Below, piece after piece: positions 1 through 64,000 of a DNA stretch of 64,000 nucleotides. Made by a program: the position numbers and the translations under genes. The DNA lies in assembly GCA_015680685.1 (NCBI GenBank), contig MNCI01001040.1:307492-371491 (forward strand), in the 5' to 3' direction. The DNA comes from Gnetum montanum. Taxonomy: Eukaryota > Plantae > Gnetophyta. Position 1 is the stretch's first letter, and each line of letters starts with the position of its first letter. The notes under the pieces were generated by a model, which worked only from the letters and a program-made list of their open reading frames with translations, did no database searches and was not told the origin of the DNA.

Positions 1-288
1 AGTAGGGACATAATGAAGGACCCTTTGTGCTATAGAAGCCTTCACCTCTAGGCATAGTATGAAGATTTCATCCAATCTTTGTCCATCCAACAAGCACTTG
101 TCAATTTTTGTTAAAGTGTCCAAATTCTTTATAAATTGCACCAATTTTGTATCCATAAAAAATGACACTCATGAGTTGTATTGTTTATTAGAGTACGTTA
201 GTGAGTTATATACTTCCCCAAATTTTGTAACAAAGTCAGTTCCATTTTTATTTACTCAACAATGAATTTTTAGTTAGTTGTGGAGGTA
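1..288 (+). mobile_element. 3' internal end of Athila-like element Z (end of extra/env-like ORF, 3' UTR, PPT)
   Basis: Frame EGPFVL*KPSPLGIV* (~15-62) matches the C-terminus of the extra ORFs of C (EGPLTTQEPPPLG, ~58295) and A (EEPPPLGTT*). TAGTTGTGGAGGTA precedes the LTR start, as TAGTTGTGAGGGTA does in C. Confidence 0.7.
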
Positions 289-393
289 TGATGAAGCATC
301 AATAAGGTAGCTATGTTAACACATCACATGATTCATTGGTGCATGTGCATTGATGCTAATCCTTGTAAAGAATATATAAGTGCATAGACTAGC

Positions 394-1223
394 TTATGAG
401 TAGCAAGGTACATCTACACCCAACCATATGAATCATAAGCATTCATGCATGATTCGGTTGAATTCCATGGATGGAATTAGTTGTGCATCTGAATTGTTAT
501 GCTTTGATTGCAGTTTGTTGTCTTCTGACTTAGACTAGTGGTAACGTTGTCACGTATTGTTTAGTCCAAAGAGAGGCATATGATGTTGTCTAATCCTATG
601 CTGCTCCTAATGATGATAAAGAGATAAATTAATTAAGCTAATGAAAAATGGAGAATATTATCTAAACTAGCCTATGTGCAACCTTGAACTTCATATAACT
701 ACCACTAGGATTGACAAGCGTACATTAGTGGGTGTGCCAAATGATACACTGCTGGACCATCAAGTACTTACACTTAAGTGCTCTTGATCAAATGTACTCA
801 TTCTACTTAATGAAAAGAATCATAAAGTGCAATAAATGAAATTATTAACTAAGGAAAATGGTAAATAATTAAAAAATTAACACTTGAAAGCAATAAGAAT
901 CTAAGTGGATGCTGCAATCATGGAAGTAATTACAATCTTTATTTCCGGTCATGTCACGTGTCCAACTATGACACACTTGAATAAGAGTATTGTATAATTA
1001 CAAACATCATGCTATGGGCATGCAATAGGAATAATAGAAGTTGAATTCAAAAATCTAAGAAAGACTATAAAAAATGGATAACTAAAAACAATGTTTCAAC
1101 CATGCACCCAAGTGTTGTATTTATAGGCTAGCATGGAAGAGATGATATTAGATATCTAACATCATTTCTTGGGACCTAATATTGGGTATCCAATATCAAG
1201 GTTGACATAATGATGAGTCATCA
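394..1223 (-). repeat. 3' LTR of element A
   Basis: Colinear with 8299-9094 plus 28414-28505. On the minus strand it begins TGATGACTC directly after GGGGGTA. Confidence 0.9.
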
Positions 1224-1411
1224 TACCCCCATGAATTAATAAAAAATCATCCTCAAGTTAACCAAAATGAGGAACAAGTTCTTTACAAAAATTGGTAGAA
1301 AGGTATGGAATTATTAGCTAACTTAGACAAATAAACAAATGGACTTATACATGCCATAGTGGTGCTTTACAAAAATTGGACACAAAATTATAAGATACAA
1401 CTAAAGGAAGC

Positions 1412-4137
1412 TCATGTGGTTCCTAGAGGTGGTGGCTCTTCCATCAAGTGCTTCCCTTTGTCACCAAGCTTTTGAAATTTGTAGTGATTAAGCAATGTCT
1501 GCAACTTCTCCTCTTCCATTTTTGGGTTGTGTACCATCTAGGCTATTAGACTGATGTGTGTTTGAACTAGTAATTCCCAAGGGCATGGTGGCTATGGAAA
1601 CATTTTGTTGGCCTTCACATACTAGGCCACAAAGTACCATCGTTCTTTCTCAACGGCCCTAGCTTTTTCTCATAATTCTTGATAATCTGTTAATCTCTTA
1701 GCTAGGTTTGAGGTGACATCCCTTTGTCCATGGTAGTTGGCTTTAACTACCTTCAATTCCAAGTTTTCCACATGGAGCTTTTGCAAAGCATATTTTCTAT
1801 CTACAAATTATTTTTCATACAATGCATAGGTGGTTGCTACATACTTCTCTAGCTTGCTTCTAAGCTAGCCTGTTGTTAACATGGCAAGGTTGGAATATCT
1901 GAGGTTAGCCAATGCCATGTACTCTTTTCAATCCTTAATCTATAGGTCTTTATTTTTTACTTCTACCTAATGGAGTAGAGCATAACTATCCAAGATGGGT
2001 TGCCAGTTGGGATTTCACACTAAAATGGCTCTAATGCTGGCTTTAGCCATCTAGTTTTCCTTTTCATTTATTTACTTATGCATGCCTACTTGGTCAAGGA
2101 AGTGTTCCTTCAATTTTTCATGTTTCTTGGCCTCATTTTACTATGCACTAATTTCAATTGATGAATTCTATTGAATGGCACAAACATCCTCCATTGAGAG
2201 GGTTCTATTTTCCCTAGTTAATTTATTGATGTCCTAGTTGACCCTCACTAGTTGTTCTCGCAACTGGTGGACACTTTCCTCTAAAATATTTTTTTACTTT
2301 TCAATTGTGGTCAACCTTGAATTTTCAGTGATTAGATGCTTATTTTCATCTTGCATGGTGGTCGGTGCCTTTTTGAAAGTGTAGGTCTATGCTTTGGTTG
2401 CAGAGGTATTCTAGACCACCTTTTCCTCCTCTTGCTCTACAACTTTGTTCTCCTTAATTAGTTTGGCCGAAAACTCTGTCCTAAATTATTCTAGCTAGTT
2501 AGGTGCAATATCCCATTATTCAACTCTTAGAGTGGATAGCTCTTGTTGCAACCTATGCAATTCTGCTTCTGTGTGCTCTACGTTGGTCTCTACCATGACT
2601 AGTTTTTCATTGGTGGCTATGATGTTAGACTATGTTGTAGTGACATCACTATGGATGTCAAATAAATTAGTCATCACTTGATCTCCCTACAACATTCAAT
2701 CTAACACATCCTCATGTGCTGTAGGAGTCATCGAAGTCCCAGTGAGCATTTGAGCATATTTGATCCCCATAAGAGCTACTGAGGGCATGACAAGCACATT
2801 GAATGATTCCTTGATATGATCTGTTATTACTTCTACTATGCTTGTCACATTTTGATGCTACATTACCATGACTGTGGCACCTTCTCTTGTCTCAAGCATC
2901 ACTTGGAAGAATGTGACATTTCCAAATATTTTCCTAGACCACTAGGACTCCCCTCTTGATTGCATCGAAATCTTCCTACTTGTTGAGTTGGTTGAAATGG
3001 TGGATGATACAACATCATTGATTACTCTAAAAAGATTGGACTCATCCCTAATTCCCCAAATAATAGCTTTAGCAATTTTTTATAGATGGATTATTAAGGA
3101 TTTGTAATCTTGCAATGGTGGCGATGGTGAAGCTTGTGTTTTAGGGCATTGTTTGGGCTCATATTGAACTTCTGTTTCTGGTTCTATTTATTTCTCTAGT
3201 TCTTGTTCTTTACCAAGGTATTTCATTGGTGCCGTAGGTTTGAGAAACTCTACAAAGGAAGTGTTCTAAGCCTTCCTAGGGACATTGTTTGTGTACCCTA
3301 GGATTCCAACACACTTACATAGCTTTCCAATTAGGCAAGGAAATGGGAGTGTTGGCTTTCCTACCTTTTTCTCCTCAAATCACCTTTGAATTTCTATGAA
3401 ATAGAATTAAGGAAGGTTTCTCATGTATTTATCCATTAAGATAGCACTTCTTCTAGTTGCATATGTTGAGATCCTATTAAGTCCTTTGGTTAAGAAGAGA
3501 TGATATATGCTAATCTTGAAGTATGTCCTTTCCTCTAGAGTTAATTCATTATACGTTTTGACCTCCTTATTGTATGCCAATTTCAACCATAGCTTCTTAG
3601 TGTTAGGGTTAGGCTTGGTGGAAAGATGGGCTATCTTAGCCCCCTTTTTTGCAAATTAAGAGCTGTTATAATTACCTTGACTAAGAATGAGACATTGACT
3701 TTGCATATGTTGAGAATGGTACCTTTGTCTTTGTTGTGCTAGAATTGGTGGGTCTTGCCAAGGTACTAATCACTACTATATGAAAGAATGGGCCACAAAG
3801 GTGACACCTAAATTTTCATCCAAACTACTTATAAAGAAAATTCCATAAGCAGACCAAATTTCATCTCCAAAATAACTATGATCAACATGGACTTTTCTTG
3901 AATGGCTGTAAGGAATTTAGGGGGCAATGTGAGATATTGTATTTACACGGGAGCTAGTGGTCTTGTTGCCTCTCCCTAGATTGATTGTGTAGTAGCAAGA
4001 GCCTCTTGATGGATACTGAAAGATTGGGCTTCCTATTCTTCATGCTCTACCAGCTCACCTTATTGTCCTCTACCATCTCTTGGGCATTTGGGTGCTCTTT
4101 GCAAGGGTTCTTCCTATGCTCCTCTTTTTGGGACCAT
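1412..4137 (-). pseudogene. Decayed extra (env-like / plant-transposon-protein) ORF of element A
   Basis: Begins ATG GTC CCA AAA AGA right after a TTGCAG acceptor and ends EEPPPLGTT*. Many in-frame stops. Sits between the pol remnant and the 3' LTR, as in Athila. Confidence 0.7.
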
Positions 4138-5039
4138 CTGCAATCAAGAAAAGATCAAGTGTTACTAAGGTGCCAATATTTACCATTAACAGATGTATAC
4201 CATACTCATGACCTTAATTTCATTAAGTTCTTCAATTTATATGATTTCAAAGTTAGAAAAAGTTTTAGGAGAAATTCCTAAAAAGTGTTTATCTTCTTTT
4301 ATGACCCTTTGCAATTGGTTCCTTTTTCCTCATGTGTGGCTTATTATAATGGTTATGGTTCCTTGGGTGAAGACATTAAGGTTTATCGCATTACCATGAT
4401 TGATTTTTCAGTATAACACTTATGGTTTTTAACATTCTTACCCTTATAATATCCTTCGGGCAATAGCAGATTTTAGAAAAGTGTCTCAAGTTTTCCCACA
4501 CAAGTAGCCCCCCATGACTAACTTGAACACTCTAGGTTCAGATAGGTTCAAATGGTATAGAAAATGGAGTGGTAGAGAGCTATATATCACAAGTATGAAA
4601 TTTAACAATGAAATACTTGAAAGGTTAAAAATGATGTCATTATGTCAAACAAGTGCAAGTCACAAAAGTTACACAAGTGGATCCTCCCCAAAGTAGGCTC
4701 TAGCCTATGATGCCCTTGTGTTATCATACCTAAAAATGTCCATAGGCACTAAAGGGGTTGAATGCAATGCATACATGTGCAACAAAACACACATGTTAAA
4801 ACCACCAATTTGAGATAATAACTCTATGTTATAAAAAACCACAAGTTATGATTAGATAGACAACAATATGAGATGGGCTGTAGAAAGGATTGTAAAAATT
4901 GGGACATGAGGTGTCTTACCAAGAGCATAATGAATCCTTGTATTTTATTAATGGTTAAATAAGAATGAGTCCTTCTTTCTAAGATTGAAACCAAGTCAAA
5001 ATCATATTTTAGGAACATCACATTATTTCATCACATCAG

Positions 5040-5340
5040 CAGACAACCATAAGACTATCATAGTTGCAAGGAGTAACATCACTTTCCGTTTTGTCCAAGG
5101 GAGAAGCTTCTTTATGGCACATGTTTTTTTTATGTTTCTAAGAAGATGCCAACTTTTAGCCATGGGTACATGTCTTTCTAGTGGGACCCACAAAAACTAT
5201 TTAGTGCCTTTTTATGGTACTCTTACTTCTATTTTTCATTAGATTTACAAGAATATAATTATAACCTCAGCAACATGATAGAACATATAGAAGTGGCCAA
5301 AGAGAATTCACAAATTTCCTTGATGTCACACCCCCTACAT
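5040..5340 (-). pseudogene. Short integrase-like remnant of element A
   Basis: An NSL.GHFY-like stretch resembles the GGHF zinc-binding region of gypsy integrase. Very degraded. Confidence 0.35.
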
Positions 5341-5899
5341 TTTGCCTTGGTTCTACACTCTTCTACCTAGACACAATGATTATGGAGTTATTTTTAGGTT
5401 GGCTGATGAAAAAGAATATCATTATGACCAAGGCAAGAACCTCTTATTAATGGGATGAGTGGATGGATGACGTGGTCTCACTATATGAATAATCAATCCC
5501 TTATGATTTAACAACATAGAGAAAACCTCACCTCAATGGGCAAAATGATCATTTTATTCAAAAGTAAGATTACATAACAAAGAAAATGAAAATAAAAAAA
5601 TTGAAAAAGTTTGAAGGAATTAGAAAAACTATATCAAAAAATAAGAAATTGACAAAAAAAGTGTAAAAATAAATGAAAAACACTTATGAATCTTGAAGAT
5701 TAGAATGGGGGGTGTCTCCTATGACTAAAGATTTGGTTGTGATGAGGCTTAATAAGTTAATAGATAGGATCCATGCATGTATAAAACATTGGTAACCTTT
5801 CATTACCTAATCATTGGGTGTGTTTTAATGTTGTAATGGTTGGGTAGACAAATTGTTGATCACATACTTCATTGTTAAATGTATGGTGGGTTAGGATAT

Positions 5900-8173
5900 G
5901 AGGTGTGTTAATGTGACGGATGTCTAGCCCATGATTGCACCCTTGATCATGATATGGTATGCATGGATTTTTGGTCTTACCACACTTGTAGATTCATTTC
6001 TTGGGTTTGTAATTGGAGTAACAATGGATGGTGCCCCTTGTGTAGGATCAGAGGATGGTGGTGGTGAAAAGGGAGGCATTGAACTAAAATGGCATTATGC
6101 TAGTTCAAATGATGTGGTAAATCCATGAGTGTTTTGCTTTAGCTTATGTCCTTTCCTAAAGAAGGGACATTTCTAATGTGTTAGTTGGGATGTATTGGTG
6201 TTAGCATGTCTATGCACATTTGTAGCACAAGTGACATTTTTTTTGTTGATATTGTGGTGCTAAATGTTCTTGTGTCACTGGTGATGGTGTGTAATGAGGT
6301 GGAGTATGAGAATATAGAGGGTAGGATGGATGGTAAGAGGCACGGTATGGTGATCCCTTAGGGGATTTCATGGGTTGATGGTACTTGAGAAAGTGATAGT
6401 GGTGATTTAAAGTAGAGGATGTACAACTACTTGGAGAACAAGGTGTTGAACATAATATCCATGCGATTTTGCAGATAGGAAGGATAGGGATGATTTGGTG
6501 GTGGCCTCCTCCATGACTATGGTTGTTGCCACTATGATTGTTGACAATGCTAAGGCTAGTAATAAGTCCCCATAGGAGAGTACGGTTGGTTGTGGGGTTG
6601 TCTATGATTACTATATGGGGAGGGAAATTTGCCAAGCATGTGCTTCTATACAAACTTTAGATTTAAGGCACCTATCCAATACTCATGTAGATGCATCAAG
6701 ATTGGGTGGTGCCCTTTGGATGATCATATATGTAGATTTCACCTCCATTATCTTGTCTATGGTTGGTTCTATAGCCTTACTTCCTTCAGCTCTTTTTCCT
6801 ATTTACTGAAAAATGTTCTTAGCTATTTCTTTGTTATGTATCCTTTGTTTATTGCGACTACTTGGATTTTTTTGCATGATTCTCTCCTCAACCATCTCAA
6901 TAAGAGTTGTAATGTTTTGATATATCCATTTTAACATCCTATTAAACTTTGCATCAAGTTCATCAATAGACTTTTGTATCAATAAGGTTCGTTGTAGAAT
7001 CACCTCATCGAGAGTAGTTTCTTTCTCCTTACCATAGATATGGACCTCTTTCTATTGAAGAGTAGGGTCCCACTGATATTTTTTAAACATTTTTCCATTT
7101 TCATATCTCTCATTCTTCTTTTTCCATACACTTGATTAACTCTTGGATCTAATGGGCTTATAGGTCATACATCCCAAGTGTCTTCCTCATTTCATTACAA
7201 AGCCCATCTATCATGTGGAAGAGTTTCCTTTTCTTAGAGAAACCATGGCCTAGGCATCTATTTAATAGGGAATAATATCTATCTAAGGCCATGTCTAGGG
7301 GTTTATGTTGTTCTTGTCTCCACCCTTGGATTTTTTTCCTCTGCACAGGTCTAGTATTTCTTGTTGAAGAGTTCTAGCATTGTGCATCATCGTTGGATTG
7401 AATTTGGCTTTAACAATCTATTCCACACTTTGGCTCTATCAATCAGTGTCCTAGGAAAGAGTTTAAGCTTTTGTCATCCACTTTCAACGTTGTAATAAAC
7501 ATAGGCATCATGGAAGGCTTGTAATAATGATATGGATCTGAATCATAGTCTCTTGCAAATTTAGGAATATTATTCATATCAAGCCTTGGTAGGTGACACT
7601 CTTTATGATGCTTGCAAGATATCCTAACTACCTTTCTGATTTTCATTAGGCTATTAGTGTCCAACAAGGGTTCATTGTTGTTAGATAGGTTGTGAGGAAG
7701 ATTTCTATTTCTATTCATTTAATCATGATGATGTTGTTTATGTTCATGTTGATGTCTTTGATTTCTCCCATGGGTTTGACCATTTTTTTTATTCCAACCC
7801 TCTAGTGGAACTTTATCTCCATCCTACATTCATCTTCATCAAAAGTAGACATTGAAAGGGAATAGGAAGATCCAAAACTAGAAGGATTACCATGGATTCT
7901 ATGGTGTTCCCTAAGGTCCCTTGATTTATTCTTTCTAAATTTCAAGGAGGTCCTAGGCCTTGAGGCCTCCCCTGGTCCAAGACTTATTTCATCTCCTCCA
8001 AGGTTATCTACCTTAGGTGAATTTAGTCTTTGAGTGTTGTTAGGATGGTCATGAACATAAGTAATCCTTTCATAAGGTTGGTCACTCCAATTTTCCTCAC
8101 CATATATCTCATTAGTTCTCTAATGAATGTTTTTGTTATACAGTGCATTATCACTTCCTTGTGAAAGAGACAT
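5900..8173 (-). pseudogene. gag: Decayed gag of element A
   Basis: ATG at 8173 follows the PBS. YYSLLNRCLGHGFS..MIDGL is homologous to C gag (YYSWLHRCLGHGFS..IIDGL). Cys/His knuckle-like CHLCYKC near 6220. Confidence 0.75.
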
Positions 8174-8279
8174 TGTTGTTGGCTTATGGTGTGTGTGATT
8201 TAATATGTTCTAAAGGATATATCATTAATACCTTTATAGTGATCGTGTATGATATAACTAATCTAGATAACTAGCATCA

Positions 8280-8297
8280 TCCCTAGAAATGGTGCTA
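8280..8297 (-). other. Primer-binding site of A (tRNA-Asp type, degenerate)
   Basis: Minus-strand TAGCACCATTTCTAGGGA resembles the Athila PBS TGGCGCCGTTGCCGGGGA, mostly via C>T/G>A changes. It lies 1 nt from the LTR end. Confidence 0.7.
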
Positions 8298-8298
8298 A

Positions 8299-9094
8299 TG
8301 ATGAGTGGTGAGGTACCCCTATGCCCAACCATACAAATCATAAGTGTTCATGCACAATTCAATCAAAATTTATGGATGGAACTAGTTGTGCATCTAAATT
8401 GTTATGCTTTGATTGTAGTTTGTTGTCTTGCCACATGTACTAGTGGTAACTTTTTCACGTATGGTTTAGTCCAAATTGAGGCATACAATGTTATCTAATC
8501 CTATGCTACTCATAATGATGATAAAGAGATAAATTAATTAAGTTAATGAAAAATGGAAAATAAGATCTAAACTAGCCTATTTGTGATGAGTATCCATCCC
8601 TAATCATTTGTACATGCCTTAGAATTCATATAACTACTACTGGGATTGCCAGGCGTATGTCACTGGGTGTGCCAAACAATACACTGCTAGATTACCAAGT
8701 ACTTACACTTAAGCACTTGTGATCAGATGTACTCATTTTTCTTAATGACAAGAATTGTAAATAGTAATAAATGAAATTATTAACTAAGGAAAATAGTAAA
8801 TAATTAAATAATTAACAATTAAAAGCAATAATAACCTAAGTGGATGCTACAATGATGGAAGTAATCATTATCTTTATTTCTAGTCATGTAATGTGTTCAA
8901 GTATGCCACACTCGAATAAGAATGTTGTACAATTACAAACATCACGCTATGGGCATGCACTAGGAATAACAAAACTTGAATTCAGAAATCTAAGAAAGGC
9001 TATAAAAAACTAATAACTAAAAATTATGTCCCAACCATGCACCCAAGTGTTATATTAATAGGGTAGCATAGAAGAGATGATATTGAATATCTAA
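8299..9094 (-). repeat. 5' LTR of element A, main part (continues at 28414-28505 beyond nested B)
   Basis: Homologous to 394-1160. Interrupted at ...ATATCTAA and resumes CATCATTTCTTGGGACC at 28414. Confidence 0.9.
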
Positions 9095-11018
9095 TGAAAC
9101 ACCACCAATTTCAAGCTTCTACAGTTTCAACAAAAAATTTGTCTAAGTGTCAAAACTTGACAAATTTCTTCTATGTGTTTGTGCTATGCTCTCTAGCATA
9201 GGTAGCATAGCACACATCAAGGCCTATTTTGAAAAATTTTTCTAAGTATCAGCAAAAATCACATGAAAATTTTTCTAAGTATCCAGCTATGCTCTAAATC
9301 TACCTACTATGCTCCCTAGCATAGCCAGTGTAGCACACTCTTCCATGACCAGTTTGGCCAAAGTGCCAAGCCAAAAGTGATCAAGGTTACTTGGGATGAA
9401 TGAAATAGTTCAACAAATTTTCTATCTCCTGGGTTGTCACACTTGCTACACTTCCCAACATAGCTAGGGTAGCACATGATCTAGTGGATAGTTCCCCCAA
9501 GTACCAAGCTAGAGTTTGTCAGTATTGCTCAAGATGGAAAAAATAGTTTGGCAAATTTTCTATCTCTTGGGTTGATATGCTTTGCTATGTTCCCTAGCGT
9601 AGCTAGCATAGCACAAGTTCTAGTTCTCAATTTTCCTAAGTGTTTGATGAGGATCTGTCAAGCTAGCTCGACATGGAAGACACATTTGGCACATCTTCTA
9701 ACTTCCAAGGCTACCTTTCCTGCTAGGCCCAAGAGCGTAGCCAATGTACCATGATAGAAGACTGTAGATTTTGTCAAAATTTGACTAAGTGTTCCTGCTA
9801 CACTACTACACTCCCCAGCATAGCTAGCATAACCAATGTTAAATATATAAATTTTGTAAAGTTTTACTAAGTGTTGTGTTACACTCTAGAGCGTAGCCAA
9901 CATGACACTAGAGAAAAGCCTCTAATAGCCTCCAAAATCCTCTAGAACTTGGCATCGACCTTCATCTCAACTCTGATGTTCCTTTGACAACCAAAATCAT
10001 TATTTTGCATCCCCTTTTGCACCCCCGTTGGTCCCCAATATTGTTCCTACACTTTACCCTACTCAAAATAGGGAAAGACGTAGTCTCAGAGCATAGCCTC
10101 CAAGTTGTGTTGTTTTTGCATTCCTTGTAGGTACATTGTGATCTTTTCAAACTTTGGAACATACAATCCATGTAGTGTAGTCATAATTTAGTAGTCTCTA
10201 GGGACCTATTATTATTCTTTAGAGTGTAACACTTTGTGACTCTCATGAGAGCATAACATGTCAACGTAACCCCATCTACACTTATTCCATGTGGCACCCA
10301 TGTCACATGGTGCCCAATCCGCTTTTCACACTAAACCTAGCCCTATAAATACCATGATGTTTAGCACTTTAGGGGTTGGAAAATCAAAAGAGCATTGGCC
10401 ATTTTCACTTTCTAAGCATCCTTTGCACTTTTGCACTTAAGCACCTGAGCTTTGTACCTTGGAACCTTCTAAAACGTAGTCCATCATTGCACTCACAAAA
10501 CATAGCAATAATCGACCTAGTAGGTTTAGTCCCCATGGTAGTCATTAGCTCCACATCTCGGGCATCCCAAAGATTGTGACTACACTACTACACTACCACT
10601 ATGCCTACCTATACACCACATACCATTCTCACCTCTCTTCCTACAATAGCTATGCTCCCCTTTTTGGGGTGGTGCATTTTTCGTTCTCAAGATCTATTCC
10701 ATTTTTTCAAAAATTTTTCCTTGATATTAAGCATAACTTTTACATTTTTTTTACTATTTGATATGTATTTTCACACTCACATCACTGTTCTTAGGTTGAG
10801 ACACCCTGCTACACCCTGGCTTAGTCAATCCTAGTATCCGCATGTAATGTAGTATAAATCCTTTTTACACATGGTTATTTTAACAACATGTAAGTCTCTA
10901 TCTGATTGCATAGATTGTCATTTTTGTTTCCTAGCATGGCCCTCATATAGATTTAGGGTTAGGCTGTACACCCACCAACCTCTGGATATTCTAGCTACTG
11001 ATGTTTTTGAATGTCACA
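9095..11018 (+). repeat. 5' LTR of element B
   Basis: TGAAACACC...TGTCACA, colinear with 26481-28408. TATA-like CCTATAAATA near 10342. Confidence 0.95.
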
Positions 11019-11023
11019 ATTTT

Positions 11024-11042
11024 TGGTGCTAAAAGGAGGGCC
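11024..11042 (+). other. Primer-binding site of B
   Basis: TGGTGCTAAAAGGAGGGCC lies 5 nt after the LTR. The same motif follows the 5' LTRs of D and E. Confidence 0.75.
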
Positions 11043-11470
11043 TTCCATTCCTTTTGTGTTCAATGGTAGTCCCACATGCTTTTTGCACCCCTATTACTAA
11101 TGGTAATCTAGCGTAGATGTAACACTCGTGGACATACCATGGTAGTAGATAGATCATAGGCCAGCATAGGAGTTTTTGCATTTTAGTTTGTGTAGATTGA
11201 TCCTAGTTGTCGGTTCTTCTGGAACCCTATAGGATGAAAGCCCAACTGTGTCTATATTGTCAAGATTTGAGTGTTCTGGAGAGCATAACAACCCCTTAGA
11301 GCATAATAGGCATAACATCAAAGTTAGTCACTTTTTAATAGCATTTCTAGAGTTAGTCATTTTTTGACCTATTTTCACAGTTTTCATACCTAGCCATTTT
11401 CTCAACTTTTTCTACATTTAATCATTTTTTATTCAGTGTTGTCTTTCCTAAAGCTTTTCTACATGGTAAC

Positions 11471-14400
11471 ATGAATCCTATGAACCCTTCAACTTCTGCT
11501 CTGAGCATGGAGGTAGCTCATCCCATCCAATAGGTGGTAGACATCAAGCCACTGCCCAATCTTGTACAACCACAATAGTAGTCACTCAGGTTGCATAGCC
11601 AACCACCTGAATATAGGGCGTTGGACGATGAAAGATACAACTTTCTTTATGCAAATATGAAGGTGGGTCTATCCTTAGACTGCCAAGAAATAGATGTAAA
11701 GCATACCTTTGAAATCATTCATTGGAATAGGAAGGAGTTCTTTCCTACACCTAACACATTCATCCTACTCATTAACACCTTCAGGTGGTTATTAGACCAA
11801 CTCATTAGAGTAAGTGGGTTGAAAGAGCAAGATGTAACATTAAACTATGATGTGCCCTTGTAGGATGGGCAAGATGAGTTTGAAGCTTATTTAGAGAGTA
11901 GTATCCTATTCTACAACTTTTTCCAACAGCCCATCTCTAGCTTTGTCCCACACCAATCACAATCATCTACCTTCTTTAAGATAGTAGTGTCACTCTTGTC
12001 ATCCAAGTCAACACCTATGGTAGCTAGCACCAGGTTTTGCATGCATAAGGTGTAAGATCCTCTACCACTTTCTCCTTTTTCATCTACTCCCAATCTATGT
12101 AGCCTTCCCTACTAGCATCCATGATGTTGACATTGTTGTATGTGCACATGATGCCTATATCTTAGTCATAAACAAGTTAGGTGTCTTTCATTCCAACAAT
12201 CCTAGTAGCACCTCCAACAAGAGCCCAAGCCACAACCACATGGTGGTCCATGTACTTTGTGCCTATGACACAGTGATCACACATTCCACAATACACACAA
12301 CAATAGAATCAACAAGCATCCCATGTGGTGGTGCAGCCCACAGCTGGAATATGGACTGCTCAAATAGCACCATAGGTAGCACAACTAGTGCAACCTACTG
12401 CATCATCCTCGAGTTTGGATCAAGCATTCCAACTCATTCAAACCCTCATGGAGGAAGTTAGATGACTCAAAGTAGCCAACTTAGAAATGGTCCATGTGAT
12501 GGACTTCTACCACAGTAACCCTATCAGTCTTATGGTCTTGCCACTAACTCTACCTCCTGAAGTCTAACTACCTCAATTCACAAAATACAATGGTGAGGGG
12601 GATCCCAATGCCTACCTTATAACTTTTTATTATGAATGACTACTTCTACAAGCATGGCCACATGCAATCATCTATGTCTTTTCCATGTCCTTGATAGGCA
12701 AAGCTCTTGATTGGTATCATGCACTTCCTAGAGCTTCCATATTAACTTTGGAGTAGCTACTCAGCCAATTTGAACTTGCTTCAAGTATAACTTAAAGCCT
12801 AAGGACATCCTAGACCAATTAATGAACATCAAGAAAGAAGTGCTAGAACTAGTGCAAAACTTCATAGAATGTTGGAGCACTTCCCTCAATGAAATCTATG
12901 ATCTAATCATAGAAACTTACCTACTAGCTATCTTCAAAGGTGCTGTAAATGACTTTATTATGTCAAAACTATATTATTTAGTCCCACACTCTCTTAGCAA
13001 ACCTTTTGCTCAAACAAAGAGCATACAGGATGTAGTAGAGGCTAGTAAGGACCTAGCCTATGTGGCCTAAAAAAATGCATACATGAAAAAGGACAAGGAA
13101 AAGAAGAAGGCAATAGCAACCATTGCAGTTGTGGCTAATGAAGCCAAACCCAATGACACTAAACCAATGGCCAAGGCACTTAAAGCCTCAACTAGTAACA
13201 ACAAAGCATTGGGTTCTAGCACTCTAGGAACCAACTAGCCCACACCATTGATGACCTTGAGGCAAGCTCCCCAATGGCCAAACTTTAAGCACAAGGATCG
13301 CTCAAAGTATACCCCCTTGCCCATCTAGCTATCTAAGCTCTTGGACTAGTTGCTTTGTGCTAGACGCATCCAACACAAGAAAATGTCTGAGGATGCACAT
13401 AAGTACCATGAAAGGTACTGCGAGGTCCTTAGAAATCCCTCCATAGCTATGTCAAATTAGTCCCCAATCCCTAAAAACTTTAGATTGGACCAATTCTACA
13501 ACTATCACCAGTTGCATGGCCATGATACTGACTACTACTTGGCATTAAAAGATAACATTCAACACATGATTAATCAAGGAAAATTGGTCCTTGATGAGAG
13601 CAATCCTATACGACCAAAAAATAAATCAATGAAAATTTACAAGGATCCCCTCAATGCTAGCAGTGTAGGTTACATCATCAATGCTATCAGCATTGATGAC
13701 AATGCAGGACTGGCACATGAATCATTTGTGGTTCGTGTGCCCTCTGGTGACGCTAGGGTCTCAACGTCAACTAGACCACAACCCCCTTTTATCATCAAAG
13801 TAACACCTCATGCGCTCATAAAACCCTTTGCGGTTAGGGCCCCACAACACATTGTGGTGATGGCAATCCAAACAACTTTTTTCATTAGGGTGCCAAGATG
13901 TGTGGACCCCTCACCTACCTAGGGTCCAATGGTGGGAATTGCATCACATCCTACCCATCCAAAGTCATATCCTAAGAGATCTAATGATCATCTAGCTAAC
14001 AAAATAATCATGGAATGTATGGAATTAGGTCATCCTAAGCTTTTCCCCTTGTCAACCATCCCAATGGCCTCATCATCTCGAATTTCCAACTTGAATGCAA
14101 ACAACCAAAAAATGAGTACTGAGGCTTGGAAGCCTACGACAAAACCAAAGGCTAAATGCCCTCCCTAGGAGATTCATCTCTTGGGTCAGATGGAGGAGGT
14201 AAAGGCCACCAAAATAATAGATAGTAGAAAAGATTTCTTGGATGCACTAGCACAAGTTAAACAAGCTCTCAAACAAAAGAACATGACTTTGAGCCTGTAC
14301 AACTTGATAATGACTTCCTCTACTCATCGCGATGCATTAGTTCACATGCTAATATTTATTCTTGTTAAGGAAGAAATTTTTTGTAGATGAAAAAGCCATT

Positions 14401-15160
14401 CACATGATAATGATTCCCCCCACAACCCAAGAGTCAAGGTCAACACCCTTGACATTTCATGATGAGGTGGTCAAGGTTGATCTTGAAAAGGGTTAGGTAA
14501 CTAGTGCACCCATGTTTATAACAATTTGTGTAGGCTAGTATAAAATTCGTAGGGTACATATTGATGATAGGGTGGCAACCAATGTCATCCCATTCACCAT
14601 TGTTGATAAACTTGGCTTGGCTAATCAGATCAAGTTGACAAAAATAATGTGCTTGAAATCCTTTAATGGAGCACATGTTGTTGTAAAGGGAACAGTGATG
14701 ATAGCTTTTATGGTAGGAGAAAAATTCCCCACTACCGTTGAGTTCATTGTGATTGAAGAAATGCTAGGATTCAACCTAATCCTAGGGAGGTCTTGGTTAG
14801 CCTAGTTACAAGTTGTTTCTTCACTTATTCATCAAGAGATCCACTTGCCCTGTGAGGGTGAAGAGGTGGTGATCTATGGTGACAATGTAACTCCCCCAAA
14901 CATCAACATTTTTAACATAGAACAAGGGCAAGAAGTAGAGTTCTCTAAGGACACACCACCAATTTAGGGTGAGGGCCAATATTGTCTGGTTGATCTACCT
15001 AAATAACCAAGTGAAATGAGCCACCTCCTTGAGGGAGCTATTTGGGTAGAATTTCCCTTTTGTGCAATAGACGAAGGTCTAGGTGAATACTGTCATGTGC
15101 CTCCCAAGCCTTATGTGCCTCCTAATCCACATTAGGTTAGAAAACACTTACATGACTAAG
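11471..15160 (+). pseudogene. gag: Decayed gag-protease of element B
   Basis: KYNGEGDPNAYL gag motif (~12585); YNYHQLHGHDTDYY knuckle remnant; protease HIDD..ATNVI...FNLILGRSWL (14557-14800). Confidence 0.85.
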
Positions 15161-15320
15161 GTATCCCCTTAGTTTGTCTACATGTTTTTCTTGCTTCTTG
15201 TTCTTTTCTTGAATAGTTATTTTTGTATTGTTATTTGCATCTTGAATTAGTTATGTCATTTCTTTAGTTTACATAATCTTGTTTAGAATTTTTATTTTCA
15301 AATAGAAAATAAAAAAAAAT

Positions 15321-15545
15321 TGGCCTTCTAAGGCCTAAAATTGGAAACCTACTCCCTTGTATGCTATAGCCCAAAAAGGCCTTAAACTATCACATGGCTA
15401 GATAAGGCCTAAAACTAGCAACTTCCTTTCTAGAAATGGCTCAAAATGGCCCTAAACTAGTGATAGCCTAAAATGGCCTTAAACTAGTGATGGCCATTCT
15501 GCCATGGCCTTAAACTGGCATGGAGCCCATAAGGGGCTTAATTGC
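15321..15545 (+). repeat. Array of TGGCC-loop-GGCC-TTAAACTRG units (B, after protease)
   Basis: About 6-7 units with variable spacers. Equivalent arrays at 37063-37171 (D) and 46190-46425 (E, minus). Confidence 0.85.
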
Positions 15546-15721
15546 ATCAATCATATCACACGTTAAAATTACAACAACATAATATACAACAAACTGATAC
15601 ACAAATAATCATCACATTTTTATTAAGTTAGTAATAAAATATATAACTAAAGTTTACGTTCAAGATAAAAATTGCCAAAAAACACAAAATTTCCCAATAA
15701 TAGGGCTACATTCTGGGCATT

Positions 15722-18700
15722 TCAGCCTATAGTGTTTAGTGGGGGCTAGGGCTCTTCCTCTTCCTCTTCATCCATTGCTCCGCTAGGGCCTGCGCCATCA
15801 CTCGAAACCTACATTAAATAAAAATAAAATAATAAATTGGCTAACAAATAAAGTGACATGCAACATTATAATACAATAAATAAAAATAATTCAAACTAGA
15901 CCAACCTAAGAAGGACCTACATCCATGTTTGGGGGCATCCTATCAAGGCCCACCTCCAAATGTTAGAGGATTTCATCCTTTAATAGTCATGTCCAATCCT
16001 CCTTGCCCATGTCAATTTCTATGAGGGTCTTTCTTGTCTCTATAGCTATCCATGAGGGTAGCCTTGGTGAAAACCTAGTATAAGTGACCTTTCTTGAAGG
16101 TACAATGATGTGTCTCTTTGGTTCCTCTCACCACTATGTGATGGGAAAATAGTTCATAAGCCTATGTTGTGCTAATTGCATCAAGAAATATGTCTTGGTA
16201 ATGATGCTCCATGGACTTACCCTTGTACCTCTTAAGGTACGCCTCACATTCCTGCTTATAGTGATGCTTATGATTCTTTTAAGTCTAGCCCCATTAATAC
16301 ACTTTTGCACTGTAATCCTTCCAGTCTTAGTTCTTCCTTGCTAGTAGGTCCATCTACAACTATTGTTCAATCACCTTCCTAGTGGCCTCATTCTTACCCA
16401 AAATGGATGATTAATACTTAGCATAGTTAATTTTAGCTATGTGCTAGGTACCATTAGGTTTGTCACGTGCCACCAGGAAGTCATAATGGGATTACAGGTC
16501 CTCCAATCTTACATCTTGGCTTTCCCCCCTTCTCTTGGAGCTCATGCACCTATTTCCATAGATGCTTGTTAATGCACTTGCACTCCCACAATGCTCTCAT
16601 AGATGAAAGCACACATATGCTTTCCTTATCATACATGTGGCAAGGCATTTTCTCCACCTCAAGGAAAAACTTAGGCACAACATCAACTTGGACCACCCTG
16701 TTTGAGTCCCACCAAAGTTGTGAACCTATTATCACATAATAGGCAAAGCAACATTAGACATGAACCAAGCAGTAAATCTATAGAAAAAATAGATAAATAT
16801 AGACATACCAATATTAGGGTCCATTTGTTGTATATATTCCATCATGTCATCCACCAAGCCTTGCATAAAAGCAAACTTATTTGGAGCCGTTGTCCATGGT
16901 TGCATACGGAAGGTGGATGTAGACATTGGGCACTCAGTGGAAGCATTGATAGTTGCAACATGATGCACTTAATAATTATTAGGTAATACAATAGCCAAGG
17001 GCTAAAGAAAAATAAAAATAAAAATAAATAGATGGTGGTGCAAAGCTCCTACCCAACAAGCCCTCAAATGTGAGAGTGGAGGATCACCCATTTACATGCT
17101 GTCAAAGAAATTTTCAAACTCACCCTTGTCAAACTACAACAACCCTTCTTCCTCAAGTTTCTATAGCACCTTTGTAGCTTCTTGTTCATCTTTGCCTAGT
17201 ACTTGTCCCTTAGGCTAAGGAGGGACATTATCCTCTATGGGCTCTGCTACTACTGCATGGGCCCTTTTGCCTACATCATATAAGTTAAATTAGAAATTTC
17301 AATTATGAGCATAGTATAGCATGATATGTTATAGTAGTATCCAATAATTCATACTAGTGATTTCTAAGTGTGCATTGTGAAGCTTAGAAAAGATCCTTTT
17401 ACCACTCTTCCCTACTTCACGTACGGGCTCCTCTATGGGGTGTGGTTTCTTAATCCTTTTTCTAGATGACCCCACTACCTTAGCAATGAGTCATGCCCCT
17501 CTCACTCTATTCCTAGTGTTGGTTGGTGGGGCCTCCCATACACTATCATGTGTGTAATGGGATTGTCCCACATTGCCTCTAGTCATTACAAAGAATGACT
17601 CACTAATCGCCTTTGGAGGATCCCATGACCATGTAGTGTTGAACAAGTGATGGATCCATGGCTTAGAGATTTGCCTGTAGTCTTGCACCACCCACCACCC
17701 TTCCTCATGAACCACCAAAAACTCCAAAAACCTTCACAGGCATGCTACAAATCTCAACATGAAGGCCACTAGCAAGGTAAGAGACCCAATTTTACTACAT
17801 CCCCTCCTCTATTACATCCCTCATCACCCAAGCTTGTTCCACCCCAAGAAGTTTTCCTTAGGAGAGTAGCTTTGGGAATGCATGAGCATGAAAGATTGGA
17901 TAGAGGTGGTGGACTATGGACACCTTCACTTCCTTGATTGGTATGCCTTTATAGACCTTAGAAGTGCCCAACCACTTATCAACGTCCCATCTGTGGTCTA
18001 TGTCTTTGCAATTTTTTCTACAATTGGTGGACTCTTAGAGGTGATGCCAAAGAGGTTTGCAAAAAATTCATTCATAATTTCAAAGGTCATCCACACACCA
18101 TGAACTTGTGTCATGAAGGGATTAGCACTCTCACTAAAGGAGTTAATGATGGTAATCATGTTGACCACTAGGATGCTTGGGCTAATGACCATGAAAAGAT
18201 CCATTAACCCAACTCATTGAAGCTTTCTAGTTATTTCCACTAGGGCCTTGTAGCACAACTAATGTTGTGAACTCTCAACCTCATCATATTTCATGATGAA
18301 GGTGGCCTTAGTGTGGCCTGTTGTGATCATTGTGACCTCTCTTGACTTAACTATAGTTGTAATAGGCAAAAGTCAAGTTAGAAACATGAGAAAAGCTAAG
18401 CAAGAAACACATAAAAAATGAATGATGCACTACCCACATGTCGAAAATGGTATGTGGGATAGTGGTGGTGGGGTTGAAACCTCCTCCATGCTCAGTATGT
18501 TGCTCACCCACTCAGCATCCAACTAGCTGAGAACCTAACACCTCTCATAAGACTTAGATAATCGATGAGAGAGTTTTGCTAGGTTTTCCCCAATTTTCCC
18601 AATCATTGTCGTATGAACATTCTCAAAAGATAAGAATTCTTGTAGGGTAGTGAGAGTCAAGTTCAATGTCCCCTCCTCATCATGGAGGCCATTTGCATCA

Positions 18701-19423
18701 ATGGTAAACCTAGCAATGGACATGAGTAGTTAGCATATTAATATGAGTCATATTCAAGTGAATAGTTCAAGAATCATAAGAGAACTCACCTACCAACATA
18801 ATATACCATCCTAGGTGGGTTCTGAAAAAGAGTATGTATGCATCGGGAAATGAACAACGTGTTGCTCTTATTGTAGCATTGGAATTCTAGCATCTCCTAG
18901 ATCTTGGACAAAGGCCTAAGGCCTTTGTGGGCTCGGCTTGAACTCCCTACTCCTTCATCACTAGCAAGCTCATTAGATATGAACCTTATGATGCATTGAT
19001 TCACCCCAAGCAATAGAAGTTCTGTTATGATGCCTATTGCTTCTATTGCCAAGTGTGACCATATCATCACACTAAAGTAGTGAAGCAAAAATTCCAAGAA
19101 TTATTGTGCTCCCAACCTAAACCATACTACTTGGTGAGCTATACATGTGTCTGGTTTAAGTACGTTTTGAACAGGCTCACTCATGCAACATAGAATACCC
19201 TCCAGCTTAACCATGATGAGGATGGGTTTTAATAGTACCTTGTAGCCATAGTAGTGATAAGAAGAGAATGTTAACATTGGATAAAAAGTGAAAAAAAGAT
19301 GTACAAAAAATTAGACTCAACATATTAGGAAAATTCATAACTTTCCCACTAAGCTCCACAGGAAAGGAACGTTAGCATATCCATCTGACATGCCTAGTTC
19401 CCAATGGGGCATAACACTAACAT
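15722..19423 (-). pseudogene. Antisense spliced accessory gene of element B: FCP1/NIF-like HAD domain + plant-transposon-protein-like domain + charged C-terminus (now carries stops)
   Basis: Exons: 19423-19321, 19238-18790, 18709-18434, 18350-17355, 17270-17053, 16968-16809, 16725-15906, 15808-15722. Introns are 80-97 bp with GT..AG ends (two sites mutated). 6 of 7 junctions keep the frame. AATAAA on minus at 15624-15619. Confidence 0.8.
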
Positions 19424-19860
19424 CTATGTTTCACATTAAGAAACATTATAACTTTGGAAATATAAAAAAATTCACTAATTGTTGATTACGCTCCCCATAG
19501 AGTGTAACCTTCAAAATTATCAAAAAGAAAAAAAAACATTCTAAGTGTTGGTTACATTCCTTGTCGAGCATAATAACTGCAAAAAATTCTAAGTGCTGGC
19601 TATGCTCCCCACTAAGTGTAACAACTACAAAAATTTCCAACTACCAAAAAATTTCAAACTATTGGTTACACTCACTGTAGAGTATAACTAGTTAACTATG
19701 TTACCTACAGAGTGTGACACTAGAAGATCAAAATTTATTTTTTAACTTTTTTTTTTGTTATGCTTTTAGGAATGTACCCTAGTGTGACAGATGTGGCCTT
19801 CATCATCATCCTACTTGGACCATTACGCTCTCTATTCACCTTCAAGCTACCTTGGTCTCT

Positions 19861-20163
19861 ATCCCATGTCATGCATGGGATGCCAAAGATCCCTATCCTA
19901 TGTCATATGCAGGATGCTAAAAAACTCTATTCCACATCATGCATGGGATGCCAAAACACTTTTTTCTATGTCATGTGTGGGATGCCAAAAAAGTCTATCC
20001 CATGCCCTGCATGGGATGCCAAAAAAATTTATCCCACATCACGTGTAGGATGCCAAAAAACTCTATCCTATGTTGCACATGGGATGCCAAAAAACTCTAT
20101 CCCATGTCACATGTGGGATGCCAAAAAAAAATTTTCCACACTATGTGTGGGCTGAAAAACTCT
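19861..20163. repeat. Tandem repeat, about 9 x 34 bp, each unit with internal inverted repeat ATCCCA-N9-TGGGAT
   Basis: Consensus close to ATCCCATGTCACGCATGGGATGCCAAAAAACTCT. Units start near 19861, 19895, 19929, 19964, 19997, 20031, 20065, 20099 and 20135. Confidence 0.9.
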
Positions 20164-21123
20164 ATCTTATAGCATGCACATTACACAAAAAAAATAGAAA
20201 AAAACGCCCTCACAACAAAAACTTAGAAATCCACAAAATCCACCACATACATTCCCTTCCCTGGCTGTGACTCATGGTACTCATTGTAGTAGTGGTAGTC
20301 CCTACCCAAGGCTAGCCATCTCCAAAACCCCAAAACCTTGAGGTGAAGAAGAAAAAAGGAAAGAAAACATAAGAGAAGACCATATCACTTTAGCTTGTTG
20401 ATGACATCTCCCTTTGGTCCTCTATGCATGCCCTAGGAAGATGCCTTCATGTGCATCCTCCTTCATCCACATTGGTCAATTTAGGGAGTTGGTGTTTACT
20501 ATAATGTGTCATGGCTAAATGATTATGATCTTATTTTACTTTTTCCCTTTACTATGCTCTAGCTTCCTTTCTTTAGTTGCTACACTCTACTTCCCTTCAC
20601 CTTGGCTACACTATGCTCGATGACTGTTTATTTCAACTTTGAAAATGAAAAATTGACAATGGTAAAACTTTTGTTTATACTCTTCCAGGGTGAAGGACAC
20701 ATCACCCTCCTAGGTCCTGTCCTATGCCCCACATGTAACGTAGGACTATCCCATGTCCTGCACGTAACGTGGGATGAGCATAGCACCCAGTGTTAGAAAT
20801 TTTTTTCAACTTTTCTAGCATCTCCATACTTAGAAATTTTTTTGCATTTTCCTGGTTTCCCAATAAACACCCAACCTAATTCCACATTTAAAACCTTCCA
20901 AGCCCTACCTAAACCAATTCATCTTGCACAAACCATGGTCTGCTACAACCTTAAACTAGAAATCCTAGGGCCAATGAAGACCCCAAAATTAATTTACATA
21001 CTTGCTATATTAGATCCCAAAACTACACAGTTAGGTGAATTTTCATAACATTTTCTTCCTTATTTTATGCATTATACCTTATTAAGATAGGTGCATCTTG
21101 ACATTATTTTGGTTGTTTTGTAG

Positions 21124-24100
21124 GATGTTTTGGCAAGATTATAGAATGAATGCATACGAGCATCTTCATTCACCTTTGGCCTTGACTAGACCTTATGGTA
21201 ATTCCATGAGATGCATAAATATTGAGCTCATAGAATTTGAACCTATGACTTATGACATAAACATAGCATCCCTAGAGATATCTCTACATTGGCCAAATCA
21301 TCTAGTTAGAGCTCTAAACCTAGAGGTAGGTGACTAAGGATCATCTCATAGAAGTCCTTGTAGCAACAAGTAAAGGCGAGGTGAAGACATTCAAGCTTAG
21401 TTTCTTGTTAGAGCCTCAAATCAAATAGAGCATCTCAAAAATTCTCAACGATAACATTAAGGCATTCACATGGTCCTACAAGGCATGCCAAGCTTGGACC
21501 CTCACATAATACAACAGAACATTATCCTTGATCCTCACATAAAACAAATCAAATAAAAGGCTCGTAAGGTGAAACTTGAGGTGGTGTTGGTAGTTCGTGA
21601 TGAAATCACTAAACTTTACAAACCTAGTTTCATTTGAGTAGTTGATTATACTGATTAGGTTTCAAACACCATAGTTGTCCCTAAGAAAAATGGAAGTATA
21701 TGCATTTGTATAGACTTCCTAGATCCAAACAAGATGACCATCAAAGATAACTTCCCATTACCTAGTATTGACCAACTCATCGATACTACAGTTAGTCATG
21801 CCTTGTTGTCCTTTATGGATGGGTTCTTAGGGTACAACCAAATCTAGATCAACCTAGAGCACTAGCTCAACACCACCTTCATGAGTCCTTGGGGTACATT
21901 TTGCTACACTATGATGCCCTTTAAACTGAATGTAGGAGCAACCTACCAACGTGCAATGACATATATCTTTAGTGATTATCTATTAGACTTGCTTAATAAC
22001 TATGTTGATGATAAAGCAATTAAGTGAAAAGTTGCTCATGACCATGTATATGACTTGGACTACATCCTCAAACATTTCCTTAAACATGATCTTAGATTAA
22101 ATCCCAAGAAGTGTGTCTTCGGCGTTAAGACTGGTCGCATGCTAAGCTTTGTAGTTCTAGAAGTAGGTATACATGTAGACCCTGATAAGGTTAAGGGTAT
22201 CACTAACTTAGCACCACTAACAAACCTTAAGGAGCTATGTAGGTTATAAGATAGATTACAATTCATATGTAGGTTTATCATTAAGTTGACTAATAAGTTG
22301 TAGCCAATGCAACATTTTTTAAAAAAGGGGATCCACTTTGAGTGGATAGCTCAATGCCAAGAGGCATTTGACATCCTCAAAAAGGAGCTAGCTCAACTTC
22401 CAATAGTTTACCTTTTGCAAGGAGATAAACCATTATACATTTACCTTGCAACCTCAAACATGTCCATTGCTTCTTTGCTTTTCCAAAAGTGAGATGATGG
22501 CTTAGAAGTCCCTATTTACTACTTGAGCTATGCACTAGTGGCCCACAAGGCAAAATACAATGATGTAAAGAAGAACTATCTCACCTTAGTCTTCAAACTT
22601 AAGAAATGGAGACATTATCTCTTCCACGGTTAGGTTAACATTATCTACAAAAGCAACATACTTCGGGTGATTACTACAAACATATATGAAAGTAGTCGAA
22701 TCGCACGATGGAAGGCAATAACCACAAAGTTTGACCTACACTACATAGGACAAGCATCCACAGAGGGTTAAGCAATAGCCAAATAACTCATGGCTTCACC
22801 CATAAATGATCAAGCAATAATAGATCCCAAATTTTTGGATGAGCATGTCAATAGCATAAGCCAAGTGCCTATAAACTTCAAGGTAGTTTTACACTTTGAT
22901 GGTGCTTCAACCACACAATGTGGTAGTGTTGCTTTTGTTATCACATTTCCCTCCAGGGAGATCCAACCCTTCATGTATCATTTTGCATTTCCTTGCATAA
23001 ACAACATGGTAGAGTACGAAGGTCTCCTTAGAGGTGTCTTTGTAGCTCATAATTTAGGAATCCAAAACATAGCAATCCAAGGTGATTTGTAGCTTGTTGT
23101 CAACCAAGTCATAGAGGTTTATGCTTGCAAAGCATAACATTTACAACCATACTATGATTTGGTGAAACACTTACTCAAAAAATTTGCAACTGTAGACATC
23201 CAACACATTCCCCATACTGAAAATGTCGTTGTTGATGCATTAGCCACTTTAGCCTTAAGCATAGCACCTAACATGTTATTTGCCTTGCCTACTTCAATAG
23301 TGGATTGCGCCAAACCTATCACACAAACAACAAGCATTGCATCCATAGATATGACAAGCATAGCTCATGCCCAAGAGTGGTATGATGATATTAAGATGTA
23401 TTTCCAATAAGATGAGCCTCTGCAAAATCTAACTTCTGCTCAAAAAGGCATTGTGAAAAAATGATCATAGTAGTACTTCCTAGTAGGTGATGATGCCTTG
23501 TGTCATAGATCCTATGCTGGAATACTGTTAGCTTGCATTAGTGGTAGTGAAGCACAAACGATCGTCAATCAAGTCCATGAGGAACTATGCGGAGGCCACA
23601 TAGCACCTAGGGTAATGGTACCAAAAATCAGATGCTTAGGCTACTATTGGTCTTACATGGAATGTGACTACATTTATAAGGTCAAAACATGTGATGTGTG
23701 TTAGCGACATGGTAACCTAATGCATGTGTCATCTTCTGAACTACATACTACGTAGATCACATGGCCATTCCAACATTGGGGATTGGATATCATAGGACCT
23801 ATAATGCCTAAGTCTTATGTAGGAAATAGCTTCATTATAACCACAACCAAATACTTTACCAAGTGGGTTGAAGTTGTTCCCCTTAGGAAGACAACATCAT
23901 AACAGGTTTACAAATTTATTTTAGACAACATAGTAACTTGATTTGGTTTACCGATGACTATAGTCACAGACAACGGGCCATAATTTAGTAGTGTAAAACT
24001 AAATCCTTCTATGAACACCTTGGCATCAAACATTCCTTTTCATCACCATACTATCCATAGGAAAATGGCTAAGTAGAGGCTACAAACAAAGTCATCATCA

Positions 24101-24617
24101 AGCTTTTGAAGAGGATGCTTAGCAATAGCAAGTGACAATGGCATGAACAACTAGTGTACACATTATGGGCCTACCATACGACATGTAGAACAACAATAGG
24201 TAAAATGCCATATAGTTCATATATGGATTTGAAGCAATGTTACTTGTTAAACTGCAGGTCCCATCACTCTGTATGATCCTCTCGAGCTTCATTGATGAGG
24301 TTCATAATAATGAGTTTAGAACCATTGACCTCAACTCTATAGAGGAGGAGGGCATGTAAACACTTGATCACATTGAGTCGTACTAGGAAAAACAATGGCA
24401 AAAGCACCATCACAATTAGCATCAACACCCGATCAAGAAAGGAGACCTTATCCTCAAGGTCGTTCATGAGCCTATGGATAAATTCTTAGCTAATTGGGAA
24501 AATCCCTTCTTGGTTATAAATTCCTATGATAATGGAGCATTCAAGTTTGCTAATCTAGATGATAATGAGTTTTCCTTTCCAATTAACCACTCATACTTGA
24601 AGCCATACTACACTTAG
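21124..24617 (+). pseudogene. pol: Decayed pol of element B (RT, RNase H, archaeal-type RNase H, integrase)
   Basis: VVPKKNG..CIDF; SFMDGF.GYNQI; YVDD at 22001; NPKKCVFGV; aRH HFDGAS...NNMVEYEGL...IQGD; INT HEELCGGH...C..C, WGLDIIG, TDNGP. Confidence 0.95.
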
Positions 24618-24662
24618 TACACAGTGCTGTGACAACGACAAAGAAAGATAAGTGAACATTCA

Positions 24663-24935
24663 TTATGATGTTAAACTGGCACAGAACATCCACTATGATG
24701 TTAAACTGGCATAAAATGTCCTTGGGTTATGACATTAAACTGGCACCCACAGCATGGTATGCTATGACCTTAAATTGGTAATCCACCATTTGCTATGATG
24801 ATAAACTAGCACAGTGGTCTACTAGGATCTTAAACTAGCACATCACAATCTGCCCAGACCTTAAACTGGGTTCATGGTCTACTAGGACCTTAAACTAGCA
24901 TAACATGTAGTCTACCAAGATCTAAAACTAGGTTC
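24663..24935 (+). repeat. 3' UTR array of B: about 9 copies of a ~19 bp motif (CTAYGAYNTTAAACTRGCA) with 10-16 bp variable spacers
   Basis: Read directly. Equivalent arrays at 37352-37605 (D) and 45795-45990 (E, minus). Confidence 0.85.
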
Positions 24936-26465
24936 ACATATCAACATTCATAGTTCAACACACATAGTTCTATGAACAAGAGAATGTAAATACTTCTAAC
25001 CATCTATCGCCTACTCACACCTCTTAGGCAAGGTGGGGTTGAGTGTTGCAGTTCTAGAATGAAGTTCATGTCATCAAGGAAAAACCCTCTAGAAAATTTG
25101 TAGTGTCATTATCCTTAGCATCTTGTTGATCTTTTAGAGATGCCTTTAGGCATCTTGCTTACCTTTTAGAGTTGCCACCACCATCGTCAGTCATTTTGGT
25201 CAGAGTTGTCACCATCAACATCACTTGCTTGAGAACCAAAGGTACTATGGCCCAACCATAGCACTACCATCCTCCATCCCTCACCATTACCTAAGCTTAG
25301 AAGATCATCCAGTAGTGTGATTCTCCATCATGCTACTAGGTTTACTAGCTCCTGTCCTTGGTGAGGACTCCCGAGCACTTGCATCACCAACTTATTTAGC
25401 CACTTGAGTGCTCACTTCTAGTGTGGCTGTTGTAGGTTTTGCACCTACACTGGCCTTCTTGCTTTGGATACTACGTGTACCTATAATTGACATAGCACTC
25501 ATGACCCTTACAATGCCCTTGCAGATAGGACTTTTCCTTCATCTCACATGGTATGGTTTTTTTTCTTGTTTTCTCTATGTTGCATTTGCAAAATGAAGCC
25601 TCAGTGGCATTGCTCAAGGAGGGGTTTCATTATGGTGATAGGTCACCACACTACTCCAATGTGTCTACTTTTGACTCACCATGCTACTTAAAAGTGCACA
25701 TCCTCATTATCCCAATATAGCTTGCTCGCATTTACCTCTTGACCTTACATCTTCTTGCATTCCCTATAAGCTTTTTTGATGCACATAGCATACTTCTTTC
25801 AATCAACTGTAGGATCCATGGTGAATGTAATGCAAAATGTCTCATGATGGACCTTTGTGGGTTGGTCAAAGCTCCAAGTGGATGTAACAGAACTCATCTC
25901 GGGGAGGAAACACCTATCCTACAGATGCGACATGGTTGCTTTTAAGCAAATTTTGTTTAATGGTGCGTAGTCCACCTAGCAACAAAAAATTCTAAAAAAA
26001 AATGAGACTAAATGAAAAAAGAAACAAGAGAGGAAAAAGAAAATAGAAAGACAAAAGAAAAATAAAACCAAGAGCAAAAGAAAAATGGGATGAAACAAGT
26101 GTCCAAGTAAAAATAGCAAAGTTGCCATTTTGCAATTGGTCCAACCCTAGATTGACCATCTCACAAGCATTATGATGAGAGGTCAAAATCCCAAGGGTAG
26201 GCCATCTCCGCATGCTAACTCCCTCAAAAGCACTTTGAAAAGGGATCATGCTTTGGCACCAAGCCATTATAATGCTGCATCCTACAACCACATATACAAT
26301 GAACATCCTTCCCACTTGTTATCCCTTGATCCATCTCCCTAACCTATTTCCTGCCACATCTTATTCCCTTAGCACTCTCAAGCATAGCAAAGCATTGTCT
26401 AATTGGGCACTGATAAGCAATGTTGGTGTTTGTCAACGTCTCTTAGGCCAATCCTCCAAATGTCA

Positions 26466-26480
26466 ACAAAGAGTGGACAA
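26466..26480 (+). other. Polypurine tract of B
   Basis: ACAAAGAGTGGACAA directly before the 3' LTR. D and E have ACAAAGAGGGTCCAA and ACAAAGAGGGGTCAA. Confidence 0.75.
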
Positions 26481-28408
26481 TGAAACACCACCAATTTCGG
26501 GCTACTAAAAATTCAACAACAAATTTGTATAAGTGTCAAAACTTGGTAAATCTTTTCTAAGTGTTTGTGCTATTCTCTCTAGTGTAGCCAACGTAGCACA
26601 CATCAAGGCCTATTTGGAAAAATATTTCTAAGTGTCAATAGAAGTTGCATGAAAATTTTTCTAAGTGTCCAACTACGCTCTGAATCTACCTACTATGCTC
26701 CCCAGTGTAGCTAGCATAGCATACTTTTCCATGACTAGTTTGTCCAAAGTGCCAAGCCAGTAGTGATCAAGGTTTCTTGGGATGAACAAAATAGTTCAGA
26801 AAATTTTCTATCTCCTAGGTTTTCATGCTTGCTACGGTCCCCAATGTAGCCAGGGTAGCACATGATCCAGTGGATAGTTTCCCCAAGTACCAAGCTAGAG
26901 TTTGTCAGTATTGCTTGGGATGCATAAAATAGTTTGGCAAATTTTCTATCTCTTAGATTACTACACTCCCCAACATAGCCAACGTAGCACAAGTTTTAGT
27001 TCCTAGTTTTTCCTAAGTGTTGGATGAGGATCTGTTAAGCTAGTTTGACATGAAAGACACATTTGGCACATTTTCTAACTTCCGAGGCTACCTTTCTTTC
27101 TTTGCCCCAGAGCATAGCCAGTGTACCATGAAGGAAGACTACAAATTTTGTCAAAATTTGGCTAAGTATCCCTATTACAATATGCTATGCTCCCTAGTTT
27201 AGCCAGCATGACCAATGTTAAACATCAAAATTTTGCAAATTTTCACTAAGTGTTGTGTTATGCTCTAGAGCGTAGACAACTTGACACTAGAGAAAAGCCT
27301 TCGGCAGCCTTCAAAAGCCTCTAGAACTTGGCATAGACCTTCATCTCAAACCTGATGTTCTTTTAGTTACCAAGATCCTCAATTTTCATCCCATTTTGCA
27401 CCTCCATTGGTCCTCAAAATTGTTCCTATGCTTGACCCTACTCAAAAGAGGGGAAGACGTAGTCTCGGAGTGTAGCCTCCAAGTTGCATTGTTTTTGCAT
27501 TATTTGTAGGTACATTGTGGTCTTTTCAAACTTTGGCACATGTAGTTCAGGAGGTGTATTCATAGTTCAGTAGTCTCTAAAGACCCATTGCTATTCTTTA
27601 GAGCATAACACTTTGGTACTCTCATGAGAGCATAAAATGTTACCGTAACCCCATCTATGCTCATGACATGTGGCACCCATGCCATGTGGTGCTCGACCCA
27701 CATTTCACGCTAAACCTAGCCTTATAAATACCTTGACATTCAGAACTCTAGGGGTTGACAAATCAAAAGAGCATTGGACATTTTAACATTTTGAGCATCC
27801 TTTGCACTCTTGCACTTGAGCACCTAAGCTTTGCACCTTGACACCTTCCAAAACGTAGTCCACCATTGCACCTATAGAACACAATAATAGCCAACCTAGC
27901 AGGTTTAGTTCCCATATTAGCCATTAGCTCCATATCCCAAGCATCCCAGATACTATGACTACACTACTACATTGCCATTGTGCCTAACTATACACCACGT
28001 ACCATTCTCACCTCTCTTCCTACAATAGCTATGCTTCCCTTTTTGGGGTGGTGCATTTTTCATTCTCAAGATTTATTCCATTTTTCTAATCATTTTTCTT
28101 TGATATTCAGCATAGATCTTATGTTTTTTCTACTATTTGATATGTATTTGCACACTCACATCACTGTTCTTAGGTTGGGATGCCCCGCTATACTCTGGCT
28201 TAGTCAGTCCAGGAGTTCACACATAATGTAGTATAAACCCTTTCTACACATAGTCATTTTAACACCACATAAGTCCCTATTTGATCAAGTAGAACATTTA
28301 GGACACCTTGTTTCTACTTTCTAGCATAGCCCTCCCACAGATTCAAGGTTAGGTAATATGCTTACCAACCTCTCGGTGTTTTAGCCACCAATGTTTTTGG
28401 TCATCACA
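26481..28408 (+). repeat. 3' LTR of element B
   Basis: TGAAACACC...CATCACA followed by TSD TCTAA. Confidence 0.95.
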
Positions 28409-29125
28409 TCTAACATCATTTCTTGGGACCCGATATCATGTATCTGATATTAGAGCCTCATTATCAAGTATCTGGTATCAAGGTTGACATAATGATGACT
28501 CATTACTAGCTATATTTATGGTTCCATTTGATTGATCCCTTTGCCAAAATCTTGGTAGTTTTTTCTTGTATAACTTAGAAATATTTTTTCTATAAGTACC
28601 TACAATATGGATTGAATTGATTATATGGAATTTTATTTGAGTGTAATATGTATCTAGACAAAGTTTCATGAGTGGTAATAAAATTAAGATTTCTTTTATC
28701 CATTCTAGCACTTAGATTAGTTTAAGTCTATTTTTTTGTATTTTACTTGAAATTTAGTTTACTTTATTGTTCTTAAGCATTTAATATGTTAATTCATAAG
28801 TAACATGAGTACGACCACTTCTATCATAACATACTAACACTTGATAATCACAATAGTGAATACTTGGTACACCCAACAATAAACACTTGGTAACCCAATA
28901 GTGTTAGTACATGTTTAGGATGTGTATAGAAAGTGGGAATGGATACTCCACATTTAGGATAGTTTAATTAATTAAGTAGCAAAATTAAATACAAAATCCT
29001 TTATTTAATCACTTTATAGATAAGTAAAATAACAAAATTTATAAATATAAATATCTTGCATCTAAATCACGCTTAGCTATATGAACCAATTTAACACAAG
29101 TGATGGTTGGAAAGACAATGACTAG

Positions 29126-29972
29126 TGTTGAGTCATAGTTGATTGAACTGCATCGACACAATTCCATTGATGCATGGTTTAATGTGTCAATGCATATGCA
29201 TTAACATAGTTTCTAGTCTTACCCATATAAATGTGTGCAGCTACCACATTTATGAAATTCATTCATTCATAGGTTAGCCAAACTTTTGTAGTTTTTTTAT
29301 TTGAGAGTTAGAATATTTTCTAAGTGCCTACAATAGGTGTTGAGATGTGTATGGATCCTTATTTGAGCACTGATGTACTTGGATACTTCAGTGTAAATGA
29401 CAATAAAGATAAGCTTTTTGATAAACTTTGTCTCTTTAATGCACTTTACTATTATGAAATTTACATAATATCTCTTTAATGCACTTTACTATCATGAAAT
29501 TTATTTTATTGGATTTAATTAATCAATTAATAAAAAAAGTAATTAACGCACATAAGTACGACCATCTCGAGCATACATTAATGCTTGGAAATCATAGTAA
29601 CACTTACACTTGGTAACATAGTAGTGTTGTAATGTGTTTAGGATGTGTAATGTAAATGGAAACAAATACCTATGGTAGGATTAGTTAGGCATTAATTAGT
29701 TCTTATATTAATTAAAAATTTAATCACTTTATTTTCTACATAGGTGAATTAAATGAAAAACATAAAAATTATATAAATCATATGCCTCAGTTATAGTTAA
29801 TCATATCCTTTAACCTCACAAGTGGAACTGGGAAGACAACTATTACATCCTTGAAATTCACTACCTAGATCAAGTGTAATTAGAGAGTTAAGGTCTATAG
29901 AATTTTATTAGATCACTTAGTGAACATTAGTGATTTATATTGTTGGGCATAGGGACTACCTGCTACTCATCA
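29126..29972 (+). repeat. 5' LTR of element C
   Basis: TGTTGAGTC...CTACTCATCA, colinear with 58595-59464. Confidence 0.93.
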
Positions 29973-29973
29973 T

Positions 29974-29991
29974 TGGTGCCATTGCTAAGGA
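29974..29991 (+). other. Primer-binding site of C (tRNA-Asp type)
   Basis: TGGTGCCATTGCTAAGGA differs from TGGCGCCGTTGCCGGGGA only by transitions. Confidence 0.8.
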
Positions 29992-30120
29992 CTTTAGTTA
30001 GCTACATGCACTATTTAAGAGTTAGTGAAATTATTTGACAATGTTGTAACAAACCTTAAAGTCGAAATCATTAATAAAAATAATAATAACAAAAGCAAAC
30101 TATGTTTCTTCAAAACTAAT

Positions 30121-31633
30121 ATGGCTTCTTGTTTCATGGAAGAATCTCTACTGCTATTCAAGCATACTTCCAATCAAGGGCAAGAAGGCTTGAAACCACC
30201 CATGAGCCAACAATGAAAACTAATCTATGCTTATCTAGACAAGTATGTTCTAGATTTCACCTTCATCTTGCACTAGGATGAACAATTGTGATGGAGGGAC
30301 ATGGTGGACAACATCATGTTTTTGCCTAATTGATCAATTCCTACAATGTTGCTCCATAATCTCATAAGATTTGGCATCTAGAGGCTCAATTATAAGTATG
30401 TAGTGCAAGCCCAACACTACAAGATTATCATCCCATAGATGCAAAATGGAGGAATGATTAGGAGATGGATACACACTACAAAGTATTGAAGGAAAAATGA
30501 TTTGCAAACCCCTTATTCCTACGAGGCCAAAAGGAAGCATAAAATCCCTTCTCTGGGAGTTCTTAAAATACTAACTCTCCTCCCCTTCTCTTTGATGAAG
30601 GGGTCCTTAACCAAAATTTATAATCAATAGTAAACAACCTTGATTTGGGGAAGAACGAGTCTCATAACCATGGGGGCTCCAAAGGAGGGAGTAAAGGCAA
30701 GAACAATGATCGGCACCATAATAACAACAAACATGGTAATCGTGGTCAGGACCAAAGGAGAGGAAGTATCAAGCATAGTTCCGATGCTATTCCTCTTTCC
30801 TCTTCATCTTCTTCATCCTCTAGCTCTAACCAAAGCTATAGAGGAAGAGATCATGATGGAGGAGACTAATGGGATAGAGATGATCACAAACCTCACTTGA
30901 ATAGTAGAGACCAGGGGCATTGGCAATCAAGGGAGGCACACCATAGAGAGAAAAGGGATAATAGGGGGCATCATAGGTATCATGGCCATCATAGGGGCTA
31001 TGACTATGATGAGTCCTTTCTTACAACCAGAAACATGCTGAATATTGTGAAGGTTGTAAGGATTCCAACAAGGCATACGAAAGATAGCTAAATCAAATGG
31101 TTGAACATGAACAATATCCCTAAGTTTGAAGGAGGATATACTTCTAATACAAAAAATAATCTCATGCCTTTCATGATACATGTGCCTTATAGAATGTAGA
31201 AAACAAATGGAAAAAATTAAATTTGTTCCCTAGGACACTCATCAAGGAGGTTAAAAGCTAGTACTACTCCTTAGAGTTGAAATCAATCAAACATTAGAGT
31301 ATGATGTGTGAACTCTTCAATGATAAGTATTAAATGCACTCTTGAGTGTCCAACCTAAGAAAGAAAATATAAGGTTGGGAGCAAAGAATACATGAATCCT
31401 TAGATGCAACCTTGGAAAAATATTACTCATGGTTGCATAGATGCCTAGGCCATGGCTTTTCTCAAAGGGAGCAGCTACAACATATCATAGATGGGCTTAG
31501 GACAAAACCAAGGAGAACTCTTGGGATCTATGTCCAAGGGATCCTTTTAGAGCTAAAAGCCCATCAAATACAAAGGCTAATTAAGGAAGTGGCCAAAGAA
31601 AAAGATGAGCTAAGAAAAATTAAAAGTGCAGAG
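30121..31633 (+). pseudogene. gag: gag of element C, 5' part (interrupted by D)
   Basis: Homologous to A gag (LNMNNIPKF; YYSWLHRCLGHGF). His/Ser-rich low-complexity tract at 30645-31020. Confidence 0.75.
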
Positions 31634-33221
31634 TGAAACACCACAAAACTTTGGCCTAGCACTTTCAAACAAGGTTCAAGCTAAGTCATGAGGCTACCCA
31701 AGCATGAGTACAGCATGACCAAACTTGGAGGCCTCTGAAACAACCCCAGATGGTTCACGATTCAATAGGCAAGGTCCCCCTAGGGCCCATAGGCAGTTGC
31801 ATCAACTTCCAGCATTTAGAATCAAAAGTTTTGGGCTCAAAATGCTTGGTTTTGGCTAAGTACACTTTGGTTATATTCTCTTACGCTACATAGCGTAAGG
31901 ATCAGCGTCACCAACTTTTGGAGCCCCGAAATTGAGCCAAACTAGGCTAAAATCAGGCACAAGGACCCTCCATGACCTTCACCAAGGTCCCTAGTAGCTC
32001 CCAGCCTCTAGAAAATCAAGATTTGGGCCTCAAATATGCCATTTTGACTTGGCGATGCTAGGGTTATTTTTTAGACGCAGTACAGCGTAAGGCTCAGCGT
32101 CACTAACTAAAACAGGGCCAAAACAACATCCAAATCAGCCCAAATTTGGCACACAGAGCTCTCATGAACCATGGAATGCAGATCCACTCTGAAAATGGGT
32201 CTCACAGGTCAAAAAATGGTTCAAAATGCACTATTTTTAGGTCATATGCTGCTAGTCACGCTGACATGCTTCCAGCAGCGTAAGCCTAGCGTACACACTT
32301 TCATATGCTGGACGTTGGACACTAGATGCTAGAAGTTGATGCCAGGACACACTGCAAACATGCCAAAGCCAAAGACATGCATGCTAAAGGCCTTAGTAGA
32401 GCAAAAATAGCACAAATTTGTAGATTTGAAGGCCAGACATCCAGATCCATTCTTGTACTTTAACATTCTTTGTACATTTTGCATTTTTTAGTGTATAAAG
32501 CTCTTACGCTGTGCATTACACATGTCAACGTAAGAGATCTTGGTCATGCTGCACACTATACATTGTAACATTTTGTGCATCCGGTCAACGCACACACCTA
32601 TCACCCGATCCAAAGTTTTCTCACCCCGTAGCCACTGATCTTCTCCTAGATCTGAATCTTGCGTCTAAAATCCTATAAATCTCCTTTTTTTCCACTAGAT
32701 GGGGTTTCGAAAAATTTGAATCTGACACACTTAGGAGATCTAGGAATCAATCTCATATGTTGGGCTTCATACAGATTGGATGTTGTACACCTTCAATCCA
32801 AAACCTGCATCTTCCCAGCACCTGCTCTCATCCATTGGGGCTAAATGTCCACCTTGCGACCAAACCGCAACTGCGTTATGACCGGTGCACATTGTAATTG
32901 TTTATCAATACAAATAGTTTGCATTATTGTCCAAATTCTTATAGTTTACATTATTATTCTTGTTTACATTTTTTGCTATTTTCATCATTTATCATGTAAA
33001 AAGTTTACATTCATTTTCATTTTTTTACATATAACCCAACGTACTGCGATTGCGTACATTCGGGGAAGTCCTCGTTTGATCCGCATGCAAACCATTCAAG
33101 GCACTCTACCTTCGTTAATTTCCAGCTTGCCCTCAGGTGAAGGCAGGGTCTTACTATTTCATCCGTATATCTCTCGATGTCTGTTTATTCCAACCTCTCA
33201 CCAACGATTTTGAACGGTACA
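31634..33221 (+). repeat. 5' LTR of element D
   Basis: TGAAACACCAC...CGGTACA. Confidence 0.93.
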
Positions 33222-33389
33222 GTAAAATGACACTAGAAGGAGGGCACTTTCTCTATTAGATCCACCTCTTAGCATCCCAGATCTAGCATTCACACATTGT
33301 TGTCATGTTCTTTCTTGAATCACAGCATCCAACACTTAATTTTCTCATCCAGATGCCCCATCCAACATCTAGACACTATGCCTTAGCTT

Positions 33390-33690
33390 CAGATGCTGCA
33401 GTTTACTCATGTTGTAGCTGCTGACGCTGCAGTTGCTCACGCTATAGTTGAAATGTTGTTGTACGTTGTTCAACACTTAGCCATATTTTCTCTCTTCAAC
33501 ACACACTGTAGTTTACTCATGCTACAGTTTACTCATGCTGTAGTTTACTCAAGCTGCAGTTTTACACTTAAAATTTTTTTTCACACGGTGCAGTTCATAC
33601 ACTGTCAATTTTACACTTACAAAATTTTTTGCACACGCTGCACACTTAGTCTTAACCATATGCTGCACACGCTGCACACTTAGCTTGAAA
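33390..33690 (+). repeat. Short degenerate repeats (GCTGCAGTTTACTCAT-like) in the 5' UTR of D
   Basis: Repeated GCTGYAGTTTAC(T/A)C and ACGCTGCACAC units. Confidence 0.65.
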
Positions 33691-33741
33691 CACGCTTAGC
33701 ACTTGTTAGCCAATTCGTACGCTATCCCATCACACATCACA

Positions 33742-36700
33742 ATGGAGTCATCTCAAAACTCTAACGCACACACCTTTGTAATCCTCACACAGGAACAATA
33801 TAACTTTATTTGTGTGAAGATTCAGGTCAACCTTCCCCTTGACACCACAAAATAGGAGGAAAAATGAAACTTTGAGCACATATACATGGAAGGTCATGAA
33901 TTCGTCCCCCCTGTATATGACATCATCCCCCTTTCTGAGCCTCACCACTGACTCATCTCCTAGCTCCTTATGGCAAGGAGCCAAAACTCATAGAAACCCA
34001 CTGAGGAGCCCCAAAACCAACATGATGTAGATGAATTCTAGGCACAATATGAACCTAAGGATTCATACCACACCCTCACTCCCCATGCCTACGTGAACCC
34101 ATCATTCCACCCTTACATGGGACAAACGGCTGCTCACCAAGTGTCAACGAGCACACAAGCACTAGTATCCCAAAAAAGATTACCCACATCCACCTCCACC
34201 TAGTACATACCGCACATGCAAACACATGAGGCCCCTTTCATCACTTCAGCTTCATACATCCAGGGTGTCACTTCACAGTTTGTGGCTAGGCAAGGAATCA
34301 TACCCCTTGTTCAACAACCCACTCACTTCAACGTGTCACACCTTGCAATCCCAACTTCGAACGTTACTCCACAACAACAACTAATGACATAATCTCCCCA
34401 ACCAACTAATCTGCCTACTNTTAGAATTGTAGGTAAATACATTTCAGGGATGGGCTCATGAAGTTCATTAAGGGCTACACTCCATTGTTGGATAAAATTC
34501 TACACAGGCTCTAGTGGTGCTTGTTTCACCTATATCAGAGTGTCTAGTGTGGCCTCAGGCTTGAGGTTGTACTTAAACCAGGTGACAAACTAATGTAACA
34601 GATCCTCCAGAGAGGATATGGAGTTATGTGTCAGGGCTTAGTACCAATCTAAGGCTATGCTCATTAAGGACATAGTGAACACGCACAAGATTGTGTGGGG
34701 CCAAGCTTGAAGCAATAGAGTTTCTGATCAAAACATGACTAAGTGGACGTTTAGATCTCCCTTCCTATTGTACTTGGTTAACTGGGGCAATGTGATTCCC
34801 TTGAGTAAAGCTAATGGTGGCACTGAAGAGTTAATTAGATCATCATGGTAGAAGTCCAGTACTTTAACTACTTCGGTGTTGGCAATTTTGAGGTGCTTTA
34901 CCTCATTAGCTAACGCTTACATCCATTGTTTTGCTTCTACCCACTCTTGAGCAGTAGGCAGATTAGTTGGTTGGGGAGATTATGTCATNACATTGAACAA
35001 GCTGCACAAACCAACAATGATCCTACCTATGTAGCTTACAAGAACCAACATGTTGCCAAACAATAGAAAACAATAGAAACTATAGCTGTAAGCACAAAAA
35101 CAACAAACATCGGTACCAACCCACTTATAATGATAGGGGCCACCCCAAGGCCCAACTTTCAGCGCAAGGATCGCTCTAAGTACACGCTGCTACCCGTGCG
35201 ACCTTCTGAACTACTAAAGCAACTTCTTAAATTCAGGAAAATCCAATACAAACACGTAGTGGAGGTACTGCGAGCTACTAAGGAACCCCACCTTAGTAGC
35301 ACCAAACAAGCCCCCAATTCCATGACATTTCAAGTTAGACCAATTCTATCACTACCATCAGATGTCTGGTCACAATACCGAAAACTTCTATGCCTTACAG
35401 GATGATCTTCAAACAATGATAGAACGGGACCAACTCTATATCAACACCTTGAGTCAACCTAGCATAGATGATGCCTCCTATGTCATAAACTCCATTAGCA
35501 TAGATAGTAAGCCTAAACCTGTGCGGTAACCTTTTGTGATCCATGTGCCTCCCAGCAAGGCAACAATCCCCTTTGCCTCCATGAGCAAGAGGCCTTCCAT
35601 CGTCATCAAGGTGCCACCTAGTGCACCGAAGATACCTTTCATGGTCAAAGTACCACCATAGTCATCCACTAAGACGTTAAACTGGAAGGAACCGCAATTG
35701 TCCTTTAAGATGTTAAACTGGCATGATGCACCAACCACAATCGCCAAGAAACCTTTCGTCATTAAGGTGCCACAATAAGCTAGTCAAACACCAATGACTC
35801 CTCCCAAACTACCATTTGTCATAAAGGTGCCACCACACGATGACCCCTCACCTACCCAGAGCCCAACCATAGGCAACGTCTCAACCTCTTCTGCCTCAAG
35901 AGTCAACCTTTCCAACAACACTGGTAAGCCTACCAAATGGCAGTAGAAGAGGACAAACAAACAACGAACAACATCTCCAATCGAAAAAAAAAGCCACATC
36001 AAGCAAGCAAAAATCGAATGTTGGGGCCCCTACTCCTAATCCCAAACAAACCAGGCCTAAGCCCTCAACCCATATAGAGAAAACCAACACAATGACAAAT
36101 AACATAGACTTTGTAGCTACACTGGCCCAGGTGAAACAAACACTCAAACAAAAGAACATAATCATGAGCTTGTATGACTTGGTCGTGACATCATCAGCTC
36201 ATCGCAAAGCCTTAGTGTAAACGTTAGCATTCATTCCTATCACAGAGGACATCCCTGCTAACATGGAATCCATCCATGCAATGATTTTGCAACACACACC
36301 ACAAGGATTGGGTTCAAACACCTTAGCCTTATGCGACAATGCAGTTAAAGTCAACCCCGAATGAGGGGAGGTCACAACAGCTACATTGGCAATTAGCATA
36401 CGTGTTGGGAAGTGTACCATTCATAGATTGCACATTGATGATGGTGCAGCAACAAACGTAGCTTTATACTCCGTCATCGACAAACTAGACATGGCAGACG
36501 AGATCATGCCAAAAAAAACCACGTGTTTAAAATCCTTCAACAGATCATGTGTCACAATTAAGGGCATAATCAACTTAGCCTTTGTGGCAGGAGAACAATT
36601 CCCCACCAGTGTGGAGTTCACTATCATAGAAGAGATGCCAAATTTCAACATGATTATTGGCAAACCTTGGCTAGCCCAACAATGGGCCGTTTCCTCACCG

Positions 36701-36990
36701 ATACATCAAGAAATTTACCTTCCATACGAAGGTGGACAAGTCATCATACATGGCGAGAACACTCACTTTCAAGCCATCCACAACATAGACATGTCATAAG
36801 TCTTGAAAGAAGAGTCTCTTGATGGAACACCCACCACAAAAAATGCAACAGCTAAAATGCCCAAACGAGTAGTAAAAATCGAAAGCCTTCCAGAGCAACC
36901 AAAACCTAGCACACGTCCTAGACCACATCTGACTAGGAAACAACCACACAATCAAGACTCCCCTATGGCCAAAAACATGTCTGATCCCCA
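33742..36990 (+). pseudogene. gag: Decayed gag-protease of element D (34421-34988 is assembled inverted)
   Basis: KDRSKYTLLP, YHYHQMSGHNTENF and protease HIDDGAATNV...FNMIIGKPWL are all homologous to B. Confidence 0.85.
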
Positions 36991-37062
36991 CCCACTCTTC
37001 ACCTTTGTTCGTTGTGCATATGTCACCTTCGTTTGCATTGTACTAGCTTATGCATTTACATG

Positions 37063-37605
37063 TGGCACAAAAAGGCCTTAAACTAAACTGCGGCCTGAAA
37101 TGGCCTTAAACTAGAGCACGTGGCCTGAAAAGGCCTTAAACTAGCTCATGGTCTGAAAAGGCCTTAAACTACCACCATTTCACATTGTTTTCTATTTAGT
37201 GATGCATTTTAGTTCATGTTTTCTGCAGTTGCTATTTAACATTATTTTCTCTAGTTGCTTTTGTTTACAGGATCATACAGATGTACATGCATGCATCCAC
37301 ACTGATAGTCCTAGCATCATGACTTGAAATTGATACCACACACTATCCTGGGTTATGACGATAAACTGACACCACACAACACTCGTTCGAAATGATAGTA
37401 AACTAGCACTCGTCCAACATGACATTAAACTACCACATTCTTTTGCTAGATTCTGCTAAGACTATAAACTAGTTTGCCTCTTTATAGTCCATCATAACTA
37501 TAAACTAGCATTGCACTATCTGCTACGACGCTAAACTAGTAACGTCCAACAAGTTATGATGTAAAACTAATCCACGACAGTCTGCCAAAACTATAAACTA
37601 GCAAC
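37063..37605 (+). repeat. Two TAAACT motif arrays of D, separated by a conserved splice-acceptor-like site at 37270
   Basis: GGCCTGAAAAGGCCTTAAACTAG x4; then TTGTTTACAG|GAT; then GAC-NN-TAAACTRG x8. Confidence 0.8.
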
Positions 37606-38741
37606 TTCCTCACTAGCCTACTAATCTATTGCTGTAATTAAACAACATATCATCATCAACCTACTCAATGAATTCATCACATGAACTCTGACAACATTGC
37701 TGCTACTCAATTTTTTTGCCTATGGTTGCACGCAATGTCTCCATCCCATCGATTGCATCCATGTTTAAAATGTTAAGCTAACTCATTCACTTGTGGTTTT
37801 CTTATCTTCTTGGAGTTGTGGTTGCAGGATGACACCCAGAGGTGTTTGTCCATGAATGCACTTCATCACGGTGATGAGGTACCACATTGTTCCTTATGCA
37901 TGTAACTAGGTTAATCAAACCATTCACAAGTACATTCCTAGTTCCTCGAACATCCCTTATTCTCTAACATGTTCTCTCTGCCTTGTTCCTCGATACATCC
38001 CAATCACCCCAAAACTCTAAACACATGGTTGCATACTATAACTCTCCAGGCAGTTGCAACACACTACACAACACATGAAACAGATACAAGCACACGAGCA
38101 CAAGTATAACATTCAAAGAGAGCTCTGTCCAAAAAAAAATTATCAAAGAAAAATCAAAGAGAAAAATCCATCACAAGACCCTTAGCACTTCCCATACAAG
38201 CCCTAGATAGGAAGGTACTTGTCTTGGAAGAAAACACTCATGTCTCAAACAATCATGTTGCATCGCATCATGTGGCTTTGGCTGTTGGACAACGGGTTCC
38301 CTTTGACACTCAACAAGGATCTTATTTCTCTAAAGAATGCACCACCCCATCACGTGGCTTTCGTTGTGACAACGAATTCTCTTAAATAGGATACAAGAGT
38401 CTCGTTCCTCCAAAGAATGCACATCTCATTCCTTGGTCCCAAGTCCGCTAGATACTAGCTATTGATAAGGACCAACATGATCTATTCATACAAGAGCATC
38501 CCTCTTCCCATAGTTAAAAAAAATCATCCCTTCATCAATCCCCAATCTCACAATTACAAACCTTCTCCCTACACATCTCAAAATCTCATTTCTCGATCCC
38601 ATGTACTTCTGAAGATGATGCGATGACATTTGGCCAAGTGCCAAAGAACAATGCTTGATACCCAGTTGCTCATGGTGTTTTGTACTTCTTTGTCAACACC
38701 TCTCAGGTAGATTCCTCCAGGTGTTAACAAAGAGGGTCCAA

Positions 38742-41109
38742 TGAAGCACCACAAAATTTTGGCCTAGCACTTTCAAACAAGATTCAAGGTAAGTCATGCA
38801 GCTACCCAAGCACGAGTACAACATGACCAAACTTGGAGGCCTTCGAAATAGCCCCTGATGGTTCACAATTCAATAGGAAAGGTTCCCTTGGGGCCCATGG
38901 GTAATTGCATCAACTTCTAGCATTTAGAATCAAAATTTTTGGGCTCAAAATGCTTGGTTTTGGCTAAGTACACTTTGGTTACATTCTCTTATGCTGCACA
39001 GCGTAAGGATCAGCGCCACCAACTTTTGGAGCCCCAAAGCTAAGCCAAAACAGGCTGAAATCAGGCACAAGGACCCTCCATGACCTTCACCAAGGTCCCT
39101 AGTAGCTCCCAACCTCCAAAAAATCAAGATTTGGGCCTCAAATGTGCCATTTTGACTTGGTGATGCTGGCGTTATTTTTCAGACGCTGCACAACGTAAGG
39201 CTCAACGTCACCAACTTTTGGAGCCCCAAAACTGAGCCAAAAAAGGCTGAAATTGGGTACAAGGATCCCCCATGACCTTCACCAAAGCAACTCGCAGCCT
39301 CTAGAAAATCAAGATTAGGGCCTCAAATGTGCCATTTTAACTTGGTGACGCTGGGATTATTTTTTAGACGCTGCATAGCGTAAGGCTCAGTGTCACCAAC
39401 TTTTGGAGCCCCGAAACTAAGCCAAAAAAAGATGAAATTAGGCACAAAGACCCCCCATAACCTTCACCCAAGGTCCCCAGCAGCTCCTAGCCTCCATAAA
39501 ATCAAGAGTTGGTCCTCAAATGTGCCATTTTGACTTGGTGATGCTGGGGTTATTTTTTAGACGCTGCACAGCGTAAGGCTCAACGTCACCAACTTTTGGA
39601 GCCTCAAAACTAAGCCAAAAAAGGTTGAAATTGGGTACAAAGATCCCCCATGACCTTAAACAAGGTCTCCAACAACTCCCAGCCTCTATAAAATCAATAT
39701 TTGATCCTCAAATATGCCATTTTAACTTGGTGACATTGGGGTTATTTTTCAGATGCTGCATAGCGTAAGGCTCAGCGTCACCAACTTTTGGAGCCCTAAA
39801 ACTAAGCTAAAACAAGCTGAAATTAGGCACAAGGACCCCCATGACCTTCACCAAGGTCCCTAGCAGCTCCTAGCTTCAAGAAAATCAAGATTTTGGCCTC
39901 AAATGTGTCATTTTGACTTGGTGACGTTGGGGTTATTTTTCAGACGCAGCACAACGTAAGGGTCAATGTCACTAACTAAAACAGGGCCAAAACGACATCC
40001 AAATCAATCCAAATTTGGCACATATAACCCTCATGATCCATGGCATGTAGATCCACTCAAAAAATGGGTCTCAAAAGTCAAAAATGGGTTCAAAATGCAC
40101 TATTTTCAGGTCATATGTTGTTAGTCACGCTGACATGCTTCCAGCAGCGTAAGCCTAGCGTAAACACTTTCATACGCTGGATGCTGGATGATAGACATTG
40201 ATGCCAAGACACATTGTAGACACACTAGAGCTAGATCCACACATGCTAAAGGCCTTAGAAGAGCAAAAATAGCATAGATCTGTAGATCTGGAGGCCAGAC
40301 ATCCAGATACATTCTTGTACTTTAACATTCTTTGTACATTTTGCATTTTTCAGCATATCAAGCTCTTACACTATGGATTACACACATTAGCATCAGAGAT
40401 CTTGGTCACACTGAATGCTATACATTATAACATTTCATGCATCCAGTCAATGCACACACCTGCCACCTGATTCGAAGTTTTCTCACCCCGCAACCACTGA
40501 TCTTCTCCCAGATCCTAATCTTGCACCTAAAATCCTATAAATCTCCTATTTTTCCACTAGATGGGGGTTCAAAAAATTTGAATTTGACACACTTAGGAGA
40601 TCTAGGCATCAATCTCATATGCTAGGCTTCATACAAACTAGACGTTGTACACCTGCAATCCAAAACCTGCATCTTCCTAGCACTTGCTCTCATCCATCGG
40701 GGCTAAATGTCTGCCTTGCAACCAAACCGCAACTACATTCTGATCGGTGCACATTCTAATTGTTTATCAATACAAATAGTTTGCATTATTACCCAGATTC
40801 TTATAGTTTACATTATTATTCCTATTCACATTTTTTGTTGTTTTCATCATTTATCATTTAAAAAGTTTACATTCATTTTCATTTGTTTACGTTCAATTTT
40901 TTTTGCATTTGTTTACGTATAACCCAACATACCGTGATTGCATATGTTTGGGGAAGTCCTTGTTTGATCCGTGTGTGGACCATTCAAGGTACTCTGCCTT
41001 CGTTAATTTCCAGCTTGCACTCAGGTGAAGGCAGGGTCTTACTGTTTCATCCATAGATCTCTTGGTGTATGTTTATTCCAGCCTCTCACCGATGATTTTA
41101 GATGGTACA
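38742..41109 (+). repeat. 3' LTR of element D (expanded)
   Basis: TGAAGCACCAC...TGGTACA. About 780 bp longer than the 5' LTR. Confidence 0.93.
39017..39970 (+). repeat. Five tandem ~191 bp units inside the 3' LTR of D
   Basis: CACCAACTTTTGGAGCC recurs near 39017, 39209, 39395, 39587 and 39779. The 5' LTR has one unit (~31909-32100). Confidence 0.9.
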
Positions 41110-41114
41110 CAAAG

Positions 41115-42900
41115 GAATACAACCACTTGATGATTTGAAAAAGGGAGGTCTAGTTTTGTGATAATGAGGAGGAGGCACCACTTGATGAATTGGTGCAATT
41201 TAAGACCTTGTTGATACAAAAATATATTTATGAAATAATAGCCAAAGTGGACAAAATGTGAGACTCTTAGGATGAAAATTTCCAAAGTGCTCTTAGAATT
41301 ATAGAGGAGTCCAAAGAGCAAGGTAGCAATTGTGATTGAAGGAGAATGAAGAAAGCTGAATGTGCCCATTAGAGAGGTAAGGGTAAAGCTAATCTCATTA
41401 AAGAGGTTGTGGATTCTAAAAGATATGATGATGGTGGGTGTGACATCTATCAATACTAGCATCCTAAGAGATGTTACCTAGTTGTGACACACTTGTAAAA
41501 ATTTGGAATGTATGCTTTGAATCCGAGATTGGTGAAAAGGAAAACACCCCAAAGGTTGCCTTATTCTCAAGACAACTATAGGTAGTTTCACCAACAAACC
41601 TACTATTTAAGTGGAGCTCCACCTCAACCTCACAAGTAGTACCAATAGTGGTAGCATCCATAGTCATGGGAATGCCACCACCAAGGAAGTGGTACACTTA
41701 CCAGTAATTAGATCCGTATGGATACTATATTGAATAGTCCATTTCTTCGCATGACTCTTCTAGTCAAGTATCTTTTCAACACCACTACTACCCTCTTAAG
41801 TATTATAGAGCACAATATCTAAGAGGAGAATTCCCATATCCATATTACCCTCCTCATCCTTTTGCACCTCTACCTTCACCCTCAACTCAGTTGCCACTTT
41901 CTCCATTCATGTAGGATAAAATTCTAGCCCAACCATAGTGAAGAAATGTTACAAAGGCTATAAACTTACAGCTGGCTCCCTAGTTAAGTGGTTTAAATAA
42001 TAAGCCTTGAAAAAGATCCATTCTTAGAACCAATAGTCCTAATAAGCCCTTATAGATACCTATAGTTGTTCACCCTACTTCTTCATTCTCCTCTACAACA
42101 TCCTTTGAGATCCCTTCAAACCAAACACCTTCCAAAGTGCACATTGTAATGTTAACCCATATGGCCATAGATTGAATAAAGGTTGGTCATCTTGCTAGGA
42201 AGAAATTAGATTTTAAGAGTCCCAAAATTTACTTTCAAATCATTGGAAATGAGCCTTGCAAGGCTATTTTAGACTTAGGTTTTAATGTCAATTTGATCTC
42301 TCATGAAATGTACAAAGCCTAGAACCTACCTCCTCTTAAGAAGAGCAACATTCATCTTGAGTTAGTAGATTAGTACATCACCATTCCCTTGGGTTTGGTG
42401 GAGGATATTGTAACCACTATTTGTGAGTGATCATATCCTATCGACATCTTGCTAATCTGAGTAGAAAAATACAAAGGGGACTTTCCAATCATCATGGGTA
42501 GGGATTGGCTAAGTACAATTGATGAGTAGCTTATGGAGACTCCAATTCTATGAGTACCTAATTGGTCCCCAACCCTTTCACATCATGACATATACATCCA
42601 ATTATGCCTTGGGAGCCATGCTCATGTAATTGGATGATCAGAAACATCCTTAATACATCCACTATATGAGTAGAAGCATTGTGGGTCCATAACTAAACTA
42701 CACAACCATAGAGAAAGAATTAATGGTAATGGTGTTTGCCTTGGAAAAATTTAGGTACTATGTTTTTGGGTATAAGGTGTTTGTGCACACAAGCCATAGT
42801 GCAATCTAGTTCTTAATGAATAAGCCAACGATGAGCCCTTAATCTTGCAGGAATTTAATCTAACAATGGTAGGTCAAAAGATGATTAAGATTGTGTTGCT
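41115..42900 (+). pseudogene. Element C: 3' gag, protease and RNase H (RT missing)
   Basis: CKAILDLGFNVNLI...PIIMGRDWL (PR, ~42255-42510) runs directly into TPIL.VPNW..PFHIM...NYTTIEKELMVMVFALEKFR (RH). Confidence 0.8.
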
Positions 42901-44628
42901 TGTAGTGATCAAAAATGTTGATGGCTAGAACACCAAGGGGTTTGTGGATGCACAGCCTAACCCCACCTCCACATGAGGGCCTTGCTAGAAAATGGAGGTG
43001 GAGTTCCCTAGACAGTCTTGTCGATTGAATAGGGATTTTGCCAACTACAACTAGGGTATTGGGTGCAACTAAGGATGGTGTGGTTAGCCAAAATGCAAAT
43101 TCAAATAATGTGAAACAGTGCTAAGTATCAAAGAAATGTTTTGCAATGTTAAGTGTAGAGTGTAGCCATGGAATGGGAGCAAGCATAGCCAAGGTTTTTG
43201 ACCAAAATGAAGGTGTCAATCCATAGAGACTATTTCCCAAGCATAGTACATCATGATAACATGTGAGAAAAATGTGAAAAGACACAAGAAAATGCTAAAA
43301 ATGGACAAGAGAAATAGAACACCACACCAAATGGGAGTGTAGTTAACTCCAAAAGGGTCTCAAAAGGTACATAGTGTACAAAAAGAATAGTGGGAGCATA
43401 GTCATAATCTTAGTGATGTTAGGTTGTAAAGTTTGGTGCTTACAATGATGAACCATGCCTACCAGGTTGGCCACCATAGTGTACCATGCGGTGTTCTACA
43501 AGGTTGCAATAGGGGTATGGTGTACCATGTGGTGCAAGGCTACAATGAGGCTATGGTATACTATGTGGTGTAGGTATGCCTCTCTACTAGTGTGGTGTGA
43601 TCTAGGTCTTATTTGTCTACAAAGCTAAGTGCTAAGATGCCAAAATGCCAAATGCCAAATGAAAGTGCCAACTACCAACCACTAAAGCATTGGGGATCTA
43701 GGGGTATTTATAGGATTAGGGTTAGCCCAAAATGCAAATCAAGCATCATATTATAGTGTAGTAGGTAGAACTTCAAGAAAAAATCAAAAAAATTTCTATG
43801 TCCAGAGGTGGCCAAAAAAAGTTCAAAAATTTTTCTAACTCTACTTATTATGCTCATCCCTTGCCATGCTTGCTACACTCTAGAGCATAGGTATAATTTG
43901 GGACAAATAGGGGATGTAGGAGAAATACAAATTGCTGATCTTGCTTGTCAAAGGAGTGCTAGAGCTAGAATGAAGGCCTATGCTAAGCTTTGGAAGCTTT
44001 TGGAGGTAGTTCCATGTTGCTACGCTAGCCACGCTCTAGAGCGTAGCCCAACAGTTAGGCAAATTTTGTAAAAAATTAAAGTCCAACTCTACTACGCTTA
44101 CTACACTCATGAGTGTAGTAGGAAGGGATAGGTGCAAAACTGAAGTCCAGTGCTGCTACAGTTGCTATGCTCATGAGTGTAGTAGCAAGGGATAGGGCTT
44201 AGCATGAACACTTTGAAAAATCTAGAAAAAATTGTAGTCCTTGTTCTTGCTATGCTTGCTATGCTCTGGAGCATAGTAAGAGGGGTAGCCTCAAGAGTTA
44301 GAAAATTTGCTAAACTATTTTTTTCATTCTAAGCTAGCTTAACAACGTTTGGCTTGACACTCTTGTAAACTAGCCACCGAAGTGCTAGCACACTTGCTAT
44401 GCTCAAGAGCATAGTAGGACACTTAGAAAAATTTCTATAGCTTATGTCATAATTCTAACACTTAGCAAAAATTACAAAAAATTAGCTATTAAAGCTAACT
44501 ATGCTCTACTGTAGCGGAAAGCATGGTCCTAACACTTAAACAAAATTTCTATAGAAAGTGCCATTGTTCTGAGACTTAGAAAAATTTGTAGTTAAGAAGC
44601 AGTAGCCCAAAATTTTTGTGGGGTTTCA
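42901..44628 (-). repeat. 3' LTR of element E
   Basis: Colinear with 50650-52433. Confidence 0.93.
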
Positions 44629-45794
44629 TTGACCCCTCTTTGTTGATGTCTAGAGGAGTGTTTTGAGAGACATAGACAAAGAATAACAAAACACCATAGC
44701 AGATGTGGCATCAACATCACTTGTTAGTACCTGATCAAGTATCATTCCACCATGTTCAAGGGTGTTGTGGATAGGTGTATGCTGAGGGAAAAGGGTGTAG
44801 GAAATGTGCTAGGGAGATGAAATGCAAGTAGGGGGAGATGAAATGTAAAATATGTCTCATGATGCAAGATATGAAGTCAACATGGTTGATAGTGACCATG
44901 GCATGGAGTGGCTTGCCCCTAGAATATTGACCTCTCAGTGGAGTGCTCATGAGACAGTCAAAGTCAATCCAAGGCTCATCTGATTGCAAAGTTGTAGCAT
45001 TGTCAGTTTGCTTGGGGATGTACTTTTTTCTATTTTTTCCTTTTGCATTTTTTCTTTTTTTCTTTGCTATGAGGTGAACCTTTATTAGGTTCAGCTTACT
45101 ATTGAATGCTAACTACAAGGTGTTGGCCATTAGATGGGCTTTGTTTTGATGTGATCACATCACGTCTATAGGACAGGTGTTTCCTCCCATGGATGAGTTG
45201 CATTACATCCACTTGGGATTTGACCAACCAACAGAGGCTCCCCATGGGACAAGTTGCATCATGTCCACCATGTGTTCTATGATTCACATGAAGAGAATTC
45301 CATGTACATTAGAGTGCATATGCATTATATGGATGTGCAATCATGAGTATGCTGGGGAATGAGAGGCTATTGGAATGAAGGAGTGGATGTGCATAGACTA
45401 TAATAGGTTAAGGGGGATGTGCACTCTTGACTAGCTTAACTAGCCCAATCATGCACATTTAAGTGATGTGGTGACTTGCTACTATGATGAGATGTATCTC
45501 TGCATGATCACCTCCAAAGATTTTTTCTACAAACACAACTCTAAGAAGACAACAAGACCACACAACATAAAATAAAAATCAAATGCCAAATGTGAAGATT
45601 CTGCAAGTTCTAGATGCAAAGATGCTACAAATGCATCAAATGCTGCACTAGTGAGTGCTCAAGAAGCTAGTGAAAGTGCCAGGGCAATGATGCCATGAGT
45701 TCTTTAAAGGTTGCACTGATAGTAGGTGCTCCAAAAGATTAGCAAAATGGTGGGAGGCAATGATGCTACAAGTGCATGGACCTAGTGTAAGATC

Positions 45795-46425
45795 TTGGCA
45801 GACCATGGAGTGCTAGTTTATAGGCTTAGTAGACTATTGTGTGCTAGTATAAGATCATAGTAGATGAGCTATTATGCTAGTTTAACATCATGACCTAAGG
45901 ATGAGTTGTGCCAGTTTATAGTCATAGCAGACTACTACGCTAGTTTATAGTCATAGTAGACTATTGTGCTAGTTTATAGTCATAGCAAATTGTTTCTGCT
46001 AATTGTTTGTGTCATGGTAGATAAGTGCTTACCTTGCTTGTGTGAGGTGTGATGCTGCATGTGTAGTCATGTTGTGCGTCTGCAAGATCCTACAAAAATC
46101 AACTAGAAAAACAACATTAAGTAGCACCTATCATAAATAGAGTTAAAATGCACAAATGAAAGAAAATAAATGTGAAGAGTGATATTTTTAGGCTGTTATA
46201 GGCTGCAGCAATAGTTTAAAGCCATTTCAAGCTATCGAGTGTTGCAAGTTTTTGGCCATTTTTTGCCATCGCTAGTTTAAGGCCATTTTGGGCCATGATA
46301 AAGAGGTTGATGGTTTAAGGCCATTTTGAGCTATACATTGCCAGTTTAAGGCCATGGTGGACCATAGATTGCTATTTTAAAGCCATTTTGAGCCATGGGC
46401 TAGTTTAAGGCCTTTTTAGGCCATC
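45795..46425 (-). repeat. Two TAAACT motif arrays of E flanking an acceptor-like site (~46090)
   Basis: Plus-strand GCTAGTTTATAGTCATAG and CTAGTTTAAGGCCATTTTGGGCCA units are reverse complements of the B and D arrays. Confidence 0.8.
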
Positions 46426-46649
46426 ATGTTTTTTTTGTAGTTTTAGTTTTATGATTTGTATGAGTTTTTGATGATTTTCAAATGCAATGCATAAGCTAAG
46501 TTAATGAATGTGTAAACAAAGAAAAAAATGTGTGAACAAAATGAAATGTGTGATCCAAGTGAGCAGGAAAAATATAAATACGTAGGCTACTATGATGCAA
46601 ATGAAAGTAAAAAATGCATGGCAAATGGAGGAAAACGGTAGGTAGGTTC

Positions 46650-49600
46650 CTAGTGCATTTTTGGCCAAGGGAGTGCCTTGATCAAGTAGTTGTTTCCTAA
46701 TATGGTTTGGATTAGGGGATTTGTAGGGCCTATGGTCCTTTGAGAGACTGTTGGCTTCAACCGCTCATTCAAGTATGCCAGCCTTATGCATTACATTGGT
46801 TGCCACAAATGCATCACTAAGAAACTTCACCTCCAACACTTGCTCCATGTCTATGTTGTGAATAGCCAGAGAGGAGGTGTTATCATCATGGATGATAACT
46901 TGACCATCTTCATATGGAAGGTGGACTTCTTTGTGGATGAGAGAGGATACAGTCCATAGTTAAGCTAGCCAAGGCCTACCCAGGATCAGGTTGAAGCCTA
47001 GCATCTCCACTATGATAGTGAAATCTACGTTAGTGGGGAACTGCTCCCCTGCCACAAAGAAGATGTTGATTATACACTTGATGATGACACATGATCCATT
47101 AAAGGATTTTAGATAGGCGATTTTGGTAGGCCTAATCTCATCTGTCAGGCCTAGGTTATTAATGATGTAGTATAGAACTACATTTCCTGCTGCACCATCA
47201 TCAATGTGTACTATGCAGATCATGCACTGTACAACACATATAATAATGGAGAGTGGAGTTGTAGTGACCTCCCCTCGTTTGAGATTAAAATTGACTACAT
47301 TGTTGTGAAAAACTAGGGATGTTAAACTCGATTCCTATGGTGTAGGGGGCAACATTGTTACATGGATGGTGTTCTCATCTGCAGGATGTCCTCTATAATA
47401 GGAATGAAGGCCAACATCTGAGCCAACACTTGGCGGTAAGTAGATGAGATCATAACTAGATCGTATAAGCTCAATGTTATGTTCTTTTACTTGAGTGTTC
47501 ATTTTACCTAGGTTAGTACAGCTACGAATTCCTTGTCATCGACCATTGTGTTAGCCTTAACTTCCTTGATACAACTTGAGATACGGATCTCTCGTAGAGG
47601 GAACTTAGGCTTAGGTTTCTTGGCCTGCTTGGAGGCAAGGGCCCCAATTTTTGATTATTTCTTGCTAGTTATGGCCTTTTCTTCAACCATGGTGGTTGTT
47701 AGGTGCTCATTCATCCTCTTGCATTGTCATTTGGTAGGCCTACTCAAGTTGCTAGTGAGTCGACCCCTTAAAAATGGGAGACTAAGATGTTACCCATTGT
47801 TGGACTTTGGGTAGGTAAGAGGCCATCACATTATGGCACCCTTATGAAAAATAGTGATTTAAAAGTTGTTGTAGGACCAACTCATTGTGGCACCTTGATG
47901 ATGAAAGGTTGCTTAGGGGTTGTTATTGTTGCATCATGCCAATTTAATGTCTTAGCAGACAATTGGTTTGGTTGCCAGTTTAATGTCTTAGCATACGATT
48001 ACTATAGGATCTTGACCACAAAGGGTGTTGTGGGTGCTCGAGGTGGCACTTTGATAACAAAGGAGGCCTCTTTCTTGTGGAGGCTAAGGGTATCCTTGCC
48101 TTGCTAGGAGGCACATGGATCACAAAAGGTTGTTGTGTAGGTTTAGACATGCCACCTATGCTAATGGAGTTTATGATGTAGGGAGCATCTTCTACATTGG
48201 ATTGGCTTGCTTCATTAAGCACCAGTTGGTCTTGTTCTATCATTCTTTGCAAGTCATCTTGCAAAGCATGACAATTGTTTGTACTATGACTAGACATCTA
48301 GTGGTAATGATAGTATTGGTCCAACTTTAAGTGTTGTGGGATCAAGGGCTTGTTCAATACTATTAAGGTGGGATTCCTTAGTAGTTTGCAATAGCTATCA
48401 TGTTTTTGATAAGCAATCTTTGATACATGTTTATATTGGATTCACCTAGCTTCCAGGAGTTGCTCTAATAGTTCAAATGGTTCCATTAGTAGCGATGTAT
48501 ACTTTGAGTGATCCTTGTGCCCAAAGTTGGGCCTTGGGGTAGCCCCTACTAATGTAGGCAAGTTTGCACTAGAGTTGGAAGATTTGTGAACTAGGGCCTT
48601 GGGTTGCTTAGCTATCATGCCCCAGTTGGTTGCTTTTGTACTTGTGGCCACCATTGCCACTGTTGCATTTTTCTTACATGCATGTTGGTTTCTTTAGGCC
48701 ACATAGGTTGGATCATTGTTGGCTTACGATCTATGCCCTTCGTTTGGGGAAAGGATTGCATAAGAGACTTTGGTGCCAGGTAATATAGTTTAGACTTGAT
48801 GAAGTTGTTCACTACACCCTTGAAGATGGCCAATAGGTGTCTCTGCTAGGGGTTCATGCATTGCACTCAATGCTATGCTCTAGTGTTGGAGGAATTTTGG
48901 CATAGGCTCTAGGGGCCCCTACTTGACCTGAATGAGCTGATTGAGGATTGATTTAGGCTTTAGGTTGTACTTAAAGCATGTTACAAATTAGATTAGGAGA
49001 TCCTCTAGGGAAGAGATTGAGGCCTTAGGTAATGAAAGGTACTAGTCTAAGGCCTTGCCAATGAGAGACATGGGGAACACACATATGATGGCATGTGGAC
49101 ATGCTTGCAAAAGTAGGCACTCAGACTTGAATGTGACCAAGTGTGCATTGGGGTCCCCCTCACTATTGAACTTGGTGAGTTGAGGTAGTGGGATTCTAGT
49201 TGGAAGAGTTTGGGATGGGACCACAGAACTTATGGGATCATCTTAGTAGAATTCCACCACCTTGAAAATTTCAAAGGAGGCAACTTTAAGTCCATTGAAG
49301 TCCTTTGTCAAAATTTGGATCAGCTAGAATGCCTAATCTAAGCTTAGGGATGTGCTAGCTAATTGCATTAGCTAGGCTTGTGTTGGTTGTATGGCATAGG
49401 GGCAAATTGTTGATTGCGAAGTTTGCTATTTTAATGTCATAGTGGATGGTCATTGCCAGTTTGACATTGTAGCATACGGGTTTAGTTGATGTGTTGCCTA
49501 TGTGATGGGCATGGTGATTGAGGTAGGCCAAACATGCATGGGTTGGATTAATGCCAAGGGCATCGATGAGACAAGCGGGATGTAGGATGCCTACATTATC

Positions 49601-50113
49601 TAGGGCTAGGAGGCAGCCCCCTGCATGAGCATAGGGTTGGGCAAATGCAATGATCACTTGCAAGGAAGGCTAAATTGGCATGGTCACCATATTGGAGAGA
49701 ACAAGTGGACTAAATTGAGGAGGGGCTATACTAGGGAGTAGTTGTTGGAAGATGGTGTAGAGGGGGATCTTGCATTCAGAGTGAGCCTCAAACTCATCTT
49801 CTTCCTCCTGTGAGGCTTCCTCATAGGTTTTCCTTGCATCATGCTCATTTGCATAGATGAGTTGGGACAACAACTAGTGGTAGGACTTCATGAATGGGAT
49901 TATGTTGAACAATGAGGGGTTATACTCTTGTCCATCCCAATGGACTCATTTGTAGTCCTATTTTGCCTCCAAGTCAAGGCAATCCACTGGTAATCCTACT
50001 TGGATTTTGGCATAATCAAAATTGTATTGTTCGTGTCTTATTGTAGCATGCTTTGGGTGGATCATGATGTCAAATGTGTTAGAAACTGACATGGAAGGTT
50101 GATCTAGATTCAT
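46650..50113 (-). pseudogene. gag: Decayed gag-protease of element E
   Basis: LTKFNSEGDPNAHL; KDHSKYT; MSSHSTNNCHAL; HIDDGAAGNV...FNLILGRPWL. Confidence 0.85.
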
Positions 50114-50149
50114 GTTCACAGATTAGGTTGTGAGAGTTGTTGTTTGTAA

Positions 50150-50410
50150 AAAAATTGGCTAACTCTAAAAACTGTAGAAAAATGACTAGGTCTATCGATA
50201 GTAGAAAAATAACTAAGTATAAAAATGTAGAAATATGGCTAAGTGTGAAAACTAAAAAGAATTAAGTATAAAATTGTAAAAAATTGGTAAAGTATAAAAT
50301 TGAAAAAATTTGGCTAAGTATGAAAATGCAAAAAATTTTCTAAGTATGAAAATGCAAAAAAAAAAAAAAATCCTAACTATGAAAACTACTGAAAATGGCT
50401 AACTCTAGTG
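50150..50410 (-). repeat. ~26 bp degenerate tandem repeat in the 5' UTR of E
   Basis: Recurrent plus-strand AAAATGYAAAAAATTTGGCTAAGTAT-like units. Confidence 0.7.
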
Positions 50411-50649
50411 TTATGCTTGCTACGCTAGAGCTAACTACACTTTCTATGCTAAAAGCTAGCTATGCTCTCCCGAGCACCCAGAATTTTGATTAAGTGCCAA
50501 AGATATGCTTTGGCTTTTGTCTAGCAGGGTTCCAGGGGAATCGACGATGGGGTCCAATCTACACTAACAAATGGTGATGAGAGCACATGGGACAATAATC
50601 AAAAAATATAGAAGGAAATGACAAGGCCCTCCATCAAGTGCCAAAAAAA

Positions 50650-52433
50650 TGTAGCAATTGAAAACATCAATGGCTAGAACACCAAAGGGTTCATGGGCAC
50701 ATAGCCTAACCCTACCTTCGCATGAGGACCTTGCTAGAAAATGCAGGTGGAGTGTCCTAGATGATCTTGTTGATCAAACATGGACTTTGCTAACTACAAC
50801 CAAGGTATTGGGTGCAACCAAGGATGGCGTGGTTAGCTAAAATGCAAATGCAAACAACATGAAATGGTGCTAAGTGTCAAAATGGTGTTTCACGGTGCTA
50901 AGTGTCAAAATGGTGTTTCACGGTGCTAAGTGTAGAGTGTAGCCATAGAATGGAGGTAAGTGTACCTAAAGGTTTCGATTGAAATAAAGGCATCAACCCA
51001 TGGAGACTACCACCTAAGCATAGTACAACATGATGATGCATGAAAAAAAATGCAAAAAAACATAAGAAAAATGCAATAAAATGCTAGAAACAAGAGAGAG
51101 AAATGGAACACCATCCAAAATGGGAGTGTAGTTAACTTCCAAAGGGTCTTAAAAGATACACAATGTACAACAAGCATAGTGGGAGTGTAGTCATAGTAGT
51201 AATGGTGTCAGGCTATGATTTCTGGTCCTCATCATGATGAATCATGCTTGCTAGGTTGGCTGCCATGATATACCATGCAATGTTCTTTAGGGTTGCAAAG
51301 GGGTTGTGGTGCACCATGTAGTGTAAGGCTGCAACGAGGCTGTGGTGTACTGTATAGTGAAAGTATGCCTTTCTATTGATGTGGTGTGCTCTGGGTCTCA
51401 TTTTCCCATGGAGCTAAGTGCAAAGATGCCAAAATGCCGAATGCCAAATGAAAGTGTCAACTGCCAACCACTAAAATGTTGGAGGTCCAGGGGTATTTAT
51501 AAGGCTAAAGTTAGCCAAAAATGCAAATCAAGTACCACATGGTAGTGTGGTAGGTGGGACTATGAGAAAAATTTAGAAAACTTTCTAAGTCTAGAGATGA
51601 CCAGAAAAAGTTCAAATATTTTTCTAACTCTGGTTGCTACACTCGCTATGCTCACCCCTTGCTACACTTGCTATGATCTAGAGAATAGGTATAATTTGGG
51701 ACAAATGAGGGATGTAGAAGAAATGAAAATTACTGATCTTGCTTGTTGGAGTAGTTCTAGGCTGGAATAAATGCCTATGCTAAGCTATGTAAGCTTTTGG
51801 AGGCAGTTCCATGTTGCTACGCTAGCTACGCTCTAGAGCATAGTTCAACAGTTAGGAAAATTTTGCAAAAAACTAAAGTCCAATGCTGCTATGCTCATGA
51901 GCATAGTAGGAAGGGATAGGTGAAAAACTAAAGTCTAGCACTACTACACTTGCTACACTCATGAGCATAGTAGGAAGGGATAGGGTGTAGCATGAACACT
52001 TTGAAAAATGCAGTAAAAATTGTAGTCCTTATCTTGCTACACCTATTATGCTTTGGAGCATAGTAGGCGGGGTAGCCTTGAGAGTTAGAAAATCTACCAA
52101 ATTATTTCCTCCATTTTGAGCTAGCTTGACAAATTTTGACTTGACACATGCAAACTGGTCATCAAAATGCTGCTATGCTTACTATGCTTAAGAGGGTAGT
52201 AGGAGGATTGGGAGCATAGCAAGACACTTAGAAAACTTTTTGTAGCTTGTGTCATCATTTTAACACTTAACCAAAATTGTAGAAAATTGGTTGTTGAAGT
52301 TGACAATGCTCTACTACAGTGGAGAGCATGGTCTCAGTACTTGGACAAAGCTTTTGTTGAAAGTGCCATCATTTTGACACTTAGAAAAATTTGCAATCTA
52401 GAAGAAGTAGCCCAAAATTTTTGTGGTGTTTCA
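50650..52433 (-). repeat. 5' LTR of element E
   Basis: On the minus strand it starts TGAAACACCAC, as in B and D. Confidence 0.93.
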
Positions 52434-52438
52434 TTGCT

Positions 52439-53790
52439 GACCACTTATCTTGGTTAAGATGAGATAAAAAAGAGGAGGAGAATCCACTTTAGATCAGTTT
52501 CTTACTGAAAACCTCTTTATAGGGCTATAAATAAACAAGTGGCCACTAAAACCAACTGGTACAATGGCATTCTCATGTACCTTCTCACTCAAGAGATGTC
52601 ATAGGATTCAGATATTAATAAGAAACAATAGTTTCTTCACTAGGAAAAATATTTTATGAAAATCAATGGACACCTTTACAAGGTGTATATCAATGACTTA
52701 ATTCAATGGTGTGTACCTAATGATGATTAACTATGCATTCTCTAGGATGCTCATGAGGGCCCTTGTAAAAGCCACTATGTTGGGAAATACATGACTATTA
52801 ATATCCTCATGGAAGGGTATTTTTGGCCAAAAATTTTTAGAGATGTTCATCACTTTGTCCACTCCTATGATTACTATCAATGTGATGGTGGAATGATCAC
52901 TCATATGGTGGAGTCTCAGTAGTGGATCCAACCACTAGATCCCTTCAACATTTGGAGCATCAATTTCATTGATCCCATGACTATAATGTCCAATGGAAAT
53001 GTGTACATCATAGACAATATTGACTATTATACTAAATGAGTAGAAGCAAAGGCTATCATCAATTGCACATCTTCTATAGTTACCCAATTTATATAAAAAT
53101 ATGTTGTAAATAGGTTTGGGATGCCACATACACTTATATGTGATAATGGAACTTATTTTATAGGCACCACCTTTCAAAAGCTCTTGTAGCACTTGGGGGT
53201 TGAACATAAACCAATAACACTCTACCACCCCCAAGTTAATGGTCAAGTAGAGGTTATGAATGGGAAGATAACAAAAATGATATTAAGAACAACTAGTAAA
53301 TATAGGAGGGATAGAAGTACAAAATGCAATGATGGCCTTTGGGCCTACCGCTCCACTTAGAAACTTCCCATTGGCTACTGTCCCTATGAGCTTGTGTACA
53401 TTAAACTACCAACACTTCCTATCCAAATGGAGCTCTGTACACTATCAACCACTCATGACCTTTGCCTTGACCTAAGCCTAGCACAGAAAAATGGTTAATG
53501 AATCTCAACATGCTAAATGAGAACTAATAAGTGGCCTTGTTATCTAACAAAGTGTACAAGGCATTTAATAAACAATTCCATGACCTTAGAATTAGGAAAG
53601 TGAAATTTCAACTAGGAGATACAATCCTCTACTAGAATCCCAGACATATATCACAAAAAACTAAGTTCCAAATGTTGTGGAAAGGGCCTTATATTATCTA
53701 TGAAACCTTTTCTTCTGGGGCCATGTTAATTTACAAACCTGAAAGCCCAAATAAAAAGCCCCTAGTCAACATGAAATAAATAAAATATTT
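52439..53790 (+). pseudogene. Integrase of element C
   Basis: AHEGPC.SHY; PFNIWSINFI; ICDNGTYF; TLYHPQVNGQVE; LWAYR; WKGPY. Confidence 0.85.
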
Positions 53791-54197
53791 CTAAGAATCC
53801 AAAAGAGTCTATAACTAAAATACCTTAATGGATGAGAAAGTGCACTCAATTTCTTGAATTTCCTCCTTCCAGTGTAGTCATGGGGGAGATGGACATCCAT
53901 GCCAATCAATCAAAGTGGCTTCTTAATTTTTCATTTTTCTTTTTTCTCAGATATTTTATTTTACACCATTTTTAGTACATTTTCTCTTTCTTAAATATTT
54001 TACAATTTGTTCTATATTTTACTTTATTTGGTTTGAAATTATTCTTATGTTTTCCTTTATTGCTACCAAGACTTGGTGCAGCTATAGCTATAAATTAATG
54101 GTGATCTCTACTATAATGTTATTTAATTGCTAATGTCTAGATTCTATCTTTGAATTTTGATGTTGATAACTAAGACATGATTTCTTTTCATGATAAC

Positions 54198-54254
54198 NNN
54201 NNNNNNNNNNNNNNNNNNNNNNNNNNNNNNNNNNNNNNNNNNNNNNNNNNNNNN
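54198..54254. other. Assembly gap (57 N)
   Basis: Run of n characters. Confidence 1.
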
Positions 54255-55494
54255 AAACACAATAATGGAAAGTCTAAGTACATTCCTTAGATAAAATAAT
54301 AGGCTACAAGCACTGGTTATGGAACTAGAAAGACATGTTACCCATGCTTGAAGATCCCTCTAACTAAGATCCATCTCACTTCCTGCTTCTCTTTTCTTCT
54401 CATTTATGAATGATGATTGATCCGTGGGGATATTCTTATGCCTTGGGATGTGGATGAGTGTAAGAGTGCCAATGCAAAGTCACTAAAAGTGGTTGGTTTT
54501 AATTTGAACTAAGGATGGAAATTATCAAGTCATATTAATTGAAAAATCCACAAGGGACTTCATGTGACAATGATATGAAACTCCATTCCACTTTCTCTCT
54601 TACCTACCTATGTTTTTCATAACTCATCTCATTACCTTTTCTCATGTTCATTCAATGTCTTTGTTGGATACAGTAAAAATTCTTTGGTAGTTTTTTTTAG
54701 TGATCTGGTCCTTAACTAACCACAACTAGTAATCATCCATGGAATCCATAGAATCCATGATTTTGGGACATGTAAGGGCATTAAGGACATGACCTTGCTA
54801 TGGTGAGGAAGCACTTACATACTCCTTGGTTAGGTTGGTTAAATTTCTCATCCCTTAGGCATTTTTGCATTCAAGTCTTTTGTGATCCACATCAATTATG
54901 TCTAGTTGTGCACTCCTTCATTAACATTCTTCTTCAATTTGATGTATAAACCCTATTGTTTTCCCTTCATTCTTAATGGTGAAAAATTTTTTCTATCAAT
55001 TGCATTTATGGGATCTTGTCAATGTAACCCAAAAACTCTATATATAGGTGCAAAACTTAGTGAATTTTTTGCCATTTTCTTCAAAAGGAGAGGAGAGTTT
55101 TTGTGGTTTTCAAAGCCCAAAATCTTCCAAAGTCCATATCTCATAAATTTCTTGTTTGATTAATCCCATTCTTTAGTCCTATAGCTACTGGAGGTAAGCT
55201 CTATGTTGTGGGGGCTACAAACCTTAGGTTTTTGATGAAACATTTTTCAAATTTTTTCTAACTTCCACAAGGTTTAATAAATAAAATAATATTAAAATCA
55301 CTAATTCATGAGAGGTAAACCTTTCCAATAAACTCTGGTAGCCATCTAAATGAAATAATAATAAAATGATATTAAAATAATCAAATTTTCCATGATCGCA
55401 ACTTAGTCAAGTGTATCTAATCCAAAGAGTCAAGGTATCAAAAATGTTTAAGTTACACATCAAATGCTAATCCTTGGTTATGTCCTGATTACAT

Positions 55495-58340
55495 ATGGCA
55501 CCTAAGCCAAGAGACAAACATGGACAAGAGATGGGACTATCCTAATTGAGGGACAAGAAACCTAGAACTAGAAGTGGCCAATAGTCAAAGTAGCCCCAAG
55601 AACAAGTAGTTGAAACACATGCAATGGGACCTATTAAAGAGGAGCCCAAAGTGGAATCTTTTTTACAGATTTCCAAAGTTGAAATAGAGTAATTCCACTA
55701 GGATGAGGGATCGGGACCAAGGCCAGACCTTGAGGTCACATTAATAGATGCCTACCTTAGGCAAATCCAATCCAAGGAGATTCAATGTTTAGTTATCCAA
55801 GAGCTAAACTATGCTACCTTCTTGGACTTTCCTCTAGAATAAGTCATAACTTAGTTGTAGACTTCTCCCATGTAGCCTATTCTTACCTCTAGTGAAGAAT
55901 GGTACATGAGAGAAACATATCTCTTTTAGAACAATAGGCAAGATGATGCCATTGTGAAAATCAAGGATAATAGTATGTCCTACTCAGTGGAGGCCATCTC
56001 TCAAGCCCTTAAGTTGTTATGAACTAGAGTAACCTTGGCAAAAATTTTGACACAAGCAGTTCCAAAGGTAAAGAAGGAGTGGGTGTAGTGGTGCTAAAGA
56101 GTTTACTACAAGGAATATGGTGAACTCATAATGGTAGAGTGAGCATACTTCAAGATTGTAGCCTATCACCTTAATTTGATGGTGAGGCCAAGTGAGGTGA
56201 CAAACTTCTCTGCTTGTGGATGCACTACTCTAAGAGGAAAATTTTCTGTCAATCTCCCATAGCTTATCTATCTTGAGATAGAGAAGCACTTTAAGGAAAA
56301 TTAATGTGGGAGAAAGAAACTTTCCTTTCTATGTCCAACTTGAAAATTTTACAAAAGGGAAGGAATAACCCACCACTCAAATGACACCCTTAGACATGCT
56401 TCTGCTACCTCTTGGGCAGAAATGATGAAAGGCAAGGTGCCTACCAAGATGCAAGAAGAGGAGTAGCCACCAATATCACCCATTCATGAAACAACACCGA
56501 AGGATCATGTTGTCATGGACTGCATTAAAAAAATCTATGAGTATATCCTACAATAACAAAAAGTAGGATTAAGTGGTGATCCATCCATCTACTAATCAAT
56601 CCTAAGTCACTTGAATGAGATCACTCATAACATCAGCTGGTTGAAGGATGTGGAGCCTATGTTTTTTGTCTACATGCTTGAATCCTAGTGGCTAAAAGGT
56701 AATGGTGTCCATTCCAGGATAACAACAATTTTTAAAAATCTCTAGAAATGTAGCTACCTTCTTGGTATGTCTAGAGGAAGGTGATGGGATAACTATCTTG
56801 GTGATGTAGTACTAAGGGTAGGAAATAATGACTAAGGTGGTAGATAATTGAGTGGGAGAAGCACTTAATGTTCTTGCAATATCTATGTTAGATATTGCTA
56901 CACTTAGAGATGTGCAGATATATGCAAGAGAAACAAATGTAAGATTTAGCATAGCCCAACATAAGAAATTGCTAGTATAATAAGTGAAAATGAGACATCC
57001 ACTTTTGAAGGTCTTTAACATTTTAGATGACATCACTATAATCTAGTGAGTGCTATCATAGGTTAAGGGCAAGTACCTCATTGCTAATGCTGAACTTAAG
57101 GTAGACACAATAAAAAATTGGTTCTTGGTTCCGAAAGTTGCATAATTCCAAGCCTTTCTTGCTAATCCTATAGTTTTTGGCTAGGTCATAAGTAGAGATG
57201 AAGCTTTTCTATAGCTTCAAGTAAAAATTCAAGTAGCCAAGAATGCTAAGGAGACAATAGTCTTTGATGAGTCCATAGTAGTAGCATTGGCTTATAACAC
57301 TAAGAAGGAGTTATTAAACATTCACAAGGAGAATGTTGTTCTAACCAATAATAACTATAACCTACATAATGTTGAGCTTCAAAAAGAACAGATGGTTGAA
57401 TACATGAGATAACAGCAAGAGCAACTCTCCAAGGTAACCATGTACTTGAGAAGGTTGAAAGTAGAAAATTGTAATATCTTGATGGAGGAGGTCCATGATC
57501 TTTGCCAGAAATTTGCAATCAAGATCATCATTTGGAAGAATGAGGCTCTCAAATTTGAAAGAGTCAAGAATCACTATAGAAACTAGTTCATATTTTAGAA
57601 AGAGATCAACAAAAAAGAGATTAAACTAGTAGAGGAAAAAGTAAATTAGGTCCTCTAGTAGCTCCAACAAGGAGGTGACATGGGGCAGCCCATCTTTGAT
57701 GGACTAAACATGTACAACAAGGTAGAAATCCACCTCAAGGAGCTACAAATAAAGGAGATGATGGAGTACATAGAGCTTTCCAACCTCTGGTATGCAAACT
57801 TGGCCATGCCAAATACTAGGTGGCTAAGGTCAAAACTAGAAAAACAAGTAATTAGTTCATACCTATTGTATGAGGAAAATTTTAAGCATCATAAGGAGAT
57901 GAAGTAAAAGCTAGAAATTGCCAATGCTAAACTCGATGTTTTCAAAGAACACTTCATCAATCAAAGATTAATAGTTGAGAACTTGGCCCATAGATTGAGT
58001 GACTACCATAATCTACAAAATTTTGTTGAGGCATTTGATGTCAAAAACAAATAATTTGTAATCTAGTTCATCAATGTGAAGGAGTTGTTAACTAAAATGC
58101 CCTATTTATGGAATCTTCTCATACTGGTCCACATTGGTAATGCTGCATAGACCATGTACAATCCATAGAGTAAGGAGGAGAAGATGAAAGCATTGCTAGA
58201 TGCTTTCTATATTCTACTAGTAGTCAAAATTGTAGCAAGACAACCACAATTTTCATTGCCCCAACAATAATAGTCACATGTACTAGAGGTAGGAGAAGGT
58301 CCTTTGACAACTCAAGAACCTCCACCACTAGGACTATTTG
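55495..58340 (+). pseudogene. Decayed extra (env-like / plant-transposon-protein + coiled-coil-like) ORF of element C
   Basis: Starts MAPKPR; contains YSVEAISQAL and GKFSVNLP.LIYLEI...LSFLC; E/K-rich second half; ends QEPPPLG. Confidence 0.7.
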
Positions 58341-58594
58341 ATTTTCTCTTCTTCTTCAAGCCACTAGAGGGGTTTTGCTATTAGTTTTTGTAAAAATATT
58401 CAATTGAGTTAGTGTGTGTTACAATGTGTGAAATTGTAAATTGTAAATTTGTACACTTGGGTACTTAGCATTAGTTGAGTCAATGCATGTCATAATCAGT
58501 CAATCAATAATACCATACTTTCCCAAAATTTTGTAAAGAACTTGTTCCCTCTTTTATTCACTCAAGGAAACGTTTTCTTTTAGTTGTGAGGGTA

Positions 58595-59464
58595 TGATGA
58601 GTTGTAGTTGATTGGATTGCATTTACGTGATCCCATCAATGCAAACGTGTTGATGTAATCCCATCAATGCATACTCATCAATGCATGGTTTGATGTGTTG
58701 ACACATACATGTTGATGCAGTGTCTAGTCTTGCCTATATACATGTGTGCACCCACCATATATATGGCATTTATTCATTCATAGCTTAGCAAAAATCTTGC
58801 AATTTATTTATTTAAGAGTTAGAATATTTTCTAAGTGCACATAGTAGGTGTTGAGAAGTGTACAAATCTTTATTTGAGCACTAATGTACCTAGACACTTT
58901 GGTGTGAATGACAATAAAGACAAGCTTGCTGATAAACCTTGCCTCACTTGGAATTAGCATAATATCTCTTCAATTCACTTTACTATTATGCAATTTATTT
59001 TATTAAATTTAATTAATTAATTAATAGTAAGTAATTAATGCACATAAATACAACCATCTTAACCATATTTTAATGCTTGGTAATCCCAGTAGTGCTTACG
59101 CTTAATAACCTAGTAGTGTTGCAATGTGTTCAAGATGTGTATGGTGAATGGGAATAGATACTTATGTTAGGATTAGTTATACATTAATTAGTTCTTAGAT
59201 TAATTAGACATTTAATTAATTTATTTTCTACAAAGGAAAATTAAATGAAAAACAAAAAAATTATACAAATCATGTGCCTTAGTTACAGTTAACCATACCC
59301 TTAAACCTCACAAGTGGAACTGGGAAGACAATGATCATGTCCTTGAAATTCACTACCTAGATTAAGTGTACTTAAAGAGATAAAGTCTATGGAATTCAAT
59401 TGGATTGCTTAGGGAACACTAGTGATTTGTATGGTTGGGTGTAGGGATTGCTTACTACTCATCA
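58595..59464 (+). repeat. 3' LTR of element C
   Basis: TGATGAGTTG...CTACTCATCA, preceded by GAGGGTA and followed by the TSD. Confidence 0.93.
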
Positions 59465-59597
59465 ACTAGTAATCATATCTTTTACTATCTAAGGATATAG
59501 ACCAATTAAGTAAAAGAATTATACAAAATTTAATTGAATCATACATACATTCTACTGATTCATATGGTTGGGCATAGGAAAAATATACTATTCATTA

Positions 59598-62500
59598 GTT
59601 ATGTTTTAAACCTTAGAATTTGCTAATATGTTTGGCTTAGACATAGCCATTAGCTTGGGCTTATACATAGTTATTAATTTTCGTATAGGTGATGCCCATT
59701 AGGCTAGCATTGGGTATCAATCCCTTTTAGAAAAACATTTAAATATATTTTTAAAATTATAAATATTTTTAATTTAGTTTTTTTTCCATGAGAGCTCTCC
59801 TTTGTCCAATATTACCAAACCTTTATAAGAATATATACTTGACAATTATTTCATGAGAGATCAACCAATTGCATAATTAACATATGGAAGATAAAGCTAG
59901 AAAGGAAGAATTCATTAGTTTGGAGAGGAAGCTAGATCTAGACTTGCACTATCAACCAGGACCTGTGATAAGTCATAATTCTAAATCTCATTTCAAATAT
60001 TTCTTAAATTCCATCGTTAACCTACAATTATTCCTAGGATTTGAAGCTTATTTGGGATATTAAAGCCACAAAATGATCCTTTTTTGTACAACTATCATTT
60101 TTAGGTAGAGTAATTTTGGTGTTTTACTCATGTTATTAGATTTTGGTAAATTTTATTTTAAAGTGCATATGTCTTTGCTGATTCTATTTATTTAATAACT
60201 GTTTGTTGAAGTACATGAATTCTTAGATGTAAATATTTTATGATTATTTTCAATAATTTTTTAAATTTCTATGATTTTTCATCATGCATAGAATGTTAAG
60301 AAATATTTTAACCAATTTTGACCATATCTTAATCACTTTTGATCATATTTTACCTTTGTTTTGAATTCTATTGAAATTTCAACTATAGAACTAGGGTTTT
60401 GAGTTGTTTTTCATGTTTTTTTACTTTGAAAACGATGTAATATGCCAATGGCACAAAAGAAAATGTTAACCAATATGCAACATAGAACCTAAAAATGATA
60501 TCATTGTTGGGGGCAATCCCATTTTGAGGTTGTGATGATGGTCATGACAAAAGAATGATATCAATTTTGGGTGCAACACAAAAATAAAAAAATATTTTTA
60601 AAGTAACGTTAGACTTTAGCCAATAGAAAATTAAGTAAGAAACATAGCTTTAGGACCTCTCAGAATACTTAAAAACCTAAAATGACAACTAATGAAATTT
60701 AGTCTTGGCTTAATTATCCTTTAGAACTTTAATGATTAGATTGTTCGTCTTTGACCTTTTTGGCCACGTTTAGTATTTAGATTAGTTTTTCTAACACCTA
60801 GGAATTTATTTTTTTGTTTGGATTTCATGTTTGATCATTTGAATTTAGATTAAAGTTGGAAATAACATTAGTAATTTCTAGTGACTATGTATGAAGCATA
60901 TCTCAATAGTGATCTAGACACCTACACATGCAGTATATCATAGTAAGTGTCACCTAATTTGTAGTGACTATGCAAGAAGTATATCATGGTGGTGAGCTAA
61001 GTTCTTATGTGAGAAGCATATTTTAGCCATTACAATTTATTCATTCAATTCATTTATTTCTTAGTAGGTGGTGGTTGAGTTTTAATTTATTTGTTAATTT
61101 TTTTTATTATTATAATTTCTAGTCTATTTATATTCTTTGTTATGTATGTTTGACTAACTTTGATTTATAGCTATTCCCTATGCATAACTATATATCTACC
61201 TGATGCCTCCAATCAAATCCATGAGAGAGTATTTTGATAGTTATTTACCCTACTTAGTCTTAGGATTGATTCCCTTGATTTTTCTATGATTTCAAAGTGA
61301 TTACGTTCATGTGATAAGGAGGATTTAGAGGAAGTAGCTAATGATTAAAATCCCTATATAGCTTTTGATTACTTTTTCCATTATAATTTTAACCTAAGTT
61401 TTGATTATATGCTATGATGTTCAACTAGGATTGGTGAATTTGATATTTTATGTGAGAATGTATACTATTTTTTTCTCTATGTTTCATGAGAGAAAACTTT
61501 GATTTAAACTTTAATTATGTTTTGTTTATTATTATGGAGTTATTGTAAATTGGCTAATTATATTCAACATTAGATGCCAATGTCCTTTTTGATGTAATTG
61601 GTAATTCAGTAGTATGTTATATTATTTGTGTATTTAATTTTCACTATAGTATTTCTAGTAGTATATTATAATTTTTCACTTGGAAAATAAGAATACATCC
61701 TTTTATTCTTACTATATAGATTAGGTTTTTTATGCATTTAACTATGATTACTCTCTTACATTATAACATCTTATCTTTTACAACATTTTTCTTCCCTCTT
61801 TGTGCCTATTTCATTGATGTCTACTACTTTACCTATTTAATTTTTTTGATATCCATGTGATTTTTATGACGCAAGGTTTTTTCTTATTATAATTTTCAAT
61901 TTTTATCTAAGTAATTCTTTTCTAGTCTAAGGTTGGTTAGCAAGTTACTACAAGTTAGTGTCAAAGTTGAAGATTTGTCAAGTATTCTTGGATTTATGGT
62001 GTAGGATGCCACCAAGAAGGATATTTAAGATCCTAAATAAGGTAATCCCCAACCATCCCAATAGGAAAGTCTTTTAAAATTATGTTATGAGAGATATTTT
62101 TACTTACTTGAGGAGTCAAAATTAGTCTATGTCAAAAATGATGGATTGTACCAACCTAATAACTCAAACAATAGTGGTAGAATACCCATTTAAAAAGTGA
62201 TCATGGAGTAGTTAAAGAGGTTGAAACCTCTATCTTTTAATAGTTTTGAAGATCTTGTAGTAGTTTTGGAGTGTCTACATAAGGTGGAAGAAGCTTTCCA
62301 ACTCATGAGTTATGCTTCAATGCAACAAACTCATTTTATTACTTATCAAATTAATGGTATAGCCAGCTGTTGGTGGTAGATAACTAGGGCTAATAGAGGC
62401 TAGGTACATAGAGAGGTAAAATGAAATAAATTTATTAGAGCCTTCAAAGAGAGATACTTATCCAAGAGGTTTAGCAAAACCAAAGCCAAGGCTTTGTCTA

Positions 62501-64000
62501 ACCTGAAGCAAGGAGATCTCATTATTTTTGAGTATGATGTGAGATTTCTTTAGTTGGTATAGGTTGACCCTAATTTCTTAGATGATGAGGAAGAGATGGC
62601 TAGTCAATTTATTGATAAAAAAATTAAAACCATTCATATAGGTTTGGTTCCTCTTTATTTGACTAAATACAAGGTAGTTCATACTAAGATGTTTGCTATA
62701 GAGTGGAGCATAGGATTAAGCAATATGAAGAAACTAGATTAGCTAAAGAGTAGATCACAACCCATAACTTAATTTGATAGCTCTAAATAGGCTAGGAGTT
62801 ATAAAGAAATCAATAGTATCAAATGTTTTAGCTTCCCTCCCATGTGTCATTCTTGTGGTAATATTGGACATCTTAAAAGCAAGTGTCCAAATTGCCATTC
62901 TTTTGGTAAGCCTAAACACAAGATTTGGAAATGTCCTAATAAAGAAACTAAAAATAAAATTGATGAAGTAATCAACTCATGGAATAATAGAGTTAAAATA
63001 ATAATTCATGTAGAAAGAGCAGAGTCTATGATTTGAAAAAACAACCTTTGAATGAACAATCCAACACTATCATGGATAGCACAAGTAACATTTGTGGCTT
63101 TTCTTTTTTGATCTTATTTGATCTTAGAATTAGTATTATTTTATGTATCTTAGATTTATGACTCATTTATAACTTAATCCTTTACTCATGTGTTCTTCCT
63201 TAGTAATTGAAACAATTCATTCTTATATTATTGTAGTTTTAGAGATGTTAACTTTAACATGTGGTATAGAAATATCATGATGATGGAACATGGAGAATAT
63301 GATGTGATCATTAGGATGAATGAGCTCATGAAGTATGATGAATGGTTGGATTATAAGAATAAGATTTTCATACTTATATCTGTAAGTGAAATGAAAGATA
63401 CAATTCAAACTAGTAATAAATAGGTTAAGCTTGACTTGGTGGCCACCATCAAGTTTTAGTAGTTTCTTTAGCATGGTTAAAATTATTTCATGATCATGAT
63501 GCATGAAGAGATTAATTAGAAGATAGAACAAATTTTGGTGATTCAAGAGTTCTTCGAAGTATTTAATAAAGAACTTCTCAAAGTGGCTCTTAATAAAGAG
63601 ATTGAATTTAAAATTACACTCAAACCTATAACTTAAGCAATCTCTAAATCATCTTATAGGATGTCTTTGATGGAGCTTTTAGAGCTTAATGTGTAGATTT
63701 AGAAACTAGTAGATAAAGACATGATTTGATCAAGTGTTTCACCTTGGGATGTACTAGTGCTCTCTATGAAAAAGAAGGATGACAATTTAAGATTATGTAT
63801 TAATTATAGACAATTGAATCATGTGATAGTTAGAAATATCCTCTAATGAATGAGCTATTCAATTAGTTGAGATAAGTTAAGTTTTTTCTAACATTTATTT
63901 AAATTTTAACTATCATCAAGTTAGGTTATGAGAGGAGGATGTATCTAAAATAGCATTTAGAATAAGATATGGTCATTATAAGTTCTTAAATATGCCTTTT
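59598..64000 (+). mobile_element. Element F: old Tekay/Del-like chromovirus (probable remainder of 5' LTR to ~61952, PBS, gag-pol running off the window)
   Basis: AT-rich region ending TTACTACA. TAGTGTCAAAGT (61956-61967) resembles the tRNA-iMet PBS TGGTATCAGAGC and is followed by an MPPRR start. The partner LTR is not in the window. Confidence 0.75.
62006..64000 (+). pseudogene. Decayed gag-PR-RT of element F
   Basis: MPPRR start; double knuckle CHSCGNIGHLKSKCPNCHSFGKPKHKIWKCP; [22 protein letters not shown] and AFRIRYGHYKFL.MPF. Confidence 0.9.

Follow-up and report, generated by a model that had tools for sequence, protein, structure and literature searches.

A divergent NIF-type domain lacking catalytic aspartates in an antisense gene carried by an Ogre-like retrotransposon of Gnetum montanum

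Plant retrotransposons of the Ogre/Retand (Tat) group carry extra ORFs in which the plant mobile domain (PMD) and Transposase_28 have been recognised (PMC6317226, PMC11963269, PMC4408406). A PMD is present in the extra ORF of 57% of Ogre elements, and antisense extra ORFs occur in 60% of Ogre elements (PMC6317226). Published examples are located either upstream of gag or between the integrase and the 3′ LTR, and the spacer between the protease and reverse transcriptase (RT) regions of Ogre elements averages only 274 bp. The function of these ORFs is a standing question because their products seldom resemble known proteins. NIF is absent from the domains published for Ogre/Retand extra ORFs, and in the literature searched we found no LTR retrotransposon reported to carry one.

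Active enzymes of the NIF family carry a DXDXT motif, and NIF pseudophosphatases are represented by Tim50 and a fungal DXNXT group; fungal Tim50 offers a precedent for the use of a dead NIF domain in binding (PMC13216928). Phalaenopsis (orchid) elements captured an AlkB/2-ODD m6A demethylase, a regulatory enzyme domain of host origin that became fixed in a large Gypsy family (PMC9289625), and we propose a comparable event for NIF. That domain is active in vitro and near its host enzymes, whereas the NIF exon described here is divergent and lacks catalytic residues. In the Arabidopsis PMD-PP7/PP7L module (MAIN, MAIL1, MAIL3), a TE-derived domain acts with, or is fused to, a phosphatase-family domain in the control of transcription and TE silencing (PMC7156037). 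This module has a different phosphatase fold, is host-encoded and silences TEs, unlike the element-borne NIF domain. PP7L is not known to be active. We regard the likeness as an analogy only; the PMD resemblance of our third cargo exon was judged by eye.

Within the window, by which we mean the entire 64,000-nucleotide stretch of G. montanum DNA analysed, an Ogre-like element carries an antisense, multi-exon cargo gene. On balance we lean towards the view that a NIF-type module without catalytic aspartates forms the first domain of this element-borne gene and probably serves the element as a binding adaptor. The location of the gene is outside the published extra-ORF positions, and an intron-containing antisense gene in a likely protease–RT intron would make multi-exon cargo possible without disturbing Gag-Pol expression. 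Moreover, the cargo product contains a host domain that can be recognised and whose pocket is defined, so that its partner and activity can be tested directly. The significance is bounded by a dead copy, an old and nearly silent family, and an adaptor role read from sequence.

The host is a decayed Ty3/gypsy element of 19.3 kb. Its plus-strand LTRs (5′ LTR at 9095..11017, with an approximate right end; 3′ LTR at 26481..28408, preceded by a purine-rich tract) are 82–83% identical (K2P 0.20) and differ by transversions at 4% of sites, and they are flanked by a 5-bp target-site duplication, TCTAA (9090–9094 on the left, 28409–28413 on the right). A primer-binding-site-like 17-mer on the plus strand (11024..11040), putatively of the tRNA-Arg type, follows the 5′ LTR, and the relative at 31634 has a similar motif after its own 5′ LTR; ARAGORN found 0 tRNA genes within the window. 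The decayed gag and protease region (12400..15000, +), read from its translation, gave no significant Pfam matches and shares ~60% DNA identity with the corresponding region of two relatives in the window. Decayed RT, RNase H (RH), archaeal-type RNase H (aRH) and integrase (INT) regions follow in that order (21400..24600, +), with Pfam matches in the order RVT_1, RT_RNaseH, RVT_3, Integrase_H2C2 and rve. An aRH between RH and INT is the arrangement of the Ogre clade, a feature also found in Retand. The best matches of the RT are 45–46% alike, and in a tree built from 34 of 120 listed matches, without a labelled reference set, it sits on a long branch (1.87) outside the supported sets, with Ginkgo and Cryptomeria as the nearest rows.

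In the Ogre clade, which is also characterised by a 5-bp target-site duplication and a tRNA-Arg primer-binding site, a non-coding spacer (intron) splits GAG-PROT from RT-RH-INT. In the present element this spacer measures ~6 kb and contains a T-rich tract and AG acceptor (21040..21124, +) conserved in all three elements. From this acceptor we infer a splice, such that the tract would be the 3′ end of a protease–RT intron; a donor in the right phase was not confirmed. Within the spacer lies a block of ~5.4 kb (15521..20930, borders approximate) that holds the cargo gene on the minus strand and is absent in the two relatives. Its left border is a post-protease tandem repeat array common to both relatives (15369..15520, +; units at 15380, 15477 and 15508). 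Both relatives pass from the last post-protease repeat unit to the acceptor within ~100–190 nt, whereas in the element with the block the distance from one unit to the acceptor is 167 nt and the preceding unit is 5.4 kb further upstream. Thus, the cargo gene likely lies antisense within the protease–RT intron of an Ogre-like element, and the LTRs, the target-site duplication, the order of pol domains and the block between protease and RT bear out the proposal of an earlier note that the domain belongs to a cargo gene of an LTR retrotransposon. Like the Tat-lineage extra ORFs, it is an antisense accessory gene with tandem arrays (PMC6317226, PMC11963269, PMC4408406), but it is placed between protease and RT rather than in either published position.

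The block might instead have its origin in a multi-copy element of its own, such as a non-autonomous CACTA, Mutator or Helitron, that inserted in the Ogre intron, or might still be such an element, with the NIF domain in its accessory gene. Accessory genes of DNA transposons typically have small introns, several exons and internal repeat arrays, as the block does, and its genomic context is known from one copy only. Nevertheless, the right edge of the block consists of Ogre-family repeats (best E 1.6e-11; one of 20 shuffles gave any match, at E 0.002), and the minus-strand frames from 15700 to 21300 have no transposase Pfam match. No terminal inverted repeats joining the block ends were found among the 25 longest of 198 pairs, nor was CACTA/CACTG found near either border, although old copies can lose both features. 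The cargo exons have also decayed to an extent comparable with their host (stops in 2/149, 2/90 and 11/291 codons, versus 23/839 in pol), with CpG depletion of 0.12–0.25 throughout. We therefore consider an independent element unlikely.

Read on the minus strand, the cargo gene has a predicted short upstream exon (20251..20337) with a pyrimidine-rich acceptor and a GTATGT donor at 20250. Further upstream, a stretch on the plus strand (20771..20876) is 73–78% alike to the LTR and 5′ leader repeats of the relative at 52436–42915, and we consider it a candidate promoter region for the antisense gene. The predicted first intron contains a 34-bp tandem array of 8 copies (19857..20128). An 80-nt GT..AG intron (18710..18789, −), in which a CTAAC resembles a branch point, separates the NIF/FCP1-homology exon (18790..19238, −) from a second coding exon (18438..18709, −; donor at 18437 or 18433) that reads RFTID...TLQEFLSFENV. 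The third coding exon (17479..18351, −) has 21 and 27 stops in its other frames and no significant match in Pfam or PDB; a search of the atlas gave a best score of 0.76, which is a lead only, and a single-sequence model reached a pLDDT of 39. By eye only, we take this exon to resemble a PMD. Coding remnants with probable small introns, whose exon borders are approximations of ours, continue through 15700..17400 (−), with AATAAA at 15624, and a Pfam scan of these remnants found no known domain.

The minus-strand frame starting at 19238 reads VLLKPILIMVKLEGIL...NPPRMVYYVG, with two stops in 149 codons, as compared with 13 and 14 stops in the remaining two frames. A phmmer search with this exon against 1.84 billion representative proteins gave eight matches at E<=0.001, seven of which carry Pfam NIF above threshold. 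The best NIF match (E 6.9e-7) is 26% identical over residues 7–144, and five of the seven span at least these residues. The top match overall was an unrelated repeat protein and was set aside; hyccin, the best match in a PDB sequence search that returned no NIF proteins, was judged to be due to chance (E 0.03). A word-based protein search yielded 12 candidates, 0 at E<=10. Against a profile made from 10 NIF domains the exon scores 52 bits, a value inflated by the fact that the profile members were found with the same query, whereas shuffled versions reach at most 8 bits (663 scored of 1000 shuffles) and all other places in the window at most 3 bits (858 six-frame pieces). Adding the second exon raises the score from 52.2 to 53.9 bits, a gain of 1.7, where shuffled second exons give a mean of 51.2 bits, a 95th percentile of 53.0 and a 99th of 54.7; this is suggestive that its first ~30 residues may continue the tail of the domain.

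An AlphaFold2 model (pLDDT 73, 8-row alignment) has the HAD Rossmannoid fold of the SCP1/Fcp1 type, and Foldseek matches it to CTDNEP1, SCP1, Fcp1, UBLCP1 and Tim50 at E 1e-5 to 4e-4. Given that the alignment rows are NIF homologues and steer the fold, this match is not independent of the sequence evidence. Measured against SCP1/CTDSP, Fcp1, CTDNEP1, UBLCP1 and Tim50, the model has TM scores of 0.53–0.68, and the exon is 12–17% identical and lacks DxDx(T/V). The exon at 19238–18790 (−) is a divergent NIF/FCP1-homology domain, and its homology, as judged from the sequence comparisons, exceeds chance. Accordingly, the NIF/HAD-type domain that the earlier note placed at 18434..19238 stands. In the comparison with Pfam NIF (PF03031) that it proposed as a check, the exon of this decayed copy scores 14.4 bits, below the cut-off of 21.8 (E=0.031, residues 31–65), and the family is recognised through related proteins found by phmmer.

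The label of a Pol II CTD-phosphatase-like domain needs correction. Six of the seven NIF matches point to the plant/fungal DxN subfamily as the nearest relatives of the exon, rather than to Pol II CTD phosphatases; we have taken the plant and fungal DxN groups as one subfamily. The best true matches, of the type of Helianthus KAM0004709.1, are 23–27% identical over residues 5–145 and share motif order and spacing with the exon, including the KPDT..AV/VV stretch and Y..SNT..NPP. The exon lacks both the motif I DxDx(T/V) and the motif IV metal-binding aspartates of active CTD phosphatases (FCP1/SCP/CPL). A BRCT domain is present in FCP1 and CPL3/4, and dsRNA-binding domains in CPL1/2; Pfam domains of either kind are absent from the cargo frames of this decayed copy. 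Because the nearest relatives are DxN proteins and not FCP1/SCP/CPL, the CTD label and the associated idea of a phospho-CTD decoy appear to derive only from the shared fold.

Host DxN proteins retain D-x-N and DD in their first domains, whereas the exon is non-Asp at all four positions. Their second tandem domain is degenerate in four of four proteins, and in one of these the nucleophile position is Glu. Unlike these host proteins, the NIF domain described here is carried by a TE and joined to exons unrelated to it. The peptide quoted in the earlier note is present as given: motif I, in which codon 11 lies at 19208 and codon 13 at 19202 (−), reads K-L-E-G with AAG-CTG-GAG as its first three codons, and motif IV (codons 131–132 at 18848–18843, −) is encoded by TCC-CGA (S-R) within the letters SRCI. 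The accompanying argument, that deamination alone could not have produced these codons from Asp codons, is insufficient by itself: transversions separate the two LTRs at 4% of sites, and a single transversion would turn codon 13 into an Asp codon.

Other copies are more informative. Four DNA runs under three species labels, from which contigs of at least 80% identity were counted, each contain 2168–3061 contigs over 651 bases, indicating a high copy number. The commonest residue is Glu at codon 11 (65–81% of depth over the four runs), Val at codon 13 (95–98%) and Ala at codon 131 (55–66%), where variant figures rest on the best-supported 40 of 289 rows. Within this limit the commonest letters do not restore Asp at any of the three codons, and these residues point to loss of the catalytic aspartates before the examined copy decayed, as had been proposed. 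Both motif IV Asp codons need a middle A, which cytosine deamination spares and which should therefore be dominant; neither of these middle sites is among the 40 best-supported variant rows of 289. Thus, the pseudo-enzyme state looks family-wide on this evidence, whereas KLEG and SRC are partly private to the examined copy given the Glu, Val and Ala of the others.

For HAD catalysis the nucleophile must be Asp, and motif IV must bind Mg. An ancestral domain that was still active, or an atypical phosphatase with Asp in older subfamilies or a Glu nucleophile, is nevertheless conceivable: an acidic residue is commonest at the nucleophile position, and the best 40 of 289 rows leave room for an Asp codon 11 split across two third-base letters, each below ~57%. 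Certain enzymes with non-canonical motifs are still active (PMC13216928). Against activity are Val at the acid/base position in 95–98% of depth and the missing motif IV metal ligands, and we judge it very improbable.

We return to a binding adaptor as the preferred reading. Capture of a plant gene from the DxN subfamily of NIF proteins may have been followed by its fusion to a TE-type gene. Located in a sense-strand intron, the block would be removed from the pol message, yet packaged in unspliced genomic RNA, and because the cargo gene is antisense, reverse transcription would leave its own introns in place. Transcription could start from the LTR-like sequence near 20800. The dead pocket, in which the Ser of motif II and a basic residue of motif III are kept, might bind but not hydrolyse a partner that is phosphorylated or acidic, and the remainder of the protein could thereby be tethered to a transcription or silencing factor of the host, which would favour element expression. 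This pocket-binding and tethering step is the weakest of the proposal, and we offer it tentatively. A bolder version, in which a substrate-trapping reader encoded antisense in the pol intron grips either the CTD of RNA polymerase II or a silencing factor, in each case in the phosphorylated state, and thereby shields or enhances element transcription as an anti-silencing strategy, seems to us doubtful at best. The roles in anti-silencing or integration targeting raised in the earlier note are likewise speculative.

The NIF exon could also be a passenger, captured from the host by chance, stripped of its active site neutrally before amplification and without function for the element. It has only 23–27% identity to host proteins, and both relatives transposed without the block, although they lack pol as well and must have been moved in trans. 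Conversely, reading frame and motif spacing are preserved over ~140 residues, with no frameshift, despite ~75% amino-acid divergence; one of the two stops in the exon is private, the other letter making up 84–86% of the depth of other copies; and the splice signals are intact. Silent changes are enriched among shared variants: among 29 visible exon sites they make up 7/14 low-share (subfamily-splitting) but 1/15 high-share (copy-private) changes, with Fisher p 0.014–0.09 over four cut-offs and a rank-test p of 0.011 for a split picked after inspection of the data. Compared with a neutral 29%, the silent fraction of 7/14 shows no significant difference (p 0.11), which, with the near-silence of the RNA described below, leaves some room for a passenger, an explanation we find rather improbable. 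Some exon bins have depths about as low as the intron (300 versus 219, run X1), and for this reason the exon–intron depth gap was not used as evidence of selection. A depth spike at 19046–19089 is regarded as a cross-matching repeat.

Across four RNA runs, 43, 19, 110 and 34 reads per ~12.6–12.9 million records align, mostly partial, less than 90% alike and in both directions, and no splice joints are listed in these runs. The examined copy is dead, and the family is nearly silent in the four RNA runs. A loose read end at 18802 (three reads, run X13, agreement 0.77) appears by eye nearer to the start of exon 2 than to the intron, and faintly suggests that a diverged copy gives rise to a spliced transcript.

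The exon under study (19238-18790, minus strand) carries the peptide quoted in the earlier note, and its frame contains stops at only 2 of 149 codons, whereas the two alternative frames have 13 and 14. It is followed directly by an 80-nt GT..AG intron (18789-18710) and then by another exon. The proposed Pfam check by itself yields a NIF match that is sub-threshold (E 0.031), and neither a word-based protein search nor a PDB sequence search with the exon returned any NIF protein. An exhaustive phmmer search of 1.84 billion representatives matched eight proteins, seven of which exceed the Pfam cut-off for NIF; the remaining match is an unrelated repeat protein. All NIF motifs are in register when the exon is aligned with the NIF matches. 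A local NIF profile, built from members found with the exon itself as query, scores the exon at 52 bits and shuffled versions at 8 bits or less (663 scored among 1000), detects no second site when the whole window is scanned as 858 six-frame pieces, and gains only slightly from the second exon. On the basis of these matches, motifs and scores, the NIF domain call is upheld and the exon is a real feature. In the suggested structural comparison with SCP1 and FCP1, an alignment-guided model (pLDDT 73) matches CTDNEP1, SCP1, Fcp1, UBLCP1 and Tim50, although its fold is steered by the homologous alignment rows.

Plant-type tandem-NIF proteins account for four of the seven NIF matches, and three of the four are named from Asteraceae. 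Given that motif I of the first domain reads D-x-N in six of the seven and D-x-D in one, the donor was most likely a member of a poorly studied DxN subfamily rather than a CTD phosphatase, where we take plant and fungal DxN proteins to form a single subfamily. This weakens the 'Pol II CTD' part of the earlier label. According to PMC13216928, one group of fungal NIF proteins, with the motif DXNXT, already counts among the pseudophosphatase candidates, and the Tim50 of fungi has neither the motif nor activity. Each of the four plant host proteins (P0002-P0005) has two tandem NIF domains, with motif residues lost from the second in all four, and two carry a DUF724 fusion.

The cargo gene does lie within a retrotransposon, as had been claimed. 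A 19,314-bp LTR element (9095-28408) contains the NIF exon and has a 5-bp target duplication, a PBS-like motif and 1.9-kb LTRs of 82-83% identity (K2P 0.20), which corresponds to an age of about 8 to 46 million years if plant substitution rates between 1.3e-8 and 2.2e-9 per site per year are applied. Its order of gag-protease, 6-kb spacer, RT, RH, aRH and integrase fits Ogre as defined in PMC6317226; there, the spacer between protease and RT has a mean length of 274 bp, and in pea and Medicago it is spliced out as an intron. Because the best RT matches are only 45-46% identical and no tree placement was obtained, we call the element Ogre-like only. It is inserted into an older LTR element, within the second of that element's LTRs (396-1159, 8301-9094, from 28414); the other LTR of the older element shows the empty-site sequence. 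A further LTR-like pair (29170-29972 and 58681-59464, 80% identity) encloses two relatives of the host element, so that the window consists of elements stacked one inside another. Two ORF-like remnants, one lying before gag (11470-12050, plus strand) and one antisense after integrase (25300-26000, minus strand), have no Pfam match and are both partly common to one relative (52436-42915).

Both relatives, 31634-41109 (plus strand) and 52436-42915 (minus strand), have gag-protease along with the repeat array and the conserved acceptor; neither has an RT or integrase match to the host element, and they are likely non-autonomous. Their spacers are cargo-free, with a short repeat array and then a conserved T-rich tract and acceptor within 100-190 nt, whereas the array of the host element is interrupted by 5.4 kb (approximately 15521-20930) containing the antisense gene. 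This block could be a nested independent element, which we consider unlikely, since no terminal inverted repeats join its ends among the 25 longest of 198 pairs, CACTA ends are missing from both borders, no transposase domain was matched in Pfam, and its right edge consists of LTR-like repeats of the host element's own family. Its decay equals that of pol. In the relative at 31634, a gag portion (34433-34892) is inverted with respect to the other two elements, and 192-bp tandem LTR units number two in the 5' LTR (31801-32177) and six in the 3' LTR (38909-40046), a difference that reflects post-insertion expansion or contraction.

The NIF domain lies at or near the N-terminus of the cargo protein, and no domain was identified by Pfam in the ~800 codons that follow (nor in exon 3 by PDB and atlas searches). 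Judged by eye only, exon 3 may resemble a plant mobile domain. The likeness of the cargo to PMD-PP7/PP7L (PMC7156037) is one of analogy only. Extra ORFs in antisense are a standard component of Ogre and Retand elements (PMC6317226, PMC11963269, PMC4408406), and orchid Gypsy elements are known to have captured a host enzyme (PMC9289625). Neither the domain table of PMC6317226 nor section 12 of a 121-genome screen (PMC9289625) names NIF; Supplementary Figure 1 of that screen covers rarer domains, which may bear on novelty. Full-text searches of openly accessible papers found no description of an LTR retrotransposon with a NIF domain, nor of an extra gene in a protease-RT intron.

The earlier note held that the catalytic residues were probably lost before decay, on the grounds that deamination alone could not have removed them. 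This argument is insufficient because transversions are common (4% of LTR sites) and only a single step separates codon 13 from Asp. Other copies were therefore compared by aligning contigs from four DNA runs, which come from three studies under three species labels, to 18650-19300. Each run yielded 2168-3061 matching contigs, mostly <95% alike; the family is old and high-copy. At the motif I Asp positions the commonest residues are Glu (position 11, 65-81% of depth) and Val (position 13, 95-98%), and at motif IV position 131 it is Ala (55-66%). The middle-base A required for Asp at 131 or 132 is absent from the best 40 of 289 variant rows, all of which reach ~57% or higher in one run or several, as checked on 12 rows of low share; this base is stable to deamination and would be expected to dominate there. 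Asp at position 11 could hide only if divided between two letters. Early loss is supported by the residues of other copies, the original reasoning alone being insufficient. In the present copy Ser61 of motif II is kept, as is a basic residue, Arg108, in motif III; with Val prevailing at position 13 and Ala at 131 in other copies, that the domain is an active enzyme seems highly improbable.

One of the two stops in the exon is private to the present copy. Among 29 visible exon sites, changes are silent at 7 of 14 with low share and 1 of 15 with high share (p 0.014-0.09 depending on the cut-off; low-share fraction versus a neutral 29%, p 0.11). This pattern is suggestive of selection, short of proof, and we regard a neutral passenger as distinctly unlikely, even more so than a nested element. 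On balance we lean towards the reading that the element bore an accessory gene, and that the dead NIF module of this gene acted as a binding adaptor. From established retroelement biology, the position of the block would allow its removal from the pol message by splicing, while unspliced RNA would still pass it on, and its antisense orientation would keep the introns of the cargo gene intact. Our best guess is that the partner may be a host transcription or silencing factor.

Four RNA runs, of which 2-26% each was read, contribute 43, 19, 110 and 34 reads over 4.2 kb. These are mostly partial matches, <90% alike, lying in either direction, and no splice joint is listed among them; in the samples covered, the family is nearly silent. 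At the exon acceptor (19240), 52-61% of the depth of other copies has a different letter, which would displace the splice site by a single base and alter the upstream-exon frame used. Depth at 19046-19089 rises to 9,000-54,000 in all four DNA runs, compared with 300-7,900 elsewhere, probably because a short stretch there matches a different, highly abundant repeat.
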